DNA of 64,000 nt from assembly GCF_003334335.1 (NCBI RefSeq), contig NZ_QOWQ01000002.1; one strand, 5' to 3'. This DNA comes from Escherichia coli (GTDB lineage Bacteria > Pseudomonadota > Gammaproteobacteria > Enterobacterales > Enterobacteriaceae). The position numbers were made by a program, and so were the translations under genes. Shown piece after piece: positions 1 to 64,000 of the stretch. How positions within the stretch are numbered: position 1 is the first letter of the stretch; every line of letters starts with the position of its first letter. The notes beneath the pieces were generated by a model, which saw nothing but the letters and a program-made list of their open reading frames with translations, had not been told where the DNA came from and did not search any database.

Positions 1-589
<589 letters not shown>

Positions 590-607
590 TCTCGATTGAT
601 ATCGAAC

Positions 608-630
608 AAAGGGCCTGCGGGCCCTTTTTT
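608..630 (+). terminator. rho-independent terminator of ompC
   Basis: aaagggcc-tgcg-ggccc stem-loop followed by TTTTTT (625-630), 19 nt after ompC stop. Confidence 0.8.
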
Positions 631-700
631 CATTGTTTTCAGCGTACAAACTCAGTTTTTTGGTGTACTCTTGCGACCGTTCGCATGAGGATAATCACGT

Positions 701-1756
701 ATGGAAATAAGCTTTACCCGCGTGGCACTGCTGGCTGCCGCGCTCTTCTTTGTTGGTTGCGATCAAAAACCACAACCCGCCAAAACCCACGCTACTGAAG
801 TTACCGTTCTTGAAGGCAAAACTATGGGTACCTTCTGGCGTGCCAGCATCCCGGGCATTGACGCCAAACGCAGCGCCGAACTTAAAGAAAAGATTCAGAC
901 CCAACTGGACGCCGACGATCAGCTGCTTTCGACCTATAAAAAAGATTCCGCGCTGATGCGCTTTAACGACTCGCAAAGTTTATCGCCGTGGCCGGTAAGT
1001 GAAGCGATGGCCGATATCGTCACCACCTCGCTGCGCATTGGCGCGAAGACCGATGGCGCGATGGATATAACCGTCGGGCCGCTGGTGAATCTGTGGGGCT
1101 TTGGCCCGGAACAACAGCCGGTTCAAATTCCGAGCCAGGAACAGATCGATGCGATGAAAGCCAAAACCGGCTTACAGCACCTGACGGTCATCAATCAGTC
1201 GCATCAGCAATATCTGCAAAAAGACCTGCCGGATTTATATGTCGATCTCTCCACCGTCGGCGAAGGCTATGCGGCCGATCATTTGGCACGCTTGATGGAG
1301 CAGGAAGGGATTTCCCGCTATCTGGTGTCGGTGGGCGGCGCGCTGAACAGCCGTGGTATGAACGGTGAAGGCCTGCCGTGGCGGGTAGCGATTCAAAAAC
1401 CAACCGATAAAGAAAACGCGGTTCAGGCTGTGGTGGATATCAACGGTCATGGGATTAGCACCTCTGGCAGCTACCGTAACTATTACGAACTGGACGGCAA
1501 ACGTCTTTCCCATGTTATCGATCCGCAAACCGGGCGTCCCATCGAACACAATCTGGTATCCGTGACGGTGATTGCTCCGACGGCGCTGGAAGCCGATGCC
1601 TGGGATACTGGCTTGATGGTACTCGGGCCGGAGAAAGCTAAAGAGGTTGTTCGCCGGGAAGGGCTGGCGGTTTATATGATCACCAAAGAAGGCGATAGCT
1701 TTAAAACCTGGATGTCACCACAGTTTAAAAGCTTCCTTGTCAGCGAAAAAAATTAA
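701..1756 (+). CDS. apbE: FAD:protein FMN transferase (lipoprotein ApbE)
   Basis: 351-aa ORF MEISFTRVALLAAALFFVGCDQ... with lipobox; matches E. coli ApbE length and sequence as I recall it. Confidence 0.93.
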   Translation: MEISFTRVALLAAALFFVGCDQKPQPAKTHATEVTVLEGKTMGTFWRASIPGIDAKRSAELKEKIQTQLDADDQLLSTYKKDSALMRFNDSQSLSPWPVSEAMADIVTTSLRIGAKTDGAMDITVGPLVNLWGFGPEQQPVQIPSQEQIDAMKAKTGLQHLTVINQSHQQYLQKDLPDLYVDLSTVGEGYAADHLARLMEQEGISRYLVSVGGALNSRGMNGEGLPWRVAIQKPTDKENAVQAVVDINGHGISTSGSYRNYYELDGKRLSHVIDPQTGRPIEHNLVSVTVIAPTALEADAWDTGLMVLGPEKAKEVVRREGLAVYMITKEGDSFKTWMSPQFKSFLVSEKN

Positions 1757-1829
1757 AGCGCAAGATTGTTGGTTTTTGCGTGATGGTGACCGGGCAGCCT
1801 AAAGGCTATCCTTAACCAGGGAGCTGATT

Positions 1830-2894
1830 ATGAAAAAAGCCACATGCTTAACTGACGATCAACGCTGGCAATCTGTCTTAGCCCGCGACCCGAATGCCGA
1901 CGGCGAATTCGTTTTCGCCGTGCGTACCACAGGCATCTTTTGCCGTCCGTCTTGCCGCGCCAGACATGCTTTGCGGGAAAACGTCTCCTTCTACGCAAAT
2001 GCCAGCGAGGCACTCGCCGCTGGCTTTCGCCCCTGCAAACGTTGTCAGCCAGAAAAAGCCAATGCCCAGCAACATCGGTTGGATAAAATCACCCACGCGT
2101 GTCGACTGCTGGAACAGGAAACGCCTGTAACGCTGGAAGCCTTAGCCGACCAGGTGGCGATGAGTCCATTTCATCTACATCGGTTGTTTAAAGCGACTAC
2201 CGGAATGACGCCTAAAGCCTGGCAACAGGCCTGGCGCGCTCGCCGTTTGCGCGAATCGCTGGCGAAAGGGGAGAGCGTGACGACGTCTATTCTTAACGCC
2301 GGATTCCCCGACAGCAGCAGTTACTATCGCAAAGCTGACGAAACGCTGGGCATGACGGCTAAACAATTCCGTCACGGTGGCGAAAATCTGGCGGTGCGTT
2401 ACGCGCTGGCTGATTGTGAGCTGGGTCGTTGCCTGGTGGCAGAAAGCGAGCGGGGGATTTGCGCGATATTGCTGGGCGATGATGACGCGACACTAATCAG
2501 CGAGTTGCAGCAGATGTTTCCCGCTGCCGACAACGCGCCTGCCGATCTGATGTTTCAGCAACATGTGCGTGAAGTGATCGCCAGCCTCAATCAACGCGAT
2601 ACGCCGCTGACGTTACCGCTGGACATTCGCGGCACTGCTTTTCAGCAACAAGTCTGGCAGGCACTGCGCACGATACCTTGCGGTGAAACCGTCAGTTATC
2701 AGCAACTGGCTAACGCCATCGGCAAACCGAAAGCGGTACGGGCCGTTGCCAGCGCCTGTGCCGCCAACAAGCTGGCTATCATAATACCCTGTCATCGGGT
2801 GGTCCGTGGTGATGGCACACTTTCCGGTTACCGCTGGGGCGTGTCGCGTAAAGCGCAACTGCTGCGCCGCGAAGCTGAAAATGAGGAGAGGTAA
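1830..2894 (+). CDS. ada: bifunctional transcriptional regulator / O6-methylguanine-DNA methyltransferase Ada
   Basis: 354-aa ORF; N-terminal Cys cluster (CRPSCRARH...CKRC), AraC-type HTH, C-terminal PCHRV active site motif. Confidence 0.95.
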   Translation: MKKATCLTDDQRWQSVLARDPNADGEFVFAVRTTGIFCRPSCRARHALRENVSFYANASEALAAGFRPCKRCQPEKANAQQHRLDKITHACRLLEQETPVTLEALADQVAMSPFHLHRLFKATTGMTPKAWQQAWRARRLRESLAKGESVTTSILNAGFPDSSSYYRKADETLGMTAKQFRHGGENLAVRYALADCELGRCLVAESERGICAILLGDDDATLISELQQMFPAADNAPADLMFQQHVREVIASLNQRDTPLTLPLDIRGTAFQQQVWQALRTIPCGETVSYQQLANAIGKPKAVRAVASACAANKLAIIIPCHRVVRGDGTLSGYRWGVSRKAQLLRREAENEER

Positions 2895-3544
2895 TGTTGG
2901 ATCTGTTTGCCGATGCTGAACCGTGGCAAGAGCCACTGGCGGCTGGTGCGGTAATTTTACGGCGTTTTGCTTTTAACGCTGCGGAGCAACTGATCCGCGA
3001 TATTAATGACGTTGCCAGCCAGTCGCCGTTTCGCCAGATGGTCACCCCCGGGGGATATACCATGTCGGTGGCGATGACCAACTGTGGGCATCTGGGCTGG
3101 ACGACCCATCGGCAAGGTTATCTCTATTCGCCCATTGATCCGCAAACAAATAAACCGTGGCCCGCCATGCCACAGAGTTTTCATAATTTATGTCAACGTG
3201 CGGCTACGGCGGCGGGCTATCCAGATTTCCAGCCAGATGCTTGTCTTATCAACCGCTACGCTCCTGGCGCGAAACTGTCGCTGCATCAGGATAAAGACGA
3301 ACCGGATCTGCGCGCGCCAATTGTTTCTGTTTCTCTGGGCTTACCCGCGATTTTTCAATTTGGCGGCCTGAAACGAAATGATCCGCTCAAACGTTTGTTG
3401 TTGGAACATGGCGATGTGGTGGTATGGGGCGGTGAATCGCGGCTGTTTTATCACGGTATTCAACCGTTGAAAGCGGGGTTTCATCCACTCACCATCGACT
3501 GCCGCTACAACCTGACATTCCGTCAGGCAGGTAAAAAAGAATAA
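2894..3544 (+). CDS. alkB: alpha-ketoglutarate/Fe(II)-dependent DNA dioxygenase AlkB
   Basis: 216-aa ORF MLDLFADAEPWQEPLAAGAVILRRFA...; start overlaps ada stop (TAATG), classic ada-alkB operon. Confidence 0.95.
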   Translation: MLDLFADAEPWQEPLAAGAVILRRFAFNAAEQLIRDINDVASQSPFRQMVTPGGYTMSVAMTNCGHLGWTTHRQGYLYSPIDPQTNKPWPAMPQSFHNLCQRAATAAGYPDFQPDACLINRYAPGAKLSLHQDKDEPDLRAPIVSVSLGLPAIFQFGGLKRNDPLKRLLLEHGDVVVWGGESRLFYHGIQPLKAGFHPLTIDCRYNLTFRQAGKKE

Positions 3545-3619
3545 AAATAAGAATTATTATTGCTGTGCGCGCGAAGATGTTTAAACTGCGGGCTGTAATT
3601 CATTGTCCGGGTTTTCTGC

Positions 3620-5263
3620 ATGGAACTTCTTGTACTTGTCTGGCGGCAGTATCGCTGGCCATTTATCAGTGTGATGGCGCTAAGCCTCGCCAGTGCGGCA
3701 TTAGGCATTGGCTTAATTGCTTTTATCAATCAGCGCCTTATCGAAACGGCGGATACCAGTCTGCTGGTGTTGCCGGAGTTTCTGGGATTATTGCTGCTGT
3801 TGATGGCAGTCACTCTCGGATCGCAACTGGCGCTCACCACTTTGGGGCATCACTTCGTTTACCGACTGCGTAGTGAATTTATCAAGCGGATTCTGGATAC
3901 TCACGTCGAGCGCATTGAACAACTCGGTAGCGCCTCGTTGCTGGCGGGGTTAACCAGCGATGTGCGCAATATCACCATTGCTTTTGTGCGTCTGCCGGAA
4001 CTGGTGCAGGGGATCATTCTCACTATCGGTTCAGCGGCGTATCTGTGGATGCTGTCGGGCAAAATGTTGCTGGTAACGGCTATCTGGATGGCGATCACCA
4101 TCTGGGGCGGTTTTGTGCTGGTGGCGCGGGTGTACAAACATATGGCGACCCTGCGTGAAACCGAAGACAAGCTGTACACGGATTTTCAAACTGTACTTGA
4201 AGGGCGCAAAGAGCTGACTCTGAACCGGGAACGCGCCGAGTATGTGTTTAACAACCTCTACATTCCTGATGCGCAAGAGTATCGCCACCATATTATTCGC
4301 GCAGACACCTTCCATCTTAGTGCCGTGAACTGGTCAAACATCATGATGCTGGGCGCAATCGGCCTGGTGTTCTGGATGGCGAACAGCCTCGGTTGGGCTG
4401 ATACCAACGTTGCCGCGACCTATTCGTTGACGCTTTTATTCCTGCGTACGCCGCTGCTTTCGGCGGTTGGCGCATTGCCGACGCTGCTGACGGCGCAGGT
4501 GGCGTTTAACAAGCTGAACAAATTCGCGCTCGCGCCTTTCAAAGCAGAGTTTCCGCGCCCGCAGGCGTTTCCCAACTGGCAAACGCTGGAGCTGCGTAAC
4601 GTGACGTTTGCTTATCAGGATAACGCGTTTTCCGTTGGTCCGATTAATCTCACCATCAAACGTGGCGAGCTGCTGTTTCTGATTGGCGGCAACGGTAGCG
4701 GAAAATCGACGCTGGCGATGTTGTTGACGGGCTTGTATCAGCCACAAAGCGGCGAAATCTTGCTGGATGGCAAACCTGTCAGCGGCGAACAACCGGAAGA
4801 TTATCGCAAACTGTTTTCGGCAGTGTTTACCGATGTCTGGCTGTTTGATCAACTGCTGGGGCCGGAGGGTAAACCCGCTAACCCGCAACTGGTTGAGAAG
4901 TGGCTGGCGCAGCTGAAAATGGCTCATAAGCTTGAGTTAAGCAACGGGCGTATTGTTAACCTGAAGTTATCAAAAGGGCAGAAAAAACGCGTGGCGCTGT
5001 TGCTGGCGCTGGCAGAAGAACGCGATATTATCCTGCTGGATGAATGGGCGGCGGATCAGGATCCACACTTCCGTCGTGAGTTTTATCAGGTGTTGCTGCC
5101 GCTGATGCAGGAGATGGGTAAAACTATTTTCGCTATCAGTCATGATGATCATTACTTTATCCACGCCGACCGCCTGCTGGAAATGCGCAATGGGCAACTT
5201 AGCGAGCTGACGGGCGAAGAGCGCGATGCCGCTTCGCGTGATGCCGTTGCCCGGACGGCATAA
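3620..5263 (+). CDS. yojI: ABC transporter ATP-binding/permease protein YojI (microcin J25 efflux)
   Basis: 547-aa ORF with N-terminal TM domain and C-terminal ABC motifs (GGNGSGKST Walker A, LSKGQKKR signature, [11 protein letters not shown] Walker B). Confidence 0.93.
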
Positions 5264-5468
5264 TATTACGACGCTGACCTGGCGGACTGCTGCCGTCAGG
5301 TCAATATGCTAAAAATCCCTTCATTTCTAATAACCCTATAATTAATCAACGAAATTATAATGTTTCTAAAATTAGAATATAATTTATAAACATTATTTAA
5401 ATGTTGTTACTTAAGTGTTACCGTTGATGCCGCGCAAATCTCACCTGCAATAAAGCGACTAAAAGTAA

Positions 5469-7127
<1,659 letters not shown>

Positions 7128-7132
7128 TGATG

Positions 7133-7165
7133 CGCCACATCCGGCATGGTATGCCGGATGTGGCG
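7133..7165 (+). terminator. perfect 15-bp inverted repeat hairpin immediately after mqo stop (possible terminator / mRNA 3' stabiliser)
   Basis: cgccacatccggcat-ggt-atgccggatgtggcg; no T-run, so assignment as terminator is tentative. Confidence 0.4.
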
Positions 7166-7167
7166 TA

Positions 7168-8290
7168 TGCTGATAAGACGCGCCAGCGTCGCATCAGGCA
7201 ACCGGCTCGGGCGTTAGATGTTGGATGCGGCGTAACCGCCTTATCCAACCTACGGGGTGGAGCACTTCACAGCGGTGTAGGCCTGATAAGACGCGCCAGC
7301 GTCGCATCAGGCAACCGGCTTGGGCGTTAGATGTCGGATGCGGCGTAACCGCCTTATCCGACCTACGGGGTGGAGCACTTCACAGCGGTGTAGGCCTGAT
7401 AAGACGCGCCAGCGTCGCATCAGGCAACCGGCTCGGACGTTGGATGTCGGATGCGGCGTAACCGCCTTATCCAACCTACGGGGTGGAGCACTTCACAGCG
7501 GTGTAGGCCTGATAAGACGCGCCAGCGTCGCATCAGGCAACCGGCTTGGGCGTTAGATGTCGGATGCGGCGTAACCGCCTTATCCGACCTACGGGGTGGA
7601 GCACTTCACAGCGGTGTAGGCCTGATAAGACGCGCCAGCGTCGCATCAGGCAACCGGCTCGGACGTTGGATGTCGGATGCGGCGTAACCGCCTTATCCAA
7701 CCTACGGGGTGGAGCACTTCACAGCGGTGTAGGCCTGATAAGACGCGCCAGCGTCGCATCAGGCAACCGGCTCGGGCGTTGGATGTCGGATGCGGCGTGA
7801 CCGCCTTGTCTGACCTACGGGGTGCCGCACTTCACAGCGGTGTAGGCCTGATAAGACGCGCCAGCGTCGCATCAGGCAACCGGCTCGGGCGTTGGATGTC
7901 GGATGCGGCGTGACCGCCTTGTCTGACCTACGGGGTGCCGCACTTCACAGCGGTGTAGGCCTGATAAGACGCGCCAGCGTCGCATCAGGCAACCGGCTCG
8001 GGCGTTGGATGTCGGATGCGGCGTGACCGCCTTGTCTGACCTACGGGGTGCCGCACTTCACAGCGGTGTAGGCCTGATAAGACGCGCCAGCGTCGCATCA
8101 GGCAACCGGCTCGGGCGTTGGATGTCGGATGCGGCGTGACCGCCTTGTCTGACCTACGGGGTGCCGCACTTCACAGCGGTGTAGGCCTGATAAGACGCGC
8201 CAGCGTCGCATCAGGCAACCGGCTCGGGCGTTGGATGTCGGATGCGGCGTGACCGCCTTGTCTGACCTACGGGGTGCCGCACTTCACGGC
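7168..8290. repeat. tandem array of ~10 REP/BIME units (113-bp period) between convergent mqo and eco
   Basis: REP palindrome gcctgataagacgcgccagcgtcgcatcaggc recurs at 7168 (variant), 7281, 7394, 7507, 7620, 7733, 7846, 7959, 8072 and 8185, interleaved with a second REP-type palindrome (cggatgcggcgtaaccgccttatccg and variants); first units alternate two variants (226-bp super-repeat), last five units near-identical. Confidence 0.9.
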
Positions 8291-8293
8291 AGT

Positions 8294-8782
8294 TTAGCGA
8301 ACTACCGCGTTGTCAATTTTCTCTTCCGCCTTCCAGACGCGGTACTTCACATCTACATTGTCTGGCGTATACACCACGATCGGCAGCTTGCTGTTGTAAC
8401 GCAGCATTCCAGCATCGCCCAGATACGCGGTGACAAATTTCTTCTCTTTCTTGCCATCCGGGCAGGCCATCATCGTTGAAACCGGGGAACTGACTTTATC
8501 AAAGACATAATAATCATAGCCCCAGCCTTCCAGCGTTTTGTTTTCCAGCTTCCCGCCGAGACGATGCAAATTGCAATCGACTTCCAGCGTCTGACCGATT
8601 AACAGTTCTACTTTCAGGGTAGATTCATCTTCTTGCGGGGTTAACTGAATCACCTGACGCTTCATCCCTTTTTCAGCTTGTGGATAAGGCGCGATTTTTT
8701 CCAGTGGCTGGACGCTTTCTGCCGCCCAGGCGGAAGTGGTAGCGAAAGCGGCAAACAATACTGCAGGTAGAATGGTCTTCAT
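8294..8782 (-). CDS. eco: serine protease inhibitor ecotin
   Basis: Track ORF 8294..8803; I place the start at the internal ATG 8782 ([20 protein letters not shown] signal peptide, 162 aa) with AGGAA Shine-Dalgarno upstream. Confidence 0.9.
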
Positions 8783-8965
8783 TTTTTTGCTTTCCTTCTT
8801 CATTTATAGGTTTTCACCGATGATGTCGCTGAAGGTTAACATATTCATCAGATTTATTAATTTGCTTTATGAATAACTTAAAGAACATTCAGACAATTTT
8901 ACCTGCTCTTTTAGTGTTAAATTCTAATGAGAGAGCAAACCAGCAGAAATATCTCTGGTGAATCA

Positions 8966-8992
8966 ATCGCTATATAAATATATTTATAACCA
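8966..8992 (+). promoter_or_regulatory. putative ModE operator upstream of napF
   Basis: atcgctatataaatatatttataacc, TATAT-type ModE-like repeat centred ~134 bp upstream of my inferred napF transcription start; consistent with the ModE site I recall for the napF promoter. Confidence 0.4.
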
Positions 8993-9041
8993 TTTGAAAT
9001 GTGAGCAAAAGCCCGTTTTTGCCACGCTTCCCGCCACTCTT

Positions 9042-9055
9042 TTGATCCTGCTACA
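9042..9055 (+). promoter_or_regulatory. putative FNR site of napF promoter
   Basis: ttgat-cctg-ctaca (consensus TTGAT-N4-ATCAA, weak second half-site), centred 20 bp upstream of the NarP site as I recall for napF. Confidence 0.45.
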
Positions 9056-9060
9056 GGTTT

Positions 9061-9076
9061 TACCCCGATCGGGGTA
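9061..9076 (+). promoter_or_regulatory. NarP/NarL 7-2-7 heptamer pair of napF promoter
   Basis: perfect palindrome TACCCCG-AT-CGGGGTA matching the TACYYMT heptamer consensus; candidate -10 TAATAT at 9097-9102. Confidence 0.65.
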
Positions 9077-9189
9077 TGCATCTTTGACACATCCTTTAAT
9101 ATCTTAGCGGCTATAAAAATGGCTTATTAATTATGCGGTTTATTTGGTCGCTCTCAATTTTCAGAGCGCGTTAATGATGGAAGGTCAAT

Positions 9190-9684
9190 GTGAAGATTGA
9201 TGCATCCCGTCGGGGCATACTCACTGGTCGCTGGCGCAAAGCCAGTAACGGTATCCGTCCGCCCTGGTCCGGTGATGAATCTCATTTTCTGACCCATTGC
9301 ACCCGCTGCGACGCCTGTATTAATGCTTGTGAAAACAACATTCTGCAACGCGGCGCGGGCGGCTATCCGAGCGTTAATTTCAAAAATAACGAGTGCAGCT
9401 TCTGTTACGCCTGCGCGCAGGCTTGCCCCGAATCGCTATTTTCTCCGCGCCACACCAGGGCCTGGGATTTGCAGTTCACCATCGGGGACGCGTGCCTGGC
9501 GTATCAGTCAGTTGAATGCCGCCGCTGTCAGGATAGCTGTGAGCCAATGGCAATTATCTTTCGCCCGACGCTCTCCGGGATCTACCAGCCGCAACTTAAT
9601 AGCCAACTTTGCAACGGATGTGGAGCATGTGCAGCCAGCTGTCCGGTATCAGCCATAACTGCGGAGTATCTCCATGCACACTAA
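9190..9684 (+). CDS. napF: ferredoxin-type protein NapF
   Basis: 164-aa ORF with GTG start, multiple CxxCxxCxxxCP 4Fe-4S motifs; first gene of nap operon. Confidence 0.93.
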   Translation: MKIDASRRGILTGRWRKASNGIRPPWSGDESHFLTHCTRCDACINACENNILQRGAGGYPSVNFKNNECSFCYACAQACPESLFSPRHTRAWDLQFTIGDACLAYQSVECRRCQDSCEPMAIIFRPTLSGIYQPQLNSQLCNGCGACAASCPVSAITAEYLHAH

Positions 9685-9937
9685 CTGGCAAGTTTGCAGC
9701 CTGGTCGTGCAGGCCAAAAGCGAACGAATTTCAGACATCAGCACCCAACTGAACGCCTTTCCCGGCTGTGAAGTTGCTGTCAGCGACGCGCCGAGCGGTC
9801 AGTTGATTGTGGTGGTGGAAGCAGAAGACAGCGAAACGCTGATCCAAACCATTGAGTCAGTACGCAACGTAGAGGGCGTGCTGGCGGTGTCGCTGGTTTA
9901 TCACCAGCAGGAAGAGCAAGGTGAGGAAACACCATGA
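9674..9937 (+). CDS. napD: NapA chaperone NapD
   Basis: 87-aa [18 protein letters not shown]...; overlaps napF end and napA start. Confidence 0.93.
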
Positions 9938-12420
9938 AACTCAGTCGTCGTAGCTTTATGAAAGCTAACGCCGTTGCGGCCGCTGCGGCGGCTGCCGGTC
10001 TCAGCGTGCCGGGCGTTGCCCGCGCCGTTGTTGGTCAGCAGGAAGCCATCAAATGGGATAAAGCGCCGTGCCGTTTCTGCGGTACTGGTTGCGGCGTTCT
10101 GGTCGGAACGCAGCAGGGACGTGTGGTGGCCTGTCAGGGCGACCCGGACGCACCGGTTAACCGTGGCCTGAACTGCATTAAGGGCTATTTCCTGCCCAAA
10201 ATCATGTACGGTAAAGACCGTTTGACGCAGCCGCTGCTGCGTATGAAAAACGGTAAATATGACAAAGAAGGCGAATTTACCCCAATCACCTGGGATCAGG
10301 CCTTCGATGTGATGGAAGAGAAATTCAAAACCGCCCTGAAAGAAAAAGGGCCGGAATCGATCGGTATGTTCGGTTCTGGTCAGTGGACTATCTGGGAAGG
10401 TTATGCCGCGTCCAAGCTGTTTAAAGCGGGCTTCCGTTCGAACAACATCGACCCGAACGCGCGTCACTGTATGGCGTCGGCAGTAGTTGGCTTTATGCGT
10501 ACCTTTGGTATGGATGAGCCGATGGGCTGCTATGACGACATCGAGCAGGCTGACGCGTTTGTGCTGTGGGGCGCAAACATGGCGGAAATGCACCCGATCC
10601 TCTGGTCGCGCATCACTAACCGTCGTCTCTCTAACCAGAACGTCACCGTGGCGGTGCTTTCTACCTACCAGCATCGTAGCTTCGAGCTGGCGGATAACGG
10701 CATCATCTTTACGCCGCAATCTGACCTGGTGATCCTGAACTACATCGCCAACTATATCATTCAAAACAATGCGATAAATCAGGACTTCTTCAGCAAGCAC
10801 GTTAACCTGCGCAAAGGGGCGACGGACATCGGCTACGGTTTACGTCCGACCCATCCGCTGGAAAAAGCAGCGAAGAATCCGGGTTCTGACGCCTCCGAAC
10901 CGATGAGCTTTGAAGATTACAAAGCCTTCGTTGCCGAGTATACGCTGGAAAAAACTGCCGAAATGACCGGCGTGCCGAAAGACCAGTTAGAACAACTGGC
11001 GCAGCTGTATGCCGATCCGAACAAGAAAGTCATCTCCTACTGGACGATGGGCTTCAACCAGCATACTCGTGGCGTGTGGGCTAACAACCTGGTCTACAAC
11101 CTGCACCTGCTGACCGGCAAAATTTCCCAGCCGGGTTGCGGTCCGTTCTCCCTGACCGGGCAACCTTCTGCGTGTGGTACTGCGCGTGAAGTGGGCACCT
11201 TTGCTCACCGTCTGCCTGCGGACATGGTGGTGACCAACGAGAAACACCGTGATATCTGCGAGAAGAAGTGGAATATCCCGAGCGGCACCATTCCGGCGAA
11301 AATCGGTCTGCACGCGGTGGCACAAGACCGTGCGCTGAAAGACGGCAAACTGAATGTTTACTGGACCATGTGTACCAACAACATGCAGGCCGGGCCGAAC
11401 ATCAATGAAGAGCGTATGCCGGGCTGGCGCGATCCGCGCAACTTCATCATCGTCTCCGATCCGTATCCGACAGTCAGTGCGCTGGCCGCCGACTTGATCC
11501 TGCCGACCGCAATGTGGGTAGAGAAAGAGGGCGCTTACGGTAACGCCGAACGCCGTACTCAGTTCTGGCGTCAACAGGTACAGGCACCGGGCGAAGCGAA
11601 ATCGGATCTCTGGCAGTTAGTCCAGTTCTCCCGCCGCTTCAAAACTGAAGAAGTATGGCCGGAAGATCTGCTGGCGAAGAAACCGGAACTGCGTGGCAAA
11701 ACGCTGTACGAAGTGCTGTATGCCACACCGGAAGTGAGCAAATTCCCGGTATCCGAACTGGCGGAAGATCAGCTGAACGATGAATCCCGCGAGCTGGGCT
11801 TCTATCTGCAAAAAGGGCTGTTCGAAGAGTACGCATGGTTTGGTCGCGGTCACGGTCACGATCTGGCACCGTTCGATGACTACCACAAAGCGCGCGGTCT
11901 GCGCTGGCCGGTGGTGAACGGTAAAGAAACGCAGTGGCGTTACAGCGAAGGTAACGACCCGTACGTGAAAGCGGGCGAAGGCTATAAGTTCTACGGTAAA
12001 CCGGATGGCAAAGCGGTGATCTTCGCACTGCCATTCGAACCGGCGGCGGAAGCACCGGATGAAGAGTACGACCTGTGGCTCTCTACCGGACGCGTTCTGG
12101 AGCACTGGCACACCGGCAGTATGACTCGCCGTGTACCAGAACTGCACCGCGCCTTCCCGGAAGCGGTCCTGTTTATTCACCCGCTGGATGCGAAAGCGCG
12201 CGATCTGCGCCGTGGCGACAAAGTGAAAGTGGTTTCTCGCCGTGGCGAAGTGATCTCGATTGTTGAAACGCGCGGTCGTAACCGTCCGCCACAGGGCCTG
12301 GTGTACATGCCGTTCTTCGACGCCGCACAGTTGGTTAACAAACTGACGCTGGATGCGACCGATCCGCTCTCGAAAGAGACGGACTTCAAGAAGTGCGCGG
12401 TCAAACTGGAGAAGGTGTAA
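9934..12420 (+). CDS. napA: periplasmic nitrate reductase catalytic subunit NapA
   Basis: 828-aa ORF with twin-arginine signal ([28 protein letters not shown]) and molybdopterin oxidoreductase Cys cluster CRFCGTGCG. Confidence 0.96.
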
Positions 12421-12426
12421 GCCATT

Positions 12427-13122
12427 ATGTCCCGGTCAGCGAAACCTCAAAATGGTCGCCGCCGCTTTCTGCGCGATGTCGTTCGCACAGCAGGCGGGCT
12501 GGCTGCCGTGGGTGTGGCGCTGGGGTTACAACAGCAAACCGCACGCGCATCTGGCGTGCGGTTGCGCCCGCCCGGAGCCATAAACGAGAACGCCTTTGCC
12601 AGTGCCTGTGTGCGTTGCGGTCAGTGTGTTCAGGCTTGCCCTTACGACACCTTAAAACTGGCGACGCTGGCCTCTGGTCTGTCGGCGGGCACGCCATATT
12701 TTGTCGCACGGGATATTCCTTGCGAAATGTGTGAGGACATTCCGTGCGCCAAAGTGTGCCCAAGCGGTGCGCTGGATCGTGAGATTGAATCGATCGACGA
12801 CGCGCGGATGGGGCTGGCGGTACTGGTGGACCAGGAAAACTGTCTCAACTTTCAGGGGCTGCGCTGCGATGTTTGTTATCGCGAATGCCCGAAAATTGAT
12901 GAGGCCATCACCCTGGAGCTGGAGCGCAACACGCGTACCGGTAAGCACGCCCGCTTTCTGCCGACGGTTCACAGCGACGCCTGTACCGGTTGCGGTAAGT
13001 GCGAAAAAGTATGCGTGCTGGAACAACCGGCAATCAAGGTGTTACCGCTGTCACTGGCGAAAGGGGAGTTAGGTCACCATTACCGCTTCGGCTGGCTGGA
13101 GGGGAACAATGGCAAATCGTAA
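12427..13122 (+). CDS. napG: ferredoxin-type protein NapG
   Basis: 231-aa ORF, Tat-like RRRFLRD signal, four Cys clusters. Confidence 0.93.
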
Positions 13123-13972
13123 ACGTGACGCCGGGCGCGAGGCGCTGGAGAAAAAAGGCTGGTGGCGCAGTCACCGTTGGCTGGTGTTACGTCGCCTTTG
13201 TCAGTTCTTCGTGCTGGGGATGTTTTTGAGCGGTCCATGGTTTGGTGTGTGGATCTTGCACGGCAACTACAGCAGTAGCCTGTTATTCGACACCGTTCCG
13301 CTGACCGATCCGCTGATGACGCTGCAAAGTCTTGCCAGTGGTCATCTGCCTGCCACGGTGGCGTTGACCGGTGCGGTGATTATCACCGTGCTCTACGCCC
13401 TGGCGGGAAAGCGATTATTTTGCAGCTGGGTCTGCCCGCTGAACCCGATTACCGACTTAGCGAACTGGTTACGCAGGCGCTTTGACCTCAATCAGTCTGC
13501 GACGATCCCTCGCCACATTCGCTACGTGCTGTTGGTGGTCATTCTGGTGGGATCAGCCTTAACTGGCACGCTCATTTGGGAATGGATCAACCCCGTTTCT
13601 CTGATGGGGCGTAGCCTGGTAATGGGCTTCGGCAGCGGCGCGCTGCTTATTCTCGCGCTGTTTTTATTTGATCTACTGGTCGTTGAACACGGCTGGTGCG
13701 GGCACATTTGTCCGGTTGGCGCGCTGTATGGCGTGCTGGGTAGCAAAGGTGTGATTACCGTTGCGGCCACCGATCGGCAGAAATGTAACCGCTGTATGGA
13801 TTGTTTTCATGTTTGCCCGGAACCGCATGTGCTACGTGCCCCGGTGCTGGATGAACAAAGCCCGGTGCAGGTCACCAGCCGCGATTGCATGACGTGCGGT
13901 CGCTGCGTGGATGTCTGTTCTGAGGATGTATTTACAATAACTACACGATGGAGTTCGGGAGCGAAATCATGA
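13109..13972 (+). CDS. napH: membrane-bound ferredoxin-type protein NapH
   Basis: 287-aa ORF with TM segments and C-terminal Cys clusters. Confidence 0.93.
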
Positions 13973-14418
13973 AAAGCCATGACCTGAAGAAAGCGCTGTG
14001 TCAATGGACGGCGATGCTGGCCCTGGTGGTAAGCGGCGCGGTTTGGGCGGCTAATGGCGTCGATTTTAGCCAGTCGCCGGAAGTATCCGGGACACAGGAA
14101 GGGGCCATTCGGATGCCAAAAGAGCAGGATCGGATGCCGCTGAACTATGTGAATCAGCCGCCAATGATCCCGCATAGCGTTGAAGGTTATCAGGTAACGA
14201 CCAATACCAATCGCTGCTTGCAGTGCCACGGTGTCGAAAGCTATCGCACCACTGGCGCGCCGCGTATCAGTCCTACTCACTTTATGGACAGCGACGGCAA
14301 AGTGGGCGCGGAAGTGGCTCCGCGTCGTTATTTCTGTCTGCAATGTCACGTACCGCAGGCCGATACCGCGCCAATCGTGGGGAATACCTTTACCCCATCA
14401 AAAGGTTACGGGAAATAA
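13969..14418 (+). CDS. napB: periplasmic nitrate reductase dihaem cytochrome c subunit NapB
   Basis: Track ORF 13948..14418; I use the ATG at 13969 ([13 protein letters not shown]..., 149 aa) with GGGAG SD; ATGA overlap with napH stop; two CxxCH haem motifs (CLQCH, CLQCH). Confidence 0.9.
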   Translation: MKSHDLKKALCQWTAMLALVVSGAVWAANGVDFSQSPEVSGTQEGAIRMPKEQDRMPLNYVNQPPMIPHSVEGYQVTTNTNRCLQCHGVESYRTTGAPRISPTHFMDSDGKVGAEVAPRRYFCLQCHVPQADTAPIVGNTFTPSKGYGK

Positions 14419-14427
14419 GAGGTTATT

Positions 14428-15030
14428 ATGGGAAATTCTGACCGTAAGCCTGGTCTGATTAAGCGCCTGTGGAAATGGTGGCGTACCCCCAGCCGTCTGG
14501 CGCTGGGGACGCTGCTGTTGATCGGTTTTGTTGGCGGCATCGTCTTCTGGGGTGGCTTTAACACCGGGATGGAAAAAGCCAATACCGAAGAGTTCTGCAT
14601 TAGCTGCCACGAAATGCGCAACACGGTGTATCAGGAATACATGGATTCCGTGCACTACAACAACCGTAGCGGCGTCCGTGCGACCTGTCCGGATTGTCAC
14701 GTTCCGCACGAGTTTGTGCCGAAGATGATACGCAAGCTCAAAGCAAGTAAAGAGCTGTATGGTAAAATTTTTGGCGTTATTGACACGCCGCAGAAATTTG
14801 AAGCTCATCGTCTGACGATGGCACAGAATGAGTGGCGGCGCATGAAGGACAATAACTCGCAGGAGTGCCGTAACTGTCACAACTTCGAGTATATGGATAC
14901 AACCGCCCAGAAATCGGTTGCCGCGAAGATGCATGACCAGGCGGTGAAAGATGGGCAAACCTGTATTGATTGCCATAAAGGGATAGCGCACAAGCTGCCC
15001 GATATGCGTGAAGTCGAGCCAGGTTTTTAA
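14428..15030 (+). CDS. napC: tetrahaem cytochrome c NapC (quinol dehydrogenase)
   Basis: 200-aa ORF with four CxxCH motifs (CISCH, CPDCH, CRNCH, CIDCH) and N-terminal TM anchor. Confidence 0.95.
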   Translation: MGNSDRKPGLIKRLWKWWRTPSRLALGTLLLIGFVGGIVFWGGFNTGMEKANTEEFCISCHEMRNTVYQEYMDSVHYNNRSGVRATCPDCHVPHEFVPKMIRKLKASKELYGKIFGVIDTPQKFEAHRLTMAQNEWRRMKDNNSQECRNCHNFEYMDTTAQKSVAAKMHDQAVKDGQTCIDCHKGIAHKLPDMREVEPGF

Positions 15031-15042
15031 CAGGGTTATTGC

Positions 15043-15666
15043 GTGGGTATGCTTGAAGCCAGAGAGTTACTTTGTGAGCGGGATGAACGAACCTTATTTA
15101 GTGGCTTGTCATTTACGCTGAACGCAGGAGAGTGGGTACAAATCACCGGTAGCAACGGCGCGGGGAAGACAACGCTTCTCCGTTTGCTGACGGGGTTGTC
15201 TCGCCCTGACGCAGGCGAGGTTCTCTGGCAAGGGCAGCCCTTGCATCAGGTACGCGACAGCTACCATCAAAACCTGTTATGGATAGGCCATCAGCCGGGG
15301 ATCAAAACCCGGCTGACGGCGTTAGAAAATCTGCACTTTTATCATCGCGATGGCGATACCGCACAATGTCTGGAAGCCCTGGCGCAGGCCGGGCTTGCCG
15401 GATTCGAAGATATTCCTGTAAATCAGCTCTCGGCCGGGCAACAACGCCGCGTCGCTTTAGCGCGTCTGTGGCTGACCCGTGCCACGTTATGGATCCTCGA
15501 CGAGCCTTTTACCGCGATTGACGTTAACGGTGTCGATCGTCTGACCCAGCGTATGGCGCAGCATACGGAGCAGGGGGGGATTGTGATTCTGACTACCCAC
15601 CAGCCGCTCAACGTTGCTGAAAGTAAAATTCGCCGCATTTCACTGACGCAAACGAGGGCCGCATGA
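15043..15666 (+). CDS. ccmA: cytochrome c maturation haem exporter ATP-binding protein CcmA
   Basis: 207-aa ORF, GTG start, Walker [13 protein letters not shown] signature LSAGQQRR. Confidence 0.93.
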
Positions 15667-16325
15667 TGTTCTGGCGCATTTTCCGTCTTGAGCTGCGTGT
15701 AGCGTTTCGCCATAGCGCCGAAATCGCCAACCCGCTGTGGTTCTTCCTGATTGTAATTACCCTTTTTCCGCTCAGTATCGGTCCGGAGCCGCAACTGCTG
15801 GCGCGTATTGCACCGGGCATTATCTGGGTTGCTGCGCTGCTTTCATCCTTGCTGGCGCTGGAACGACTGTTCCGTGACGATTTGCAGGACGGCAGTCTTG
15901 AACAATTGATGTTGTTGCCGTTACCCTTGCCCGCCGTTGTGCTGGCGAAGGTGATGGCGCACTGGATGGTAACCGGTCTGCCGTTACTCATCCTTTCGCC
16001 ACTGGTAGCAATGCTACTGGGAATGGATGTTTATGGCTGGCAAGTGATGGCGCTGACGCTGCTGCTGGGAACGCCTACGCTTGGCTTTCTCGGTGCACCG
16101 GGCGTGGCGCTGACAGTGGGACTTAAGCGCGGTGGTGTGCTGCTCAGCATACTGGTGTTACCGCTGACTATCCCATTACTCATCTTTGCCACCGCCGCGA
16201 TGGACGCGGCTTCTATGCATTTGCCCGTTGACGGGTATCTGGCAATTTTAGGCGCGTTGCTGGCAGGCACCGCGACATTAAGTCCTTTTGCGACGGCGGC
16301 AGCGTTACGAATCAGCATTCAATAA
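15663..16325 (+). CDS. ccmB: haem exporter permease CcmB
   Basis: 220-aa hydrophobic ORF, 4-nt overlap with ccmA. Confidence 0.93.
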
Positions 16326-16366
16326 CGCTGGATTACTGATTTTTGTTCGAGTCTGGTATCGAAACT

Positions 16367-17104
16367 ATGTGGAAAACACTGCATCAACTGGCGATCCCAC
16401 CACGGCTGTATCAAATCTGTGGCTGGTTTATACCGTGGCTGGCAATTGCCAGTGTGGTCGTGCTTACCGTCGGCTGGATCTGGGGATTCGGCTTTGCTCC
16501 GGCTGATTATCAGCAGGGAAATAGCTACCGCATTATCTACCTGCATGTGCCTGCGGCGATCTGGTCGATGGGCATTTATGCATCAATGGCAGTGGCAGCG
16601 TTTATTGGCCTTGTCTGGCAGATGAAAATGGCCAACCTGGCGGTGGCGGCGATGGCCCCCATTGGTGCCGTGTTTACCTTTATTGCCCTGGTTACCGGCT
16701 CTGCATGGGGAAAACCGATGTGGGGCACCTGGTGGGTATGGGATGCACGTCTGACTTCTGAACTGGTGCTGCTGTTTTTGTATGTGGGTGTGATTGCCCT
16801 GTGGCACGCCTTCGACGACCGCCGTCTGGCGGGCCGTGCGGCAGGTATCCTGGTGCTGATTGGCGTGGTGAATCTGCCGATTATTCATTACTCCGTGGAG
16901 TGGTGGAACACCCTGCATCAGGGATCAACGCGGATGCAGCAAAGTATCGATCCGGCGATGCGTTCGCCGCTGCGCTGGTCGATTTTTGGCTTCCTGCTCC
17001 TGTCTGCCACGCTGACGCTGATGCGGATGCGTAATTTGATTTTGCTGATGGAAAAACGCCGTCCGTGGGTGAGTGAACTGATACTGAAAAGAGGCCGTAA
17101 ATGA
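16367..17104 (+). CDS. ccmC: haem exporter protein CcmC
   Basis: Track ORF 16343..17104; I use the ATG at 16367 (MWKTLHQLAIPPRLYQ..., 245 aa); WGxxWxWD tryptophan-rich motif present. Confidence 0.9.
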   Translation: MWKTLHQLAIPPRLYQICGWFIPWLAIASVVVLTVGWIWGFGFAPADYQQGNSYRIIYLHVPAAIWSMGIYASMAVAAFIGLVWQMKMANLAVAAMAPIGAVFTFIALVTGSAWGKPMWGTWWVWDARLTSELVLLFLYVGVIALWHAFDDRRLAGRAAGILVLIGVVNLPIIHYSVEWWNTLHQGSTRMQQSIDPAMRSPLRWSIFGFLLLSATLTLMRMRNLILLMEKRRPWVSELILKRGRK

Positions 17105-17310
17105 CCCCTGCATTTGCTTCCTGGAATGAATTTTTCGCAATGGGCGGTTACGCCTTTTTTGTCTGGCTGGCGGTGGTGATGACCGTTATTCCGCTGGTGG
17201 TTTTGGTCGTGCACTCGGTGATGCAACATCGCGCAATTCTGCGTGGCGTGGCGCAACAGCGGGCGCGTGAGGCGCGTTTACGTGCTGCGCAACAGCAGGA
17301 GGCTGCATGA
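17101..17310 (+). CDS. ccmD: haem exporter protein CcmD
   Basis: 69-aa ORF overlapping ccmC stop and ccmE start. Confidence 0.9.
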
Positions 17311-17786
17311 ATATTCGCCGTAAAAACCGCTTGTGGATTGCCTGTGCCGTGTTGGCAGGGCTGGCGCTGACTATCGGTCTGGTGCTATATGCGCTGCGCT
17401 CGAATATCGATCTCTTTTATACGCCGGGGGAAATTCTCTACGGCAAGCGTGAAACTCAGCAAATGCCGGAAGTCGGTCAGCGTCTGCGCGTTGGCGGGAT
17501 GGTGATGCCGGGTAGTGTGCAGCGCGATCCCAATTCGCTGAAAGTGACCTTCACCATTTACGATGCTGAAGGCTCAGTGGATGTCTCTTACGAAGGCATT
17601 TTGCCGGATCTGTTCCGTGAAGGGCAGGGCGTTGTGGTGCAGGGCGAACTGGAAAAAGGCAATCATATCCTCGCGAAAGAAGTGCTGGCGAAACACGATG
17701 AAAACTATACGCCGCCAGAAGTTGAGAAAGCGATGGAAGCTAACCACCGTCGCCCGGCGAGTGTTTATAAGGACCCAGCATCATGA
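17307..17786 (+). CDS. ccmE: haem chaperone CcmE
   Basis: 159-aa [22 protein letters not shown]... Confidence 0.93.
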
Positions 17787-19726
17787 TGCCAGAAATTGGT
17801 AACGGACTGCTGTGCCTGGCGCTGGGAATTGCGCTGCTGCTGTCCGTGTATCCGCTATGGGGCGTGGCGCGCGGAGATGCGCGCATGATGGCGTCTTCCC
17901 GCTTGTTTGCCTGGCTGCTGTTTATGTCTGTGGCTGGCGCATTTCTGGTGCTGGTCAATGCTTTCGTGGTCAACGACTTCACCGTCACCTATGTTGCCAG
18001 CAACTCCAATACCCAGCTTCCGGTGTGGTATCGCGTGGCGGCTACCTGGGGCGCGCATGAAGGCTCGCTACTGCTGTGGGTGCTGCTGATGAGCGGCTGG
18101 ACCTTTGCGGTGGCGATTTTTAGTCAGCGTATTCCGCTGGATATTGTGGCCCGTGTACTGGCGATAATGGGGATGGTCAGTGTCGGCTTTTTGCTGTTCA
18201 TTCTCTTTACCTCTAACCCGTTCTCTCGCACGTTGCCGAACTTCCCGATTGAAGGTCGCGATCTTAACCCGCTATTGCAGGATCCGGGGCTGATCTTCCA
18301 TCCGCCTCTGCTTTATATGGGGTACGTGGGTTTCTCGGTGGCGTTTGCTTTTGCCATTGCTTCTTTGCTGAGCGGGCGTCTGGACAGCACTTATGCGCGT
18401 TTTACTCGTCCGTGGACGCTGGCAGCGTGGATCTTCCTGACGCTTGGCATCGTGCTCGGTTCCGCATGGGCCTATTACGAACTCGGCTGGGGTGGCTGGT
18501 GGTTCTGGGATCCGGTAGAAAACGCCTCGTTTATGCCGTGGCTGGTGGGGACTGCGCTGATGCACTCACTGGCGGTCACTGAACAACGCGCCAGCTTCAA
18601 AGCGTGGACATTACTGCTGGCAATCAGTGCCTTCTCGTTGTGTCTGTTGGGGACTTTCCTCGTGCGTTCCGGCGTGCTGGTATCGGTACACGCGTTTGCG
18701 TCTGATCCGGCGCGCGGTATGTTTATCCTCGCCTTTATGGTGCTGGTGATTGGCGGTTCGCTGCTGCTGTTTGCCGCGCGTGGACACAAAGTTCGCTCAC
18801 GCGTAAACAATGCGCTGTGGTCGCGGGAATCTTTGCTGTTAGCGAACAATGTTTTGCTGGTCGCTGCGATGCTGGTGGTGTTGCTGGGGACGCTGCTGCC
18901 GTTGGTGCATAAGCAACTGGGACTGGGCAGTATTTCGATTGGCGAACCGTTCTTCAACACCATGTTTACCTGGCTGATGGTGCCGTTTGCGCTACTGCTT
19001 GGTGTCGGTCCTCTGGTGCGCTGGGGGCGGGATCGCCCGCGTAAGATCCGCAATTTATTGATTATCGCCTTCATCTCTACGCTGGTGCTGTCGCTGCTGT
19101 TGCCGTGGCTGTTCGAAAGCAAAGTTGTGGCGATGACGGTGCTCGGCCTGGCAATGGCCTGCTGGATTGCGGTGCTGGCAATTGCGGAAGCTGCGCTACG
19201 TATTTCACGCGGCACGAAAACCACCTTCAGTTATTGGGGGATGGTGGCGGCTCACCTTGGGCTGGCAGTGACAATTGTTGGCATTGCCTTTAGCCAGAAC
19301 TATAGCGTTGAGCGTGATGTGCGCATGAAGTCCGGCGATAGCGTCGATATTCATGAATATCGCTTCACCTTCCGTGATGTCAAAGAGGTGACTGGCCCGA
19401 ACTGGCGTGGCGGTGTGGCGACTATCGGCGTAACGCGCGATGGCAAGCCGGAAACGGTGCTGTATGCGGAAAAACGTTATTACAACACTGCCGGGTCGAT
19501 GATGACCGAAGCGGCAATTGACGGCGGCATCACGCGTGACCTGTACGCGGCCCTCGGTGAAGAGCTGGAAAACGGCGCGTGGGCCGTGCGTCTTTACTAC
19601 AAACCATTTGTTCGCTGGATTTGGGCGGGCGGGCTGATGATGGCGTTGGGCGGACTGCTGTGTCTGTTTGATCCTCGCTATCGTAAGCGCGTGAGTCCGC
19701 AAAAAACTGCGCCGGAGGCCGTATGA
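17783..19726 (+). CDS. ccmF: cytochrome c-type biogenesis haem lyase subunit CcmF
   Basis: 647-aa polytopic membrane ORF with W-rich motif (WGGWWFWD). Confidence 0.95.
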
Positions 19727-20280
19727 AGCGCAAAGTATTGTTAATTCCGTTGATTATCTTCCTGGCGATTGCCGCGGCGCTGCTGTGGCAGCTGGCGCGT
19801 AATGCCGAAGGGGATGATCCGACCAATCTGGAATCGGCGCTCATTGGCAAGCCTGTGCCGAAGTTTCGTCTCGAATCACTGGACAATCCGGGGCAGTTTT
19901 ATCAGGCGGATGTGCTGGCTCAGGGCAAACCAGTACTGCTTAACGTCTGGGCGACCTGGTGTCCGACCTGCCGTGCGGAACATCAATATCTGAATCAGCT
20001 TTCTGCGCAGGGCATCCGCGTGGTCGGCATGAACTATAAAGACGATCGCCAGAAGGCAATCAGCTGGCTGAAAGAGCTGGGCAATCCTTACGCGCTAAGC
20101 CTGTTTGATGGCGATGGCATGTTAGGGCTGGATCTCGGTGTCTATGGCGCGCCAGAAACGTTTCTTATTGACGGCAACGGCATCATTCGCTATCGCCATG
20201 CGGGCGATCTGAATCCTCGCGTCTGGGAAGAAGAGATCAAGCCGCTGTGGGAGAAATACAGTAAGGAGGCCGCACAATGA
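19723..20280 (+). CDS. ccmG: thiol:disulfide interchange protein CcmG/DsbE
   Basis: 185-aa ORF with thioredoxin WCPTC motif. Confidence 0.95.
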   Translation: MKRKVLLIPLIIFLAIAAALLWQLARNAEGDDPTNLESALIGKPVPKFRLESLDNPGQFYQADVLAQGKPVLLNVWATWCPTCRAEHQYLNQLSAQGIRVVGMNYKDDRQKAISWLKELGNPYALSLFDGDGMLGLDLGVYGAPETFLIDGNGIIRYRHAGDLNPRVWEEEIKPLWEKYSKEAAQ

Positions 20281-21329
20281 GGTTTTTATTGGGCGTGCTG
20301 ATGCTGATGATCTCCGGCTCAGCGCTGGCGACCATCGATGTGTTGCAGTTTAAAGATGAAGCACAGGAACAACAGTTCCGTCAGCTCACTGAAGAACTGC
20401 GCTGCCCGAAATGCCAGAACAACAGCATTGCCGATTCCAACTCGATGATTGCCACCGACCTGCGTCAGAAAGTGTATGAACTGATGCAGGAAGGTAAAAG
20501 TAAAAAAGAGATTGTCGATTATATGGTGGCGCGTTACGGCAACTTCGTCACTTACGATCCGCCGTTAACGCCGCTGACCGTGCTGCTGTGGGTGCTGCCA
20601 GTAGTGGCTATTGGCATTGGCGGTTGGGTCATATACGCCCGCTCGCGGCGTCGGGTACGCGTGGTGCCGGAAGCGTTTCCTGAACAAAGCGTGCCGGAAG
20701 GTAAGCGTGCCGGATATGTTGTTTATCTGCCGGGTATTGTGGTGGCGTTAATTGTGGCTGGCGTCAGCTACTACCAGACTGGCAATTATCAGCAGGTGAA
20801 AATCTGGCAGCAGGCCACGGCACAGGCTCCGGCGTTGCTGGACAGGGCGCTGGATCCGAAAGCCGATCCGCTCAACGAAGAAGAGATGTCGCGTCTTGCG
20901 CTGGGGATGCGTACTCAACTGCAAAAAAATCCGGGAGATATAGAAGGCTGGATTATGTTGGGCCGCGTTGGCATGGCGCTGGGTAACGCCAGTATCGCCA
21001 CCGATGCATACGCCACTGCGTATCGCCTCGATCCGAAAAACAGTGATGCTGCACTGGGATACGCTGAAGCGTTGACTCGTTCATCTGATCCCAACGACAA
21101 CCGCCTCGGCGGTGAACTGCTACGTCAGCTGGTGAGAACGGACCATAGCAATATCCGTGTGCTAAGCATGTATGCGTTTAATGCCTTTGAGCAGCAGCGA
21201 TTTGGCGAAGCCGTTGCCGCGTGGGAGATGATGTTGAAACTCTTACCTGCCAACGATACTCGCCGTGCGGTGATTGAACGTAGTATCGCGCAGGCGATGC
21301 AACATTTGTCGCCGCAGGAGAGTAAATAA
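20277..21329 (+). CDS. ccmH: cytochrome c-type biogenesis protein CcmH
   Basis: 350-aa ORF with LRCPKCQN motif and C-terminal TPR-like region. Confidence 0.93.
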   Translation: MRFLLGVLMLMISGSALATIDVLQFKDEAQEQQFRQLTEELRCPKCQNNSIADSNSMIATDLRQKVYELMQEGKSKKEIVDYMVARYGNFVTYDPPLTPLTVLLWVLPVVAIGIGGWVIYARSRRRVRVVPEAFPEQSVPEGKRAGYVVYLPGIVVALIVAGVSYYQTGNYQQVKIWQQATAQAPALLDRALDPKADPLNEEEMSRLALGMRTQLQKNPGDIEGWIMLGRVGMALGNASIATDAYATAYRLDPKNSDAALGYAEALTRSSDPNDNRLGGELLRQLVRTDHSNIRVLSMYAFNAFEQQRFGEAVAAWEMMLKLLPANDTRRAVIERSIAQAMQHLSPQESK

Positions 21330-21388
21330 AAAGAGGCCCGATGGTGATGCCATCGGGCTAGACTGTTGACAAAGTGCGCTTAGTTTAT

Positions 21389-21486
21389 GCCGGATGCGGC
21401 GTGAACGCCTTATCCGGCCTACAAAATTGTGTAAATTCAATAAATTGATCGATCCACGTAGGCCTGATAAGCGTAGCGCATCAGGC
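21389..21486. repeat. BIME: two REP palindromes in ccmH-narP intergenic region
   Basis: gccggatgcggcgtgaacgccttatccggc (21389-21418) and gtaggcctgataagcgtagcgcatcaggc (21458-21486). Confidence 0.85.
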
Positions 21487-21510
21487 AGTTTTGCGTTTGT
21501 CATAAATCTC

Positions 21511-21541
21511 AGCCCGATGATAAATCCATCGGGCTATTTTT
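21511..21541. terminator. hairpin plus T-run, likely bidirectional terminator for ccm operon and narP
   Basis: agcccgatg-ataaatc-catcgggct followed by ATTTTTATT on + strand; T-run overlaps narP stop codon. Confidence 0.6.
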
Positions 21542-22187
21542 ATTGTGCCCCGCGTTGTTGCAGGAACAGAATGGTGGCCGCCACGCGTGAGCGGACATTG
21601 AGTTTACGCAGCAGATTGCGAATATGTACTTTTACTGTCTGCTCGGAAATATTCAACACCGAGGCAATCTGTTTATTTGACAGCCCCTGTGCCAGCTCGT
21701 GCAGAACATCCAGCTCGCGCTCCGTCAGCACGCTGAAGGGATCTTCTTCCGCGCCAAACATTTCACGTTCACGTAAGTACTGATTGACGCGTTCGCTAAA
21801 GACTTTGCTGCCTTTCGCTCCGGCACGAATCGCTTCCAGCAATACTTCCGGGTCGCTGTCTTTCAACAGATAACCGTCTGCGCCTGCGTCTATCAGCGCA
21901 AAGACATCGCTGGAGGCATCGGATACGGTCAGGATAATAATTTGCGCGGTAACGCCATCCCTGCGCAAGGCATTGAGAGTATCCAGGCCACTCATACCTT
22001 TCATATTGAGATCCAGCAAGATCACGTCGATATCCAGTCTATTCGCCAGATCGATAGCGCTCGCGCCGTCGCCCGCTTCGGCGACCACTTCAAAGCCAGG
22101 ATCAAGCTCCAGTAACTGACGAACACCGCGTCGCATAAGTGGATGATCATCCACAATCATCACCTGAAAAGGCGTTGCTTCAGGCAT
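21540..22187 (-). CDS. narP: nitrate/nitrite response regulator NarP
   Basis: Track ORF 21540..22217; I use the ATG at 22187 (MPEATPFQVMIVDDHPLMRRG..., 215 aa) with AGGAG SD; receiver domain plus LuxR-type HTH. Confidence 0.92.
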   Translation of the reverse strand: MPEATPFQVMIVDDHPLMRRGVRQLLELDPGFEVVAEAGDGASAIDLANRLDIDVILLDLNMKGMSGLDTLNALRRDGVTAQIIILTVSDASSDVFALIDAGADGYLLKDSDPEVLLEAIRAGAKGSKVFSERVNQYLREREMFGAEEDPFSVLTERELDVLHELAQGLSNKQIASVLNISEQTVKVHIRNLLRKLNVRSRVAATILFLQQRGAQ

Positions 22188-22506
22188 AGTAGTCTCCTGA
22201 GGTTTTATTAGAATCATTATGTTTGAGCGTAGCGTTGGTAACGCTACCAGGCGCGTGAATGTTACCCCATTTTATGTATGGACATGTAGTGAAAACTACA
22301 ACCTTGTCGTTCGCTTTGGCATCATTTTCATTATAAAGACGGAATTTTGCATCAGCTTCTCATCAAGAAAAACAACTAAAAAATCAATCACAATACTTGT
22401 GCATTTCTTTAAACAGTTTTTAAAAACTGACTCCGGGTATGGAGCTATGGGTATTTTCTGTACCCAATGCTTTTAACAGCAATTAATTTCATAGGATGAA
22501 AGCTCA

Positions 22507-33598: not shown

Positions 33599-35188
33599 TC
33601 AGCTCAACGCCAGTAGCTGACGCGTATACTCCTGCTGCGGTGTGGCAAACACGCGCGCGCACGGTCCTTGTTCCACTACTTCCCCTTGTCGCAGTATGAT
33701 AACCTGATGACATAACGCGCGGACAACGTGCAAATCGTGGCTGATAAACAAATAGGCCAGTTGATGCTTTTGTTGCAATGATTTCAATAGCGTCAATATT
33801 TGCGCCTGTACCGTTTTGTCGAGTGATGATGTCGGTTCATCAAGTATGATCAGCGAGGGCTTAAGAATTAATGCCCTGGCAATCGCAATACGTTGTCGCT
33901 GACCACCAGAGAACTCCGCCGGATAACGGTGGCGTGTTTCAGGATCTAATCCCACTTCATGCATCACGGCTATCACTTGTTGTTCGCGTTGTGCGGCAGA
34001 AAGCGTCGGCTGGTGAACCCGTAAGCCTTCCTCAATAATCTGCAAAACGTTGAGTCGTGGGTTGAGCGAGGAGTTTGGATCCTGAAATACCACCTGAATG
34101 CGATGACGAATAGGTAACAGCTGGCGGCGATTTAAATTTTGCAGTGGCTGACCGTCAAAGATGATGCTGCCCTGAGAATTAATCAGTCGCAGCAGCGCCA
34201 GTCCCGTCGTACTTTTCCCGGAACCGGACTCGCCCACTAAACCCAGTGTTTCACCCGCTCGTAGCGTAAAACTGATGTTTTTCACCACCACATTATGATC
34301 CACAATGCGCTTCAAAATCCCTTTGCGAATGGGGAAGGCAACCTGAAGCTGTTCAACATCCAGCAACGTTGAGGCAGGTTCTGGCAACGGCACTGGATCG
34401 CCTGACGGTTCACTGTTGAGTAGCTTTTGTGTGTAAGGATGAGTGGGTGATGCAAATAGCGTAGCGGCGTAATTTTGCTCGACACAGCGACCGTTTTGCA
34501 TTACCGCCACGCGGTGGGCCAGTTTTCTGACAATGCTGAGGTTATGAGTAATAAACAGCATGCCCATATTCAGCTCGCCTTGCAGTTCGCGCAACAGCTG
34601 TAAAATCTGCGCCTGGACAGAGACGTCCAGTGCGGTGGTCGGTTCATCGGCAATTAATAATTCCGGTCGCGTTAACAGCGCCATCGCAATCATCACCCGC
34701 TGCCGTTCGCCGCCGGAGAGCTGATGCGGATAATCTGTCAGCCGTTTTGCCGCCTGGCGGATACCAACGCGATCAAGGCAGTTAAGAATTTCGCCACGAG
34801 CCGCTTCCCGACGCATCCCGCGGTGGAGTGAAAGCACTTCATAAAGCTGTTTTTCCAGGGTATGCAATGGATTTAACGACACCATCGGTTCCTGAAAAAT
34901 CATGGCGATCTTATTACCGCGTACACCGCGCAACGTTTGATCGCTGGCGTGAAGCAGCGATTCGCCATGAAAACGAATATCGCCGGAGAGATATTCAACC
35001 GGCGGGGAAGGGAGCAGGCGTAAAATTGACAGCGCGGTAACGCTTTTGCCTGAACCTGACTCACCCACCAGCGCCAGCGTTTCGCCAGCCTCAATCTGTA
35101 GTGAAACATCATTGACTACTGTACGTACGGTTTGCTGATGGCGAAAACCCACCGACAAATTTTCAATCGCTAACAGAGTTTGCGTCAT
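33599..35188 (-). CDS. yejF: oligopeptide/microcin C ABC transporter ATP-binding protein YejF (two ABC domains)
   Basis: Track ORF 33599..35236; I use the ATG at 35188 (MTQTLLAIENLSVGF..., 529 aa); duplicated Walker A (GESGSGKS x2) and signatures (LSGGERQR, FSGGQRQR). Confidence 0.92.
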   Translation of the reverse strand: MTQTLLAIENLSVGFRHQQTVRTVVNDVSLQIEAGETLALVGESGSGKSVTALSILRLLPSPPVEYLSGDIRFHGESLLHASDQTLRGVRGNKIAMIFQEPMVSLNPLHTLEKQLYEVLSLHRGMRREAARGEILNCLDRVGIRQAAKRLTDYPHQLSGGERQRVMIAMALLTRPELLIADEPTTALDVSVQAQILQLLRELQGELNMGMLFITHNLSIVRKLAHRVAVMQNGRCVEQNYAATLFASPTHPYTQKLLNSEPSGDPVPLPEPASTLLDVEQLQVAFPIRKGILKRIVDHNVVVKNISFTLRAGETLGLVGESGSGKSTTGLALLRLINSQGSIIFDGQPLQNLNRRQLLPIRHRIQVVFQDPNSSLNPRLNVLQIIEEGLRVHQPTLSAAQREQQVIAVMHEVGLDPETRHRYPAEFSGGQRQRIAIARALILKPSLIILDEPTSSLDKTVQAQILTLLKSLQQKHQLAYLFISHDLHVVRALCHQVIILRQGEVVEQGPCARVFATPQQEYTRQLLALS

Positions 35189-35189
35189 G

Positions 35190-36215
35190 CTACACCGCCT
35201 TATTAGGATCAAATGCGTCGCGGACGGCTTCACCAATAAAGATCAGCAAAGACAATAATATCGCCACCGACAAGAAGGCGGTGATCCCAAGCCACGGGGC
35301 CTGAAGGTTATTTTTCCCTTGTAACAGCAGTTCACCGAGTGACGGTGAACCGAGCGGTAGACCGAAGCCGAGGAAATCGAGCGAGGTCAGGGTGGTTATC
35401 GAACTACATAAAATAAACGGTAAAAAGGTGAGGGTCGCGACCATGGCATTAGGCAACATATGACGCAGGATGATACTGCGATCGCTGACGCCAAGCGCCT
35501 GTGCCGCACGAATGTAGTCGAAATTACGAGTACGTAAAAACTCCGCCCGCACCACGCCGACCAGACTCATCCAGCCAAACAAGACAGTAATTGCCAGCAG
35601 CCACCAGAAGTTAGGCTGTACGACGCTGGAAAGTAAAATAATCAAAAACAGCGTCGGCATCCCCGACCATACTTCAATAAAGCGTTGTCCCCAGAGATCG
35701 ACTTTACCGCCGTAATAGCCTTGTAGCGCCCCCGCCAGCACGCCCATCACGCTGGAACAGAGAGTCAGCATCAGGCCAAACAGAACCGAGATCCGCGTGC
35801 CATAGAGAATGCGTGCCAGCACATCGCCGCCGTTGGCATCCGTTCCCAGCCAGTTTTGCCGGGAGGGTGGAGAAGGGAAGGGCTTATCGGTAGCAAAGTT
35901 GATACTGGTAGCACCAAAGCGAATCGGTGCCCACAGTACCCAGCCGTTATTTTCCAGCCGTTGTTTCAGCCACGGGTCCTGATAATCAGCCTGACTTGCC
36001 AGCGGGCCGCCAAAATCGCTTTCGCTGTAGTTTTTCAATAACGGGAAATACCAACTGCCGTCATAACGCACCAGCAACGGTTTATCGTTGGCGATAAGTT
36101 CAGAACACAAACTCAAACCAAACAAGACGAGGAAAATCCATAACGACCAGTAGCCGCGACGGTTATGACGAAAACGCGCCCAACGGGCCTGATTGACGGG
36201 GCTGAGTCGCGACAT
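35190..36215 (-). CDS. yejE: ABC transporter permease YejE
   Basis: 341-aa membrane ORF; stop is adjacent to yejF start. Confidence 0.92.
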   Translation of the reverse strand: MSRLSPVNQARWARFRHNRRGYWSLWIFLVLFGLSLCSELIANDKPLLVRYDGSWYFPLLKNYSESDFGGPLASQADYQDPWLKQRLENNGWVLWAPIRFGATSINFATDKPFPSPPSRQNWLGTDANGGDVLARILYGTRISVLFGLMLTLCSSVMGVLAGALQGYYGGKVDLWGQRFIEVWSGMPTLFLIILLSSVVQPNFWWLLAITVLFGWMSLVGVVRAEFLRTRNFDYIRAAQALGVSDRSIILRHMLPNAMVATLTFLPFILCSSITTLTSLDFLGFGLPLGSPSLGELLLQGKNNLQAPWLGITAFLSVAILLSLLIFIGEAVRDAFDPNKAV

Positions 36216-37309
36216 TAACGTCCCTCAAAATCAATACGCGGATCAACCAGCGTATAGCTGATATCACTGACAATATTCAGCAGCAGGCCAATCAGGGTGA
36301 AAATATACAAGGTACCAAACATTACAGGATAATCGCGCGAGACGGTCGCTTCGTAGCCCAGTAAGCCCAGACCATTGAGTGAAAACATCACCTCAATCAG
36401 CAGCGAGCCGGTAAAAAACATGCTGATAAACGTCGCCGGAAAACCGGCAATCACCAGCAGCATGGCGTTGCGGAACACATGTTTCCAGAGAATATTTTTT
36501 TCACTTACCCCTTTCGCACGCGCGGTCACCACGTATTGCTTGCGCACTTCATCAAGGAATGAGTTTTTTGTCAGCATGGTCAGCGCCGCAAAGCCACCAA
36601 TCACTGTCGCCAGCACCGGCAGCGTGATATGCCACAGATAATCGGTGATTTTCTGATACCACGGCAGCGAATCAAAGTTAGCGGAAACCAGGCCGCGTAG
36701 AGGGAACAGGTCGAAATAGCTGCCGCCCGCGAAGAAGACAATCAGCAGGATGGCAAACAAAAAGGCCGGAATGGCGTAGCCGATGATGATAAATGCGCTA
36801 CTCCAGACGTCAAAGCGGCTCCCATTATAAACAGCTTTGCGAATGCCTAACGGAATCGACACCAGATAGATAATCAGCGTGCTCCACAATCCGAGGGTGA
36901 TGGAAACCGGCAGACTGTCTTTAATCAGCGTCAGCACCGAGGCGCTGCGAAACAGGCTATCGCCAAAATCAAAGCGGATGTAGTCCCAGAGCATTTTGAA
37001 GTAACGTTCGTGGATCGGCTTATCAAAACCGTAGCGATGAGTGATCTCAGCGATCACTTCTGGATCTAATCCGCGTCCGCCACGGTAATTACTGTCGCTG
37101 ATATTGCCGACACCCGTTTGCGCATGGCTGGCACGAACACCTTCACCGCCTGCGCCGGGTAATACTCCGGCATTACCAAACTCAATGGCGGCGATGGCCT
37201 GGTCGACCGGACCGCCAGGCGCAATTTGCACGATGAAAAAGTTGATGGTGATAATCGCCCATAATGTTGGGATCACCAGCAACAGACGGCGAATCAGGTA
37301 AGCGCCCAT
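36215..37309 (-). CDS. yejB: ABC transporter permease YejB
   Basis: 364-aa membrane ORF; 1-nt overlap with yejE. Confidence 0.92.
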
Positions 37310-39124
37310 CTACTCTCCCTGTTTGCTGGCGGACGGCAGTTTGGCCGCTTTATTGACGTCATACCACCAGGTATCGATACCGAGGCTATAGATGGGGCGC
37401 ACGGCCGGCTGGGAGAATTTATCCCACCAGGCGAGACGGTCTTCCGCCATGTACCACATTGGCAGCATGTAATAATTCCACGTTAATACGCGATCCAGTG
37501 CTCGCCCCAACGGCAGTAATTTTTCTTTATTTCCCTGCGCGGCAATAATTTGGTTGATCTGCGAGTCGATAACCGGGCTTTGCACGCCGGGGGCATTATA
37601 AGTGGAATTGATATATTCCGATGACCAGGAAATCTGTAAATCGGAACTGGGCCACGGCATCGCCCGCCATACGCGCGGCATCATGTCATAGTCGCGACTG
37701 CGCATGCGGTTAGTGATTTGCGAGTTATCCACCTTGCGAATGTCCATGTTGATACCCAGCCGTTGCAGGCTGTGCTGGAACGGCAATACCCACTGACTAT
37801 TGCTGCTTGCGGGAAGCAATAATTCAAAGCTGAGTGGCTGACCCGTTGTGGCATTAACGCGTTGCTGACCCTTCAGCACCCAGCCCGCTTCGTTGAGAAG
37901 TTTGTCGGCTTTTAACAGGTTGTCACGATCGTAGCCATCGCCTTTGGATACCGGCGGCTGGTAGATTTGTGTGAAGACTTCTGACGGTAGATCTTTTTTC
38001 ATTGGTGCCAGAAGCACCAGCTCCGCGGCGTCGGGGTAATTTCTGGCCGCGTATTCGGTATTCTGAAAATAACTGTTCGTGCGACTCCAGGCATTGTAAA
38101 ACAACGCCTTGTTCATCCATTCAAAGTCAAAGGCGAGAGTGATAGCTTCCCGGACCCGGCGATCGCTGAATACCGGACGTTGGATATTAAACGCCAGCCA
38201 ACGCGTATCCTGGGCTGATTCGTTCTTTTGCTCATCTTTGATGATGTATTTTTTATCGAAATTTTTACCGGTATAACGCGTGGCCCAGTTTTTGACGTCG
38301 TTTTCCATACGCAAATCAAAGGCACCTGCTTTAAACGCTTCAAAGGCGACATTATCATCGAGGTAATAATCGTAGCGAATGGTGTCGAAATTCCAGCGTC
38401 CACGGTTTACCGGTAAGTTTGCTGCCCAGTAATCTTTCACACGGGAATAGACAATATTTTGCCCCATTTTCCAGGACGTAACGCGGTACGGACCACTGGC
38501 AAGCGGAGGCGTGGCGAGCGGGTCGCTAAGTTTGTGATCCTTCCAGTACTTTTCTGGAAATACCGGCAGCGAAAACAGACTCAGCATATCTTCTTTGCCG
38601 GGTTTAGCTAACTCAATGCGCACGGTTAACGGTGCAATGGCTTTGACGGTGGTGCCTTTGTAGACCAGACGAAATTGCGGCACGCCTTCGGTCATAAATT
38701 TTTGAAAAGTAAACTCTACATCGCGGGCAGTAATGGGCGAACCATCATGAAAACGGGCGCGCGGATTAATAGCGACCTCCACCCAGGAATAATCGTCAGC
38801 ATAGCGTGCGCTTTCAGCAATCAGCGGGTAATAACTGCCTGGTTCGTCATCGGAAGTCGTAAATAGCGTGTCGTACAGCTGCTCGGTGCGTGCGCCCGGG
38901 TTGCCGCGCAGTGCATAGCGGTTGAAATTATCGAAGGTGCCGAGGGCTGACAACGTTATCTGCCCACCTTTTGGCGCGGCGGGGTTCACATAATCAAAAT
39001 GGTTGAAATTAAACGCGTACCGGGGTTCGCCCAGCACGGCAAAGGCATAGCTTTCCTTGATAGCCTGCGCCTGCACACCAAAGGTGAACAGAGCGATAAA
39101 CAGCAGCAGTATGCGCACAATCAT
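37310..39124 (-). CDS. yejA: periplasmic substrate-binding protein YejA
   Basis: Track ORF starts with TTG at 39130; I use the ATG at 39124 ([21 protein letters not shown] signal peptide, 604 aa). Confidence 0.9.
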
Positions 39125-39205
39125 CTGCAACGGATTTCCTTTTACTCATCATTAGCCGCAATCCGGCATGCTTTCACTATGAATAATAAGGGACGTAAGC
39201 ACACC

Positions 39206-40762
39206 TTACCACTGCGGCGTATACGGTTTCTTTAGCCAGCGAACAAAATCGTCCAGCGGTAACGGGCGGCTAATCCAGTAGCCTTGCATGAAATTAACGC
39301 CGCGTTCGCTTAGCCATCGCGCCTGTTCCGGCGTTTCGACCCCTTCAGCAACCGTCAGCATATTGAGGCGTTTCGCCAGCGTCAGCACCGCGTCAAGTAC
39401 GGGGGAAGTGATCGTTTCCGTACCGATGGCGTTGATAAATCCACGGTCAATTTTCAGATAATCGAGCGTAAAACGCTCAAGATAGATAAGCGCGCTGTGC
39501 CCGGTGCCGAAGTCATCAATAGCAATTTCTACGCCGACCGAGTGCAGCCAGGCGAAGAGTTGTGTGGCTTCTTGCTCTTTCAACATATCGCGCTCGGTAA
39601 TTTCCAGCACAATCTGGAAATGGTGTGCGGGCAGGGAAGTGAGCAGTTTCTGGATATCTGCTTTAAAGCTTTCGCTGTGCAGATGGTCCGGCGCAATGTT
39701 AATACCAAATTTGACGCCTACCGGCAGCACTTTTTCTAATTCTGCGGCATCGCGGGCAATTAACTCAAACAGGTGCTGAGTCAGCGGCACAATCATCTTT
39801 TGCGATTCGGCAAAGTTAATGAAGGCATCCGGGGGAATTTCTCCCGCGACAGGATGCCGCCAGCGTAGCAGTACTTCCAGGCCCGTTACTCGCAAAGCTT
39901 GTGTATCCACCACCGGTTGATACGCCACGTAAAATTGTTCGCGCTTGATGGCGGTCATGATTTCTCTGCCGGGGCGCATACGTACGCTCATCAGGTAATA
40001 GCAGAGCAGGCCAACGACAGTTCCACTCATGCCGCCCAGTAAAAATGCGTACCACACATCGTTCCATGTCCAGTCATCTGCATAAAGCCGAACGGTCAGA
40101 GGAATGCCCGCAATTTTAGTTTCACGGACTGGCATGTCGGTTAATTCGTTAACGTTCATCAAACGTGAAGAAAAGGTAGATAGCGCAGTATTGCCAATAA
40201 TGAGGGCGACGCCATCGTAATCTTCCTGCCGTGAACTATAAAAGAGTGAAGGCGTCAGGTTGAGATTCAGAGCGGCAAAGACGCCGCTATTTTTCAGCAA
40301 AGGGTTGCGATACCAGATGACGATTGCGGGTTTGTTCGGCACCATCGGCGTGCCGGGTAAGATCGCCATATCGACGTTTTTATTAATGTCGAGCGCCGGA
40401 ATCAATTCATTGAGTGGAATGTCCATCTCACCGGTCGCAGATGAACAGAATGTTTTTTTATCTTTCACCAGCACAAACGTTCGGACATTCATGCTAAACG
40501 CTGCGCGGGCGGTCAGTTCGGGGTTAGCTTGCTGGCAGGTATCTAAGGTCAGCGGCTGGAGCCGGTCAGTAGTGGATTTCAGGTCGGCAAAATAGGTATC
40601 GAGATACTTTTGTACGTCGGTAATCAGTGTGTCGTATTTGACTTCGTGCTTATGCCAGGCCACTAAAAACTGAAGGCAACTCACCAGTATCGCAATCATT
40701 ACGCCTGCAACAATGCAGGTAAGCAGGAGCTTACGTCCAAAATTGGGAGCGCGTATGAACAT
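39206..40762 (-). CDS. rtn: EAL-domain membrane protein Rtn (c-di-GMP phosphodiesterase family)
   Basis: 518-aa ORF with N-terminal TM/periplasmic region and C-terminal EAL domain. Confidence 0.9.
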   Translation of the reverse strand: MFIRAPNFGRKLLLTCIVAGVMIAILVSCLQFLVAWHKHEVKYDTLITDVQKYLDTYFADLKSTTDRLQPLTLDTCQQANPELTARAAFSMNVRTFVLVKDKKTFCSSATGEMDIPLNELIPALDINKNVDMAILPGTPMVPNKPAIVIWYRNPLLKNSGVFAALNLNLTPSLFYSSRQEDYDGVALIIGNTALSTFSSRLMNVNELTDMPVRETKIAGIPLTVRLYADDWTWNDVWYAFLLGGMSGTVVGLLCYYLMSVRMRPGREIMTAIKREQFYVAYQPVVDTQALRVTGLEVLLRWRHPVAGEIPPDAFINFAESQKMIVPLTQHLFELIARDAAELEKVLPVGVKFGINIAPDHLHSESFKADIQKLLTSLPAHHFQIVLEITERDMLKEQEATQLFAWLHSVGVEIAIDDFGTGHSALIYLERFTLDYLKIDRGFINAIGTETITSPVLDAVLTLAKRLNMLTVAEGVETPEQARWLSERGVNFMQGYWISRPLPLDDFVRWLKKPYTPQW

Positions 40763-40865
40763 GATTCCGTTAATTTCCTGAAATTACGACAACATTTAAA
40801 AGATAACAATGACCGGACTATAGCCTGGATCAAGACGCGGAAACATCATTTTCTCTGATGAATGA

Positions 40866-40894
40866 AAACAAAAAAGCACTGCCTAAGCAGTGCT
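40866..40894 (-). terminator. rho-independent terminator of mepS
   Basis: On minus strand agcactgc-ttag-gcagtgct hairpin followed by TTTTTTGTTTT. Confidence 0.8.
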
Positions 40895-40942
40895 TTCAGT
40901 TAACTCGTCAGGATAGCCAAGGGATTGCATCCAAACGGTTTA

Positions 40943-41509
40943 TTAGCTGCGGCTGAGAACCCGGCGTGCTTCGTTGTAACGCTTCTTCCAGTACGGTTCA
41001 TTCATGCTGGAAATAATAACACCACTGCTGGTGGAAGCATGGACAAACTGATTGTTGCCGATATAAATACCGACATGGCGTCCCGTTGAACCGGCACGGA
41101 ACAGAACTAAATCACCCGTACGCAAATTACTGCGGGAAACAGATTTACCCATTTCCTGCTGTTCGTAAGTCGAACGCGGAAGTTCTAAGCCAAATTGCTC
41201 ACGGAATGTACGCTGTACGAAACCAGAACAATCGATACCTTTTTTAGTGCTGCCGCCCAGACGATAACGTACGCCTTTCCAGTCAGCATACTGATCCATA
41301 ATTCGCGATTTTACGTCGACATTACGAACCAGGTTTTCAAATTCATCCTGAGAAGCTTGCAGTGATGATGTTTCACTACCCACTGCACGTGTCTCAGGAT
41401 GCATATTCTTTGCGGTGTTATTTGCACTACATGCAGAAAGCAGAACCGCTACTGCAATCGCGGGAATCCCGCGCAAGATATATCTCAAAATCGGTTGAGA
41501 TTTGACCAT
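40943..41509 (-). CDS. mepS: peptidoglycan DD-endopeptidase / LD-carboxypeptidase MepS (Spr), NlpC/P60 lipoprotein
   Basis: 188-aa ORF with lipobox (LLSACS) and NlpC/P60 catalytic Cys (DCSGF). Confidence 0.93.
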
Positions 41510-41920
41510 GTTGTTTGTTTTCCCTTGAAGTCCTTAACGACAAATATCGTTATAAAAAAATGCCAAGCGACACGAGACTAATTACCTGGGCATGTTGAAA
41601 CAATTCCTTAAGGCCAAATCTGTGGACTAACGCACAAAATTATATGCTGTGAGGATAATCTACCGCCGAGGCAAAACGAGTTCGAGATTACCCGATTGGT
41701 GCGGTCTTGGCGAGCGGTTTTACATGATTTTTTATAAGAAAAAGTGATACAGAAAGTTAATAAGCGGGGTTGGTCAATTAAAGTACAATTGAGTGAAACG
41801 CATGCAATCCATTCATTTACTTAGAGAATGATTTTTGCGTTCGATAGATGAAAGCACGGTGCGCATCATCAGGATTATCCTCACTATAAAAATAACCCTG
41901 ATGATGTTAATTACTGTGAG

Positions 41921-42634
41921 TTATTTGTTTTGGAAATGTTTGTTTTTTCCTGGTAGTGATTTGTCAAAAAAGGTGATTAATCGATCACTTAATGGCGTCA
42001 GCAACACCCAGGGCAAACCGATCAATATCACGGTCATCGAACCGACAATGATGTCAGTAAACCAGTGTGCGCCAATCATTACTCTGGGAAATGCAAAAAC
42101 CACAAAAATAATAAGGGCGATAAGGCCTGCAACTTTGCCGAAATAACGCCACATGAATGCCGAAAAAATAAGCAGCATCATGCCGTGATCGCCGGGAAAG
42201 CTATCTCGTGAGGCATCTTTCGTGGGAACAGAGAGCAGTTCGCTGACGCGGTTAATATCGGTAAAAGTCAATGTTGGGCTGGCCCGTTTTACAGGAATTA
42301 ATGCCTGACCCAGCTGGTTTAATACCACTGCAGTTAATAGCATGACCAGACCAATAATCACGATACGTCGTCTGCCAGGGGCGTTTTCTTTCAGCCAGAA
42401 ACTCAGCATCAACATACCCATCGCCAGCAGTGAACAACCGTCGAAGGCGCGATTGTTGGTCAATGCAACCAGCCACAAAAAGGCCTTACTTTCGACCAGT
42501 TTCTGATTAAAGAAATAAAAAATATCCGCATCAATCGGCAACCAGAATCCATGATTAACGGGGATATACCAGGAAAGAAACAGCGCGAGGCCGACAATAT
42601 TCAACAACACTATTTGCGGCAAATTTTTAATCAT
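41921..42634 (-). CDS. lpxT: lipid A 1-diphosphate synthase / undecaprenyl-pyrophosphate phosphotransferase LpxT
   Basis: Track ORF 41921..42670; I use the ATG at 42634 (MIKNLPQIVLLN..., 237 aa); PAP2 phosphatase family membrane protein. Confidence 0.88.
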   Translation of the reverse strand: MIKNLPQIVLLNIVGLALFLSWYIPVNHGFWLPIDADIFYFFNQKLVESKAFLWLVALTNNRAFDGCSLLAMGMLMLSFWLKENAPGRRRIVIIGLVMLLTAVVLNQLGQALIPVKRASPTLTFTDINRVSELLSVPTKDASRDSFPGDHGMMLLIFSAFMWRYFGKVAGLIALIIFVVFAFPRVMIGAHWFTDIIVGSMTVILIGLPWVLLTPLSDRLITFFDKSLPGKNKHFQNK

Positions 42635-42672
42635 ATTTTCTCTAATTATCTTACTGAAAAACGCAGGCAACC

Positions 42673-43659
42673 TTACGCGGTAGTCGCTAAACGAAGCTTC
42701 AACAGCGCGCTCTGCAAGGCATTCCAGTCAGCTTCGCTGCTGGAAATCAGCTCAATACGGCTGTCCGGTGGCGCAACGTTTTGCGTTTCAATGTGCAGGT
42801 CATCGCCCTGACGGTTGATTCGCACCAGCCCTTCGGGAATACGCAGCACGCCTTTGACGCGTTCCACCGGTGCAAGTCGCGCCCATTCCAGAATGCCAAT
42901 GGTGTCGAATACCGTATCAGCGTCGAATATCCAGCCGCAGGCCTGATATCCTTGCCCGCTGTTCAGACTGCGACGCCAGCGTTGATGCTCTGGCAGGCTT
43001 AACGCTGCTAACCCTTTTTTCACGACATGCTGATGAGAATGCGCGGCGCTGGCGGGCAACTCGGCTAAATTGCGACGCGGCAAATCCAGAAGATGACCGT
43101 CAACTTTCCCATGCTCACTGTGAATTAATTGTCGATCGCCACCATTTTGCTGCCACCAACGCTGTAGCGCTTGCTCACTTTCGGGCGTCGTACGGTCGGA
43201 TTTATTGGCGACAATGATGTCTGCGGCAGCCAGCTGGTCACGGAAGTTTTCATTGCTGGCGCTTTTTTCGTCCAGCAGCAAGCGCGGATCGAGAATGCAC
43301 AAGGTGGCGCGCAGATCTATCCACGGTTCATAGACTGGTGCGGTTAACAGATCGAGGATCTGTTTCGGATGGCCCAGCCCGGTCGGCTCTATCAACAAGC
43401 GGTCTGGTTTTCCCTGACGCAGTAAGGTATTCAACCCTACCTGCATGGGTAAACCATTAACGCAGCACATGCAGCCGCCGGGGATCTCTTTCAGCAATGC
43501 GCCGCTATCGGCGAGCAAAGCACCATCAATTCCGACTTCCCCAAATTCATTAACCAGTACCGCCCATTTTTCGTTGGGATCTTTATGGGCTAACAGATGA
43601 AGAATCGACGTGGTTTTCCCGCTGCCGAGAAAACCGGTGATGAGGTTGGTCCTGGTCAC
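42673..43659 (-). CDS. yeiR: zinc-binding GTPase YeiR (CobW/COG0523 family)
   Basis: 328-aa ORF with GFLGSGKTT P-loop and CxCC motif (GGCMCC). Confidence 0.9.
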   Translation of the reverse strand: MTRTNLITGFLGSGKTTSILHLLAHKDPNEKWAVLVNEFGEVGIDGALLADSGALLKEIPGGCMCCVNGLPMQVGLNTLLRQGKPDRLLIEPTGLGHPKQILDLLTAPVYEPWIDLRATLCILDPRLLLDEKSASNENFRDQLAAADIIVANKSDRTTPESEQALQRWWQQNGGDRQLIHSEHGKVDGHLLDLPRRNLAELPASAAHSHQHVVKKGLAALSLPEHQRWRRSLNSGQGYQACGWIFDADTVFDTIGILEWARLAPVERVKGVLRIPEGLVRINRQGDDLHIETQNVAPPDSRIELISSSEADWNALQSALLKLRLATTA

Positions 43660-43776
43660 AACGGCTCCGCAATACTCTGGTAAGTTAACTGAGCGTTAAT
43701 CCTGGCTAAAAAAGGCAGAAAAGAGAAGGGGAGAGCGGACGAAGGTGAGCTTCATCCGCTTTAACCGCAGAAATCG

Positions 43777-45243
43777 TTAAATTTTGAGGGTGTTTAATAG
43801 CGCCTGATGTGCGCCGAATTGTACGATTTGTTGCCAGGCTTGTTCGATGGCCTGCACAAAATGCGGGTTATCTGGCAGATCATCACCGAAAACTTCACGC
43901 AGGGAAAGCAGGGCGGTTACGCGTTGTTCACTGCTGCTGCCCGCAACAAGTTCGCGAATTTTATCGCTAAGCGGATCGCGAACATCAATGGCATTTCCGG
44001 CATCATCAACGCCGCTGACGTAACGCATCCAGCCTGCAACGCCTAATGCCAGCAACGACCAGTCCGTTTCGCGCCCCTGATGTATGCGAATACCTGCCAG
44101 CATGCGTTGCGGTAATTTCTGGCTGCCATCCATCGCGATTTGCCAGGTCTTATGTTTCAGCGCCGGATTAGCAAAACGTGCAATTAACTTATCCGCATAT
44201 TGTGTTAAATCGACATCTTTAATTTGCAGTGTCGGCGCTTGCTCATCCAGCATTAATGTTCTGGCGGCATGGCGAAATGCGCGATCCTGCATGCAATCAC
44301 TGATATGGGCGAATCCTGAGAGGTAACCCAGATAAGCGAGAAAAGAGTGGCTGCCATTAAGCATCCGCAGTTTCATCTCTTCCCATGGCAGGACATCATT
44401 CACCATTTGTACACCTGCGACTTCCCAGGCAGGACGCCCAGCGACGAAGTTATCTTCCACCACCCACTGGATAAACGGTTCGCAGCTAATCGCGCAGGGA
44501 TCATTCACCCCCAGATGCTGGCTGATTTCCACCAGTGATTCGTCGGTTGCAGCCGGAACAATGCGGTCGACCATGGTTCCCGGAAAACTGACGTGCTCTT
44601 TTATCCACCCGGCGAGTTCTGGCGAACGTTTTTCTGCCATTCCCAGCACCGCGTTTTTCACCACATGACCATTGTCGGGAATATTGTCGCAGGAGAGCAC
44701 GGTAAACGGTGTAAGGCCGCGCTCACGGCGGCGTTTCAGTGCTTCGACGAGAATACCCGGTGCGGAGTGAGGTTCTTCAGGGGTTTGTAGATCGTGAATA
44801 ATCCGCGGATTACTGGTGTCGAGTGCACCGGTGGCCGGGTCAATACAATAGCCTTTTTCGGTAATCGTCAGGGAAACAATTGCCACCTGTGGCTCGCAAA
44901 ATTTCTCAATAATTGCCGCTAAGGAATCCAGTTTTGCATTAAGGCATTCGTGAACGGCACCGACAATTATCACCTGATTGCCGTCCGCACCTTTCTCCAG
45001 CACGGTATATAAATGGTTCTGTGCGCGGAGCTGGCTCATCAGTTGATCACCGCTGAACAAGCTGATTTCACAGATCCCCCAGTCGCCGCCCTGGGCATTC
45101 AGCACACGATCGGTCAGTAACGCCTGATGAGCGCGGTGAAAGGCTCCAAAGCCAAAATGAACGATACGTGATTGCAACTGCTGGCGATCATAGCGTGGAG
45201 CGTGTACATGATGCGGGAGCGTAACGGAGGCGATTGTATTCAT
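43777..45243 (-). CDS. yeiQ: mannitol dehydrogenase family oxidoreductase YeiQ
   Basis: Track ORF 43777..45252; I use the ATG at 45243 (MNTIASVTLPHH..., 488 aa). Confidence 0.88.
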   Translation of the reverse strand: MNTIASVTLPHHVHAPRYDRQQLQSRIVHFGFGAFHRAHQALLTDRVLNAQGGDWGICEISLFSGDQLMSQLRAQNHLYTVLEKGADGNQVIIVGAVHECLNAKLDSLAAIIEKFCEPQVAIVSLTITEKGYCIDPATGALDTSNPRIIHDLQTPEEPHSAPGILVEALKRRRERGLTPFTVLSCDNIPDNGHVVKNAVLGMAEKRSPELAGWIKEHVSFPGTMVDRIVPAATDESLVEISQHLGVNDPCAISCEPFIQWVVEDNFVAGRPAWEVAGVQMVNDVLPWEEMKLRMLNGSHSFLAYLGYLSGFAHISDCMQDRAFRHAARTLMLDEQAPTLQIKDVDLTQYADKLIARFANPALKHKTWQIAMDGSQKLPQRMLAGIRIHQGRETDWSLLALGVAGWMRYVSGVDDAGNAIDVRDPLSDKIRELVAGSSSEQRVTALLSLREVFGDDLPDNPHFVQAIEQAWQQIVQFGAHQALLNTLKI

Positions 45244-45465
45244 AGGAGTCACGTCTTAGTAACGATTAATTAACAACGACAGTGTAAAGTTATATGACAG
45301 CAATTGAAATTGGTCTGGATTGTTAATGCGATGAAGTGTGAGGGCGATCAATCAACGAGTGAAAATTGAGGGCGTAAGGTGTTCAGGAAGCGCAAAATAG
45401 AAGATTGGTATAATAAATTAAAAAAGGGACAGCCTGAGCTATCCCTTTTCTGCATGCGGCTGAAG

Positions 45466-46038
45466 TTAGTCAGCACGCCCCATATAACGGCGTTCTTCGA
45501 TATGGATACGAATTTTTTCGCCCGGGCTTAAGTATTCTGGTACCTGAATCACCAGACCAGTGCTCAATGTCGCCGGTTTGTTACGGGCGCTGGCAGATGC
45601 CCCTTTGATGCCTGGTGCGGTTTCAACGATTTCCAGATCAACGGTCTGCGGCAGCTCAAGCGCCAGCAGTTGACCGTCCCAGGTCAGCACCTGCATGTCC
45701 GGCATGCCGCCCTCTGGCATAAACAGCAACTCTTCTTCAATCTGATCTTTGGTGAAGGTATACGGGGTATAGTCTTCTTTATCCATAAAGACATATTCGT
45801 TGCCATCGACATAGGAGAAGTCAACGTAACGGCGGGTCAGCGTCACGGTGTCAACGATATCATCACCTTTGAAACGCTCTTCTACTTTCAGCCCGGTACG
45901 GACATCAGAAAAACGCATTTTGTACAGCGTAGCGGCACCGCGGGCAGTGGGCGACTGAATATCAATATCCTTAACCAGCAGCAGTTTGCCGTTGTAATTC
46001 AGTACCATACCTTTTTTAATTTCGTTCGCTCTTGGCAT
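45466..46038 (-). CDS. yeiP: elongation factor P-like protein YeiP (EfpL)
   Basis: Track ORF 45466..46293 is over-extended; I use the ATG at 46038 ([20 protein letters not shown]..., 190 aa), EF-P fold family. Confidence 0.9.
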
Positions 46039-46192
46039 CGAAAAATTCCTGTAGTCGAAAATGTCAAAAATATCGCGACAAAGTACTCGCGACGGGCCTT
46101 TCGGGCAAGTGGTATTCGCACTTTTGCTGGTGCAAAAAAGGTGGTACTGTGCGCGCTCATCAATCCGGTGGTTAACCTTAAGAGAACAACGT

Positions 46193-46447
46193 ATGGAATG
46201 CCGTCCGGGTTGCGGGGCGTGTTGCACTGCCCCTTCAATTTCCAGCCCTATTCCCGGTATGCCAGATGGCAAGCCCGCCAATACGCCCTGCATTCAGCTT
46301 GATGAACAGCAACGCTGTAAAATTTTCACCTCGCCACTGCGACCGAAAGTCTGTGCAGGCTTACAAGCCAGCGCTGAAATGTGCGGTAACTCGCGTCAGC
46401 AGGCCATGACCTGGCTTATCGATCTGGAAATGCTGACCGCGCCTTAA
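46193..46447 (+). CDS. yeiW: UPF0153 Cys-cluster protein YeiW
   Basis: 84-aa ORF from ATG 46193 ([18 protein letters not shown]...); track ORF 46061..46447 is over-extended. Confidence 0.8.
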
Positions 46448-47625
46448 ACATCTTTAATCCGCAGTAAGCAAAACAGAGTGGCGATAATCATCACCATCGC
46501 AAACCAGAACACAGCGTGATAATTCCAGATCTCGGCGACGATGCCCGCCACTGATCCTGCGATGATCCAGCCCACGCGCGAAGTGTTGGTATAGAGCGTG
46601 GTGGCTGAACCCGCCTGACCGGGCATCAGATCCTGAAAATAGAGCATCCCGATGCCGCCCAGAATGCCAATAAAAATAGCATTTAGCAGCTGCAAGCCCA
46701 ACAGAATGACAGGTGAATGCGCCATCAGCATTCCTGCGTAAAAACAGACGCCACCCACGGCAGCAACGCGCATTAAGAAACGCTTACCCAGACGTTTGGC
46801 GAAATATCCGGCAATCAACATCGTCGGGATTTCCAGCCCGGCGGCGGTCCCCATCATCACACCGGCCAGTTTCTCGGGAAGATGCAGTTCGTTGATAATA
46901 AATAGCGGCATGTTGATGATGTACAGGCTGTTCGAGCCCCACATCAATGTACAAATGACAAACAGCAGCAGCGTATCGCGACGGTTACGGCGCGGCGCTT
47001 CGATCGTGCCGGTCGCCAGCGGAAGCTCTTTTTGCATCGACGGTAAAAACAGCCACACCATCACACCGCAAACAATAAACGCTACCGCTGCGCTCAGATA
47101 CATTACCGTAAAGCTGAAACCCATCGCTAAGGCATAAGCCAGCGGTGGGCCAATGACCCATGCCAGTGAAACCTGAGCGCGTAAAAAAGAGCTGAACATC
47201 ACCGCCTCACGTCCGGTTTTGTCGGCATGTTCACGGGCAAGGGCAAACATTTGCGGGTTAGCGGTCGAGCCAAAGCTGCTAAGAAAGACGCCAACGAATA
47301 GCAAAACAAAGTAGTTGCGATTCCAGGCAAAAAGGGTGCAGGCCAGCACGCCTAACAGGCAGCAAAAGACAATCAGCGATTTGCGATCGCCGCGCTTATC
47401 AGAGCGCCCGGCGAGAAACTGACTTACCAGAATCCCAATGACAGCGCTGCCGGTAAAGAAGAATCCCACCATCGCCGGACGGGCATGTACTTCATCGGTA
47501 AGAAAAATACTGAGTGTCGGGGTTTGCAGAGCGCCCGCAATACCGGTGAGAAAGGCAACGATTAAAAACGCCGTCGAGGTCAGGTCAAACGATTTCGCGC
47601 TGGAGACTGCGGGGGAGTTATGCAT
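46444..47625 (-). CDS. setB: sugar efflux transporter SetB (MFS)
   Basis: 393-aa 12-[25 protein letters not shown]...; stop codon overlaps yeiW stop (TTAA at 46444-46447). Confidence 0.92.
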
Positions 47626-47890
47626 GCTGGTCGATCACTGGAAGAGGAAGACGCGGAGTTTACGCTGCTTGTCAGAAAATAAACAGACAGCGAAATCAAA
47701 AGCGCCACGAATAGTCAAAATGCCATTTCACTGTTGCTGATTGGCTGCTGACGCTGCTGAAATGAAATTGCTGATAACGGATTTTCCCATCAGCAATTAG
47801 GAAAAATGGCAAAAAATTGTGCAGCACATCAAACTTTTGCTCATAACTTTACGGCTTTCCTTGCGTGCTGAAACAGAAGTATTATGCTTT

Positions 47891-47906
47891 CTTGAAACGT
47901 TTCAGC
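47891..47906. promoter_or_regulatory. Cra (FruR) operator in fruB promoter
   Basis: cttgaaacgtttcagc, near-perfect match to the Cra palindrome GCTGAAACGTTTCAAG; a second weaker half-site gctgaaac at 47868-47875. Confidence 0.8.
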
Positions 47907-47992
47907 GCGATCTTGTCTTTAACCCTAAGCCAGGTTGGCGCTTTTTTTCTCATAGAGGCTGAATCGTTTCAATTCAGCAAGAGAGGAGAACT

Positions 47993-49123
47993 ATGTTCCA
48001 GTTATCCGTACAGGACATCCATCCGGGCGAAAAGGCCGGAGACAAAGAAGAGGCGATTCGCCAGGTCGCTGCGGCGCTGGTGCAGGCCGGTAATGTAGCA
48101 GAAGGCTACGTCAATGGCATGCTGGCGCGCGAACAGCAAACCTCAACGTTCCTCGGCAATGGTATTGCTATTCCACACGGCACTACCGACACCCGCGATC
48201 AGGTGCTGAAAACCGGCGTTCAGGTATTTCAGTTCCCGGAAGGCGTCACCTGGGGTGACGGTCAGGTAGCGTACGTGGCAATCGGTATTGCTGCCAGCTC
48301 GGATGAACATCTGGGCCTGCTACGCCAGCTGACCCACGTACTGAGCGATGATTCCGTTGCTGAACAACTGAAGTCAGCAACAACAGCAGAAGAACTTCGC
48401 GCATTACTGATGGGCGAAAAGCAGAGTGAGCAGCTGAAGCTCGACAACGAAATGCTGACACTGGATATCGTCGCCAGCGATCTGCTGACTCTTCAGGCGC
48501 TGAACGCTGCGCGTCTGAAAGAGGCGGGGGCAGTTGACGCCACTTTCGTCACCAAAGCCATCAATGAACAACCGCTGAATCTCGGACAGGGTATCTGGCT
48601 GAGCGATAGCGCCGAAGGCAATCTGCGTAGCGCGATTGCGGTAAGCCGTGCGGCAAATGCTTTTGATGTGGACGGCGAAACGGCAGCCATGCTGGTGAGT
48701 GTGGCGATGAATGACGATCAGCCCATCGCGGTTCTTAAGCGTCTCGCTGATTTATTGCTCGACAATAAAGCTGACCGCTTGCTGAAAGCGGATGCGGCAA
48801 CGTTGCTGGCGCTGCTGACCAGCGATGATGCGCCGACCGACGACGTGTTAAGCGCGGAGTTTGTGGTGCGCAATGAACACGGCCTGCATGCTCGTCCAGG
48901 TACCATGCTGGTCAATACCATTAAACAATTTAACAGTGATATTACCGTGACAAACCTTGATGGTACCGGCAAACCGGCAAACGGACGTAGTCTGATGAAA
49001 GTTGTGGCACTTGGCGTTAAGAAAGGTCATCGCCTACGCTTTACCGCCCAGGGTGCAGATGCTGAACAGGCGCTGAAAGCAATCGGCGACGCTATCGCTG
49101 CTGGTCTTGGGGAGGGCGCATAA
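47993..49123 (+). CDS. fruB: fructose PTS multiphosphoryl transfer protein FruB (IIA-M-HPr-like FPr)
   Basis: 376-aa [27 protein letters not shown]... Confidence 0.95.
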
Positions 49124-50061
49124 TGAGCAGACGTGTTGCTACTATCACCCTTAATCCGGCTTATGACCTTGTTGGTTTCTGCCCGGAAATTGAACGCGGC
49201 GAAGTGAACCTGGTGAAAACCACCGGTCTGCATGCGGCGGGTAAAGGCATCAACGTGGCCAAAGTATTAAAAGACCTGGGAATTGATGTCACCGTTGGCG
49301 GCTTCCTGGGTAAAGACAATCAGGATGGTTTTCAGCAACTGTTCAGCGAGCTGGGCATTGCCAACCGTTTCCAGGTTGTACAGGGGCGCACCCGAATTAA
49401 CGTTAAGCTGACGGAAAAAGACGGCGAAGTGACCGACTTCAACTTCTCGGGTTTTGAAGTCACCCCCGCCGACTGGGAACGCTTTGTGACTGATTCTCTG
49501 AGCTGGCTCGGTCAGTTCGATATGGTCTGTGTCAGCGGAAGCTTACCGTCAGGCGTCAGCCCGGAAGCGTTCACCGACTGGATGACTCGCCTGCGTAGTC
49601 AGTGTCCTTGCATTATCTTTGATAGTAGCCGTGAAGCGTTAGTAGCAGGTTTGAAAGCGGCACCGTGGCTGGTGAAACCTAACCGCCGCGAGCTGGAAAT
49701 CTGGGCAGGCCGTAAACTGCCTGAAATGAAAGATGTGATTGAAGCTGCACATGCGCTACGTGAACAAGGCATCGCGCATGTTGTTATTTCACTGGGTGCC
49801 GAAGGCGCGCTTTGGGTTAATGCCTCCGGCGAATGGATCGCCAAACCACCGTCAGTCGATGTCGTAAGCACCGTTGGCGCAGGGGATTCTATGGTTGGTG
49901 GCCTGATTTATGGCTTGCTGATGCGTGAATCCAGTGAACACACACTGCGTCTGGCGACAGCTGTTGCAGCCCTGGCGGTAAGTCAAAGCAATGTGGGTAT
50001 TACCGATCGTCCGCAGTTGGCCGCAATGATGGCGCGCGTCGACTTACAACCTTTTAACTGA
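49123..50061 (+). CDS. fruK: 1-phosphofructokinase
   Basis: 312-aa PfkB-family ORF; start overlaps fruB stop. Confidence 0.95.
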   Translation: MSRRVATITLNPAYDLVGFCPEIERGEVNLVKTTGLHAAGKGINVAKVLKDLGIDVTVGGFLGKDNQDGFQQLFSELGIANRFQVVQGRTRINVKLTEKDGEVTDFNFSGFEVTPADWERFVTDSLSWLGQFDMVCVSGSLPSGVSPEAFTDWMTRLRSQCPCIIFDSSREALVAGLKAAPWLVKPNRRELEIWAGRKLPEMKDVIEAAHALREQGIAHVVISLGAEGALWVNASGEWIAKPPSVDVVSTVGAGDSMVGGLIYGLLMRESSEHTLRLATAVAALAVSQSNVGITDRPQLAAMMARVDLQPFN

Positions 50062-50077
50062 CAGCAGGAGAGGCATA

Positions 50078-51769
50078 ATGAAAACGCTGCTGATTATTGA
50101 CGCTAATCTCGGTCAGGCACGCGCCTATATGGCGAAGACCCTGCTGGGCGCGGCGGCGCGAAAAGCAAAACTGGAAATCATCGACAATCCGAACGACGCT
50201 GAAATGGCGATTGTTCTCGGTGATTCCATCCCGAACGACAGCGCGCTGAACGGTAAAAATGTCTGGCTGGGCGATATTTCCCGGGCAGTTGCGCACCCTG
50301 AGCTGTTCCTGAGTGAAGCCAAAGGCCATGCGAAACCTTACACTGCGCCGGTCGCTGCGACAGCACCAGTTGCCGCCAGCGGTCCGAAACGCGTAGTTGC
50401 GGTGACTGCTTGCCCGACTGGCGTAGCACACACCTTTATGGCGGCTGAAGCCATTGAAACCGAAGCGAAAAAACGTGGCTGGTGGGTGAAAGTTGAAACC
50501 CGTGGTTCTGTTGGCGCGGGTAATGCAATCACTCCCGAAGAAGTCGCAGCAGCGGATCTGGTGATTGTGGCGGCAGATATCGAAGTGGATCTGGCGAAAT
50601 TTGCTGGTAAACCGATGTATCGTACCTCTACCGGTCTGGCGCTGAAGAAAACCGCGCAGGAACTGGATAAAGCGGTTGCTGAAGCAACGCCGTATGAACC
50701 GGCGGGCAAAGCTCAAACGGCGACCACTGAAAGTAAGAAAGAGAGTGCAGGCGCATACCGTCACTTGCTGACGGGCGTTTCTTACATGCTGCCGATGGTC
50801 GTTGCAGGTGGTCTGTGTATCGCGCTTTCTTTTGCTTTTGGTATCGAAGCGTTTAAAGAGCCGGGTACGTTGGCTGCGGCGCTGATGCAGATTGGTGGTG
50901 GTTCAGCCTTTGCGCTGATGGTGCCGGTACTGGCAGGTTATATTGCCTTTTCCATTGCCGATCGTCCGGGCCTCACTCCGGGTCTGATTGGCGGTATGCT
51001 GGCGGTCAGCACCGGTTCTGGCTTCATTGGTGGTATTATTGCGGGCTTCCTGGCTGGTTACATTGCGAAGTTAATCAGTACGCAATTGAAACTGCCACAG
51101 AGTATGGAGGCGCTGAAACCGATCCTGATCATTCCGCTAATTTCCAGTCTGGTGGTCGGTCTGGCGATGATCTACCTGATCGGTAAACCAGTTGCTGGCA
51201 TTCTCGAAGGGCTGACTCACTGGCTGCAGACCATGGGGACTGCGAATGCGGTTCTGCTGGGGGCGATCCTCGGTGGCATGATGTGTACTGACATGGGCGG
51301 TCCGGTAAACAAAGCAGCGTACGCATTCGGTGTGGGTCTGCTGAGTACTCAAACCTATGGCCCGATGGCGGCGATTATGGCGGCAGGTATGGTGCCACCG
51401 CTGGCAATGGGTCTGGCAACAATGGTGGCGCGTCGCAAATTCGACAAAGCGCAGCAGGAAGGTGGCAAAGCCGCTCTGGTATTGGGACTGTGCTTCATTT
51501 CGGAAGGTGCAATTCCGTTTGCTGCTCGTGATCCGATGCGTGTGCTGCCGTGCTGTATCGTGGGTGGGGCGCTGACTGGCGCAATCTCAATGGCGATTGG
51601 TGCGAAACTGATGGCACCGCACGGTGGTCTGTTTGTTCTGCTGATCCCTGGCGCTATTACGCCGGTATTGGGTTACCTAGTAGCAATTATTGCCGGTACG
51701 CTGGTGGCGGGTTTGGCCTATGCCTTCCTGAAACGTCCGGAAGTGGACGCAGTAGCGAAAGCAGCGTAA
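50078..51769 (+). CDS. fruA: fructose-specific PTS IIB'BC component
   Basis: 563-aa ORF with two IIB-like regions and polytopic IIC domain. Confidence 0.95.
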   Translation: MKTLLIIDANLGQARAYMAKTLLGAAARKAKLEIIDNPNDAEMAIVLGDSIPNDSALNGKNVWLGDISRAVAHPELFLSEAKGHAKPYTAPVAATAPVAASGPKRVVAVTACPTGVAHTFMAAEAIETEAKKRGWWVKVETRGSVGAGNAITPEEVAAADLVIVAADIEVDLAKFAGKPMYRTSTGLALKKTAQELDKAVAEATPYEPAGKAQTATTESKKESAGAYRHLLTGVSYMLPMVVAGGLCIALSFAFGIEAFKEPGTLAAALMQIGGGSAFALMVPVLAGYIAFSIADRPGLTPGLIGGMLAVSTGSGFIGGIIAGFLAGYIAKLISTQLKLPQSMEALKPILIIPLISSLVVGLAMIYLIGKPVAGILEGLTHWLQTMGTANAVLLGAILGGMMCTDMGGPVNKAAYAFGVGLLSTQTYGPMAAIMAAGMVPPLAMGLATMVARRKFDKAQQEGGKAALVLGLCFISEGAIPFAARDPMRVLPCCIVGGALTGAISMAIGAKLMAPHGGLFVLLIPGAITPVLGYLVAIIAGTLVAGLAYAFLKRPEVDAVAKAA

Positions 51770-51778
51770 TAAAAGGTG

Positions 51779-51811
51779 TGTTACAGGGCAGAAATTTCCT
51801 GTCCTGTAACA
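51779..51811 (+). terminator. stem-loop immediately after fruA (possible terminator)
   Basis: tgttacagg-...-cctgtaaca inverted repeat 10 nt after fruA stop; weak T-run. Confidence 0.4.
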
Positions 51812-51926
51812 TTTGATGAGCGCAAAGAGAATGACCGGTTTGTGAATGTAATTTTATGAATTTAAATGGTTTTATCTTTCAGTAGAAACTTCAAACGTTC
51901 ATCAAACACTCAGGTTATTTCCTCAA

Positions 51927-51952
51927 GGGCAGATTATTTTCTGCCCTTTTTT
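51927..51952 (+). terminator. rho-independent terminator downstream of fruA
   Basis: gggcag-attatttt-ctgccc followed by TTTTTT. Confidence 0.75.
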
Positions 51953-52191
51953 ATTGTTCTGTTCTGTGCATCCCGTCACAAATTCCTCGCTTTTGTAATT
52001 CAGGCATTTAATCGCATTTTGTGAGCCTGCTCAAATCTGCCCATTTTGCCTCTCTGGCGGTAATTTACTTTACGTAAAACATGCATACTATGAGCACATG
52101 TTTAAATATGAACACATGTTTAAACCGTCTTTGCAGTATCTATATTCTTGTGGATTGACAGGGTTGGTAATTTTTTACCAGAGGACGTGCT

Positions 52192-53133
52192 ATGCGCGAA
52201 AAGGATTATGTCGTAATTATAGGTTCGGCGAATATTGATGTCGCCGGATATTCACATGAATCATTAAATTATGCGGATTCAAATCCAGGTAAAATAAAAT
52301 TTACGCCTGGTGGAGTAGGGCGCAATATTGCACAAAACCTGGCGTTGCTGGGTAACAAAGCCTGGCTACTGAGCGCCGTAGGCAGTGATTTTTATGGTCA
52401 ATCGCTGCTAACGCAAACCAATCAATCTGGCGTTTATGTCGATAAATGCCTGATTGTGCCGGGAGAAAATACGTCGAGTTATTTATCATTACTCGATAAT
52501 ACCGGTGAAATGCTGGTTGCTATAAATGACATGAATATTAGCAACGCTATTACAGCTGAATATCTCGCACAGCACGGTGAATTTATTCAGAGGGCAAAGG
52601 TCATTGTCGCGGACTGTAATATCAGTGAAGAGGCACTGGCATGGATTCTGGATAATGCCGCCAACGTACCCGTATTTGTCGATCCGGTTTCGGCATGGAA
52701 ATGTGTCAAAGTGCGCGACCGTCTAAATCAGATCCACACTCTCAAGCCAAACCGCCTTGAAGCGGAAACCCTGAGTGGGATTGCGCTGTCAGGGCGTGAA
52801 GATGTGGCAAAAGTTGCTGCCTGGTTCCATCAACATGGCCTGAACCGACTGGTATTGAGCATGGGCGGCGACGGCGTTTATTACAGCGATATCAGCGGTG
52901 AAAGTGGCTGGTCTGCGCCGATCAAAACCAATGTTATTAATGTTACCGGAGCGGGCGATGCCATGATGGCGGGACTTGCTTCGTGTTGGGTAGACGGAAT
53001 GCCGTTTGCCGAATCTGTTCGTTTCGCACAGGGATGTTCGTCAATGGCGCTCTCCTGTGAATACACCAATAACCCCGATTTATCGATTGCCAACGTTATA
53101 TCGTTAGTGGAGAACGCAGAATGTCTGAATTAA
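52192..53133 (+). CDS. psuK: pseudouridine kinase
   Basis: 313-aa PfkB-family ORF MREKDYVVIIGSANIDVAG...GAGDAMMAG. Confidence 0.92.
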   Translation: MREKDYVVIIGSANIDVAGYSHESLNYADSNPGKIKFTPGGVGRNIAQNLALLGNKAWLLSAVGSDFYGQSLLTQTNQSGVYVDKCLIVPGENTSSYLSLLDNTGEMLVAINDMNISNAITAEYLAQHGEFIQRAKVIVADCNISEEALAWILDNAANVPVFVDPVSAWKCVKVRDRLNQIHTLKPNRLEAETLSGIALSGREDVAKVAAWFHQHGLNRLVLSMGGDGVYYSDISGESGWSAPIKTNVINVTGAGDAMMAGLASCWVDGMPFAESVRFAQGCSSMALSCEYTNNPDLSIANVISLVENAECLN

Positions 53134-54059
53134 AAATTTCCCCTGAATTATTACAAATTTCCCCGGAAGTGCAGGACGCTTTAAAAAACAAAAAACCGGT
53201 TGTGGCGCTGGAATCGACCATTATTTCTCACGGGATGCCGTTCCCACAAAATGCCCAGACCGCAATTGAAGTTGAAGAAACTATTCGTAAACAGGGCGCT
53301 GTACCTGCCACGATCGCCATTATTGGCGGCGTGATGAAAGTGGGGTTAAGCAAAGAAGAAATTGAATTACTGGGTCGTGAAGGGCATAACGTGACCAAAG
53401 TTAGTCGTCGCGATTTACCTTTTGTTGTTGCCGCCGGAAAAAATGGCGCAACCACTGTGGCTTCAACGATGATTATTGCGGCGCTTGCCGGAATTAAAGT
53501 ATTTGCCACCGGGGGAATTGGTGGTGTGCATCGCGGGGCGGAACATACCTTCGATATTTCTGCCGATTTGCAAGAACTGGCAAATACTAATGTCACCGTT
53601 GTTTGTGCCGGGGCGAAATCTATTCTCGATTTAGGATTAACCACTGAGTATTTAGAAACCTTCGGTGTGCCGTTAATTGGCTATCAGACTAAAGCGCTGC
53701 CTGCGTTTTTCTGCCGCACCAGCCCGTTTGACGTCAGCATTCGTCTCGACAGCGCCAGCGAAATTGCCCGTGCAATGGCGGTGAAATGGCAAAGCGGTCT
53801 GAACGGTGGCCTCGTGGTAGCGAACCCGATCCCGGAACAGTTTGCTATGCCGGAACACACTATCAATGCGGCGATCGATCAGGCGGTAGCTGAAGCTGAA
53901 GCTCAGGGAGTCATTGGTAAAGAAAGTACGCCATTCCTGCTGGCGCGCGTTGCTGAACTGACCGGCGGTGACAGCCTGAAATCCAACATCCAGCTGGTGT
54001 TCAACAACGCCATTCTGGCGAGCGAAATTGCCAAAGAATATCAGCGTCTCGCGGGTTAA
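53121..54059 (+). CDS. psuG: pseudouridine-5'-phosphate glycosidase
   Basis: 312-aa ORF MSELKISPELLQISPEVQDALKNKKPVVALESTIISHGMPFPQN...; overlaps psuK end. Confidence 0.92.
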   Translation: MSELKISPELLQISPEVQDALKNKKPVVALESTIISHGMPFPQNAQTAIEVEETIRKQGAVPATIAIIGGVMKVGLSKEEIELLGREGHNVTKVSRRDLPFVVAAGKNGATTVASTMIIAALAGIKVFATGGIGGVHRGAEHTFDISADLQELANTNVTVVCAGAKSILDLGLTTEYLETFGVPLIGYQTKALPAFFCRTSPFDVSIRLDSASEIARAMAVKWQSGLNGGLVVANPIPEQFAMPEHTINAAIDQAVAEAEAQGVIGKESTPFLLARVAELTGGDSLKSNIQLVFNNAILASEIAKEYQRLAG

Positions 54060-54152
54060 TTTCTGACGGGCAGAAAGCCGTCGCCCGTACTCATCAAGCA
54101 TACCAAAACCTGGCGCTGACGCCGGGTTTACCGGCATGAAGGGAAAATCATT

Positions 54153-55402
54153 ATGGATATAATGAGAAGTGTTGTGGGGATGGTGGTGTTACTGGCAATA
54201 GCATTTCTGTTGTCAGTGAATAAAAAGAGCATCAGTTTGCGCACGGTTGGAGCCGCACTGCTGCTGCAAATCGCTATTGGTGGCATCATGCTCTACTTCC
54301 CACCGGGAAAATGGGCAGTAGAACAGGCGGCATTAGGCGTTCATAAAGTGATGTCTTACAGTGATGCCGGTAGCGCCTTCATTTTTGGTTCGCTGGTTGG
54401 GCCGAAAATGGATGTCCTGTTTGACGGTGCGGGTTTTATCTTCGCCTTTCGCGTACTTCCGGCGATTATTTTCGTTACTGCGCTCATCAGTCTGCTGTAC
54501 TACATTGGCGTGATGGGGCTGCTGATTCGCATCCTTGGCAGCATTTTCCAGAAAGCCCTCAACATCAGCAAAATCGAATCTTTTGTTGCGGTTACTACTA
54601 TTTTCCTCGGGCAAAATGAGATCCCGGCGATCGTTAAACCGTTTATCGATCGCATGAATCGCAACGAGTTGTTTACCGCAATTTGTAGCGGGATGGCGTC
54701 CATTGCTGGTTCGATGATGATTGGTTATGCCGGAATGGGCGTACCAATTGACTACCTGTTAGCGGCATCGCTGATGGCGATCCCTGGCGGGATTTTGTTT
54801 GCACGTATTCTTAGCCCGGCAACCGAGCCTTCGCAGGTCACATTTGAAAATCTGTCGTTCAGCGAAACGCCGCCAAAAAGCTTTATCGAAGCGGCGGCGA
54901 GCGGTGCGATGACCGGGCTAAAAATCGCCGCGGTGTGGCGACGGTGGTAATGGCGTTTGTCGCAATTATTGCGCTGATCAACGGCATTATCGGCGGAATT
55001 GGCGGCTGGTTTGGTTTCGCCAATGCCTCTCTGGAAAGTATTTTTGGCTATGTGCTGGCACCGCTGGCGTGGATCATGGGTGTGGACTGGAGTGATGCCA
55101 ATCTTGCGGGTAGCCTGATTGGGCAGAAACTGGCGATTAACGAATTCGTCGCTTACCTGAGTTTCTCCCCATACCTGCAAACGGGCGGCACGCTGGAAGT
55201 GAAAACCATTGCGATTATCTCCTTTGCGCTTTGTGGTTTTGCTAACTTTGGTTCTATCGGTGTTGTCGTTGGCGCATTTTCGGCTATTTCGCCAAAACGC
55301 GCGCCGGAAATCGCCCAGCTTGGTTTACGGGCGCTGGCAGCAGCAACGCTTTCCAACCTGATGAGTGCGACTATTGCCGGGTTCTTTATTGGTCTGGCGT
55401 AA
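54153..55402 (+). pseudogene. psuT: NupC-family nucleoside (pseudouridine) transporter PsuT, apparently frameshifted
   Basis: Two overlapping ORFs 54153..54950 (265 aa) and 54935..55402 (155 aa) together span 1250 nt, one base short of an intact 416-aa gene; the paralog nupX reads gccgcaggtgtggca where psuT reads gccgcggtgtggcg (about 54927-54936). Confidence 0.7.
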
Positions 55403-55416
55403 TGCTCGATTTGTAG

Positions 55417-55449
55417 ACCGGATAAAACGTATTAAGCGTTGCATCCGGC
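55417..55449. repeat. REP element downstream of psuT
   Basis: gaccggataaaacgtattaagcgttgcatccggc palindrome. Confidence 0.75.
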
Positions 55450-55472
55450 AATCGCGCTATTGAAAATAATTT

Positions 55473-56132
55473 TTACTGCATCATCCCGGAGAATTTATTC
55501 TCCGGGTCCATCTCCAGCGCCAGTCCTGACAACTGCTTTCTGTTTTTAATGAGATACCCTTTCTTGCTTTTAATTAATAAACCGTCGTGAATGAACTGCG
55601 CGAGAACATATAAAAGATGTCGATAAGAAACGCCTAAATACTCTGCCGCTTGCGTATGCTTTTCGTGATAAAGATCACCTTCCTGCGAGAGTAATATAAA
55701 TGCTGCCAGGCGATTCACTAACGGAAATGATTGATTCTGAGTTAAAGAAACAATATTACGATAATTTTTATGACTTAAGGTGACGCAGAGTTTTCGTAAA
55801 AATAGCGTGTCGTTTAATAACAGCGGACGGTAATGTTTCATAGGGAGCGCAAGGCACCAACACTCTTCAATAGCCTGCACCGCACGCGGTTCATGGTCTT
55901 TATCGATTAACTCAATCTCGCCAATAAAACAGGGGGCGGCAAAGAAATCGATCAGCGACACGCGACCATTAGCTAGCGTGGCGTAAAGCCTGGCGCGGCC
56001 TCGCGTCAGGTAAAACAGCCAGGACGGCTGTTGCCCTTCCTGCACAATGTAGTCACGCGCTAAAAAATGAAACAGCCGCGTATCGGCTGAAACATCCGTT
56101 AAAAAGCAATCCTTAAACGCGGATTCACTCAT
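55473..56132 (-). CDS. yeiL: Crp/Fnr-family transcriptional regulator YeiL
   Basis: Track ORF 55473..56171; I use the ATG at 56132 ([11 protein letters not shown]..., 219 aa); cNMP-binding-like domain plus C-terminal HTH. Confidence 0.88.
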
Positions 56133-56300
56133 CAATTGCTGCTTAAGATCATTATTGTGGATTTCTTTCACGATGTTTATCCGCTATGAGATTTCTCATA
56201 TTTAGCATACGTACGCTGTTGTTAAGATTCAATCATCGGCCCGGTCGAATTTTCTTTGCTGTAGAAAAAATAACGCAACTGGAAACAGAGGAAATAAACA

Positions 56301-57242
56301 ATGGAAAAGAGAAAAATTATTCTGGATTGTGATCCGGGTCATGATGATGCTATTGCTATAATGATGGCGGCGAAACATCCGGCAATAGATTTATTAGGCA
56401 TCACTATTGTAGCGGGTAATCAGACGCTTGATAAAACATTAATTAATGGCCTGAATGTTTGCCAGAAACTGGAGATTAATGTTCCGGTTTATGCGGGGAT
56501 GCCGCAGCCCATTATGCGTCAACAAATCGTTGCCGATAATATTCACGGTGAAACCGGACTGGATGGCCCGGTATTCGAGCCGCTGACCCGCCAGGCAGAA
56601 AGCACTCATGCGGTGAAATATATCATTGATACCCTGATGGCAAGCGATGGCGATATCACTCTGGTGCCGGTTGGTCCGCTTTCAAATATCGCGGTGGCAA
56701 TGCGTATGCAACCCGCGATCCTGCCCAAAATCCGTGAAATTGTGCTAATGGGCGGCGCTTACGGTACAGGCAACTTCACGCCATCTGCCGAGTTCAACAT
56801 CTTTGCCGACCCGGAAGCCGCACGCGTAGTGTTCACCTCCGGCGTTCCATTAGTGATGATGGGCCTCGATCTCACCAACCAGACCGTTTGCACCCCGGAC
56901 GTGATTGCTCGGATGGAAAGGGCAGGCGGCCCCGCCGGAGAGCTGTTCAGCGACATCATGAACTTCACTCTCAAAACGCAGTTCGAAAACTACGGCCTTG
57001 CTGGCGGCCCGGTGCACGACGCCACCTGCATCGGTTATCTGATTAACCCTGATGGCATTAAAACCCAGGAGATGTACGTCGAAGTGGACGTCAACAGTGG
57101 CCCTTGCTATGGGCGTACCGTCTGCGACGAGCTGGGCGTTCTTGGCAAGCCCGCCAATACCAAAGTCGGCATCACTATTGATACAGACTGGTTCTGGGGA
57201 TTAGTCGAAGAGTGCGTGCGCGGCTACATCAAAACCCATTAA
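56301..57242 (+). CDS. rihB: pyrimidine-specific ribonucleoside hydrolase RihB
   Basis: 313-aa ORF with N-terminal DCDPGHDD nucleoside hydrolase motif. Confidence 0.93.
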
Positions 57243-57341
57243 GTGTTGATAACAAGCCGGGCCGGTATCGCAAGATGCAGGCCTGGCTATTTCTGATGGG
57301 CAGAAAGCCGTCGCCCAATATGACATGAAGAGATAATCACT

Positions 57342-58592
57342 ATGGATGTCATGAGAAGTGTTCTGGGAATGGTGGTATTGCTGACGATTGCGTTTTTACT
57401 GTCAGTAAACAAGAAGAAGATCAGCCTGCGTACCGTTGGCGCGGCGTTAGTGTTACAGGTCGTGATTGGCGGCATTATGCTTTGGTTACCGCCAGGGCGT
57501 TGGGTCGCTGAAAAAGTCGCTTTTGGCGTGCATAAAGTGATGGCGTACAGCGACGCGGGTAGCGCATTTATCTTCGGTTCTCTGGTCGGACCGAAAATGG
57601 ATACCTTATTTGATGGTGCAGGATTTATCTTTGGTTTCAGGGTGTTACCGGCAATTATCTTCGTCACCGCGCTGGTGAGTATTCTCTACTACATCGGTGT
57701 GATGGGGATTTTAATTCGAATTCTCGGCGGTATCTTCCAGAAAGCATTAAATATCAGCAAGATCGAGTCATTCGTCGCGGTCACCACCATTTTCCTCGGG
57801 CAAAACGAAATTCCGGCAATCGTCAAACCCTTTATCGATCGTCTGAATCGCAATGAATTATTTACAGCGATTTGTAGTGGCATGGCCTCGATTGCTGGTT
57901 CGACAATGATTGGTTACGCCGCACTGGGCGTGCCTGTGGAATATCTGCTGGCGGCATCATTAATGGCGATCCCTGGCGGGATCTTGTTTGCCCGCCTGTT
58001 AAGCCCGGCAACGGAATCTTCGCAGGTTTCCTTTAATAACCTCTCTTTCACCGAAACACCGCCAAAAAGCATTATTGAAGCCGCTGCGACAGGGGCAATG
58101 ACCGGGCTGAAAATCGCCGCAGGTGTGGCAACAGTGGTGATGGCATTTGTTGCAATAATTGCGTTGATTAACGGTATTATCGGCGGCGTTGGTGGCTGGT
58201 TTGGTTTTGAACATGCCTCGCTGGAGTCCATTTTAGGTTACCTGCTGGCTCCACTGGCGTGGGTGATGGGTGTGGACTGGAGTGATGCGAATCTTGCCGG
58301 GAGTTTGATTGGACAGAAACTGGCAATAAATGAATTTGTCGCTTATCTCAATTTCTCACCCTATCTGCAAACGGCTGGCACTCTCGATGCTAAAACTGTG
58401 GCGATTATTTCCTTCGCGTTGTGCGGTTTCGCTAACTTTGGTTCTATCGGGGTGGTGGTGGGGGCGTTTTCTGCGGTTGCGCCACACCGTGCGCCGGAAA
58501 TCGCCCAGCTTGGTTTACGGGCGCTGGCGGCGGCGACGCTTTCCAACTTGATGAGTGCGACCATTGCCGGGTTCTTTATTGGTTTAGCTTGA
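57342..58592 (+). CDS. nupX: NupC-family nucleoside transporter NupX
   Basis: 416-aa polytopic ORF, roughly 85% identical by eye to the reconstructed PsuT. Confidence 0.92.
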   Translation: MDVMRSVLGMVVLLTIAFLLSVNKKKISLRTVGAALVLQVVIGGIMLWLPPGRWVAEKVAFGVHKVMAYSDAGSAFIFGSLVGPKMDTLFDGAGFIFGFRVLPAIIFVTALVSILYYIGVMGILIRILGGIFQKALNISKIESFVAVTTIFLGQNEIPAIVKPFIDRLNRNELFTAICSGMASIAGSTMIGYAALGVPVEYLLAASLMAIPGGILFARLLSPATESSQVSFNNLSFTETPPKSIIEAAATGAMTGLKIAAGVATVVMAFVAIIALINGIIGGVGGWFGFEHASLESILGYLLAPLAWVMGVDWSDANLAGSLIGQKLAINEFVAYLNFSPYLQTAGTLDAKTVAIISFALCGFANFGSIGVVVGAFSAVAPHRAPEIAQLGLRALAAATLSNLMSATIAGFFIGLA

Positions 58593-58600
58593 GTGTCATT

Positions 58601-58691
58601 GCCTGATGCGCAAGCTTATCAGGCCTACATTTACTTGCTGAAATTGCCTGATTTGTAGGCCGGATAAGACGCGTTAAGCGTCGCATCCGGC
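58601..58691. repeat. BIME: two REP palindromes downstream of nupX
   Basis: gcctgatgcgcaagcttatcaggcctac (58601-58628) and gtaggccggataagacgcgttaagcgtcgcatccggc (58655-58691). Confidence 0.85.
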
Positions 58692-58698
58692 AACATTG

Positions 58699-59787
58699 TT
58701 ACACCATTGGCACTAATGAAAGCGCGTTATCGGCAGACAGGGTAGGGTTGTTTAAGCTGCCGCTGGCGCGCGAAATTGCCGCGCAGGCTACCGCAAAACG
58801 GGCGCTGTCGCGGAAACTGTATCCTTCAAGAAAGCTATATACCAGGCCCGCCATAAAACCATCGTCAGCACCAAAACTGTCTACTGTCGTATGCGCTGGC
58901 GCGGTCAGCAAAAATTGTTCTCCATCCTTTTCGCTGCAATAAACTGACTCATCGGGCAAATAAACAAACAGTTGCTGAACACCTTGCTGATGCAATGCAT
59001 TCACTGCGGTATTACGGTCAGCATCGCTGGTGATCGCCTGTCCCCATAAAATTTCCAGCTCCGGTAAAGTGGGTTTCAGGGTGTGAATATGCGCCAGCCA
59101 GTGTTTGATTTTGCCCGCTTTGAATTCTGAAACGGTATCGACAAACACCGGGATTTCATCAGCGAGGGTAAAGACCCATTCCAGCGCCTCGGCTGTCAGG
59201 TTGCAATCAGCCAGTACCACGCCCGCATGACGAAGTAAATCGCGCGACCCGTTCAGTAGTTGCGGTGTCAACTGTTCCAGCAGATGGGTATCGTTAATCG
59301 CCAGCACGGTTTGATCGTCTCGATTGGCAATTGCCAGATACGTCGATGTGCTTTGACCATGCAAACGAACGCAGCCGGAGACATTCACGCCGGCACGGCG
59401 CGTTTCTTCCAGGAGCATTTCGCCATAAAAGTCATCGCCAATCACTGAAAGCAAATGGACGTCACGGCCTAACAGCGCCAGATTGTGGGCGATGTTGCGT
59501 CCCACGCCGCCCGCTGAGCAATGAATTGTACCGGGATGAGAAGCCGATTGCGGGTAACGGATATCCGCCATCCCGCGAATATCCATATTGATTGTCCCCA
59601 CCACTACGCAGTATTCCTGCTCGGTGAGAATGTAACCTTTGCCTTTAATCCGGCCTTTGCGCATTAAATCCATAATATGCGCCGCAACGCGCGAACGGCT
59701 GATTTGCAGCATGTCCGCAATTTCGTTCTGCTGAATCAGCGGGTTACGCCGTAAAATTGCAAGGATCTCCTTTTCCCGGTTATTCAT
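58699..59787 (-). CDS. yeiI: HTH-containing PfkB-family sugar/nucleoside kinase YeiI
   Basis: 362-aa ORF; N-terminal HTH plus ribokinase-like domain (GGVGRNIAHNLALLG), paralogous to psuK. Confidence 0.9.
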   Translation of the reverse strand: MNNREKEILAILRRNPLIQQNEIADMLQISRSRVAAHIMDLMRKGRIKGKGYILTEQEYCVVVGTINMDIRGMADIRYPQSASHPGTIHCSAGGVGRNIAHNLALLGRDVHLLSVIGDDFYGEMLLEETRRAGVNVSGCVRLHGQSTSTYLAIANRDDQTVLAINDTHLLEQLTPQLLNGSRDLLRHAGVVLADCNLTAEALEWVFTLADEIPVFVDTVSEFKAGKIKHWLAHIHTLKPTLPELEILWGQAITSDADRNTAVNALHQQGVQQLFVYLPDESVYCSEKDGEQFLLTAPAHTTVDSFGADDGFMAGLVYSFLEGYSFRDSARFAVACAAISRASGSLNNPTLSADNALSLVPMV

Positions 59788-59789
59788 CT

Positions 59790-60647
59790 TCAGGCTACCG
59801 CTTTTTCAGTTTGTTGCGCTTTCAGCCAGGCGATCTCTTCTGCCCAGATATCCGGGTTGATGGTTTCGAGGATCAGCGGAATGCCGTCGAAACGGTCGTC
59901 CTGCATGATCCAGCGGAACGCATCATGACCGATATTGCCTTCACCGAGGCTATGATGGCGGTCAACGCGGCTGCCAAAGGTGCTTTTCGCATCGTTAAGG
60001 TGCATCCCGCGCAGATACTTAAAGCCGACAGTACGGGCAAAATCCGCGAATGTTTTCTCGCATTCGGCTGGAGTACGCAAATCATACCCGGCAGCGAAAG
60101 CATGGCAGGTATCAATGCAGACGCCGACGCGGGATTTATCTTCCACGCCGTCGATAATCGCCGCGAGATGTTCGAATTTAAACCCTAAGTTACTGCCCTG
60201 ACCGGCGGTGTTTTCTATCACCGCTGTCACACCTTGAGTTTTATCCAGCGCAATGTTGATGGATTCGGCAATACGCGCAAGGCAATCCTCTTCTGAAATC
60301 TGCATCAGATGGCTGCCAGGGTGGAAGTTGAGCAAAGAAAGCCCCAGCTGTTCGCAACGCTGCATTTCATCTATAAAGGCATCGCGCGATTTTTCCAGAG
60401 CTTCAGTGACCGGATGTCCGAGGTTAATCAGATAACTGTCGTGGGGAAGAATTTGCGCCGATGTGTAGTGATATTTTTCACAGGCGGCTTTGAATTCATC
60501 GATGGTTTGCGTCGTGAGCGGTGCGGCACGCCACTGACGTTGGTTTTTGGTGAACAAGGCAAACGCGGTTGCGTCGATTTCGGCGGCGCGAATTGCGGCA
60601 TTTGCCAGACCGCCAGCAGCACTAACGTGCGCTCCAATGTATTTCAT
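59790..60647 (-). CDS. nfo: endonuclease IV (AP endonuclease)
   Basis: 285-aa [42 protein letters not shown]... Confidence 0.95.
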
Positions 60648-60720
60648 GCGAGGACTCCTGTTAAACCCGCTGGAGGAAAACGGTAATGATAGCGGGTTAA
60701 CAGGAGCAAGATGTAGTGGT

Positions 60721-61770
60721 TTATGCGATGACGCTTTGAATCACATAGTTAATCGCACCACCACCAACAATCAGCCAGGCAAACAGTACCAGTGCCATCA
60801 GCAGAGGTTTCGCCCCAGCTTTTTTCAGCGCGCTGACGTGAGTGGTCAGACCCAGCGCCGCCATCGCCATTGCCAGCAGGAAGGTATCCAGCGTTACCAG
60901 CATGTTCACCACGCTCTGCGGTAACAGGTGGAACGAGTTAAAGATGGCAACTACGATGAACAAGATGGCAAACCACGGAATAGTGATTTTGCTTTTCTCG
61001 CCGCTGTTCGCCCCAGACAGCTGTTTAACACGCGCCGCCAGCAGGATGAGGAACGGAGCCAGCATCATCACGCGCAGCATTTTGGAAATAACTGCTGCGT
61101 TTTCCGCATCCGGGCTGATGGCATGACCTGCCGCCACCACCTGCGCCACTTCGTGCACAGTAGAACCAATGTAGATACCGAAAGTTTCCGGACTAAACCA
61201 TTGAGACATCAGCGGATATATCGCCGGGTAGAGGAAAATCGCGACGGTCCCGAAGATAACAACGGTTGCAACAGCCACGGTTACTTTACTGGCTTCCGCT
61301 TTCACTACCGGCTCAGTCGCCAGTACCGCGGCAGCACCACAGATACTGCTACCGGCACCGATCAACCAGCTGGTGTGCTTATCCAGACCAAACACTTTCT
61401 GCCCCAGGAAGCAAGCCAGCAGGAAGGTACTGGACAGCGTCAACACGTCAATGATGATCCCACTGATACCGACATCGGCAATTTGCGAGAACGTCAGACG
61501 GAAGCCATAAAGAATGATACCCAGACGTAATAAATATTGCTTGGCAAACAGCACACCACCGTCACAGCTTTTCCAGATGTGCGGATAGATGGTGTTGCCT
61601 AAAACCATCCCCAACAAGATTGCGAGGGTGAGGGCACTAAACCCGGCACCCGCAACCGCGGGAATGGAACCACCCCACAGGGCGACCCCGGTGATAACTG
61701 CACTCAGGGCTAACCCCGGAATAAAATGCCACAGTGTACGATGTTGTTTCTGTAAGGTGATATTCGTCAT
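60721..61770 (-). CDS. yeiH: UPF0324 inner membrane protein YeiH
   Basis: 349-aa polytopic membrane ORF. Confidence 0.9.
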
Positions 61771-61868
61771 AACCCTCTCCTTTAACCGGGCATAAGGTTA
61801 CGACTAACTGGTTTAAAAATAAAATTGATTATATATTTATAATTAATCTTTATAAGTGGTAAGCGACT

Positions 61869-62750
61869 ATGCACATCACCCTCCGGCAGTTGGAAGTTTT
61901 TGCAGAAGTATTGAAAAGTGGATCAACCACCCAGGCGTCGGTGATGCTGGCGTTGTCGCAATCAGCAGTGAGCGCAGCCTTGACCGACCTGGAAGGGCAG
62001 CTTGGCGTGCAACTGTTTGATCGCGTGGGGAAAAGACTGGTTGTTAATGAACACGGGCGGCTGCTCTATCCGCGTGCGTTGGCATTGCTTGAACAGGCGG
62101 TTGAAATCGAACAACTGTTTCGCGAAGACAACGGCGCGATTCGTATCTATGCCAGTAGTACCATCGGTAACTACATTCTGCCTGCAGTTATCGCCCGTTA
62201 TCGCCATGATTATCCGCAGTTGCCGATTGAACTTAGCGTTGGGAATAGCCAGGACGTGATGCAAGCGGTGCTGGATTTCCGCGTTGATATTGGCTTTATT
62301 GAAGGACCGTGCCACAGCACTGAAATCATTTCTGAACCGTGGCTGGAAGACGAGCTGGTGGTTTTCGCCGCGCCGACTTCGCCGTTGGCCCGTGGTCCGG
62401 TCACCTTAGAACAGCTGGCCGCTGCGCCGTGGATCCTGCGTGAACGCGGTTCCGGCACGCGGGAGATTGTCGATTATCTGTTGCTGTCACATTTACCGAA
62501 GTTTGAGATGGCGATGGAATTAGGTAACTCCGAGGCAATCAAACATGCGGTGCGTCATGGGTTGGGAATTAGTTGCCTGTCGCGACGTGTGATTGAAGAT
62601 CAATTGCAGGCAGGCACATTAAGTGAAGTTGCGGTCCCTCTGCCGCGCCTGATGCGTACGTTGTGGCGTATACATCATCGGCAAAAACACCTTTCCAACG
62701 CGCTACGGCGCTTTCTGGACTATTGCGATCCCGCAAATGTGCCGCGTTAA
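61869..62750 (+). CDS. yeiE: LysR-family transcriptional regulator YeiE
   Basis: 293-aa ORF with N-terminal LysR HTH ([38 protein letters not shown]), divergent from yeiH. Confidence 0.92.
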
Positions 62751-62954
62751 GTTGCTGTACAAGAACATGCTGGTGCTGTGTCGATTTCGTGACGCAGCGC
62801 CTTCAGCATGCATTCGCCAGAAAAGAGATTGGCTGCTTTACTTATAATCCCTGGGCGATCATGAAGGTGTCTTATAACCGTGTATTTCTGCCGGAAGGAT
62901 TGCCAATCGTCTGCTACAATCGCGCCTCATTTTTAAGATGGATAGCATTTTTGT

Positions 62955-64000
62955 ATGGTTTCCGAAACTAAAACCACAGAAGCGCCGGGCTTACGCCGTG
63001 AATTAAAGGCGCGTCACCTGACGATGATTGCCATTGGCGGTTCCATCGGTACAGGTCTTTTTGTTGCCTCTGGCGCAACGATTTCTCAGGCAGGTCCGGG
63101 CGGGGCATTGCTCTCGTATATGCTGATTGGCCTGATGGTTTACTTCCTGATGACCAGTCTCGGTGAACTGGCTGCATATATGCCGGTTTCCGGTTCGTTT
63201 GCCACTTACGGTCAGAACTATGTTGAAGAAGGCTTTGGCTTCGCGCTGGGCTGGAACTACTGGTACAACTGGGCGGTGACTATCGCCGTTGACCTGGTTG
63301 CAGCTCAGCTGGTCATGAGCTGGTGGTTCCCGGATACACCGGGCTGGATCTGGAGTGCGTTGTTCCTCGGCGTTATCTTCCTGCTGAACTACATCTCAGT
63401 TCGTGGCTTTGGTGAAGCGGAATACTGGTTCTCACTGATCAAAGTCACGACAGTTATTGTCTTTATCATCGTTGGCGTGCTGATGATTATCGGTATCTTC
63501 AAAGGCGCGCAGCCTGCGGGCTGGAGCAACTGGACAATCGGCGAAGCGCCGTTTGCTGGTGGTTTTGCGGCGATGATCGGCGTAGCTATGATTGTCGGCT
63601 TCTCTTTCCAGGGAACCGAGCTGATCGGTATTGCTGCAGGCGAGTCCGAAGATCCGGCGAAAAACATTCCACGCGCGGTACGTCAGGTGTTCTGGCGAAT
63701 CCTGTTGTTCTATGTGTTCGCGATCCTGATTATCAGCCTGATTATTCCGTACACCGATCCGAGCCTGCTGCGTAACGATGTTAAAGACATCAGCGTTAGT
63801 CCGTTCACCCTGGTGTTCCAGCACGCGGGTCTGCTCTCTGCGGCGGCGGTGATGAACGCAGTTATTCTGACGGCGGTGCTGTCAGCGGGTAACTCCGGTA
63901 TGTATGCGTCTACTCGTATGCTGTACACCCTGGCGTGTGACGGTAAAGCGCCGCGCATTTTCGCTAAACTGTCGCGTGGTGGCGTGCCGCGTAATGCGCT
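62955..64000 (+). CDS. lysP: lysine-specific permease LysP, N-terminal part (3' end outside window)
   Basis: Open frame from ATG 62955 (MVSETKTTEAPGLRRELKARHLTMIAIGGSIGTGLFVASG...) running to the window end; APC-family amino acid permease; absent from ORF track because there is no stop in the window. Confidence 0.92.
   Translation, partial: MVSETKTTEAPGLRRELKARHLTMIAIGGSIGTGLFVASGATISQAGPGGALLSYMLIGLMVYFLMTSLGELAAYMPVSGSFATYGQNYVEEGFGFALGWNYWYNWAVTIAVDLVAAQLVMSWWFPDTPGWIWSALFLGVIFLLNYISVRGFGEAEYWFSLIKVTTVIVFIIVGVLMIIGIFKGAQPAGWSNWTIGEAPFAGGFAAMIGVAMIVGFSFQGTELIGIAAGESEDPAKNIPRAVRQVFWRILLFYVFAILIISLIIPYTDPSLLRNDVKDISVSPFTLVFQHAGLLSAAAVMNAVILTAVLSAGNSGMYASTRMLYTLACDGKAPRIFAKLSRGGVPRNA

Follow-up and report, generated by a model that had tools for sequence, protein, structure and literature searches.

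The window analysed here, a 64,000-nucleotide stretch of Escherichia coli DNA (GCF_003334335.1, NZ_QOWQ01000002.1), contains a tandem repeat array between the convergent genes mqo and eco. The stop codons of these genes, at 7127 for mqo and 8294 for eco, are separated by a gap of 1166 bp, and ten units of 113 bp follow one another head-to-tail over 7168-8293 (Table 1). Tandem Repeats Finder returned a single array at 7170-8287, with a period of 113, 9.9 copies, 97% matches, 0% indels, and a score of 1984. A preliminary description of this DNA had proposed a tandem array of this period, and all ten unit starts that it listed, from 7168 to 8185, were correct. Its statement that the array takes up nearly the whole gap holds for 7168-8293, but not for the first ~40 nt (7128-7167), which form a separate hairpin outside the array with an 18-bp stem.

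We note several further features of the flanks and the wider window. Read from its first ATG, the eco ORF encodes 169 aa, and the RefSeq eco product for the identical sequence is given as either 169 aa (510 nt) or 162 aa (489 nt), depending on the genome. A search of 6900-8900 for sites resembling intrinsic terminators or promoters found none. Scanning the whole window at the Rfam gathering thresholds yielded ten matches to naRNA4, one for each unit, and besides these just a tRNA and an L25 ribosomal-protein leader. Lone single REP cores occur elsewhere in the window at 21389, 28568, 55437, and 58679.

Table 1. Features of the mqo-eco gap and related sites. Positions refer to the window, except for the last row.
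Feature	Position	Strand	Basis or remark
mqo CDS (malate:quinone oxidoreductase), left flank	5481..7127	+	548-aa ORF; mqo in all RefSeq relatives fetched
Hairpin, perfect 18-bp stem with 3-nt loop, 3 nt past mqo stop	7130..7168		RNA fold -34 kcal/mol, z = -6.9
Unit 1, type A, left anchor; Z2 outer stem degenerate (TGCTGAT for GCCTGAT)	7168..7280		naRNA4 7168-7250 (-), 61.9 bits
Units 2-5 (BCBC), 226-bp segment duplicated exactly (higher-order repeat)	7281..7732		naRNA4 (-), 74.2-76 bits
Units 6-9 (DDDD), four identical 113-bp copies	7733..8184		naRNA4 (-), 63.7 bits
Unit 10, type E, right anchor; 109 nt, abuts eco stop codon	8185..8293		sequence typing
Compensated pair in Y stem	7222/7247, 7335/7360 and equivalents (unit positions 55/80)		unit comparison
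eco CDS (ecotin), right flank	8294..8803	-	ORF; eco in all RefSeq relatives fetched
tRNA and L25 ribosomal-protein leader matches	25204-25277 and 28993-29018	- / -	Rfam scan of window
IS621 in mqo-eco BIME-2 of other genomes	NZ_CP116480.1 1198-2851; NZ_AP027764.1 4233-6000 (extracted-locus positions)		counterpart of window 7128-8293

Units of the array shared a common internal architecture. Each 113-bp unit comprises an inverted Z2 palindromic unit (PU) of 32 nt, a 20-nt linker, a Y PU of 34 nt that includes CTAC, a 23-nt linker, and the tetranucleotide GTAG, and every Z2 PU takes its GTAG tail from the end of the preceding unit. Z2 reads GCCTGATGCGACGCTGGCGCGTCTTATCAGGCCTAC on the minus strand and Y reads GTCGGATGCGGCGTRACCGCCTTRTCYRACCTAC on the plus strand. 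The PU cores switch strand all along the array, with Z2 in one orientation and Y in the other; the 20-nt linker lies head-to-head between them and the 23-nt linker tail-to-tail, and both are constant in length. Together, the ten Z2 plus Y units make 20 palindromic units, with hairpin energies of -16 to -21 kcal/mol. The palindrome gcctgataagacgcgccagcgtcgcatcaggc, which the preliminary description had placed in each unit, is found in units 2-10, while unit 1 starts with TGCTGATAAG instead.

Grouping units that are identical in sequence gives the order A B C B C D D D D E. The earlier account of six alternating units followed by five nearly identical ones adds up to eleven; five units alternate, and the near-identity of the last five (DDDDE) stands. 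Unit E is a D unit shortened to 109 nt, with two differences, and the same right end also occurs in one-unit alleles. Differences among the types affect base pairing in the Y stem. At unit positions 55/80, type A carries T/A and types B and D carry C/G, a compensated change, and type C carries C/A, an uncompensated intermediate. The D-type Y hairpin stays paired only by virtue of three G.U pairs on plus-strand RNA and has a predicted energy of -15.9 kcal/mol on that strand, compared with -10.8 kcal/mol on minus-strand, eco-sense RNA. Since the D-type Y hairpin is weak on eco-sense RNA, the stretch gained by expansion may perform less well as an RNA element than units B and C do.

This organization identifies the array as a BIME-2, which agrees with the earlier proposal of a REP/BIME array. 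BIME-2 elements consist of z2 and y PUs repeated several times in tandem and separated by short linkers (Ton-Hoang 2012, restating Bachellier 1994), and their sequence is well conserved within one locus while copy number differs among strains (Ton-Hoang 2012). We base the assignment on every unit being an inverted Z2 plus a Y with fixed linkers. The array has one z2 and one y PU per element, alternating PU cores separated by 20 and 23 nt, and tandem copies (9.9 copies, 97% matches) whose number varies, both among the 175 rows sampled (one to seven units) and across a series of related alleles described below. It also occupies the gap between the convergent mqo and eco stop codons, a location consistent with this class.

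A different class of REP element, BIME-1, was considered because the preliminary description had suggested that the array could be a site for IHF. BIME-1 elements are single-copy combinations of z1 and y PUs whose long L linker carries an IHF site, and REP clusters of this class bind IHF (Ton-Hoang 2012). Like the array, BIME-1 (RIP/RIB) elements contain REP PUs in alternating orientation and lie at the 3' ends of genes. However, the units in the window are z2 plus y rather than z1 plus y, they are repeated in tandem with linkers of 20 and 23 nt and have no L linker, and the IHF consensus WATCAANNNNTTR has no match within 7133-8290. An IHF-binding architectural site of the BIME-1 type is thus very improbable here, and the suggestion of IHF binding was not upheld.

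The array is covered on either strand by successive ORFs of 55-84 aa, and its palindromes are regularly spaced, features that could be read as coding for small repeat proteins or as a CRISPR-like locus. The ORFs had no NCBIfam matches, and the gap is without an annotated CDS in every RefSeq genome inspected. Because 113 is not divisible by 3, the reading frame changes from one unit to the next, and ORFs run for only about two units. The ladder of 78-84-aa ORFs that had been described as spurious is present and is just that, and we give the coding or CRISPR-like alternative practically no weight. For a CRISPR-like array specifically, the apparent spacers are constant linkers and not variable sequences, and this candidate was rejected.

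The array is a longer version of one already catalogued in K-12. In K-12, the mqo-eco array has six units in a 714-bp gap and carries the EcoCyc name REP161, an identity that the preliminary description missed, as it did the naRNA4 match of every unit. Its suggestion that the K-12 gap is shorter was accurate. REP161 and the array in the window share the locus, the flanking genes, the hairpin at the mqo stop, and unit types A, B, C, D, and E. They differ in unit number (ten in the window versus six in K-12, or 1166 versus 714 bp), with one additional C and three additional D units in the window, and by one SNP in the hairpin, at 7131, where the window has G and K-12 has A. The RefSeq record of MG1655 lists no REP features in the mqo-eco gap. 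For W3110, Table DS3 of Sutormin 2018 contains an entry "BIMEs2 2308874-2309528, 654 bp, eco>-<mqo". Both the type and the location of the locus are therefore already known, and the unusual feature of the window is the length of the allele alone, as assembled.

Gyrase acts at this locus in K-12, in line with the earlier suggestion of gyrase binding. The entry for the eco-mqo BIME-2 in Table DS3 of Sutormin 2018 gives 11 gyrase cleavage sites with ciprofloxacin, seven with rifampicin plus ciprofloxacin, two with microcin B17, and five with oxolinic acid. The same table cites "Espeli, Boccard 1997: 6 cuts" for eco-mqo, which corresponds to one per K-12 unit. Gyrase favours y over z2 REPs, and the signal at REPs goes up when transcription is blocked (Sutormin 2018). 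Cleavage in vivo is thus shown for the K-12 allele, and by extension it would be expected for the ten-unit allele. REP161 has also appeared among eight REP regions that were protected from exonuclease after stress, a study that obtained no evidence of circles (2024 preprint).

Copy number at the mqo-eco locus varied widely across E. coli. To size the gap, we used flank-only queries of 2400, 1200, and 760 nt, with pieces joined and counts taken cumulatively, in 5422 complete genomes with both flanks. A gap no longer than 880 bp, equivalent to seven or fewer units, was present in 5368 of the 5422 genomes (99.0%); the cumulative count rose to 5374 genomes at 1100 bp and to 5399 at 1700 bp. We counted units in 175 rows making up three evenly spread samples, between which a genome may recur. 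One unit was the commonest state (107 rows, 61%), followed by six units (35 rows); five units were seen in 11 rows, three in nine, seven in seven, four in five, and two in one, and no row had eight or more. Arrays of seven units recur independently, B lineage included. The one-unit allele, found in UTI89 and O157, consists of the hairpin and one unit with an A-type left end and an E-type right end. Copy number at this locus is a true VNTR, and the allele in the window lies at or above the upper end of its range. These results bear out two earlier suppositions, that an array this long is unusual and that copy number is variable, and not invariant, among strains.

Neither the ten-unit allele nor a run of four D units before E was found in any of 5,426 complete E. 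coli assemblies queried with array-containing sequences, for which coverage does not discriminate copy number, as overlapping pieces are joined. A pattern scan for the unit junction across one genome per species matched only Escherichia sp. E1V33, with 2.9 copies, and the E. coli representative gave no match, evidently because it lacks an exact junction between units. We found no use of the mqo-eco array in MLVA typing in the literature.

Most long gaps at this locus reflect a mobile element instead of additional units. Both large gaps that we opened contained IS621, of the IS110 family, inserted precisely where two units meet, with GTAG on one side and GCCTGATAAG, the Z2 tail, on the other (Table 1). 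A query built on this insertion structure placed IS621 within the mqo-eco BIME-2 of at least 26 complete E. coli genomes; among the 25 genomes whose gap measures 1100-1700 bp, 23 have it. Gaps of 880-1100 bp were present in six genomes. Given that long gaps are mostly due to IS621, true arrays of ten or more units would number at most a handful among the 5,422 genomes.

The order of unit types in related alleles points to gain and loss of whole units. Compared with ABCBCDDDDE in the window, the array reads ABCBDE in MG1655, HMS174, and AB1157, ABCDE in PEC1009, ABCBE in NCTC9100, ABCBFE in VG48B2, where F is a D/B recombinant, and ABCDDG in HMDUC-17. Among genomes with near-identical flanks, alleles differ by the presence or absence of entire units, in register, and the end units A and E are fixed. 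The one C and three D units that distinguish the window from K-12 are the pattern expected from slippage or unequal recombination between 113-bp repeats. The unit order therefore fits the recent amplification that had been proposed, and the allelic series shows that the ten copies arose as complete units of 113 bp or 226 bp were added and removed, in register, between fixed ends.

Several routes could have produced this amplification, namely replication slippage, unequal recombination, or amplification mediated by TnpA(REP). Models of tandem amplification for such REP arrays include one driven by TnpA(REP) (Ton-Hoang 2012), and REP161 has been predicted to consist of RAYT-associated REPINs (2024 preprint). 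The array resembles REPIN/RAYT systems in having REP doublets that carry the GTAG/CTAC tetranucleotide recognised by TnpA(REP). In contrast with those systems, the locus in the window includes no tnpA(REP) gene, and its in-register variation is explicable by ordinary slippage or recombination alone, without RAYT.

Laboratory derivatives of K-12 also differ at the array. In addition to ABCBDE, we observed ABDE in C600 (C600-p2-3), ABDDDE in EMG2, WG1, and EC600, and ABCBDDE in K-12 CP178206. These differences suggest change within decades of laboratory culture, or they could be differences in assembly or polishing. The pedigree of the strains fits no simple order of array changes.

The same disagreement among K-12 assemblies is relevant to whether the ten units in the window are real. 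The source array may have been shorter (e.g., five to seven units), with the run of identical D units mis-resolved during assembly or polishing: the four D units show no differences across their 452 bp, a length beyond that of short reads, the closest relatives by flank have five or six units, and the absence of the allele, or of four D units before E, from the complete assemblies is compatible with such an error. However, mis-assembly of repeats usually collapses copies and seldom adds them. The array is in exact register with both anchors intact, its unit order can be derived from neighbouring alleles by simple extension, and seven-unit arrays recur independently, B lineage included. We consider an assembly artefact unlikely and a genuine expansion of the K-12-type array the better account of the ten units.

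The hairpin next to the mqo stop codon probably acts as a bidirectional terminator of mqo and eco. Its arms resemble the left half of the Y PU (GCCGGATGTGGCG), each arm fits the PU pattern with one mismatch, and UTI89 and O157 retain it beside their single unit. In MG1655, a supplementary table of Harris et al. (2026, bioRxiv) has an entry at 2305063-2305108 for an overlapping (bidirectional) terminator, eco:mqo, in log phase, which overlaps REP161 and is given there as an 18/3/18 stem-loop of -33.4 kcal/mol. These MG1655 coordinates correspond to the window hairpin at 7130-7168, and the entry bears out the EcoCyc name of the array. The terminators in that table are reportedly those of Ju, Li and Liu (Nat Microbiol, 2019; reference 47 of the preprint) and are said to be based on measured RNA 3' ends. 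REPs located 15 nt or less from a gene end interfere with the terminating ribosome (2024 preprint), and the hairpin, at 3 nt past the mqo stop, may do so as well.

This terminator has consequences for which gene the array serves. As the mqo transcript in K-12 is reported to end at the hairpin beside its own stop codon, the array would lie in the 3'UTR of eco only, and on this reading of the terminator-table entry eco transcripts would cross the whole array before reaching the hairpin. An eco 3'UTR agrees with the strand of the Rfam matches and with the absence of an intrinsic terminator-like site in 6900-8900. The array had earlier been suggested as a transcriptional insulator or mRNA 3' stabiliser for both genes; a role in termination or at the mRNA 3' end fits the eco:mqo terminator entry and the work on REP325 described next, but it would not apply equally to the two genes.

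All ten units matched the Rfam family RF02564 (naRNA4), with scores of 61.9-76 bits that exceed the gathering score of 59.5 and alignments over model positions 1-77 of 77. These matches are on the minus strand, which is the eco sense, and include both hairpins, while matches on the plus strand were sub-threshold at 37-42 bits. The six mqo-eco units of MG1655 showed the same behaviour with respect to strand and threshold. One more match above the naRNA4 threshold was observed in MG1655 (NC_000913.3) between phnE and phnD, outside REP325 (69.1 bits, extracted-locus positions 1250-1330), so RF02564 picks up BIME-2 units generally, rather than one RNA gene.

REP325, located between yjdM and yjdN, is the type locus of naRNA4 and offers a close comparison. 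It has a period of 100 bp, 5.8 copies, and naRNA4 scores of 95-111 bits. Like the array in the window, REP325 is a tandem BIME-2 of Y and Z2 PUs downstream of a gene, its polarity to yjdM is the same as that of the array to eco, and its Z2 is one loop base apart from the Z2 in the window. The difference in period (100 versus 113 bp) is due to the linkers, which in REP325 are 13 nt head-to-head and 17 nt tail-to-tail, compared with 20 and 23 nt in the window. Scores in the window, at 62-76 bits, are lower than those of REP325, and the Y stem of the window has a compensated C-G to T-A change relative to REP325. In addition, the array lies between convergent genes, whereas REP325 lies inside a tandem operon.

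Taken at face value, the Rfam matches could mean that the units are RNA genes of the naRNA4 type, with the array transcript processed to ten two-hairpin RNAs that bind HU, bridge cruciform DNA, and condense the nucleoid in a dose set by copy number. That all ten units pass the threshold on one strand is consistent with this, as is the shared polarity with REP325, whose RNAs bind HU and are nucleoid-associated (Qian 2015). However, the match rests on shared Y and Z2 palindromes, the inner linker in the window is 7 nt longer, and the scores are far under those of REP325. The presence of a single unit in 61% of sampled rows also fits poorly with a dose-dependent function. The condensation role of REP325 has itself been contradicted: deletion or overexpression of REP325 left nucleoid volume unchanged, and no stable ternary complex of HU, crfDNA, and naRNA4 and no REP-REP contacts were found (Harris et al. 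2026, bioRxiv, which shares the author Adhya with Qian 2015). We regard a set of nucleoid-condensing RNA genes as decidedly unlikely.

Work on REP325 instead supports a role in shaping mRNA 3' ends. REP325 terminates transcription, partly through Rho, and stabilises mRNA, giving a ladder of truncated transcripts (Harris et al. 2026, bioRxiv). Counting against such a role for the array, the effects of REPs depend on context and terminal REPs do not lengthen mRNA half-life on average; convergent gene pairs with a REP in between have higher expression (Harris et al. 2026, bioRxiv).

Considering these lines of evidence together, we interpret the array as an expanded, ten-unit allele of the known eco-mqo BIME-2 (REP161), with its function carried over from K-12 and REP325, a reading to which we assign a probability of roughly 85%. 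Based on the K-12 literature, the Y units would be strong, transcription-independent sites of gyrase binding and cleavage between two convergent genes. By analogy with K-12, mqo transcripts would stop at the hairpin beside the stop codon, and eco transcripts would run across the whole array in the naRNA4-sense orientation. Following the REP325 model, the REP hairpins encountered by eco transcripts would terminate some of them, in part through Rho, and would also impede 3' exonucleases; a ladder of eco 3' ends would be the expected outcome.

As a discovery, the locus adds little, since REP/BIME-2 arrays, their copy-number polymorphism, gyrase binding, and roles in the 3'UTR are established and this array is catalogued in K-12. 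The census has value in describing the mqo-eco array as a clean VNTR, with one to seven units in 99% of 5,422 genomes. For annotation pipelines, ORFs called in this gap are spurious, and the repeat copy number in assemblies of the locus is unreliable.

A more speculative extension is that the array is a fast-evolving dial, in which every further unit contributes one gyrase site together with a partial terminator or a block to decay, alleles of one, six, and ten units tune expression or supercoiling, and ten units have been selected. We think this unlikely. If it were true, expression of ecotin, and of mqo via convergent read-through, or local supercoiling would be set by copy number, and selection, not neutral slippage, would account for the rare ten-unit allele. 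Natural alleles of one, six, and ten units provide a ready series for the dose effects of BIME-2 on termination, mRNA stability, and gyrase loading in E. coli.

Follow-up and report, generated by a model that had tools for sequence, protein, structure and literature searches.

The spacer between the convergent genes ccmH and narP of Escherichia coli contains two nearly identical hairpins, one on each side of a pair of REP palindromes. How this arrangement arose, and what it does to the termination of the two genes, is the question addressed here. The original prediction, made from the sequence alone, was that a BIME had entered or come to lie beside an ancestral terminator hairpin and had duplicated its stem in the manner of a target site. 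The movement of REP and BIME elements has been an open question since the 1980s, and to our knowledge no insertion signature has so far been available to constrain its mechanism. BIME-1 is extragenic, lies at the 3' ends of genes and is the most presence/absence-polymorphic repeat in E. coli. The explanation favoured below, which as a whole we regard as probable, is that a BIME-1 split a shared terminator with duplication of its hairpin, that the two genes were left with crossed terminators, that the insertion is old and was later lost by deletion in many lineages, and that the duplication goes back to staggered nicks.

The ccmH-narP spacer and its two hairpins

The window (the whole stretch of 64,000 nucleotides analysed) is E. 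coli K-12-like, and in it ccmH (+) and narP (-) are separated by 210 bp. The features are as follows, ordered by their first position.

20277..21329, + strand: ccmH, last gene of the ccm operon, stop codon TAA at 21327-21329 (open reading frame, with the RefSeq name in matching genomes)
21328..21335: A-run AAAAAGAG upstream of hairpin 1, equal on the - strand to the U-run CUCUUUUU of the narP-sense terminator
21336..21359: hairpin 1 (GCCCGATGG TGATG CCATCGGGC T), left copy of the duplicated stem-loop and, with the A-run, narP (-) terminator
21360..21510: complete BIME-1 of 151 bp, made up of left motif AGACTGTTGACAAAGTGCGC, REP-Y, L linker, REP-Z1 and right motif GCGTTTGTCATAAATCTC
21360..21535: 176-bp unit (BIME-1 plus one hairpin copy) missing from the short allele, the breakpoint being ambiguous within the shared CCATCGGGCTA
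21389..21422, + strand: REP-Y palindromic unit GCCGGATGCGGCGTGAACGCCTTATCCGGCCTAC, recognised by inspection, repeat search and alignment with other copies, with a sub-threshold Rfam naRNA4 match
21423..21457: L linker with core AATTCAATAAATTG conserved across copies, just under the gathering score of Rfam ES036
21458..21486, - strand: REP-Z1 palindromic unit GTAGGCCTGATAAGCGTAGCGCATCAGGC (+ strand reading), inverted relative to REP-Y
21511..21535: hairpin 2 (A GCCCGATG ATAAATC CATCGGGC T), right copy and, with the T-run, predicted ccm (+) terminator
21536..21544: T-run ATTTTTATT, 3' of hairpin 2, overlapping the narP stop codon
21540..22217, - strand: narP, convergent with ccmH (RefSeq coding sequence of 648 nt; the open reading frame list begins at an earlier ATG)

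The RefSeq annotation of MG1655 has no repeat feature in the ccmH-narP spacer, and a promoter scan of the spacer returned no promoter-like site.

Recomputation recovered both hairpins at the positions predicted for them and with the common stem. Hairpin 1 (GCCCGATGG-TGATG-CCATCGGGC, 21336-21358) and hairpin 2 (AGCCCGATG-ATAAATC-CATCGGGCT, 21511-21535) share 9 bp of stem and have predicted stabilities of -15.9 to -20.5 kcal/mol (z of about -5 to -6). Read as direct repeats of 25 nt, they are 84% identical (21/25) at a start-to-start distance of 176 bp, and the four differences are confined to the loop and the top pair of the stem. The stem pattern GCCCGATG-N7-CATCGGGC, allowing at most two mismatches, matches just these two hairpins in the 64-kb window against a chance expectation of 0.03, and two matches were never obtained in 100 shuffles. 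Each hairpin looks like a functional terminator stem rich in G+C, as it would if the likeness came from chance or from convergent selection for two terminators. Such an origin is nevertheless hardly credible: it is refuted by the shuffles together with the existence of an allele that equals the present one minus 176 bp (see below), and the confinement of the differences to the tip of the hairpin, with 21 of 25 positions identical, also speaks against it.

The runs that accompany the hairpins are divided between them. AAAAA at 21328-21332 precedes hairpin 1, so that in the narP sense (- strand) hairpin 1 is followed by CTCTTTTTAT (CUCUUUUUAU), a U-run; after hairpin 2, the T-run at 21537-21541 overlaps the narP stop codon at 21540-21542, as had been predicted. 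A terminator scan correspondingly found hairpin 1 terminator-like on the - strand and hairpin 2 on the + strand, and in these orientations each has the intrinsic-terminator layout of a G+C-rich stem-loop followed by a U-run. Neither of the two combines an A-run with a T-run, as a bidirectional terminator does; in the window there is one run per hairpin. Hairpin 1 had earlier been described as lacking a T-run; this is correct for the + strand and fails for the narP strand, where the U-run is present and a Term-seq end has been mapped (see below).

The two halves of the spacer (21325-21544) are imperfect inverted repeats of each other, and as a single RNA strand the 227-nt spacer is predicted to form a single extended hairpin (-93 to -98 kcal/mol; z of about -9). 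A structured RNA family was considered as the identity of the hairpins and rejected, since Rfam gave the sub-threshold, REP-derived matches naRNA4 and ES036 alone.

A complete BIME-1 between the hairpins

The two REPs predicted between the hairpins are there, REP-Y at 21389-21422 and REP-Z1 at 21458-21486, and they belong to a complete BIME-1. Positions 21360-21510 align end to end with the BIME-1 copies downstream of mngB, between fepA and entD, and downstream of msrA; the element common to the aligned copies extends from AGAyTGTTGACAAAG to GTTTGTCATCAGTCT(C), which in the window is exactly 21360-21510. The published architecture of REP-Y, L linker and REP-Z1 (PMC3333891; PMC1187871) is reproduced with the same parts in the same order: the REPs are inverted relative to each other, the outer motifs are shared with other copies, the unit is within the usual ~140-150 bp, and it is extragenic, lying between both stop codons. 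The L linker is the published IHF-binding region of BIME-1 (PMC3333891), and the linker region of the window reaches 35.6 bits with Rfam ES036, for which the gathering score is 37.6. A REP consensus with a fixed 5-nt loop picked out two other REPs in the window and missed the local ones, the REP-Y loop being shorter.

The left flank motif (21357-21392) is dispersed; the median E. coli genome has it in 7 places, and for the K-12-like matches listed the figure is 13-15. At the 14 loci described below the BIME-1 unit measures 149-151 bp. The element itself is thus no different from other BIME-1 copies, and the added feature at ccmH-narP is the duplicated target stem-loop around it. The ends of BIME-1 abut both hairpin copies, and the hairpins are absent from the unit at the other aligned loci. 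Since the hairpins lie outside the element elsewhere, the 176 bp correspond to one BIME-1 plus one copy of the hairpin.

Long and short alleles in E. coli

The long allele (BIME-1 and two hairpins) is present in 1505 of 5426 complete E. coli genomes. Among the remaining genomes, all 28 of the 28 sampled matches span 305-306 bp, as against 481 bp for the long allele; the sampled B2 (ST131) and E (O157:H7) genomes carry this short allele. Four short alleles were aligned (YJ4, O157:H7, ST131 and GTEN_97), and they read AAAAAGAG-GCCCGATGGTGATGCCATCGGGC-TATTTTTATT, a lone hairpin with the A-run before it and the T-run behind it, in a spacer of 34 bp. The short allele is the long allele minus exactly 176 bp. 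A comparison with genomes lacking the REP pair had been proposed as a check on the duplication, and in the short alleles aligned it gave one hairpin, not two. Judged by its sequence, the short allele would be a compact textbook bidirectional terminator: like others between convergent genes, it combines an A-run, a strong hairpin and a T-run, here within 34 bp. The long allele differs from these in having one run per hairpin, in crossed positions, and a 3' UTR overlap of ~210 nt.

The long allele is not uniform. The K-12-like type accounts, at 99% identity or more, for 1362 of 1472 long-junction matches. In a second, diverged E. coli long allele (88COLEC, 95-3192, ESDR8), hairpin 1 is degenerate, and there are five internal substitutions. 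Substitutions were examined for G-U pairing kept in one RNA sense alone: for hairpin 1 of this second allele the narP sense is favoured by ~3-4 kcal/mol, and in strain E69, a more distant carrier of the long allele described below, the bias is opposite.

Long and short alleles can be paired by their flanks. A GAGG/GTGG SNP lying 10 bp to the left is found with long as well as short alleles. Over 800 nt of flanking coding sequence, there is 1 difference between the long K-12-like allele and short YJ4, 4 differences between long 95-3192 and short O157:H7, and 5 between long A34 and short GTEN_97, compared with 22 differences between the K-12 and O157 backgrounds. The occurrence of both alleles on at least three common flanking haplotypes suggests that most short alleles are recurrent deletions. 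The BIME-free alleles of E. coli are thus probably, for the most part, secondary deletions between the hairpin repeats and not sites that were never occupied. In this respect the polarity implied by the original prediction, with BIME-free E. coli genomes standing for the state before insertion, probably does not hold, given the paired flanking haplotypes and the diverged long alleles.

Age and history of the insertion

The locus was retrieved from other species via CcmH. Outside E. coli, the long allele was found in E. albertii and in strains E69 and SCPM-O-B-8794; the E69 locus is at most 92.6% identical to that of any RefSeq E. coli. The insert of these non-coli lineages is 87-89% identical to the window, and the flanking genes are 87-95% identical. 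The loops of the two hairpins, GGTGAyGCC in hairpin 1 and GrTAAATyC in hairpin 2, differ in the same way in these Escherichia lineages, which indicates that the two copies had already diverged in the common ancestor. On these comparisons the insertion is old, at the level of the genus Escherichia, and predates the split between E. coli and E. albertii. Long vertical persistence is also known for REPINs, which share with this insert the inverted REP doublet folding as one long hairpin.

An opposite history would make the short allele the original empty site in E. coli and have the long allele spread horizontally from other Escherichia. The predominance of the short allele, carried by 72% of E. 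coli genomes, fits such a gain, as does the share of the K-12 type among the long junctions (1362/1472 at 99% or more), which leaves room for the spread of an allele by recombination. We nevertheless regard this history as improbable, though it keeps some weight. Three other Escherichia lineages carry long alleles whose divergence is proportional to that of their flanks; the two diverged long alleles of E. coli have their own flank haplotypes, each with a near-identical short partner; the GAGG/GTGG SNP is found with both alleles; and no donor-type flanks were seen. The data are most simply read as a single ancient insertion, after which the 176-bp unit was lost repeatedly.

Loss between the hairpin copies would also account for E. 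whittamii, which carries a short allele with the chimeric loop GGTTAATCC. The left part of this loop is like hairpin 1 and the right part like hairpin 2, as expected of an independent crossover between the two copies. In the history favoured here, the 176-bp unit would have been deleted between the hairpin copies in the majority of E. coli lineages and, as a separate event, in E. whittamii, with the compact terminator restored each time, and these losses may have been palindrome-stimulated deletions. Deletion of this kind, between direct repeats that flank a palindrome, was reportedly described by Collins in 1981-82. In the DIRex method, an inverted repeat bracketed by direct repeats of ~25 bp is excised precisely and frequently in E. 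coli, one copy being left behind (PMC5576700). The change from the long to the short allele fits this behaviour, here at a natural locus. It also resembles the excision of REP doublets in P. fluorescens, which leaves a single palindrome with inverted flanks (a-palindrome-a'; PMC3337134).

Beyond Escherichia, S. enterica diarizonae has a short ccmH-narP spacer with a single stem-loop similar to hairpin 1 (GGCCCGGTGG...CCATCGGGC), and other Salmonella and Citrobacter have different REP arrangements in this place. The one Salmonella subspecies suggests that a single hairpin was the ancestral state at ccmH-narP.

Transcript 3' ends

Published 3' ends were placed on the window by the conversion MG1655 coordinate = 2312687 - window coordinate. 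A Term-seq end at MG1655 2291359 (+) corresponds to window position 21328 on the - strand, 8 nt past the stem of hairpin 1; its sequence reads ...CCATCGGGCCTCTTTTT| / ...TAGCCCGATGGCATCACCATCGGGCCTCTTTTT|, and Adams et al. 2021 (PMC7815308), who class it as antisense to ccmH, list it in two or more of their condition tables. Two further ends, at 2291356 and 2291180, occur in wild type and are gone in an exoribonuclease mutant (Liu et al. 2023; PMC10667835). The first is in the narP sense, 5 nt past hairpin 1, with a proportion of 0.39; the second, 4 nt past hairpin 2 with a proportion of 0.08, is a minor narP-sense end. From the order of the data in the file, we infer that the exoribonuclease lost in this mutant is RNase II.

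Mapping of 3' ends had been proposed as a further check on the use of the hairpins, and for narP the published Term-seq data provide it. RNA in the narP sense ends mainly at hairpin 1, ~212 nt beyond the narP stop codon, which implies that transcription in this sense passes hairpin 2 and the BIME. Ends in the ccm sense are absent from the tables examined from the two studies (PMC7815308; PMC10667835), under whose conditions ccm was presumably not expressed. By symmetry, ccm transcripts are predicted to end at hairpin 2 and its U-run, inside the narP stop codon. The T-run that follows hairpin 2 is on the ccm strand and so would serve ccm and not narP.

With the runs parted between the copies, the working terminator of each gene would be the far hairpin. 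Transcripts of narP continue past hairpin 2 and the BIME as far as hairpin 1 and its U-run, where Term-seq shows them to end, and ccm transcripts are predicted to pass hairpin 1 and the BIME and to stop at hairpin 2 and its U-run. The resulting mRNAs would have complementary 3' UTRs of ~210 nt containing REP stem-loops. The original prediction suggested that the insertion may create a bidirectional terminator. This part has to be reversed: the BIME-free allele is already bidirectional, and the insertion split one bidirectional terminator into two crossed, one-directional halves.

Hairpin duplication at other BIME-1 loci

Other BIME-1 copies were collected from metagenomes with an L-linker pattern, which gave 120 contigs and 59 instances with both end motifs, representing 14 distinct loci. 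These are loci on metagenome contigs picked by one exact linker pattern and are a sample, not a census. At each, the 40 nt to the left of the element were aligned with the 40 nt to the right, the boundaries being anchored on the end motifs. Nine of the 14 loci had left-versus-right scores of 10-19, against a cross-locus null (182 pairs) with a mean of 5.9, a 99th percentile of 10 and a maximum of 12. The scores include 19 at tsx-yajD, 16 at ysgA-metE and at the locus labelled L076, 15 at ccmH-narP and at L069, 11 downstream of lpd and at L131, and 10 downstream of mngB. At the other five of the 14, this alignment revealed no flank repeat.

The repeats lie within 0-2 nt of the element on both sides at eight of the nine loci, and at L131 the left copy ends 7 nt away. 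Each is a stem-loop, or was one at loci where a copy has since degenerated. In most cases an A-rich run comes before the left copy and a T-run after the right one. The aligned repeats measure 17-27 nt, with a length that varies with the size of the local hairpin and is not fixed. Eight loci besides ccmH-narP thus have the layout hairpin, BIME-1, hairpin, with hairpins specific to each locus.

Empty sites were found for some of these loci. The empty allele of tsx-yajD has the single hairpin GAGAATGCCGGATTCCATATCCGGCATTTTTT. At ysgA-metE, none of the 5426 E. coli genomes gave a full-length match to the BIME-filled state, and the matches listed span ~320 bp; in MG1655-pvir, the match that was retrieved, there is just one hairpin, CCGGGTGGTATTACCACCCGG. 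The duplicated, BIME-filled state is on an E. coli-like metagenome contig, and on a contig encoding a 96%-identical YsgA the ysgA-metE spacer is identical to that of MG1655. Salmonella and Citrobacter are BIME-free here and have one stem-loop of unrelated sequence. With BIME-free outgroups, the filled and duplicated state is derived, and ysgA-metE can be read as an independent, polarised case of insertion with duplication of the hairpin. Direct repeats abutting the element, with one copy in the empty site, are found at ccmH-narP and at other loci, and duplication beside BIME-1 appears to be general, extending beyond ccmH-narP. The central proposal of a BIME placed beside an ancestral terminator, with its stem duplicated, is thus supported by the complete BIME-1, the one-hairpin short alleles, the eight further loci and the polarity at ysgA-metE.

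These loci also bear on whether the two hairpins could be decayed REP-type palindromes, the outer pair of an older cluster within which BIME-1 merely happens to lie. There are REPs of suitable sequence: a canonical Citrobacter REP with a GCCCGAT/ATCGGGC stem adjoins narP, a REP with the same stem is present at the BIME-1 downstream of lpd, and in both Salmonella and Citrobacter this spacer is a hot spot for REPs. Neither hairpin, however, has an adjoining GTAG/CTAC head or a loop of REP length, and the stem occurs only twice in the 64-kb window. Moreover, at the eight other loci the duplicated hairpins are unrelated to these and, where examined, match the hairpin of the empty allele. An origin from REPs is accordingly quite unlikely, and duplication of a terminator hairpin is the reading carried forward.

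Possible mechanism of insertion

Before the insertion, ccmH and narP would have shared a bidirectional terminator consisting of an A-run, a G+C-rich stem-loop of 9-11 bp and a T-run in a spacer of 34 bp. The 151-bp BIME-1 would have entered at the foot of this stem-loop and left the whole of it, 24-25 bp, on both sides, in the manner of a target-site duplication, with the hairpin dictating its length; the left copy would have kept the A-run and the right copy the T-run. Such a duplication could arise if an extruded hairpin or cruciform were nicked in staggered fashion, with one cut per strand at opposite feet, and the gaps were then filled in. Cleavage of a cruciform by a Holliday-junction resolvase was considered as the source of the duplication and set aside, because each resolved end would retain half of the palindrome.

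The candidate nicking enzyme is the REP-associated Y1 transposase (RAYT/TnpA-REP), which recognises hairpins and might take a REP-like terminator hairpin as its target. The accepted model of REP and BIME mobility is transposition of the IS200/IS605 type by a Y1 transposase, which makes no target duplication (PMC3333891; PMC2817692). The BIME-1 loci differ from elements of this type, which have no flanking direct repeats, in that 9 of the 14 have repeats of 17-27 nt directly adjoining the element. The duplication would therefore call for an additional, hypothetical step: either the Y1 transposase acts differently on double-stranded or cruciform targets, or another activity takes part. Likeness to MITEs and IS elements with target-site duplications is confined to the flanking direct repeats and the single copy in the empty site; here the length of the repeat is variable (17-27 nt, that of the target stem-loop), terminal inverted repeats of the DDE type are absent and no transposase is associated. 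A review has stated that REPs are without MITE signatures.

As a general rule for the family, integration of BIME-1 (a REPIN) may be aimed at terminator stem-loops and duplicate the entire hairpin (~17-27 bp), unlike 'peel and paste'. This is a serious possibility, although we stop somewhat short of calling it probable. If true, integration would involve cleavage at both feet of a hairpin or cruciform, followed by fill-in, and the rule would explain both the position of BIME-1 at gene ends and its frequent, precise loss.

Significance

Presence/absence polymorphism of BIME-1 between strains is documented (PMC1187871, in a passage citing Bachellier 1997). Hairpin-length duplications flanking BIME-1 or REPINs were not described in the literature searched, the scope of which did not extend to Bachellier et al. 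1997. With due caution, the hairpin-length duplication in the flanks of BIME-1 is thus taken to be new, the element and its polymorphism being already known; if the older French literature already contains the duplication, what remains is an ordinary, well-documented BIME-1 polymorphism.

For the two genes, the alleles imply different transcript ends. In K-12, narP and ccm would have overlapping, REP-containing 3' UTRs of ~210 nt, and in most pathogenic E. coli a shared terminator of 34 bp. The difference could alter mRNA stability or the interference between convergent transcripts for narP, the nitrate-response regulator.

The ccmH-narP locus is in itself ordinary, and its value lies in a possible insertion signature for a whole repeat family. 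A recurrent duplication of hairpin length would be such a signature and would make cleavage of terminator hairpins by RAYT proteins testable. It would also explain simply why BIME-1 is extragenic at the 3' ends of genes and why it is so highly polymorphic.

Strain background and additional repeats

The window carries an intact copy of the autotransporter gene yejO, together with repeat sequences lying outside the ccmH-narP spacer:

22507-25098, yejO (autotransporter), uninterrupted 863-aa ORF
52704-52716, match to TGTCAAAGTGCGC, similar to the left end motif of BIME-1
55413-55449, minus strand, REP unit
58655-58691, minus strand, REP unit

Comparison of the ORF list with the MG1655 annotation shows that in MG1655, unlike in the window, yejO is interrupted by IS5K; the strain is thus K-12-like but other than MG1655.

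Two Rfam families match the REP-Y/L linker portion of the BIME-1 (within 21383-21465), both below their gathering thresholds: naRNA4 (38.3 bits against 59.5) and ES036 (35.6 bits against 37.6). These "sRNA" families are derived from REP/BIME sequences.

Variation in the ccmH-narP spacer

In the second E. coli long allele (88COLEC, 95-3192 and ESDR8; fetched sequences L062, L063 and L064), hairpin 1 is altered to ...GGTGAyTCCATCAGGCC, and pairing is kept, via G-U, only in the RNA of the narP sense. The altered hairpin has a stability of -19 to -20 kcal/mol in that sense versus about -16 kcal/mol in the opposite one. However, the asymmetry is reversed in the non-coli Escherichia strain E69, so hairpin 1 pairing gives no consistent signal of strand asymmetry.

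The Citrobacter and Salmonella spacers (L009-L029, L024, L054 and L055) differ in REP arrangement in nearly every species, containing a single REP, two paired REPs or no REP at all. Of the two ccmH loci in S. arizonae, just one is adjoined by narP.

BIME-1 at other loci

The BIME-1 located 3' of lpd (L067:1595-1744) has, at the position of Z1, a REP with a GCCCGAT/ATCGGGC stem, which is common to this REP, the ccmH-narP hairpins and the Citrobacter REPs adjoining narP. The junction at a further locus with a duplicated flanking hairpin, L069, is more complex than at the remaining loci: at 6540-6600 (minus strand orientation), a larger palindrome, CATCATCGGGGC...GCCCCGATGATG, encloses the BIME-1's right end together with the hairpin copy on that side. 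In the tsx-yajD spacer of E. coli D217-5 (L188:160-400), the BIME-1 is present but has lost about 40 bp on its right side, comprising the end motif and the hairpin copy there, and the other genomes among the matches listed at 90-92% query coverage appear similar. From the tsx-yajD case, asymmetric decay or deletion of the flanking hairpins and element ends is evidently possible.

Follow-up and report, generated by a model that had tools for sequence, protein, structure and literature searches.

A conserved array of short GCTGA boxes upstream of the fruBKA promoter in Enterobacteriaceae and its relation to a palindrome in Escherichia coli

Results

The setB-fruB control region was analyzed within a 64,000-nucleotide stretch of Escherichia coli DNA (hereafter the window), whose coordinates are used below. 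The sugar exporter gene setB (46444-47625, minus strand) and fruB (47993-49123, plus strand), with fruK next downstream, are transcribed divergently. Their names and orientations, as given in a first-pass annotation of the window, were confirmed by the open reading frames and by the annotation of NC_000913.3. The 367-bp spacer between the two genes (47626-47992) shows 100% identity to E. coli K-12 MG1655, and window positions convert to NC_000913.3 as 2311488 minus the window position. The spacer is single-copy in 5414 of 5426 complete E. coli genomes. In the article ‘Epigenetics knocks on synthetic biology's door’, it serves merely as an integration site.

We compared the fruB loci of 80 species-level Enterobacteriaceae genomes which, together with K-12, gave 81 sequences. 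These were anchored by position on the core of the proximal Cra operator, GAAACGTTTCAGC, which is invariant in all 81. A column alignment (n = 73) was built from K-12 and the 72 species with an intact setB as the divergent neighbor, in which the spacer measures 330-372 bp. A homologue search with the FruB protein returned mainly Salmonella FruB, and taxa farther away were not recovered.

Two Cra operators flank the start of the fruB transcript. The operator CTTGAAACGTTTCAGC at 47891-47906, named in the first-pass annotation, was verified and corresponds to the published fruBproximal (TTCTTGAAACGTTTCAGC, 47889-47906; PMC11157272, Table 1). The annotation overlooked the second published operator, fruBdistal (GAGGCTGAATCGTTTCAA, 47955-47972; PMC11157272, Table 1), so its account of the Cra sites was correct but incomplete. 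Both operators go back to Ramseier 1993, as cited in PMC11157272 and PMC7897506, and the published Cra sites are centered at +7.5 and +73.5 from the fruB start, with no others (PMC7897506). When every 16-mer of the window was scored against the Cra consensus GCTGAAWCGWTTCAGC, these two operators were the only sites to reach 14/16. fruBdistal sits inside a dyad, GCTGAAT-N7-ATTCAGC (47958-47978), whose left arm is conserved in 81/81 and whose extended right arm is conserved in 75/81 sequences. The conservation of the outer TCAGC in 75/81 suggests that two overlapping operator registers are possible at fruBdistal.

Because the sites at +7.5 and +73.5 match the operator centers at 47898.5 and 47965.5, the transcription start can be placed at approximately 47891-47892, with TATTAT at 47880-47885 (plus strand) as the probable -10 hexamer. 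This TATTAT is specific to Escherichia. Most other genera (L006-L080) read (A/G)CAAGACTTCT there, and in most of them TTGATT replaces TTGCGT, 17 bp upstream of AAGACT. The fruB core promoter appears, from this comparison, to have been rebuilt in Escherichia. A CRP-type site, TGTGC-N6-TCAAA, occupies 47818-47833, and its TGTGN stands at -81 in 76/81 sequences. A single CRP site was assigned to both fruBKA and setB by genomic SELEX and reporter assays (PMC3105977) and probably corresponds to these bases. The promoter spacer also holds a lone Cra left half-site, GCTGAAAC, which we refer to as R5 (plus strand; 34/81 sequences). It has no right half and scores 8/16 against the Cra consensus by manual count. 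The first-pass annotation had recognized this weaker half-site but placed it at 47868-47875, one base to the right of its coordinates, 47867-47874.

In the fruB leader (47904-47949), an imperfect hairpin ends in GGCGC followed by seven T's. A published Term-seq 3' end, the only one in the spacer region in the Term-seq supplement, falls exactly after this T-run (NC_000913.3 position 2263539, minus strand, equivalent to 47949), which leaves 44 nt to the fruB ATG and 6-9 nt to the distal Cra operator. A longer fold of the leader pairs the U-run with the fruB ribosome-binding site (GAGAGGAGAA). The leader hairpin could act as a terminator or attenuator, or mark a Cra roadblock site.

Upstream of the CRP site, toward setB, lies the inverted repeat reported in the first-pass annotation. 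We verified both of its arms, AATTGCTGAT (47766-47775) and ATCAGCAATT (47789-47798), which are complementary at 10/10 positions across an N13 spacer, as well as the preceding GCTGAAATGAAATT at 47756-47769. Perfect inverted repeats of at least 10 bp with a loop of 3-20 nt occur at eight loci in the 64-kb window (20 raw nested matches), compared with approximately 1.2 raw matches expected from first-order Markov simulations. Since the repeat was picked from a scan of a whole window that contains eight such repeats, it is only mildly unusual and, taken alone, a borderline outlier at most. It was rejected as a REP, BIME, or MITE repeat, as 5412-5414 E. coli genomes hold it at a single place each, and as a CRP site, as its arms do not match TGTGA-N6-TCACA.

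The arms of the palindrome are identical in five diverse E. coli strains, one of which differs at two loop bases. Among the 73 aligned sequences, the perfect palindrome was found only in K-12 and Escherichia sp. L001, and E. albertii has 8-bp arms. It is missing from three further Escherichia species and from every other sampled genus. The palindrome as such is therefore not conserved across Enterobacteriaceae but confined to two or three Escherichia species, with only a 5-6-bp core of the right arm kept elsewhere.

This core is one member of a family of short boxes, which we designated R0-R4. Boxes of the consensus (T)TGCTGA-A/C-G make up an array on the upstream side of the fruBKA promoter's CRP site: two direct copies (R1 and R2) approximately 9-10 bp apart, an optional direct copy (R3), and an inverted copy (R4). 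R1 (TGCTGACG, 47746-47753, plus strand) carries the family consensus GCTGA-A/C-G at 47747-47753 and lies at -153 from the center of the proximal operator. R2 (47756-47761, plus strand) reads GCTGAA, part of what the first-pass annotation gave as ‘gctgaaatgaaatt’, and stands at -144 in 74/81 sequences. R3 is the GCTGA at 47770-47774 (plus strand) in the left palindrome arm, an interval with a column conservation of 20-60%. A forward box occurs there, at about -130 from the operator, in 45/81 sequences. R4, the sole inverted copy (minus strand), is the TCAGCA at 47790-47795 that forms the conserved core of the right arm. It stands at -111 from the proximal operator center in 69/81 sequences, and its reverse complement tends to GCTGA-A/C-G-C. 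The R3-R4 spacing is usually 12-17 nt (range 3-21 nt). An extra box, R0, lies within TTGCTGATT (47736-47740, plus strand) and is restricted to Escherichia (8/81 sequences).

Box conservation clearly exceeds that of the surroundings. Each of the G, C, T, G, and A of R1 is kept in 66-73 of the 73 species; in R2 the per-position counts are 65-72/73, with GCTGAA intact in 65/73, and in R4 they are 60-72/73 for TCAGCA and 69-72/73 for its T, C, A, G, and C. The GCTGA of R1, R2, and R4 corresponds to 1.4-2.0 bits per position, versus 0.0-0.5 bits in the flanking columns (73 species). Box positions are fixed relative to the proximal Cra operator core (81 sequences) and to the CRP site. In Klebsiella and Raoultella, R4 lies 20 bp nearer the CRP site than in other genera, visible as an alignment gap of approximately 20 columns; by our reckoning, this shift equals about two helical turns. 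GCTGA/TCAGC words number five in 60 bp (47731-47795) and nine in 250 bp, both maxima for the window, whose background is 5 per kb. Elsewhere in the spacer, the word is conserved only in R5 and in the arms of both Cra operators; a few scattered copies are lineage-specific. A second GCTGA cluster in the window, at 37814-37888 inside a 606-aa open reading frame, is probably due to chance.

The 8-mer TTGCTGAT is common to R0, R3, and R4 in Escherichia and accounts for the perfect 10-bp repeat of E. coli. The alignment indicates that the palindrome is two opposed copies, R3 and R4, of a short family-wide box and not a unit of its own, and that the perfect repeat is a lineage-specific by-product of the box array. 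R1 and R2 also form a two-copy tandem 9-mer, GCTGCTGAC GCTGCTGAA (47743-47761). In E. coli E89 (L086), an 18-bp expansion adds two extra copies of the 9-mer GCTGCTGAC, and in E. coli 1002W03 (L085), an 11-bp deletion takes out R0. This expansion and this deletion suggest that natural variation in box number is tolerated.

Beyond these genera, a taxon whose FruB is 72% identical (L087/L090) and whose neighbor is an MFS transporter has boxes at the R1 and R2 positions and no inverted copy; it also carries a direct repeat of the full 8-nt Cra half-site, GCTGAAACGTGCTGAAAC. In a taxon with FruB at 51% identity, two TCAGC words stand 12 bp apart, approximately 200 bp upstream of fruB. No boxes precede fruB in two AT-rich, more distant relatives.

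In seven species without an adjacent setB, R1, R2, R4, the CRP site, and both Cra operators are all present at fruB. Four of these loci share one other divergent gene, one has another divergent gene, and Siccibacter L066 has no divergent gene but a same-strand gene that stops approximately 25 bp before R1. Four setB-less species (L055, L057, L074, and L078) possess a symmetric array, GCTGA-N5-GCTGA-N19-TCAGC-N5-TCAGC. The retention of the boxes in the seven species argues that the array is part of the fruBKA control region and not of that of setB; as judged from these loci, it goes with fruBKA, whichever gene is the neighbor. Conservation above the flanks, fixed position, and independence of the neighboring gene, as expected of a conserved cis-regulatory protein-binding box, were thus all found for the array.

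The spacer has other conserved segments. Just upstream of the setB ATG, the block CTGTTTATTTTCTGACAAGCAGCGTAAACTCCGCGTC (47650-47686, minus strand) is near-invariant in the 73 species. A small hairpin (GCGG/CCGC) presenting CGUAAACU may form there, and the stem shows some compensatory changes, such as AGGCG...CGCCT in Franconibacter; alternatively, the block may contain a TAAACT -10 element. A further conserved block, AAATCAAAATGGCATTTCA, lies within 47695-47730 (K-12: GCC), with a second ATCAAAA approximately 18 bp upstream, and its CATTTCA part is kept in several setB-less species. One word of this block is similar to the YpdB motif GGCATTTCAT. That motif requires two repeats, and the conserved GGCATTTCA block, present as a single copy without a second repeat, was rejected as a YpdB site. 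A 10-bp perfect complement between 47698-47707 and 47936-47945 (AAAAGCGCCA and TGGCGCTTTT, 228 nt apart) is probably a chance occurrence.

We assessed the boxes and the palindrome as Cra sites. The first-pass annotation had proposed the palindrome as a secondary Cra site, and its geometry speaks against a canonical one: the cores span 25 bp (47770-47794) instead of 16 and have no central CG, and the best 16-mer reaches 11/16. The 16-mers at the boxes and the palindrome scored 11/16 (47756), 6/16 (47770), and 8/16 (47779), the last two counted by hand; a score of 11/16 is at background level, being reached by 53 other sites in the 64-kb window. Nor is the dyad conserved as a whole, in contrast to the Cra operator core (81/81). 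Published Cra footprints cover only +7.5 and +73.5, with none at the palindrome (PMC7897506). The proposed likeness of GCTGAAATGAAATT to a Cra half-site held in part: its GCTGAA carries the outer half-site bases and is deeply conserved, but the 16-mer scores only 11/16. As both the right arm and this GCTGAA carry outer half-site bases, there is room for a non-canonical link to Cra. The conservation pattern of the boxes is the reverse of that of the operators. The operators fix the center, GAAWCGWTTC, and vary in the outer GC (the left arm of the proximal operator reads CTTGAAAC or CTCGAAAC), whereas the boxes fix GCTGA, have A or C at position 6, and drift in the subsequent bases.

Other DNA-binding proteins were also considered. 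To our knowledge, no E. coli regulator motif matches the box. The sigma-28 -10 element is GCCGATAA; GCTGATAA at 47770-47777 resembles it, but no -35 element accompanies it, and a sigma-28 promoter was rejected. The conserved positions did not match the motifs of sigma-54, sigma-E, the PhoB box, UhpA (CCTGRR), the KdgR and ArgR half-sites, IHF, or Fur. The published FlhDC SELEX box sequence is located inside setB, and a weak sigma-32 SELEX peak lies within the setB-fruB spacer. For CyuR, a motif scan in the literature predicted a site, GGAAAAATGGCAAAAAATTGTGC (47800-47822), that abuts the right arm without overlapping it and overlaps the CRP site; the stretch 47799-47812 is poorly conserved across species.

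Neither an intrinsic terminator nor a structured RNA was recognized in the palindrome. A promoter and terminator scan of 47500-48100 returned nothing, and a permissive Rfam search gave two chance matches only, far under the gathering scores. Inspection of the alignment revealed no consistent pattern of covariation between positions 6-7 of R1/R2 and R4. The Cappable-seq and SMRT-Cappable-seq supplements have no entry near 22635xx-22638xx, and neither a setB transcription start nor a transcript spanning the palindrome was found there. In the Citrobacter freundii complex (L008, L015, L016, L018, and L029), the segment aligned to 47768-47805 forms a stem, GCTGACGC/GCGTCAGC, with a loop of 6-7 nt. 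It is followed by the tail AATTTTTT, which reads AGTTTTTT in L008 and only AATTT in L029. This stem resembles an intrinsic terminator aimed at fruB on the plus strand.

Discussion

The proximal and distal Cra operators of fruB are already known, and the conserved, fruB-linked box array is modestly new. The boxes would be protein-contact sites on DNA, and protein recognition is their most likely role, judging by the alignments. We favor Cra as the binder because the box is the outer part of its half-site, GCTGAAnC, and suggest, with somewhat less than even confidence, that the boxes are low-affinity auxiliary Cra half-site contacts. Cra would bind such isolated half-sites weakly, raising its local occupancy. 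Alternatively, higher-order Cra or Cra-FruK complexes would bridge the boxes to the operators at +7.5 and +73.5, beside CRP, in a mode akin to auxiliary lac operators or CytR/CRP half-site arrays. The array accompanies the primary target operon of Cra. Several sequence features are consistent with Cra binding: conserved GCTGA copies are otherwise limited to R5 and the operator arms, R2 keeps the second A of GCTGAA in most species, the complement of R4 is like a half-site, and the L087/L090 relative has the full half-site as a direct repeat. Atomic force microscopy has revealed Cra/FruK assemblies exceeding one dimer on fruB promoter DNA, and looping between the operators has been proposed (PMC11157272). 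Against Cra, the protein is described as a dimer (PMC11157272), both published footprint sites lie downstream of the transcription start, and the boxes have neither the central CG nor the adjacent second half-site that LacI-family dimers use. The reversed conservation pattern and the missing array at fruB in the two distant AT-rich relatives likewise count against Cra.

The boxes may instead be operators of a different protein that acts on fruBKA together with CRP, a possibility that we hold more tentatively. Such a protein may be an oligomer that touches one helix face at 5-8-bp repeats in direct and inverted orientation, and the likeness to the Cra half-site would then reflect coincidence or competition with Cra. 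The base preferences point in this direction: the invariant GCTGA includes the GC, which contributes little information to the Cra ChIP-exo motif ctgaAtCGaTtcag, either A or C fills position 6, G is favored at position 7, and the central CG is absent. So does the geometry, in that the box centers are approximately in helical phase (spacings of 9-11 and approximately 32 bp), and the two-fold symmetric array of the four setB-less species would fit a dimer of dimers. The box region is also outside the published Cra footprints. However, a different protein would leave the coincidence of a Cra half-site at the primary target operon of Cra unexplained, and the searchable literature gives nothing specific at the boxes, the FlhDC and CyuR sites falling elsewhere. 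Stated more broadly, the boxes would provide fruBKA with an extra input, either a new factor beside CRP or Cra half-sites used in a CytR-like manner, possibly bridged by FruK; we consider this specific proposal rather doubtful.

The remaining readings concern the palindrome itself. Its interpretation as a setB operator, raised in the first-pass annotation, or as a conventional secondary Cra operator is largely refuted, and we regard it as highly improbable. The palindrome does lie 141-173 bp upstream of the setB start codon, inside a shared control region, and according to the literature, the setB promoter is CRP-dependent, and FlhDC and CyuR/cysteine affect the setB mRNA. Yet the palindrome is restricted to part of Escherichia, the seven species without setB next to fruB keep the boxes there together with the CRP site and the two Cra operators, the geometry and consensus score are unsuited to a Cra operator, and publications give just two Cra sites at fruB. 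It is also very unlikely that the inverted repeat acts through its structure, as an RNA hairpin (a terminator, insulator, or 5'-UTR element) or as a cruciform in the DNA that separates the divergent promoters. As RNA, the E. coli repeat has a folding energy of -13.4 kcal/mol on the plus strand and -13.6 kcal/mol on the minus strand (z of approximately -3.7), the R1-R4 segment has a median folding z of approximately -1.9 over 81 species, no arm base differs among the five E. coli strains, one of which has changes at two loop bases, and in the Citrobacter freundii complex R3 and R4 become a GC-rich 8-bp stem with a tail that gives it the look of a plus-strand terminator. Set against these observations, no terminator was predicted, no Rfam family was matched, and no known transcript was found across the palindrome. 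The E. coli stem is not followed by a U-run, R3 is absent in about half of the species, and the predicted partner of R4 switches among R1, R2, and R3 by species, across spacers of 3-21 nt. The complementarity of the flanks is explained by both arms following the extended box TGCTGA-A/C-G-C, and the core is invariant, not covarying. The changing partner of R4 and the absence of R1/R2-R4 covariation in the alignment argue for sequence-specific recognition over base pairing.

fruBKA is the founding Cra target and serves as a standard model in work on flux sensing and the design of biosensors, and the current picture of its control comprises a single CRP site and two operators, both located past the transcription start. 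Near-invariant boxes 100-150 bp upstream, linked to fruB throughout the family, point to an additional input that we did not find described in the searchable literature. If they do provide such an input, the classic two-operator picture of fruBKA control is incomplete. Were Cra to bind the boxes, they would offer a specific DNA target for the Cra-FruK complexes, looped or of higher order, recently seen by atomic force microscopy; were another protein to bind them, a well-studied operon would gain one more regulator. The reading of the palindrome is corrected by these results: it is a lineage-specific by-product of the box array and no setB operator.

The closest known system is the pair of E. 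coli fruBKA Cra operators in the same control region, of whose half-sites the GCTGA(A) of the boxes is the outer part. The operators are 16-bp dyads with a central CG, score 14/16, and lie downstream of the transcription start, whereas the boxes, each 5-8 bp long, stand isolated 98-145 bp upstream of the start, with background scores, in direct and inverted orientation and with gaps of 9-32 bp. Weak extra sites for LacI-family proteins near CRP, as in the lac O2/O3 operators and the CytR arrays, could similarly loop or cooperate with CRP. The two lac sites are full pseudo-operators, LacI being tetrameric; CytR recognizes TTGCA-type octamers and accepts direct or inverted short repeats with variable spacing. 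We know of no demonstration that Cra binds half-sites in a CytR-like or looping mode. With intrinsic terminators and REP hairpins, and with the other seven repeats of the window, the palindrome shares a perfect 10-bp stem. Unlike such terminators and hairpins, it is AT-rich and single-copy, has no U-run and no conserved pairing partner, and lies between divergent promoters.

Three FruR operators, O1-O3, are found in the fruR-fruB region of Vibrio cholerae (PMC7897506), where the FruR/Cra-type elements at a fruB promoter likewise exceed two. The Vibrio sites are full palindromes that are bound with nanomolar affinity and have been footprinted, whereas the R boxes of E. coli are half-sites known from sequence and lie upstream of the CRP site. 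[quoted passage not shown]

Follow-up and report, generated by a model that had tools for sequence, protein, structure and literature searches.

What is the function of the two closely spaced copies of a short sequence in front of psuK, the pseudouridine kinase gene of Escherichia coli, and which protein would recognize them? The window, by which we mean the whole stretch of 64,000 nucleotides of E. coli DNA that was analysed, is E. coli K-12-like and carries, in this order, fruB-fruK-fruA, psuK, psuG, psuT, yeiL (minus strand), rihB, nupX, yeiI (minus strand) and nfo. The gene names used in an earlier note on this DNA were correct. That note had described the 12-mer CACATGTTTAAA as occurring twice in direct orientation, and it is found on the plus strand at exactly the coordinates given there, 52095-52106 and 52113-52124. 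It had also put the copies about 70-100 bp upstream of psuK, in good agreement with the 68-97 bp that separate them from the psuK ATG at 52192. Even with one mismatch allowed, the 12-mer has only these two occurrences in the 64-kb window, and shuffled controls gave a mean of 0.34 matches, with at least two matches in 5 of 100 shuffles. The 12-mers are embedded in a longer tandem unit (Table 1), the copies of which (52089-52106, TATGAGCACATGTTTAAA, and 52107-52124, TATGAACACATGTTTAAA) lie head to tail and are identical at 17 of 18 positions; by our own estimate, a tandem match of this quality is expected by chance ~10^-3 times per whole window. The 12-mer repeat is thus confirmed as real and a chance match is excluded.

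Each copy of the unit contains a palindrome. The K-12 versions of the two palindromes are GAGCAcaTGTTT and GAACAcaTGTTT; the palindromic core of the first, GAGCA-CA-TGTTT, covers 52092-52103 and that of the second, GAACA-CA-TGTTT, covers 52110-52121, 18 bp away. We refer to the predicted 16-bp sites around these cores as operators O1 and O2.

Table 1 Features of the psuK upstream region and the candidate regulator gene, in window coordinates
Feature	Position	Strand	Remarks
Second CRP-like site, TGTGC-ATCCCG-TCACA	51965-51980		55 bp upstream of the first CRP-like site; TGT...TC.C.A columns invariant in alignment A1
CRP-like site, TGTGA-GCCTGC-TCAAA	52020-52035		TTGTGA...TCA.ATCT invariant across genera; centre at about -70.5
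Predicted -35, TTTACT	52064-52069	+	ATTTAC-TT invariant in the 12 sequences of A1
Inverted partial copy, AAAACATG, in the -35/-10 spacer	52076-52083	+	AAAACAYGC kept in most Escherichia-type genera
Predicted -10, TACTAT	52086-52091	+	16-bp spacer; 4 of 6 positions invariant in A1
18-bp tandem unit, 2.0 copies	52089-52124	+	TRF period 18, 94% matches, score 65; repeat-family search agrees
Operator O1 (predicted), ATGAGCACATGTTTAA	52090-52105		12.2 bits, second-best match in 64 kb; conserved in A1
Operator O2 (predicted), ATGAACACATGTTTAA	52108-52123		16.7 bits, best match in the window
psuK, pseudouridine kinase without HTH	52192-53133	+	First gene of the psuK-psuG-psuT operon
yeiI, candidate regulator	58699-59787	-	wHTH (1-48; Pfam HTH_24, E = 2.3e-10) and PfkB domain (58-348; E = 3e-68)

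The repeats appear to sit just downstream of the predicted promoter -10, at about -8 to +26, rather than upstream of the promoter. The predicted -35 and -10 elements, which were assigned by consensus, would place the psuK start near 52098, corresponding to 2259390 on the minus strand of MG1655; no experimental mapping of the psuK transcription start was found in the literature searched. Relative to this predicted start the O1 16-mer extends from about -8 to +8 and the O2 16-mer from about +11 to +26, and the location of the sites immediately downstream of the -10 implies repression. In the second E. coli haplotype, described below, the -10 reads TATTAT. The putative CRP site closer to the promoter agrees with the textbook CRP consensus TGTGA-N6-TCACA at 9 of 10 positions and lies at a class I distance. 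Between the two CRP-like sites K-12 has two GCATTT repeats with a 10-bp period (52004-52019). The CRP-like pair with its GCATTT repeats resembles CytR-controlled promoters; other genera do not share the GCATT repeats.

Two published observations touch on this promoter. A long-term stationary-phase study reported an intergenic A-to-C mutation at psuK -126 / fruA +297 in three of four populations (PMC7858067). The position maps to 52066 of the window, where the mutation is T to G on the psuK strand and changes the third base of the predicted -35, from TTTACT to TTGACT, which suggests selection for more pseudouridine catabolism in starving cultures. The authors of that study also list the psuK -126 position among the differences of their parental strains from the reference (PMC7858067); we therefore treat the mutation as suggestive only, and it may be a pre-existing parental polymorphism rather than a product of parallel selection. 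In several clinical isolates, PsuG and PsuK were strongly lower in recA mutants under ciprofloxacin (PMC11039860). A search of the fruA-psuK intergenic region (51770-52191) for a LexA box, CTGT-N8-ACAG, with at most one mismatch returned none, so the recA effect on PsuG and PsuK is probably indirect.

The intergenic region holds further elements. A 7-bp hairpin, TTGGTAA-tttt-TTACCAG (52164-52181), ends at the psuK Shine-Dalgarno sequence and has one pair that varies in a compensatory manner: K-12 has U-A, E. albertii a U·G wobble, and both Citrobacter and the second E. coli haplotype have C-G. The hairpin may act within the 5'-UTR on stability or translation, or may be a palindromic protein site. 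Downstream of fruA there are two terminator-like hairpins, at 51779-51811 and 51925-51948, ~130 bp apart. The 130-bp segment between them has no Rfam match, and in the second E. coli haplotype (locus L025) this stretch is replaced by apparent REP-type repeats. A sigma-54 reading of TGGCAA..TTGCC before the Citrobacter ribosome-binding site was rejected: its spacing is not constant (11 or 12), TTGC is replaced by TTAC in E. coli, and the start would fall inside the ATG.

We aligned psuK orthologue loci from other Escherichia species, E. albertii, Citrobacter, Buttiauxella and a Raoultella MAG (alignment A1, 12 sequences). The conserved block of A1 consists of the CRP-like TTGTGA-N6-TCA.ATCT, ATTTACTTT, TACTAT and then two sites 18 bp apart, which read GAACAyrTGTTTrA and GAACAtgTGcTCTAA. 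The feature conserved across genera is the dyad symmetry of each site, (G/A)AACA-NN-TGTT(T/C), the central dinucleotide of which varies freely, and the two 18-bp units agree with each other at no more than ~10-12 of 18 positions in Citrobacter, E. albertii and the second E. coli haplotype. The direct repeat, which the earlier note had taken as the recognized unit, is therefore better read as a palindrome that is present twice, the near-identity over 18 bp being confined to the K-12-type haplotype. As judged from these alignments, the predicted functional unit is a pair of ~14-bp palindromes with the consensus CAAACA-NN-TGTTTG and centres 18 bp apart.

The pair is found well beyond these relatives. 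Of the 11 lineages sampled, 10 have a site pair with a spacing of 18-19 bp in front of the pseudouridine operon, and paired sites were seen in Escherichia, Citrobacter, Enterobacter, Yersinia, Serratia, Photorhabdus, Pasteurella, Shewanella and Aliivibrio. A Burkholderiaceae MAG has one palindrome, which abuts the ATG. The Yersinia group keeps the order of the elements, with a TTTACT box, an A/T-rich -10, O1 and O2, and O2 abuts the start codon. In four Yersinia-group genera there is, in addition, a single distal site ~250-290 bp upstream of the gene, and in Xenorhabdus this distal site alone scores and the proximal pair looks degenerate. The distal sites lie at ~5751 in locus L013 (Yersinia), ~5746 in L014 (Serratia), 5714 in L016 and ~5726 in L019; each is preceded by a CRP-like site, and a conserved leader, CTTACGATC...CCCAA, lies between the distal site and the proximal pair. 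The distal site may be an auxiliary operator for DNA looping, or may belong to a second promoter. In Yersinia and Serratia the called starts of the first gene, which encodes a protein of 372 aa, fall inside O1 (6001-6030); translation probably begins at the ATG 27 nt further on, giving a protein of 363 aa with the MTSREK N-terminus of its orthologues.

To score the sites we built a cross-species matrix from 17 sites of 8 lineages that are not of the Escherichia type. Its symmetrised counts show CAAAC and GTTTG arms around a variable central pair, and the C and G positions are kept in 34 of 34 cases across all 17 training sites. When this matrix was run over the ~64,000 positions of the window, O2 (52108) ranked first and O1 (52090) second (Table 1), and the best pair at 18/19-bp spacing reached a score of 28.8, compared with 14.8 for the runner-up. 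Other top matches in the window were at 61013, 62107, 58964 and 26655, at least three of them inside long ORFs. With leave-group-out matrices, the rank-1 match of every 9-13-kb locus fell in the upstream region of the operon. The simple consensus GAACANNTGTTC with up to two mismatches gave 33 matches in the window, against ~27 expected by chance on our own estimate; an identical 12-mer at 36473 was treated as chance because it lies inside a coding gene on the opposite strand. The earlier note had proposed a motif check upstream of rihB, nupX and yeiI. The matrix scan, which covered the 64-kb window, found no site there, and no further operators before yeiL or nfo-yeiI.

These results bear on the proposal, made from the spaced direct and inverted repeats, that the region is a transcription factor operator. 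Phylogenetic footprinting strongly supports an operator as such; neither the direct-repeat unit nor the inverted partial copy is supported as the site. The inverted copy, aaaacatg, is present, although the span of 52075-52083 assigned to it was one base too long (Table 1), and it has only the 7-mer AAACATG in common with the reverse complement of the repeat. As a third operator it was rejected, since its full-site score with the cross-species matrix is below 0.

Which protein would bind the sites is suggested by the genes that travel with them. In eight lineages (Yersinia, Serratia, Photorhabdus, Xenorhabdus, Pasteurella, Shewanella, Aliivibrio and the Burkholderiaceae MAG) the first gene of the operon encodes an HTH-PfkB protein, a PsuK with an N-terminal winged helix (HTH-PsuK); psuG comes next, and often also a gene for a nucleoside transporter of the CNT family. 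Escherichia, Citrobacter, Enterobacter and Buttiauxella have separate genes for PsuK, which lacks the HTH, and for a neighbouring YeiI. All 11 lineages examined encode an HTH-PfkB protein, and motif and HTH-PfkB gene occur together at the pseudouridine locus in 11 of 11; the HTH_24-PfkB protein is the sole DNA-binding protein encoded consistently at these loci. In Citrobacter, Buttiauxella and Enterobacter yeiI follows psuT directly and is convergent with it. In E. coli it is located downstream of nfo, apparently in the nfo operon, and does not adjoin psuK; by this comparison of gene orders, yeiL-rihB-nupX is an Escherichia-specific insertion between psuT and yeiI. Inspection of all three frames upstream of psuK in E. 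coli showed no coding remnant of an HTH. Several other features of these loci were recorded. In the window, psuT (54153-55402) lacks 1 bp near 54931 compared with MG1655 and strain PG20180061; the resulting frameshift leaves ORFs of 265 and 155 aa in place of the 416-aa transporter, and psuG carries a C/T difference at 53779. In the Aliivibrio locus (L018), psuG and an adenosine-deaminase gene are separated by a purine riboswitch at 8027-8126 (Rfam RF00167, 72.8 bits).

The YeiI protein is composed of a winged helix and a PfkB domain and matches the NCBIfam PsuK model at ~1e-79; its homologues are widespread. The HTH of YeiI is 66-72% identical to the HTHs of gammaproteobacterial HTH-PsuK proteins and 57% identical to the Burkholderiaceae one, and a segment, ISRSxVAxHIMxL..KG.IKGKGYI, is nearly invariant between YeiI and HTH-PsuK, with ISRSxVAxHIMxL as the putative recognition segment. 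The kinase domains of YeiI and HTH-PsuK share 38-48% identity. E. coli PsuK shares 53-60% identity with the kinase domains of HTH-PsuK proteins from enterobacteria and Pasteurella, and 38% with YeiI. PfkB kinases are marked by an NxxE motif, for Mg/phosphate, and a GxGD motif, which forms the anion hole. The canonical GAGD is present in every PsuK and HTH-PsuK, and the canonical NxxE in all in which it was read. YeiI does not have the canonical motifs of an active PfkB kinase: GADD replaces GAGD in 4 of 4 orthologues examined, and TxxE replaces NxxE in all 3 orthologues in which the motif is readable. YeiI keeps most of the residues that contact pseudouridine in the PsuK structure, namely N14, D16, G41, V42, N45, Y97, N143, V166 and D256, plus S30; the contact residue Met114 of PsuK is Thr in YeiI. 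According to a passage of PMC12506659 that cites the result from elsewhere, a psuK mutant is unable to use pseudouridine, and YeiI would then be no enzymatic substitute for PsuK. In the recent papers that we found, YeiI appears as an uncharacterised sugar kinase. The literature searched yielded nothing on a regulator of the pseudouridine operon or on YeiI as a regulator, and neither a solved structure nor a characterised member of the HTH-PfkB fusion was found.

Taken together, these data make it likely that the repeats are a double operator of a CRP-dependent psuKGT promoter, that YeiI is a repressor released by pseudouridine, and that YeiI and PsuK arose by duplication of an HTH-PsuK gene. 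We assign the sites to YeiI with moderate-to-good confidence. Among the three candidates of the earlier note (YeiL, the HTH domain of YeiI and a nucleoside-responsive repressor), it is the HTH domain of YeiI that is favoured by the co-occurrence of motif and gene and by the conservation of the HTH. In the ancestral state, a single bifunctional HTH-PsuK, encoded by the first gene of the operon, would have autoregulated the operon. The gene would have been duplicated in the lineage of Escherichia, Citrobacter, Enterobacter and Buttiauxella, after which PsuK would have lost the HTH and remained an enzyme, and YeiI would have kept the HTH and the pseudouridine pocket and lost the canonical catalytic motifs, becoming a dedicated sensor-repressor. 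We infer that two YeiI dimers, bound to O1 and O2, would block initiation or promoter escape, that pseudouridine or pseudouridine 5'-phosphate would bind the kinase-like domain and release YeiI, and that CRP would supply catabolite control. Some observations speak against this model: a spacing of 18 bp between the centres places the two dimers on different faces of the helix, and yeiI is neither next to psuK nor, according to the matrix scans, near a site of its own. More broadly, we favour on balance the view that wHTH-PfkB proteins are a class of enzyme-derived transcription factors of Gamma- and Betaproteobacteria, in which an ancestral kinase-autorepressor with paired operators was split into PsuK and the pseudokinase sensor-repressor YeiI.

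The near-identity of the two copies has its own history within E. coli. The fruA-psuK intergenic region of the window is 100% identical to that of O16:H48 strains and MG1655. Of 4213 E. coli genomes that carry a 71-bp core, 3271 (78%) have it at 99% identity or more, whereas the whole 426-bp intergenic region is this similar in just 916 of 4232 genomes (22%). About 22% of complete E. coli genomes have a diverged, albertii-like psuK region. In strain S5, which carries this diverged haplotype, psuK has 80.6% nucleotide identity and the sites are TATGAACATGTGTTTAAA and TCTGAACACATGCTCTAA. From these comparisons, two old palindromes have recently been homogenised into a near-perfect direct repeat, in one haplotype only. 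Strain EA7 (locus L021, 280-530) has a single copy of the 18-bp unit, with an IS5 just upstream of the CRP-like site, and is a natural single-operator variant; besides EA7, no change in the copy number of the unit was found in alignments sampled from the 4213 genomes. Of 5426 complete E. coli genomes, 5423 carry the yeiI gene (loci L024 and L025), which has two deeply diverged alleles, one with at least 95% identity in 3363 genomes and the other with ~81% in 2060, between flanking genes that are otherwise conserved. The haplotype splits of psuK and yeiI do not coincide, as FORC_029 combines a K-12-type psuK with a diverged yeiI.

Among the alternatives, the one that fares best is that the sites are a genuine operator of a different protein, such as YeiL of the CRP/FNR family, a regulator of nucleoside or pyrimidine genes (CytR, DeoR or RutR) or another factor conserved across Gammaproteobacteria; we regard it as unlikely, with a small chance of being correct. 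In its favour, yeiL lies 2.3 kb downstream of the operon in E. coli, the 16-bp TGTTTAAATATGAACA between the site centres agrees at 11 of 16 positions with what we take to be the DeoR operator, TGTTAGAATTCTAACA, and O2 agrees at 11 of 14 positions with what we take to be the RutR box, TTGACCAnnTGGTCAA, both resemblances being partial. YeiL, a neighbouring regulator that the earlier note had named as a candidate, is missing from every non-Escherichia locus that has the sites, there being no copy at those of Citrobacter, Buttiauxella, Enterobacter, Yersinia, Serratia, Pasteurella, Shewanella and Aliivibrio, and the conserved 5-N2-5 palindrome departs from the 5-N4/6-5 layout of CRP/FNR proteins. 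Conservation of the inverted repeat between the sites does not extend beyond Escherichia, no lineage matches the RutR (CC/GG) or DeoR box at its distinguishing positions, and no ChIP or SELEX report was found that places any factor at the psuK sites.

It is quite improbable that YeiI or another factor instead activates a downstream, Escherichia-specific promoter, TTTAAA-16-TATATT (52119-52146). A consensus scan does report this pair, with 9 of 12 matches and overlapping O2, which would cover the -35 if the promoter were real. The pair is not conserved outside Escherichia, however, and in one of the aligned loci (L002) a 12-bp deletion collapses its spacer and leaves the upstream -35 and -10 intact. 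The stationary-phase mutation maps to the upstream -35, and a downstream promoter would have no room in Yersinia, Serratia, Photorhabdus and Pasteurella, where O2 lies directly against the start codon.

It is very improbable that the element acts as RNA, through a leader hairpin of the tandem copies (52100-52125) with an effect on mRNA stability or translation. The predicted 11-bp stem has an energy of -9 kcal/mol (z = -2.9) and the whole leader folds with z = -3.3, but the stem exists only in the homogenised K-12 haplotype and cannot be formed in Citrobacter, E. albertii or the second E. coli haplotype. Conservation is seen in the dyad symmetry of each site, around central dinucleotides that vary freely, and Rfam gave no relevant match in this region of the window or in seven distant loci. 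That the 18-bp unit is a neutral tandem duplication without function, as the 17/18 identity of its copies and the collapse to one copy in EA7 might suggest, is an extremely faint prospect and is effectively refuted by the cross-genus conservation, for the two-site layout long predates the homogenisation, copy number in the sample from the 4213 matches is stable besides EA7, and conservation of the core exceeds that of its flanks.

If the assignment of the sites to YeiI is right, the psuK/YeiI system would be a clear natural example of a bifunctional enzyme-regulator that underwent subfunctionalisation, and YeiI would have a function, one that is specific and cheaply testable. It would also provide the first regulatory model of bacterial pseudouridine catabolism, a pathway engineered for the production of pseudouridine for mRNA therapeutics. 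The analysis defines a DNA motif together with a regulator family in which a winged helix is fused to a ribokinase-fold domain, and the operator/regulator pair could be usable as a pseudouridine-responsive biosensor.

Compared with known systems, the element itself is ordinary, a repressor operator at a CRP-dependent catabolic promoter; the regulator, an enzyme-derived wHTH/ribokinase-fold protein, is not. The layout is like that of the lac promoter, in that a CRP-like site ~70 bp upstream is followed by a TTTAC(T/A)-type -35 and, right after the -10, by a palindromic operator. Unlike lac, which has a main operator and distant auxiliaries, psuK has two adjacent operators 18 bp apart and a regulator of another family, and it is in the Yersinia group that a distal single site ~250-290 bp upstream is added. 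The physiological area is that of the CytR/DeoR control of nucleoside catabolism, and the tandem CRP-like sites 55 bp apart are as in CytR promoters. The psuK palindrome is presumably neither the CytR octamer nor the DeoR 16-mer, however, and it follows the HTH-PfkB gene across taxa.

The closest parallels of the proposed regulator are the ROK repressors NagC and Mlc of E. coli, in which an N-terminal wHTH is likewise fused to a sensor with a sugar-kinase fold that is paralogous to a real kinase, and which repress catabolic or transport operons through palindromic operators that overlap the promoter, often at more than one site. YeiI differs from these in that its sensor fold is PfkB/ribokinase according to Pfam, not ROK/ASKHA, and in the site consensus; moreover, in most lineages the fused protein keeps its catalytic motifs, is the only kinase of the operon and is presumably bifunctional. 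That state, the likely ancestral HTH-PsuK, is like BirA and NadR, in which a single polypeptide combines an HTH with an enzyme of the regulated pathway. BirA and NadR repress biosynthesis or salvage with a product or cofactor as corepressor, whereas psuKGT is catabolic and induction by the substrate would be expected, and in Escherichia, unlike in either of them, the roles of enzyme and regulator appear to be divided between paralogues.

Follow-up and report, generated by a model that had tools for sequence, protein, structure and literature searches.

The pseudouridine operon of Escherichia coli, psuKGT, was described by Preumont et al. (2008) and structures of PsuK are available (7vkp and related); psuK, psuG and psuT of the DNA analyzed here are those genes. 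YeiI, encoded at the same locus, shares the pseudouridine-contact residues of PsuK, which is its closest solved relative, but it scores under the equivalog cutoff for PsuK, and its NXXE and GAGD motifs are missing. The transporters PsuT and NupX exceed the family cutoff of the CNT (NupC/NupG-type, TIGR00804) nucleoside:H+ symporters. However, they form a clade apart from NupC (about 30% identity to NupC; PMC11241209) and their physiological substrates are weakly defined. YeiL resembles local regulators of the CRP/FNR family (FNR, CRP and FLP) in its cNMP-binding-like and HTH_Crp_2 domains, and its candidate site, a palindrome of the 5-N6-5 type, lies at about -42, as is classical for class II sites. 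The half-sites differ: TATGA for YeiL, TGTGA for CRP and TTGAT for FNR. ROK-family repressors (Mlc, NagC and XylR) and bifunctional enzyme-repressors (BirA and NadR) follow the logic of an N-terminal HTH joined to a domain like a sugar or nucleoside kinase, which acts as the ligand sensor. By analogy from general knowledge, an HTH-fused PsuK (HTH-PsuK) resembles the bifunctional type and YeiI a kinase-dead type. Homology is not implied; YeiI and HTH-PsuK have the PfkB/ribokinase fold and ROK proteins the ROK/ASKHA fold.

rihB is said, after Petersen and Moller in 2001, to be silent in K-12. The kinetics of RihB are summarized in PMC10526354. For YeiL, autoregulation alone is on record in RegulonDB as quoted in PMC9308461. 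An initial annotation of this DNA had called the substrates and regulation of the rihB side and the role of YeiL incompletely defined. Our literature search agrees with this: YeiI and YeiL are left uncharacterized (PMC11241209, PMC9061257, PMC12506659, PMC9308461), NupX is a weak uridine/cytidine carrier (PMC11241209), and no regulator of the psuKGT operon was found described.

In this report, we propose as the likely reading that two modules with separate origins make up the locus, one lying inside the other. Module A (psuK-psuG-psuT and the convergent yeiI) serves pseudouridine catabolism and would be controlled by YeiI. Module B (yeiL divergent from rihB-nupX) serves uptake and hydrolysis of pyrimidine nucleosides and would be controlled by YeiL. 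The genes are already known; the roles assigned here to YeiI and YeiL appear to be unpublished.

Layout of the fruA–nfo locus

The window (the whole 64-kb stretch of DNA analyzed) contains the fruA–nfo locus of E. coli, in which the following genes are annotated in order.

52192..53133, plus strand: psuK, pseudouridine kinase (PfkB) without an HTH domain (NF007355, 714 bits against a cutoff of 540; RefSeq annotation)
53121..54059, plus strand: psuG, pseudouridine-5'-phosphate glycosidase (RefSeq annotation; homologues carry PF04227)
54153..55402, plus strand: psuT, CNT-family transporter, frameshifted in the window
55473..56171, minus strand: yeiL, CRP/FNR-family regulator (NF007707, 419 bits against a cutoff of 180; PF00027 and PF13545)
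56301..57242, plus strand: rihB, pyrimidine-preferring nucleoside hydrolase (NF007417, 727 bits against a cutoff of 459)
57342..58592, plus strand: nupX, CNT-family transporter, paralogue of psuT
58699..59787, minus strand: yeiI, HTH_24 and PfkB-like protein (PF13412 and PF00294; NF007416)
59790..60647, minus strand: nfo, endonuclease IV (annotation)

Many complete E. coli genomes are 100% identical to this region, one gap excepted. The identities and coordinates first given for psuK, psuG, yeiL, rihB, nupX and yeiI matched the open reading frames and the annotation. Each locus protein fell into the expected NCBIfam family above the cutoff, except PsuG, for which there is no NCBIfam model. psuG overlaps psuK by 13 nt. 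PsuG (PF04227) and RihB (PF01156) both act at the glycosidic step and have unrelated folds. Because yeiI runs toward nupX from the other strand, with its start 2 nt past the nfo stop codon, it lies outside the rihB-nupX transcription unit. This 2-nt distance also makes co-transcription of nfo and yeiI probable, and their adjacency is conserved in the six relatives without the cassette and in C. amalonaticus (see below).

YeiI retains the nucleoside pocket and has lost kinase motifs

YeiI belongs to the PfkB/ribokinase family, as judged from the PF00294 record of the identical cluster, the GGVGRNIA signature and PDB matches to PsuK (the best solved match, E = 1e-66) and ribokinases. Alignment of PsuK with the C-terminal domain of YeiI gave 39% identity across 307 aa (E = 6e-76); the kinase motif GGVGRNIA.NLALLG, which had been noticed by eye, was present in both. 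Against the PsuK equivalog NF007355, however, YeiI scored 256 bits, below the cutoff of 540 that PsuK (714) exceeds.

In other Gammaproteobacteria, a single HTH-PsuK heads the psu operon (Hafnia, Serratia, Pasteurella and Shewanella), with two 12-bp palindromic boxes before it. Enterobacteriaceae possess two genes instead: psuK, without the HTH and with the catalytic motifs kept, and yeiI, with the HTH and the nucleoside pocket kept. The HTH of YeiI is 67-72% identical to that of HTH-PsuK and the kinase domain just 39-47%. Among 67 columns invariant in 14 PsuK and HTH-PsuK sequences, YeiI keeps 44, including (PsuK numbering) N14, D16, S30, Y97, N112, N143, K170 and K185. With the addition of D256 (one of the seven YeiI sequences has Glu there), they account for the pseudouridine contacts defined in PMC9061257 apart from M114. 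The base-contact hallmarks Ser/Thr30, Asn143 and Lys170 (PMC9061257) correspond to S83, N196 and K223, which are invariant in YeiI.

The changed columns lie in other motifs. In at least six of seven YeiI sequences N187 (the NXXE Asn), S223, G225, G228 and G255 (the GAGD glycine) are replaced, so that the glycines of the ATP loop (S-x-G-x-x-G) are lost. The NXXE motif is absent from all seven (T in five, A in one and S in one at N187), and the anion-hole motif reads GADD in all YeiI, with the Asp kept and the Gly changed to Asp. A PROSITE-style PfkB signature tolerates D at this glycine. We scored 98 near-full-length HTH-PfkB representatives, of which 11 were unscorable at the anion-hole motif. 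GAD[DE] was present in 46. At the NXXE position, 45 of them carry T, A or S and the remaining one was left unscored, so that Asn occurs in 0 of the 45 scorable. GAGD was present in 41, with Asn in 40 and Gly in one. Neither GAD[DE] with Asn nor GAGD with Thr occurred among the scored representatives. The dN/dS of yeiI is 0.07-0.08. Thus, yeiI is not decaying. From these sequence patterns, we infer that YeiI has lost kinase activity and predict that it is a pseudouridine-sensing repressor of psuKGT.

YeiI might instead be an active bifunctional kinase-repressor for a substrate other than pseudouridine, e.g. a modified pyrimidine nucleoside, the motif changes then pointing to another phosphoryl donor or another arrangement of metals. 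In favour of this, YeiI has kept the catalytic Asp (D309) and K238, M114T and D29A lie next to the base pocket and could retune specificity, purifying selection on yeiI is strong, and NCBIfam still names the protein a sugar kinase. We regard this as unlikely, however, because all 46 clade representatives (one unscored at NXXE) have lost the S-x-G-x-x-G loop along with the NXXE Asn and the anion-hole Gly, and because the base- and ribose-contact residues of PsuK are all unchanged but M114. Moreover, a psuK mutation alone abolishes pseudouridine use, at least as Preumont 2008 is cited in PMC12506659.

In a neighbor-joining tree, YeiI lay outside a clade (200/200) of PsuK and the HTH-PsuK of other Enterobacterales and Pasteurella. 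This deep position may be a long-branch effect; therefore, the tree does not settle whether YeiI originated by duplication of HTH-PsuK inside Enterobacterales. In E. coli, psuK with its promoter, psuG, psuT and yeiI exist as two allele sets about 19% apart at the nucleotide level, and the yeiL-rihB cassette is near-identical. Tentatively, we suggest that a bifunctional kinase-repressor of the HTH-PsuK type was resolved in Enterobacteriaceae into PsuK as a pure enzyme and YeiI as a repressor that senses pseudouridine with a dead kinase domain and still works on the ancestral tandem operator, and that the diverged allele sets may hint at co-adapted or repeatedly exchanged enzyme and regulator alleles. 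This compound proposal is nearly as probable as its opposite.

The upstream region of psuK

Three elements were found between the fruA terminator (51925-51948) and psuK.

52029..52044, plus strand: predicted CRP-type site TGTGAgcctgcTCAAA, centre at about -61.5 from the predicted psuK start
52064..52091, plus strand: predicted sigma-70 promoter of psuK (TTTACT, 16-nt spacer, TACTAT), from the sequence and a conserved alignment block
52092..52121, plus strand: two 12-bp palindromes in tandem, GAGCACATGTTT and GAACACATGTTT, their starts 18 bp apart, candidate HTH_24 (YeiI) operator

The block containing the CRP-type site is conserved upstream of psuK in eight Enterobacteriaceae and its position suggests that catabolite control may be added to psuK. 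The tandem boxes overlap the predicted transcription start, and the window has no other pair with zero mismatches. In every Enterobacteriaceae locus, paired boxes lie upstream of psuK. When a PWM trained on these Enterobacteriaceae sites was run on outgroup loci, the top pair lay directly upstream of HTH-psuK in five of five (Hafnia, Klebsiella sp., Serratia, Pasteurella and Shewanella). The pair scores at three test loci were equalled by 1-3 of 60 shuffles; therefore, the argument rests on position and not on score. We propose that YeiI dimers would bind the retained boxes over the predicted psuK start and repress psuKGT, and that pseudouridine, or its 5'-phosphate, would lift the repression by binding to the dead-kinase domain.

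The tandem boxes could belong to another conserved factor. If so, a different regulator would bind them and YeiI would act elsewhere, e.g. on nfo-yeiI or unlinked genes. The boxes have AT-rich half-sites (AAACA/TGTTT) that loosely resemble the sites of other sugar-acid regulators (KdgR-like), and the link between YeiI and the boxes is itself a prediction. However, the boxes accompany the psu operon in three orders, and among DNA-binding domains the HTH_24 of HTH-PsuK or YeiI alone accompanies them; nfo, yeiL and rihB have no box pair upstream. Action of YeiI away from psuK is thus improbable, and we retain YeiI as the candidate repressor.

YeiL and the yeiL–rihB intergenic region

Two elements lie between yeiL and rihB.

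56185..56200, palindromic: perfect palindrome TATGAGAttTCTCATA, candidate YeiL box TATGA-N6-TCATA, unique in the window
56220..56228, plus strand: predicted extended -10 of rihB, TGtTAAGAT, from the sequence and the alignment (TGtTATGAT in other genera)

The candidate box is inside an alignment block of 18 columns (TATGAGATTTCTCATATT) that does not vary among five Enterobacterales genera, and Enterococcus malodoratus has TGTGAGAatTCTCATA at the same position. Thus, a palindrome beside rihB is conserved across six lineages. The predicted -10 puts the box at about -42 relative to rihB. Its position relative to yeiL depends on the true start codon: YeiL is 232 aa in the window and 219 aa in UniProt. 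The PF00027 domain, the C-terminal PF13545 domain and an NF007707 score above the cutoff identify YeiL as a CRP/FNR-family protein. We predict that YeiL acts at this palindrome, where it would activate rihB-nupX from a class II-like position and regulate its own gene.

The transporters and REP elements

The high similarity of psuT and nupX, estimated by eye at first, was borne out by formal alignment: the products are 88% identical over 416 aa with zero gaps. The genes are 78.8% identical in nucleotides (dS 1.39, dN 0.076). PsuT (the intact allele, the window copy being frameshifted) and NupX scored 518 and 500 bits against the TIGR00804 cutoff of 442, which places both in the CNT family. In the transporter tree, Enterobacteriaceae PsuT and all NupX formed a clade without Hafnia and Serratia PsuT (100/100 bootstrap), and NupX was nested inside it. 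An Enterobacteriaceae psuT-type gene gave rise to nupX by duplication, and the transporter is the only duplicate made within Enterobacteriaceae. For PsuT, transport of U, C and xanthosine was not detected (PMC11241209, PMC9061257, PMC12506659, PMC9308461).

Both transporter genes are followed by REP elements, as had been reported, three in all by the REP consensus and inverted-pair arrangement.

55413..55449, minus strand: single REP, 3' of psuT
58601..58691: BIME of two inverted REPs (58601-58628 on the plus strand, 58655-58691 on the minus strand), 3' of nupX

Because the 64-kb window contains 20 REP-like elements, their presence here is unremarkable in itself.

Gene order and origin of the two modules

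In six relatives (E. albertii, three Citrobacter, Leclercia and Enterobacter asburiae), psuKGT directly adjoins yeiI-nfo without yeiL-rihB-nupX. C. amalonaticus has the same order as E. coli, with the cassette between psuT and yeiI. On a Salmonella island, psuKGT and yeiI form a four-gene unit beside relB/parE and transposases, away from nfo. S. arizonae possesses the cassette alone, between fruA and nfo, and both psuKGT and yeiI are absent. In Hafnia alvei and Superficieibacter, yeiL-rihB-nupX stands alone at other chromosomal sites with no yeiI beside it. The yeiL-rihB pair also occurs in Enterococcus; there, yeiL (58% identical) is divergent from a hydrolase gene whose product has 76% identity to RihB, and genes for a PfkB kinase and an ABC nucleoside transporter come next, so that the transporter differs from that of E. 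coli. yeiI occurs without the cassette at seven loci and the cassette without yeiI at three. Thus, yeiI belongs with psuKGT, and yeiL with rihB-nupX.

These comparisons bear on the interpretation first offered, of which the paralogous pairs stood (88% and 39% identity) and the single module duplication did not, given gene order and trees. rihB-nupX-yeiI had been read as one module; yeiI accompanies psuKGT in all 10 of the loci where psuK is HTH-less and is missing from the three cassette-only loci. yeiL had been placed between two module copies; it is the divergent partner of rihB in every lineage examined, Enterococcus included. It is very improbable that an ancestral module of kinase, glycosidic enzyme and transporter was duplicated once, anciently, with one copy exchanging psuG for rihB and fusing an HTH to its kinase and with yeiL regulating between the copies: two of the three pairs of components are paralogues, and each side deals with pyrimidine nucleosides, but synteny, paralogue ages and the yeiL-rihB partnership contradict it, since yeiI occurs wherever psuKGT does, the HTH fusion is the ancestral PsuK state and no novelty of the rihB side, the pairs differ widely in age (88% versus 39% identity, with different tree positions relative to the Hafnia and Serratia orthologues), and yeiI is on the opposite strand behind nfo.

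For the nested modules, the location of the cassette in E. coli and C. amalonaticus (psuT/yeiI) and in S. arizonae (fruA/nfo) suggests that module B probably occupied the fruA–nfo site before these genera diverged, with later losses in several lineages. An ancestral cassette with losses is inferred over repeated insertion at one site by parsimony only.

A frameshifted psuT allele

In the window copy of psuT, one T is missing after 54931 and the gene falls into two ORFs (265 and 155 aa); the initial annotation had overlooked this break. The 1-nt deletion occurs in 0 of 5,426 complete E. coli genomes. The exact 265-aa product was called on nine contigs from several public read sets. Thus, the deletion is a real but rare allele.

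Gene content and order of the locus

The fruBKA to nfo interval of E. coli is already well annotated. RefSeq names psuK, psuG, psuT, yeiL, rihB, nupX, yeiI and nfo in it, and many complete genomes match an 8-kb query at 100% save for one gap; an Rfam scan of 51500-61000 gave zero matches. What is new at this known locus is a pair of specific, testable assignments for YeiI and YeiL, both in familiar classes. In E. coli K-12, both proteins belong to the transcription-factor candidates that are still uncharacterised. YeiI is explicitly termed uncharacterised in papers from 2022 and 2025, and the literature searched records no regulator of the psu operon or of pseudouridine catabolism.

The initial annotation proposed that psuK-psuG-psuT and rihB-nupX-yeiI are paralogous modules, which arose by one ancient duplication around yeiL. 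The underlying observation was borne out, but the evolutionary interpretation is largely wrong. The gene coordinates agree with the ORF positions that we found. In formal alignments, PsuT and NupX align over 416 aa at 88% identity with no gaps, and PsuK is 39% identical to the C-terminal 307 aa of YeiI, including the shared kinase motif GGVGRNIA.NLALLG. Both transporter genes are indeed followed by repeats: one REP lies 3' of psuT and two inverted REPs (a BIME) lie 3' of nupX. These carry little weight because REPs are common, with 20 in the 64-kb window. A separate, long BIME cluster occupies 7220-8223, where alternating REP types recur in tandem about every 113 bp, nine times or more. It had been overlooked that yeiI is convergent to nupX and starts 2 nt past the nfo stop codon. 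Therefore, yeiI is outside any rihB-nupX transcript.

yeiI accompanies psuKGT and yeiL accompanies rihB

Species-representative genomes were scanned with PsuT and the flanks were annotated by tblastn; YeiI and YeiL homologues were then traced to their contigs. The cassette in the following table is yeiL-rihB-nupX.

Table. Occurrence of psuKGT, the cassette and yeiI
E. coli, C. amalonaticus: psuKGT present; cassette present, between psuT and yeiI; yeiI present
E. albertii, three Citrobacter (freundii group), Leclercia, Enterobacter asburiae: psuKGT present; cassette absent; yeiI directly after psuT
Salmonella genomic island: psuKGT present; cassette absent; yeiI present
S. enterica subsp. arizonae, in the order fruA-cassette-nfo: psuKGT absent; cassette present (nupX split); yeiI absent
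Hafnia alvei, Superficieibacter electus: psuKGT not in the locus; cassette at unrelated sites; yeiI absent

The Salmonella island is away from nfo and adjoins relB/parE and transposases. In Superficieibacter, the cassette has a type I restriction system on one side and yjiA-cstA-tsr on the other. In Enterococcus malodoratus (locus L088, 2797-6672), a YeiL 58% identical to that of E. coli is encoded divergently from a hydrolase 76% identical to RihB. Downstream of this hydrolase come a PfkB gene of ribokinase-like type and a Bmp/ABC transporter for nucleosides. Because 76% identity is unusually high between Firmicutes and Proteobacteria, this result implies inter-phylum transfer of the yeiL-rihB pair. 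Thus, across the surveyed loci, yeiI co-occurs and is lost with psuKGT, and yeiL-rihB is the invariant partnership. The tempting assignment of yeiI to a rihB-nupX-yeiI module is corrected by this distribution: in evolutionary terms, there is no such unit.

Several possible traces of cassette movement were rejected. Related REPs flank the E. coli cassette on both sides, and E. albertii has a single hybrid-looking REP. REP direct repeats were dropped as an insertion scar, because the spacers of the C. amalonaticus cassette (24-34 bp) are too short for a REP; the REPs are probably later arrivals. Base composition was uninformative about foreign origin, GC being somewhat low only in yeiL (44%) and psuK (47%). 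As for plasmid mobility, the plasmid matches were mislabelled chromosomes or IncHI1A plasmids carrying psuKGT-yeiL, not yeiL-rihB-nupX.

Age and conversion of the transporter paralogues

All NupX and Enterobacteriaceae PsuT sequences formed one clade (100 of 100 replicates), outside which fell PsuT of Hafnia, Serratia and Klebsiella sp. BIGb0407, only 70-74% identical. Thus, nupX arose within Enterobacteriaceae by copying of a psuT-type gene. NupX from Hafnia alvei clustered with the Enterobacteriaceae sequences and not with Hafnia PsuT, a placement in favour of horizontal spread of the cassette.

For E. coli psuT and nupX, dS was 1.39 and dN 0.076: the silent sites are old and the protein is strongly constrained. 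With this dS and a longest exact run of 38 nt, recent gene conversion is not evident in the E. coli pair. The C. amalonaticus pair (locus L090; psuT, 4583-5833; nupX, 7734-8984) has 88% nucleotide identity, a 116-nt exact run and several 100-nt windows at 96-100% identity; E. coli nupX and its C. amalonaticus orthologue share only 78%. These alignments point clearly to gene conversion between psuT and nupX in C. amalonaticus, which also accounts for the poor support for NupX monophyly. E. albertii psuT was checked as a possible psuT/nupX deletion chimera, and its informative sites were mostly psuT-like with a few nupX-like patches. NupX transports uridine and cytidine poorly, and PsuT showed zero uptake of uridine, cytidine and xanthosine (PMC11241209).

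The psuT gene in the window is a pseudogene, a point overlooked in the initial annotation: one T is absent after 54931, leaving ORFs of 265 and 155 aa. Among 5,426 complete E. coli genomes, not one has this 1-nt deletion (54931/54932). However, the exact 265-aa truncated product was called on nine contigs from several SRA runs, and the deletion is therefore a genuine rare allele. In S. enterica subsp. arizonae, nupX (4460-5711 of that locus) is split, with products of 64 and 350 aa. Pseudogenisation of transporters recurs at the psuT/nupX locus.

YeiI as a putative kinase-dead regulator of psuKGT

The psu operon of Hafnia, Serratia, Pasteurella and Shewanella opens with a gene for a 362-372-aa HTH_24-PfkB fusion (hereafter HTH-PsuK). 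Enterobacteriaceae PsuK clustered with these fusions of Enterobacterales and Pasteurella in 200 of 200 replicates, and YeiI was placed outside this clade on a long branch; one sequence in the kinase motif alignment and tree is the E. coli minority allele, not E. albertii, which leaves the conclusions unchanged. Thus, PsuK is the orthologue of HTH-PsuK minus the HTH, and the PsuK/YeiI split is far older than the PsuT/NupX split. These differing ages exclude a single ancient duplication of a module.

Across three orders, HTH-PsuK and YeiI share 67-72% identity in the HTH but only 39-47% in the PfkB domain. YeiI retains 44 of the 67 columns invariant among 14 PsuK/HTH-PsuK sequences. By PsuK numbering, N14, D16, S30, Y97, N112, N143, K170 and K185 are kept in all seven YeiI sequences, and catalytic D256 is retained but replaced by Glu in one of the seven. 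With the exception of M114, the retained residues cover the ribose and base contacts of the E. coli pseudouridine kinase EcPUKI (PMC9061257). The residues altered in at least six of the seven are N187 (Asn of the NXXE Mg/phosphate motif), S223, G225 and G228 (ATP-phosphate loop), G255 (anion-hole Gly of GAGD), M114, D29, M107, A209 and L287. The roles of NXXE and GAGD are established for the ribokinase family, and their loss would be expected to abolish the kinase activity of YeiI. We surveyed these motifs in 98 near-full-length database representatives, 11 of which were unscorable at the anion-hole motif. GAD[DE] was present in 46 (45 with T, A or S at the NXXE position and one unscored) and GAGD in 41 (40 with Asn and one with Gly); neither GAD[DE] with Asn nor GAGD with Thr occurred among the 98. 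The yeiI gene is under purifying selection (dN/dS 0.07-0.08; 0.035 in the HTH).

A candidate operator was located upstream of psuK:

52064-52069: predicted psuK -35, TTTACT
52086-52091: predicted psuK -10, TACTAT; the boxes begin right after it
52092-52103: psuK box 1, GAGCACATGTTT, 12-bp palindrome, candidate operator
52110-52121: psuK box 2, GAACACATGTTT, 12-bp palindrome, 18 bp from box 1, start to start

A protein bound to these boxes, at the predicted transcription start, would have the geometry of a repressor. A conserved TGTGA-N6-TCAAA at about -61.5 of psuK is in a predicted class I CRP-like position. The boxes are kept upstream of psuK in every Enterobacteriaceae locus, including the divergent E. 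coli allele, and are degenerate in the Salmonella island. A palindromic weight matrix trained only on Enterobacteriaceae sites was run over whole loci of 13-21 kb. In all five outgroup loci (Hafnia, Klebsiella sp., Serratia, Pasteurella and Shewanella), the best box pair was at most about 60 nt upstream of the HTH-psuK start; three of these taxa are closely related and a few shuffles equalled some pair scores, and the strength of the test is the position of the matches. Thus, the boxes track the psu operon across orders. One DNA-binding domain alone follows them, the HTH_24 of HTH-PsuK, which in Enterobacteriaceae is carried by YeiI only. No second box pair was found elsewhere in the 64-kb window. 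A lone exact copy of GAACACATGTTT at 36473-36484, inside an ORF (36215-37309, minus strand) and with no convincing partner box, is probably due to chance.

Judging from these sequence comparisons, we propose that YeiI is probably a kinase-dead regulator of psuKGT. The family would then illustrate cleanly how, in nature, a bifunctional enzyme-regulator gives rise to an enzyme on the one hand and a sensor pseudoenzyme on the other. Such a control circuit is relevant to engineered pseudouridine production strains, in which psuG is overexpressed and psuT is deleted, the deletion reducing pseudouridine re-uptake (PMC13090712).

YeiL and its candidate site

The spacer between the divergent yeiL and rihB genes contains one candidate site:

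56185-56200: candidate YeiL box, TATGAGAttTCTCATA, perfect palindrome

The box has the 5-N6-5 form typical of CRP/FNR family sites. It is within an 18-column block that is invariant in E. coli, C. amalonaticus, S. arizonae, Hafnia alvei and Superficieibacter, and Enterococcus has TGTGAGAatTCTCATA at the equivalent position. A conserved extended -10 (TGtTAAGAT in E. coli and TGtTATGAT in other genera) predicts a rihB start about 42 nt downstream of the box, which would be a class II activator position. No further YeiL box was found elsewhere in the 64-kb window. RefSeq YeiL (55473-56171) has 232 aa from a GTG start, and the 219-aa UniProt form would begin at Met14; where the palindrome lies with respect to the yeiL promoter depends on which of the two starts is taken.

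In the literature searched, only autoregulation of YeiL is on record and its function is called unknown; the protein is unstable according to a 2026 study. We propose that YeiL is probably the local regulator of rihB-nupX. For YeiI and YeiL alike, a specific target is now proposed, together with a precisely located candidate site on the DNA and a probable class of ligand, and the questions about them can be addressed by routine gel-shift and reporter assays.

Two allele classes in E. coli

E. coli is dimorphic at exactly psuK, psuG, psuT and yeiI; in the window, the segments concerned are 51770-55402 and 58699-59787. Against the window allele of yeiI, 3,363 genomes show 95-100% identity and 2,060 about 81%, with none between; against that of psuK, 4,213 show 95-100% and 1,201 about 81%. 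For example, strain CFSAN064035 has divergent versions of psuK with its promoter region, psuG, psuT and yeiI; its yeiL, rihB, nfo and fruA are 97.6-99% identical to the window. In NCCP 13905, the differences are confined to yeiI and the 3' end of nupX. The minority alleles are about 91-92% identical to E. albertii, from which the K-12-type alleles are farther. Thus, the K-12-type alleles of the window are the deep-branching ones. Conservation of the boxes and of the HTH recognition region extends to both allele types.

IS1 insertions were observed in individual strains (HCP17S3_I4 and BL12): one affects yeiL-rihB, within a gene or between the two, and the other lies within psuK. Large conjugative IncHI1A plasmids (e.g. 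pLAO65, 7058-11038) have captured psuK-psuG-psuT-yeiL adjoining ISVsa5, and pLAO65 psuK is 99.9% identical to the E. coli minority chromosomal allele.

Follow-up and report, generated by a model that had tools for sequence, protein, structure and literature searches.

A conserved candidate cis-regulatory RNA hairpin in the leaders of the paralogous transporter genes psuT and nupX of Enterobacteriaceae

Why do two paralogous transporter genes of Escherichia coli carry almost the same short non-coding block in front of their coding sequences, and what function, if any, does this block have? Both copies lie in a 64-kb stretch of E. coli K-12-like DNA, here called the window, whose positions 53900-57700 match MG1655 and other strains at 100.0%, bar one indel. 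Gene names were taken from the RefSeq annotation of the identical MG1655 region. In the annotated gene order, psuK (52192-53133) is followed by psuG (53121-54059, + strand), which encodes pseudouridine-5'-phosphate glycosidase, and by psuT (54153-55402, + strand), which is disrupted in the window by a 1-nt deletion near 54932. After yeiL (55473-56171, opposite strand) come rihB (56301-57242, + strand), encoding pyrimidine ribonucleoside hydrolase, and nupX (57342-58592, + strand), and then yeiI and nfo on the opposite strand. Both psuT and nupX encode NupC-family CNT transporters. The psuT and nupX operons are barely expressed in laboratory culture. The substrate of PsuT has been deduced from operon context alone, and NupX transports uridine and cytidine poorly (PMC11241209).

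Each copy of the block is preceded by a gene for a nucleoside-catabolic enzyme (psuG or rihB) and followed by a NupC-family transporter gene, the spacers being 93 nt (psuG-psuT) and 99 nt (rihB-nupX) long. A promoter scan found no consensus-like promoter on the + strand of either spacer, which is consistent with co-transcription from the upstream gene. The block copies are thus placed in short untranslated spacers within putative operons, and not before a promoter region. The locus in Salmonella, Leclercia and Buttiauxella consists of fruBKA, yeiL, rihB-nupX and nfo, the psu genes being missing, and both transporter paralogues were found in E. coli, Citrobacter, Kluyvera, Enterobacter hormaechei and Entomohabitans.

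The block, TTCTGAYGGGCAGAAAGCCGTCGCCC, has two exact matches in the window, at 54061-54086 and at 57291-57316 (both on the + strand), and none of 100 shuffles of the window contained any match, with three mismatches permitted. The near-identical block that an earlier note on this DNA had reported before both genes is therefore real; its second copy, which had been placed at 57292-57317, was off by 1 nt. When one more shared T on the 5' side is included, 26 of 27 positions are identical, and the base directly 3' of the block is G in the psuT copy and A in the nupX copy. The psuT copy begins 1 nt past the psuG stop codon (TAA, 54057-54059) and stops 66 nt short of the ATG (54153), while the nupX copy begins 48 nt past the rihB stop codon (57240-57242) and stops 25 nt short of the ATG (57342).

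The protein sequences of PsuT and NupX are 88% identical and their genes 79%, with only 47% identity at four-fold degenerate sites. At this neutral rate the probability of at least 26 identities in 27 positions is ~4e-8, and the similarity of the non-coding block is thus far above the neutral expectation. The flanks had been described as diverged, which holds for the linkers but not for the 18 nt preceding each ATG (CATGAAGRGAWAATCAYT, including the Shine-Dalgarno sequence), which are conserved between psuT and nupX too. Of the 5426 complete E. coli genomes searched, 5425 contain the 30-nt block, at a median of two places in each and with no annotated feature under it.

Leaders for comparison were gathered without reference to the block, by exact-protein look-ups and one metagenome scan. 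The look-ups covered NupX relatives of Leclercia, Salmonella, Citrobacter freundii, Klebsiella spallanzanii, Buttiauxella, Kluyvera, E. hormaechei, Klebsiella michiganensis, Dryocola and Entomohabitans. The scan, whose pattern was anchored on the start-codon region (TCRYTATGGAYNYNATGAGAAGY), yielded 120 further loci with 64 distinct leaders, five of them chance matches, and cluster look-ups assigned some of the metagenomic leaders to Klebsiella pasteurii/oxytoca, Citrobacter and Leclercia. The pair counts and a covariance model (R1) were based on alignment A1, which comprises 38 distinct instances from orthologues and paralogues. RNAalifold was run separately on 19 psuT-type (class I) and 11 nupX-type (class II) leaders.

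The conserved feature is a hairpin, P1, with a consensus stem of 5-6 bp (YRGGC/GCCYR) and an 11-nt loop of the form (A/C)G-NNN-G-NN-G-U-(C/U). In the psuT copy (54066..54088, + strand) the arms CGGGC (54067-54071) and GCCCG (54083-54087) enclose the loop AGAAAGCCGUC (54072-54082), and an outer pair joins A54066 to U54088. The nupX copy (57297..57317, + strand) has the arms UGGGC (57297-57301) and GCCCA (57313-57317) around the same loop, AGAAAGCCGUC (57302-57312). The dG of the isolated hairpin is about -9 kcal/mol for the psuT copy, with a median of -8 kcal/mol across instances, and the P1 stem is included in the minimum free energy (MFE) fold of the nupX leader.

About ten genera of Enterobacteriaceae share P1 in these leaders. 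The stem and the 11-nt loop were present in all genuine nupX and psuT leaders collected, with the sole exception of the Entomohabitans psuT leader, in which an unrelated long hairpin stands in place of the whole element. Two bases never change among the 38 instances, U10 of the loop and the initial G of the 3' arm, and conservation is 90% or more at loop bases G2, G6 and G9 and in the GGGC/GCCC core. Loop length is constant, with free variation at positions 3-5 and 7-8. In Leclercia and in E. hormaechei nupX the P1 loop has been swapped for a self-complementary 11-mer. Together with the Entomohabitans hairpin, these replacements hint that a generic hairpin may suffice.

Pairing in the stem is maintained in a manner expected of neither shuffled nor displaced sequences. 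In the 38 instances, which were placed by a regular expression rewarding pairing and of which part came from the sample anchored on the conserved start-codon pattern, 92% of the cells of the YRGGC/GCCYR stem and outer pair are paired, with double changes in four of the six pairs. The closing pair is C-G in 25 instances, U.G in six and U-A in four, and the second pair is G-C in 35 and A-U in two. None of 500 shuffles matched the observed pairing or covariation score, a control that overstates the significance of the covariation because the sequences are related by descent, and in slid registers pairing falls to 35-55%. Variation in the stem is low and independent compensatory events are few, roughly three to four at the closing pair and one to two elsewhere. 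RNAalifold returned the same P1 stem independently in class I and class II leaders, and the pattern of constraint persists across the psuT/nupX split, over which the linkers can no longer be aligned. In the five core pairs G.U combinations outnumber A.C combinations by nine to three, which modestly favours a sense-strand RNA over a DNA palindrome or an antisense RNA. As judged from these comparisons, P1 is a real and conserved structured cis element, the stem of which is kept by compensatory and wobble changes.

The earlier note had proposed a shared, conserved, structured and undescribed cis element in both leaders, and in this it was right, but the specific fold that it gave, GAYGG-gcagaaag-CCGUC, did not hold up. 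Only 68% of the cells of that fold are paired in the 38 instances, which equals the column-shuffled controls. Its fourth pair is broken in 27 of the 38, because Salmonella, Citrobacter, Klebsiella and others carry CGGTC/TGGTC in place of the CCGTC of E. coli, and its first pair is broken in 20. The covariation analysis across Enterobacteriaceae leaders that had been suggested did find compensatory changes, in the YRGGC/GCCYR stem, and structure prediction by RNAalifold gave a hairpin in both leader classes, but not the proposed one. The single C/T difference between the E. coli copies had been thought to keep pairing. It does so, but with a partner outside the originally delimited block, in the YGGGC/GCCCR stem: the variable base is the 5' base of the closing pair, and the G/A difference one base past the block matches it (C-G in psuT, U-A in nupX).

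The E. coli copies are more alike than the motif requires. They share 26 of 27 positions, including all 11 loop bases, whereas the paralogue pairs of C. freundii, Kluyvera and E. hormaechei share only 15-17 of 27 positions and 4-7 of the 11 loop bases. Moreover, the E. coli loop (AGAAAG...) is nearer to the psuT-type loops of other genera than to nupX-type loops. These two observations point to a recent homogenisation in the Escherichia lineage, and gene conversion from psuT to nupX was probably behind the near-identity of the E. coli copies. The comparison suggests that this homogenisation overlies an older, more loosely conserved motif. The near-perfect identity that prompted the earlier note is a peculiarity of the E. 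coli lineage and not the general level of conservation.

The leaders around P1 fall into two classes. In class I, which comprises most psuT leaders and some Klebsiella nupX leaders, the stop codon is followed after 7-10 nt by P1, an A-rich linker, a second hairpin (T2) and the Shine-Dalgarno sequence. In class II, which comprises most nupX leaders, the order is stop codon, a hairpin termed H0, P1, a short unrelated linker and the Shine-Dalgarno sequence. The two classes have nothing in common but P1 and the initiation region, and P1 stands between 24 and 67 nt from the start codon, depending on the leader.

In the E. coli psuT leader, the A-rich single-stranded linker between P1 and T2 is UACUCAUCAAGCAUACCA (54088..54105, + strand), whose core AUCA-RNN-AUACC-AAA recurs in class I. 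T2 (54106..54129, + strand; AAACCUGGCG-CUGA-CGCCGGGUUU) is a terminator-like hairpin 18 nt 3' of P1. Both the MFE fold and the consensus that RNAalifold gave for the 19 class I leaders contain it, and one of its pairs varies between U.G, C-G and U-A; its U-tract consists of 3-4 U, and a simple terminator scan gives no call. T2 is absent from class II leaders and from the psuT leader of a Salmonella plasmid, in which P1 and the linker are kept. The psuT initiation region, CAUGAAGGGAAAAUCAUU with the Shine-Dalgarno sequence GAAGGGA (54135..54165, + strand), is conserved in paralogues and orthologues, and the MFE fold places a start-codon hairpin, UCAUUAU-GGAU-AUAAUGA, at 54148-54165 (+ strand).

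In the nupX leader, H0 (57255..57288, + strand; AGCCGGGCC...GGCCUGGCU, then AUUUCU) follows the rihB stop codon and precedes P1 in the MFE fold, and a hairpin at the same position was seen by eye in the nupX leaders of Salmonella, Citrobacter and Kluyvera. The nupX initiation region, CAUGAAGAGAUAAUCACU followed by AUG (57324..57344, + strand), is likewise conserved. In constrained folds T2 was kept with P1 either free or blocked in 26 of 28 class I leaders, the exceptions being L020, which has a mutated T2 arm, and L047. No conserved alternative pairing of P1 with T2 or with the Shine-Dalgarno sequence was found in the class I folds or by leader comparison. Since T2 persists whatever the state of P1, a simple thermodynamic P1/T2 switch is not predicted.

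The specificity of the motif was examined with model R1. On the + strand the copies scored 36.9 bits (psuT) and 33.6 bits (nupX), against 9.2 and about 9 bits, respectively, on the - strand. These were the only two hits in the 64-kb window, where the next best score was 13.5 bits, and over 394 kb of related loci R1 matched solely directly upstream of nupX/psuT genes. P1 is always on the sense strand relative to a CNT gene of the NupX/PsuT clade, and it accompanies psuKGT on two plasmids, IncHI1A of E. coli and IncFIB of Salmonella. P1 is absent from the psuK-psuG-psuT plasmid loci of Bartonella (about 65% protein identity) and from the regions before the more distant CNT genes of Proteus, Klebsiella pneumoniae and Caballeronia. 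By this distribution, P1 is a feature of the enterobacterial NupX/PsuT clade.

Among the neighbours in the loci examined, no regulator gene accompanies every copy of P1: yeiL is missing from the psu loci of K. michiganensis and the Salmonella plasmid, and yeiI is missing from Salmonella and Leclercia. A partner, if there is any, would therefore be encoded elsewhere. A cmscan search of positions 51800-59000 on both strands against Rfam 15 (E<=10) gave no family match; the lone hit overlapping a leader, isrJ, reached 18.9 bits where the gathering score is 37, and its E of 6.8 is at the level of chance. In a full-text literature search by gene names and by exact sequence, no description of an element at the psuT or nupX leaders was found, and one transcript-mapping supplement contained no entry in the psuG-psuT or rihB-nupX spacers.

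Several other readings of the block were tried and rejected. The palindrome TTTCTG-N5-CAGAAA of E. coli is only 50% paired across instances and is not conserved. For a leader peptide starting at the AUG in CUGAUGGGC, the AUG is missing from most copies, all CGGGC forms among them, and in C. freundii the frame continues beyond the Salmonella stop codon. The variable loop positions (3-5 and 7-8) lack the 3-periodicity that a small ORF would show, and the antisense ORFs at 53673-54137 and 57287-57667, which read the block in the same frame, vary among orthologues at codon positions 1 and 2. A pseudoknot between GGU in the loop and ACC in the linker was discarded, as loop position 8 may be any of the four bases and GGU is missing in E. 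coli. Neither a P1/T2 antiterminator switch, given the persistence of T2 in constrained folds, nor sequestration of the Shine-Dalgarno sequence by the 3' arm of P1, given that the E. coli nupX Shine-Dalgarno sequence lacks GGG, was upheld. P1 is followed by GUACUC (psuT) or AAUAUG (nupX), with no U-tract, and the terminator scan was negative, so that P1 does not qualify as an intrinsic terminator.

A dispersed repeat (REP/BIME, ERIC or MITE) is contradicted by the copy number in E. coli genomes, where the median is two places, before psuT and before nupX. A SECIS or other recoding signal does not agree with the TAA that ends psuG in E. coli, Kluyvera and E. hormaechei, nor with the position of the nupX-type hairpin, about 45-55 nt past the stop codon. 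Nor do the constrained folds support a riboswitch with mutually exclusive platform pairing, since T2 is predicted to stay with P1 free or blocked and no anti-Shine-Dalgarno pairing is conserved. Set against the ops/RfaH element, sigma-54 promoters, the elemental pause consensus, SECIS elements and CsrA/Hfq motifs as generally described, the block shows no consistent fit to any.

The constraint on the loop and stem of P1 exceeds what a structural barrier would need, which favours an operator-like RNA element. Our preferred, still tentative reading, quite plausible although short of probable, is that P1 is a sense-strand cis-regulatory RNA operator that is read sequence-specifically by a trans-acting factor and tunes transporter expression. 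P1 would be transcribed within the operon mRNA and would serve as a docking site on this polycistronic message, in the spacer between enzyme and transporter. The factor binding it would most likely be a protein, an sRNA or a small ligand being less likely. Occupancy of P1 may set the amount of transporter relative to the upstream enzyme, by acting on how translation of the transporter cistron is initiated or on how fast that cistron decays; T2 read-through might be altered as well in leaders of the psuT type.

The main rival, which we consider rather unlikely, is a passive mRNA-stability or processing hairpin at the enzyme-transporter boundary that has no specific partner. Such a hairpin would keep RNase E/RppH from entering at the 5' end of a transporter mRNA after processing, or would stop 3' exonucleases on the enzyme mRNA, and the outcome would be unequal amounts of enzyme and transporter. 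Stability and processing are the commonest known roles of conserved intercistronic hairpins, and P1 is both intercistronic and stable (median -8 kcal/mol). The variable distance between P1 and the start codon and the lack of alternative pairing to T2 or the Shine-Dalgarno sequence also agree with a passive role, as do the three lineages in which other perfect hairpins replace or extend P1 at the same place and the unrelated hairpins at comparable positions in the psuG-psuT spacers of Bartonella. What a passive hairpin leaves unexplained is the invariant loop length and the bases G2, G6, G9 and U10, as well as the maintenance of GGGC/GCCC between paralogues whose four-fold sites have reached saturation.

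A more specialised proposal is that P1, with or without the A-rich linker, acts as sensor in a new regulatory system dedicated to the uptake of modified or pyrimidine nucleosides, either as a very small orphan riboswitch or as the operator of a dedicated RNA-binding regulator. It would report the availability of pseudouridine or other nucleosides and would turn the transporter cistron on separately from the enzyme genes before it. We regard this as unlikely.

Distinctly unlikely is the narrower version of a small orphan riboswitch, in which P1, possibly together with the A-rich linker, binds pseudouridine or a pyrimidine nucleoside or base, with T2 as the expression platform in psuT-type leaders and the initiation region in nupX-type leaders. 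P1 does sit before transporters in one or two copies per genome, its unpaired nucleotides are strongly conserved and its loop length is fixed. The class I order of hairpin, A-rich tail and terminator-like hairpin is also like that of preQ1-I and similar very small aptamers. However, a hairpin of 21 nt alone is smaller than any known aptamer, no Rfam family matches at E<=10, and the loop has no conserved pseudoknot partner, position 8 varying fully while the candidate ACC is fixed. In addition, P1 persists in nupX-type leaders that have neither tail nor T2, it is kept in the Salmonella plasmid psuT leader that lacks T2, and alternative pairing between P1 and T2 was not found.

The element could alternatively act as DNA. 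In that case GGGC-N11-GCCC would be an interrupted palindrome to which YeiL, YeiI or some other regulator binds, giving a roadblock or internal operator before the transporter gene. This too we regard as distinctly unlikely. The inverted repeat, its conserved half-sites and the fixed 11-bp spacer would suit such an operator, and yeiL and yeiI lie near many P1 copies. Against this, neither gene is present with all copies, the conserved spacer bases are asymmetric, and the arms change in a complementary or G.U-compatible fashion (nine G.U against three A.C). The half-site centres are moreover 15 bp apart, or about 1.5 helical turns, a spacing that is unusual for a dimeric helix-turn-helix protein.

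Very improbable is the absence of any function, with the block as a duplication remnant kept alike by gene conversion. The 26/27 identity of the E. coli copies, which extends to freely variable loop positions, compared with 15-17/27 in other pairs, is what this explanation would account for. Gene conversion cannot explain why the same positions are kept between genera and between paralogues that have not been homogenised, nor the compensatory changes, nor the survival of P1 while all neighbouring leader segments were replaced. Scarcely credible, finally, is the GAYGG-gcagaaag-CCGUC hairpin as the functional structure: E. coli RNA can adopt it, also with the natural variants GGUGG and GGCGG through wobble pairs, and the MFE fold of the E. 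coli psuT leader contains it, but its pairing in the 38 instances (68%) is at shuffle level and RNAalifold does not return it.

P1 is a candidate cis-regulatory leader RNA motif that is undescribed and unannotated in E. coli K-12. Few nucleoside transporter genes of E. coli are as little understood as psuT and nupX, with nothing published on their control, and P1 offers a concrete, mutable handle on it. Since the psuT/nupX duplication the motif has persisted in ten genera or more, as well as on psu plasmids of the IncHI1 and IncFIB types. If it is true that a factor or ligand binds P1, this would be a new post-transcriptional regulator in E. coli K-12 and would help to explain the silence of the operons in the laboratory. 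If P1 is merely a stability element, it would be a clean natural case of discoordinate expression inside an operon.

Among known systems, the stabiliser hairpins of malE-malF and iscR-iscS and REP sequences are like P1 in that it, too, could give unequal expression of the genes up- and downstream. Unlike them, P1 occurs at two places per genome and shows loop-specific conservation that a stabiliser would not need. The preQ1-I riboswitch and the guanidine-II (mini-ykkC) riboswitch resemble P1 in being hairpin-sized, with conserved loop bases, and in standing before transporters; P1 differs from both in having no conserved pseudoknot or loop-loop partner and no Rfam match, and its presumed expression platform differs between the leader classes.

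In the Bacillus pyr operon, PyrR-binding loops and attenuators, one of them in front of the uracil permease gene pyrP, are likewise intercistronic and precede a pyrimidine-related transporter gene, and class I leaders share with them a terminator-like hairpin after the conserved element. P1 leaders have no Rfam PyrR match and no anti-terminator/anti-anti-terminator pairing, and Enterobacteriaceae are not known for PyrR-type attenuation. The likeness of P1 to these attenuators is one of position and that to protein-binding operator hairpins one of form, and none of the defining features that were tested is common to P1 and either of them. Like the translation-coupled intercistronic attenuator of rph-pyrE, psuT-type P1 has a position, here 7-10 nt past the upstream stop codon, at which a ribosome terminating on psuG would reach its 5' arm, and a terminator-like hairpin stands further downstream. 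It departs from that attenuator in that there is no U-tract and T2 is unchanged in silico when P1 is opened, and nupX-type P1 is about 45-55 nt from the rihB stop codon, behind another hairpin.

The last comparison is with protein-binding mRNA operators, namely ribosomal-protein operators, lambda boxB/N, the MS2 coat-protein hairpin and IRE/aconitase. P1 differs from these in its larger loop of 11 nt and in showing no sequence resemblance or Rfam hit, and no partner can be predicted from its neighbourhood. Like them, it combines a short G+C-rich stem with a loop of fixed size and a few invariant bases, and it occupies an untranslated or intercistronic site in very few copies per genome.

The two E. 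coli copies of P1, the conserved stem-loop in the leaders of psuT (54061-54086) and nupX (57291-57316), agree even at loop positions that are otherwise free to vary, whereas the paralogue pairs of three other genera (loci L006, L009 and L010) differ from each other at 10-12 of 27 positions. This pattern suggests that the psuT and nupX leaders underwent gene conversion in the Escherichia lineage.

Each of the two leaders carries a further hairpin. In the spacer between psuG and psuT, a terminator-like hairpin designated T2 (54106-54129) is formed by AAACCUGGCG-CUGA-CGCCGGGUUU. This structure is kept in the class I leaders (P1, A-rich linker, T2) of many genera, with one of its base pairs alternating between U.G, C-G and U-A. 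The 3' arm of T2 could pair in either of two ways, because the sequence directly 3' of the hairpin repeats its 5' arm as CCUGGC or ACCGGC. T2 may act as an internal attenuator limiting the transcription of psuT. Upstream of the nupX copy of P1, a strong hairpin (H0; 57255-57288) lies directly 3' of the rihB stop codon and is followed by AUUUCU. Hairpins were also found at the same place in the nupX leaders of Salmonella, Citrobacter and Kluyvera. H0 may serve to stabilise the RNA or to terminate rihB transcription weakly.

The psuT start codon is itself enclosed in a hairpin with a perfect 7-bp stem, UCAUUAU-GGAU-AUAAUGA (54148-54165), which also includes the second in-frame AUG of the gene (Met4). 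The pairing is preserved by the codon changes seen in orthologues (GAU AUA, GAC AUA and GAU GUA), and the hairpin may be a structure that limits translation. Its conservation in the metagenome sample is biased, since the search pattern required part of the hairpin sequence. The observation covers the equivalent region at the start of nupX as well.

The psuK-psuG-psuT segment is also present on large conjugative plasmids, namely the IncHI1A plasmid pLAO65 of E. coli (L134) and an IncFIB plasmid of Salmonella Macclesfield (L135). On pLAO65 the segment is accompanied by yeiL and adjoins an ISVsa5 transposase gene. Both plasmids retain an intact P1, and T2 has been lost from the Salmonella copy. 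The distribution of yeiI (58699-59787), which encodes a helix-turn-helix domain and a PfkB kinase domain, was compared among the fetched loci. This gene was found only in chromosomal loci that also carry psuK-psuG-psuT (the window, L006, L009, L010, L011 and L013), and was absent from the fetched Salmonella, Leclercia and Buttiauxella loci, which hold only rihB-nupX. By this distribution, yeiI is a candidate for regulating the psu genes, as opposed to nupX.

Compared with MG1655, psuT in the window (54153-55402) has a deletion of 1 nt at position 54932 (GCCGCTGGTG in MG1655, GCCGCGGTG in the window), which breaks the gene into two ORFs (54153-54950 and 54935-55402). The exact deletion-bearing sequence is missing from all 5,426 complete genomes of E. 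coli, the closest match being 98.7% over 76 nt, equivalent to the single gap; the deletion is thus either a mutation private to this genome, a change that was introduced, or an error in sequencing.

Outside these loci, a CNT gene that precedes deoC-deoA in K. pneumoniae has a leader (L139, ~1405-1430) containing CAGACGGGCAGGAUAGUUUCAGGCCG, which is similar to GACGGGCAG, the 5' half of P1. A correctly spaced GCCC arm is missing and the covariance model finds no match there, and the similarity is probably due to chance. Around the convergent gene ends psuT/yeiL and nupX/yeiI, matches to the Rfam family naRNA4 were obtained on both strands (55416-55503 and 58658-58705) at ~21-30 bits, below the gathering score of 59.5; these sites are taken to be putative REP-type palindromic repeats. 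Two Alphaproteobacterial plasmids of Bartonella (L136 and L137) share the gene order psuK-psuG-psuT, with a spacer of ~112 nt. P1 is absent from these spacers (L136 2890-3000; L137 2889-3000), which form hairpins of their own. Among these, a small stem ~35 nt upstream of the start codon (GCAUGG...CGUGC in L136, GCAUAG...UGUGC in L137) shows one compensatory change around the common loop core GUGCACC, and may be an element analogous to P1.

Follow-up and report, generated by a model that had tools for sequence, protein, structure and literature searches.

A one-nucleotide deletion splits psuT in an Escherichia coli strain and very probably makes it a recent, lineage-private pseudogene

The stretch of DNA analysed here (the window, 64,000 nucleotides, to which all positions refer unless a reference numbering is indicated) is collinear with the ompC-to-cirA region of Escherichia coli, and it contains the genes psuK, psuG and psuT, a convergent yeiL and then rihB and nupX, in the same order as in strain MG1655. 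The last gene of the psuK-psuG-psuT operon, psuT, is not found in the window as a single reading frame. An ORF scan yields two overlapping ORFs on the plus strand, of 265 and 155 aa (Table 1), and the locus measures 1250 nt, whereas it is 1251 nt long in MG1655 and in thousands of other genomes. The ORF list and the comparison of length with MG1655 therefore agree with the original prediction, which had described psuT as two overlapping frames, one nucleotide short of 1251. The best matches to psuT among 5,426 complete E. coli genomes have 1251 nt, share 99.9% identity with the window sequence and are annotated as a single psuT gene. It had also been put forward that the kinase and glycosidase genes are kept while psuT is broken, and indeed psuK and psuG are represented by intact ORFs of 313 and 312 aa. 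Given that psuT is the last gene of the operon and that yeiL converges on it, no polar effect of the lesion is expected.

Table 1. Features in and around the psuT locus, with their positions in the window and the source of each assignment
Feature	Position	Strand	Description and basis
psuK (pseudouridine kinase)	52192..53133	+	Intact, 313 aa; ORF list; length as in MG1655 and PEC1009
psuG (pseudouridine-5'-phosphate glycosidase)	53121..54059	+	Intact, 312 aa; ORF list; MG1655 and PEC1009 annotation
psuT, 5' part	54153..54950	+	260 native codons, then V-W-R-R-W and TAA; 265 aa; ORF list, codon view, Pfam
7-bp hairpin TCGCCGC-GGT-GTGGCGA	54925..54941	+	Folding of the window, MG1655 and nupX versions
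Deletion junction (one T missing)	54931..54932	+	Comparison with MG1655 and PEC1009; nupX gap at the same column
psuT, 3' remnant in the original frame	54935..55402	+	155 aa from GTG 54935; 150 aa from ATG 54950 (native Met267)
TAATG	54948..54952	+	New stop overlaps the native Met267 ATG by one base; sequence, codon view
38-nt stretch identical in psuT and nupX	55301..55338	+	Shared 31-mer scan, contig ends
nupX (yeiJ), intact paralogue	57342..58592	+	416 aa; ORF list; BLASTP, 88% aa identity to intact PsuT

The lesion had been anticipated at about 54927-54936, and the lone alignment gap does fall within this interval, between positions 54931 (C) and 54932 (G), whether the window is aligned with nupX (where the gap occupies column 780), with MG1655 or with strain PEC1009. 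The MG1655 gene (yeiM, b2164; WP_000353878.1, UniProt P33024) is identical in DNA to that of the window over all 1251 nt save one T, so that, base by base, ATC GCC GCT GGT GTG in MG1655 faces ATC GCC GC- GGT GTG in the window. The proposed alignment with K-12 was thus carried out, and it shows that MG1655 psuT is an intact single gene, not two annotated ones: it consists of one 416-aa ORF, whereas the window gene is split at codon 260/261 into a part of 265 aa and another of 150-155 aa. The deleted T is nt 780 of MG1655 psuT and the third base of the Ala260 codon, GCT. In the intact reference its surroundings read ...ATCGCCGC-T-GGTGTGG... (the undeleted form of the whole site being GCCGCTGGTG), and nupX has an A at the position of the T. 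Relative to its orthologues, therefore, the psuT ORF is cut by an indel whose length is not divisible by three, as is characteristic of a frameshift pseudogene.

The nature of the missing base differs from what had been supposed, namely that it adjoins a short run of G, that an extra G would repair the gene and that the run might be prone to slippage. No identical base adjoins the deleted T, which is flanked by C on one side and by GG on the other and does not belong to any homopolymer. Since a single T within a hairpin loop is what was lost, the notion of a slippery G run is unsupported, and homopolymer slippage, as well as a homopolymer sequencing error, was discarded on account of these flanking bases. 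The intact hairpin, TCGCCGC-TGGT-GTGGCGA (reference nt 773-790), has a 4-nt loop of which the deleted T is the first base, and in the window the loop is reduced to 3 nt, with folding energies of -12.0 kcal/mol for the MG1655 version, -10.1 for that of the window and -8.0 for that of nupX. The location of the T at the start of the loop suggests that the mutation may have arisen through misalignment at a quasi-palindrome and not through homopolymer slippage. A scan for promoters and terminators gave nothing informative. On the minus strand, a terminator-like consensus match inside psuT (54943-54926) is made up of the 7-bp hairpin and, after it, the complement of the A5 run, and it is probably fortuitous.

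Comparison with the closest relatives places the lesion on a well-defined background. An origin of the window from K-12 was ruled out because yejO is intact, because there are SNPs with respect to MG1655 and because the number of copies in a repeat array differs. The autotransporter gene yejO encodes 863 aa here (22507..25098), whereas in MG1655 it is a pseudogene split by IS5, and the two sequences differ by ~16 SNPs when the repeat array is excluded. This array, a 113-bp REP-like tandem repeat at 7170-8287, between mqo and eco, has 9.9 copies in the window (97% matches), compared with ~6 in MG1655 and ~5 in PEC1009, and most of the apparent mismatches that separate the window from its relatives stem from this variation in copy number. 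The nearest complete genome for both halves of the window is that of strain PEC1009 (NZ_CP160468). Over ~63 kb, with the repeat array excluded, the window differs from it by five SNPs (1525, 18445, 19918, 22997 and 37560) and by the psuT deletion as the sole indel. The gene is intact in the annotations of both PEC1009 and MG1655, which encode the same PsuT protein, and hence the frameshift is found next to a close relative in which psuT is whole. That the deletion is the only 1-bp indel in ~63 kb of an alignment otherwise free of indels, both to MG1655 and to PEC1009, argues for a discrete event and against a noisy assembly. Likewise, a single indel together with five SNPs with respect to PEC1009 indicates that the lesion is very recent relative to the divergence of these close relatives.

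The occurrence of the deletion was then sought in public sequence data. A 66-nt query centred on the lesion matched 3,238 of the complete E. coli genomes, none of them at an identity of 99% or more. Since such a query would overlook the deletion on a diverged background, a junction-only 30-mer, which can be seeded solely by the deletion allele, was also searched, and it was present in none of the 5,426 complete E. coli genomes; the junction 30-mer had no match in the JGI metagenome contigs either. In contrast, an exact-sequence look-up in Logan, which is composed of assemblies built directly from public sequencing runs, revealed the exact 265-aa frameshift product, including its VWRRW tail, on about 9 contigs. 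The runs involved include SRR30938087, SRR27434586 and SRR32903638, and one contig of 26.8 kb is common to five samples (represented by SRR30938087). When three of these loci were retrieved at the DNA level, all three carried the identical deletion of the T at reference nt 780. One of them (L005) corresponds to window 44153-55330 at 100.000% identity (11,178 nt) and another (L007) is identical to the window over 1,343 nt. The third (L006, the SRR27434586 contig, equivalent to window 53988-55330) has, in addition to the deletion, three SNPs in 1.3 kb (54023, 54041 and 54311), which could mean that the mutation recurred, that recombination took place or that a mixed sample gave rise to a chimeric contig. 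The lesion is thus reproducible, in the sense that the identical deletion appears in Logan assemblies of about 9 runs. All the lesion-carrying Logan contigs stop at window 55330, because the 38-nt identity between psuT and nupX breaks assembly at k=31; the nupX copy of the shared stretch lies at ~58491-58528.

These data bear directly on the possibility, raised with the original prediction, that the lesion is an error of sequencing or assembly, that is, that psuT is intact in this strain and its T went missing during sequencing or polishing. Losing a single base is a frequent type of error, as illustrated by the 4.77-Mb contig of GCA_019431085.1, which has six 1-bp insertions in psuT alone. 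Furthermore, with the allele absent from the 5,426 complete genomes and from the JGI metagenome contigs, support comes from Logan runs only, and these might include the source assembly's own reads or not be independent of one another. However, another pipeline, assembling about 9 runs from three accession ranges de novo, arrived at the same deletion, the contigs are long, at 26.8 kb, and terminate precisely at a 31-mer repeat, the lost T lies outside any homopolymer, and there is no other 1-bp indel in ~63 kb of the window. Accurate reads produce just this picture, with long contigs interrupted solely where there is a genuine repeat. The pattern in GCA_019431085.1, where the neighbours psuK, psuG, yeiL, rihB and nupX are all fragmented as well, is the signature of uncorrected long-read errors and contrasts with the clean sequence of the window. 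An artefact is consequently judged unlikely. As the same lesion is found in assemblies made from reads, which break only at the repeat, and as noise of the GCA_019431085.1 type is missing here, a real mutation is favoured, and the suggestion of a strain-specific pseudogene gains support from these read-based assemblies. We are therefore fairly confident that the sequence reflects a genuine, recent and lineage-private one-T frameshift in psuT, which would make it a loss-of-function pseudogene.

The fate of psuT in the species as a whole offers a context for this lesion. Of the 5,426 complete E. coli genomes, 5,415 possess at least 80% of the gene. Among 60 records sampled at even intervals, nearly all matches are full length, the exceptions being one IS1 insertion, the pseudogene of strain SMN013SH2 and one truncation. 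In the complete genome of SMN013SH2 (NZ_CP023673), psuT is annotated as 'frameshifted; internal stop'. The adjoining yeiL of that strain is annotated with an internal stop as well, which may denote either local decay or a problem of assembly quality. One match among the complete genomes (H129), whose psuT also spans 1250 nt, was considered as a carrier of the same allele and rejected, since it is a different annotated pseudogene. Just upstream of Met267, at reference nt 683-790, no fewer than nine further and distinct psuT lesions are seen in public draft assemblies and metagenomes; they comprise deletions of 1, 1, 7, 11, 16, 43, 52 and ~74 nt and one 1-nt insertion. This set was retrieved by means of the 150-aa ORF that starts at Met267, a procedure biased to lesions just upstream of that codon, and for this reason the clustering at nt 683-790 was not accepted as proof of a hotspot. 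In the same ascertainment-biased sample, one end of each of three deletions (of 16, 11 and 52 nt) coincides with the hairpin boundaries (nt 773, 780 and 790), so the hairpin at nt 773-790 may be a hotspot for quasi-palindrome deletions, which we regard as a lead and not as a result.

Could the inactivation of psuT have been positively selected, for example because it avoids the uptake of a toxic nucleoside analogue or the entry of a phage or colicin, instead of being the product of neutral decay? The presence of the same deletion in L006, a contig that carries 3 additional SNPs within 1.3 kb, points in this direction, as do the many different psuT lesions in public assemblies and the fact that deletion of psuT is well tolerated in engineered strains (PMC13090712). 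Against this, the gene is kept, mostly intact, in ~99.8% of the complete genomes, the catalogue of other lesions suffers from the bias just described, L006 may be a contig from a mixed sample, and the selective benefit is purely conjectural. Selection of this kind is thus improbable, and the loss of psuT is presumed to have been neutral or nearly so.

The consequences of the frameshift can be predicted from the organization of the intact protein. Intact PsuT contains the three Pfam domains that define membership of the CNT/NupC family, namely Nucleos_tra2_N (PF01773, residues 8-81), Gate (PF07670, 98-196) and Nucleos_tra2_C (PF07662, 201-410). It also aligns end to end with CNTs of solved structure, such as CNT-NW (5L26, E = 9e-132) and vcCNT (3TIJ, E = 2e-125), in alignments that cover residues ~1-415 with E values in the range 1e-131 to 1e-125. 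The break falls inside Nucleos_tra2_C. The two ORFs of the window hold the three domains jointly: Nucleos_tra2_N, Gate and the start of Nucleos_tra2_C are recognized in the 265-aa product and Nucleos_tra2_C in that of 150 aa. The codon view locates the motifs GQNE in HP1 (153-156), INEF in HP2 (329-332) and FANFGS in TM7 (363-368), and a hydrophobic stretch with its core at ~261-281 was taken as the likely TM6. The motif GQNE is common to PsuT and NupX, and the corresponding HP1 motif of vcCNT is GQTE. In the window, GQNE is encoded by the first ORF and both INEF and FANFGS by the second, which codes for most of TM6 plus HP2, TM7 and TM8, so that the elements of the CNT binding site are not gathered in a single polypeptide.

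The relevance of this separation can be appreciated from the structure of vcCNT, in which the tips of HP1 and HP2, together with the unwound regions of TM4 and TM7, enclose the nucleoside site, the base being bound by HP1 and TM4b and the ribose by HP2 and TM7b, and in which TM6, as an element of the static scaffold, contributes to the intracellular gate (PMC4139061). In the proposed sequence of events, one T would have been deleted from the Ala260 codon, at the first loop base of the small hairpin, and translation would run through 260 native residues, continue with V-W-R-R-W and stop. The truncated PsuT would retain the N-terminal helices, HP1 and TM4 (with GQNE at 153-156). It would be devoid of TM6, HP2, TM7 and TM8, and the ribose-binding half of the substrate site would be gone. 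Because these elements, and with them half of the nucleoside-binding site, would be missing, the truncated protein should be inactive for transport.

A more elaborate outcome is a split but functional CNT, in which translation would stop at TAA (54948-54950) and re-initiate at ATG 54950, and the two fragments (residues 1-260 plus VWRRW, and residues 267-416) would co-assemble. There are transporters, LacY among them, that withstand being expressed in two pieces, and a similar tolerance might be invoked here. The TAATG overlap between stop and start does exist, with GGTGG just upstream, and it could permit re-initiation to give the C-terminal 150 aa; the loss would be limited to six native residues (261-266), where the TM6 hydrophobic stretch begins. 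However, TAATG is absent from all other complete genomes and is for that reason regarded as a chance consequence of a private mutation, no more than 2 nt separate the SD-like GGTGG from the ATG, a charged W-R-R-W tail is added to the first fragment, and re-initiation and co-assembly are both purely putative. Moreover, the break would shorten TM6, the static helix of the scaffold relative to which the transport domain is displaced (PMC4139061). A functional protein of this kind is very improbable, and we would grant only a slim chance to the locus housing either a natural split CNT that arises by re-initiation at TAATG or a recurrent hotspot of psuT deletions at the hairpin (54925-54941). As for a leaky or programmed -1 frameshift on CTA-AAA-A (54918-54924), which would restore 416 aa with changes at residues 258-260 only (I-A-A to N-R-R), the downstream frame is indeed the -1 one and stays open from 54848 on, A-AAA allows tRNA-Lys to pair again and a 7-bp hairpin follows (z = -2.76 for the 77-nt segment), but the arrangement is found in none of the 5,426 complete genomes or JGI metagenomes and so is not conserved, there is no X-XXY-YYZ heptamer (only CTA-AAA-ATC, that is A-AAA-A, with ATC unfit for YYZ), the hairpin begins ~1 nt past the slip site on the A run, when the usual spacer is 5-9 nt, and the intact gene, which needs no frameshift, has the same hairpin, so that programmed frameshifting was ruled out and this route is scarcely credible.

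The label of PsuT as a pseudouridine transporter derives from its association in an operon with psuK and psuG; when expressed from a plasmid, PsuT gave no detectable transport of gemcitabine, uridine, cytidine or xanthosine, and NupX is reported to carry uridine and cytidine with low efficiency (PMC11241209). Our literature search found no report of a pseudouridine transport assay for PsuT. In production strains, deletion of psuT modestly raises pseudouridine titres, which is consistent with a role in re-uptake, and shows that the gene is dispensable in culture (PMC13090712). The proposal that the strain has lost a dedicated pseudouridine transporter is hence a reasonable one that rests on the operon association, and compensation of this putative loss by nupX is reasonable too, if conjectural. 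The NupX protein, encoded 2.4 kb downstream and intact here, has the same length (416 aa) and the same domain layout as PsuT, to which it is 88% identical in amino acids. The DNA identity of the two genes is 79% overall, and their final ~100 nt are nearly identical. This near-identity, together with the exact 38-nt stretch, suggests that gene conversion may have acted at the 3' ends of psuT and nupX.

In practical terms, the appropriate annotation for psuT here is that of a frameshifted pseudogene and not of two 'nucleoside transporter domain' proteins, and PsuT-mediated uptake should be removed from metabolic models of the strain. Carried by 0 of 5,426 complete genomes and by a few sequencing runs, the del(T) allele constitutes a convenient lineage marker, and the isolates, if available, would be natural psuT-null strains with intact psuK and psuG that could be used to test PsuT as an importer of pseudouridine. 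Beyond annotation, the importance of the lesion is small. With around a hundred pseudogenes in a typical E. coli genome, the occurrence of one in a 64-kb window is unsurprising.

Intact PsuT shares with CNT-NW (5L26 and others) and vcCNT (3TIJ) the three Pfam domains and the HP1, HP2 and TM7 motifs, whereas the product encoded in the window stops before TM6 and is left without HP2, TM7 and TM8. The other psuT pseudogenes, that of SMN013SH2 and those caused by IS1 insertions in strains MSB1_9I and 600029, resemble the present one in that a small indel or an IS interrupts the gene while the neighbours are kept. The lesions of these three strains all differ from the present one, and none of them is the deletion of the T at nt 780. 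In this company, psuT of the window is an ordinary strain-specific pseudogene, of a known kind and with no new mechanism.
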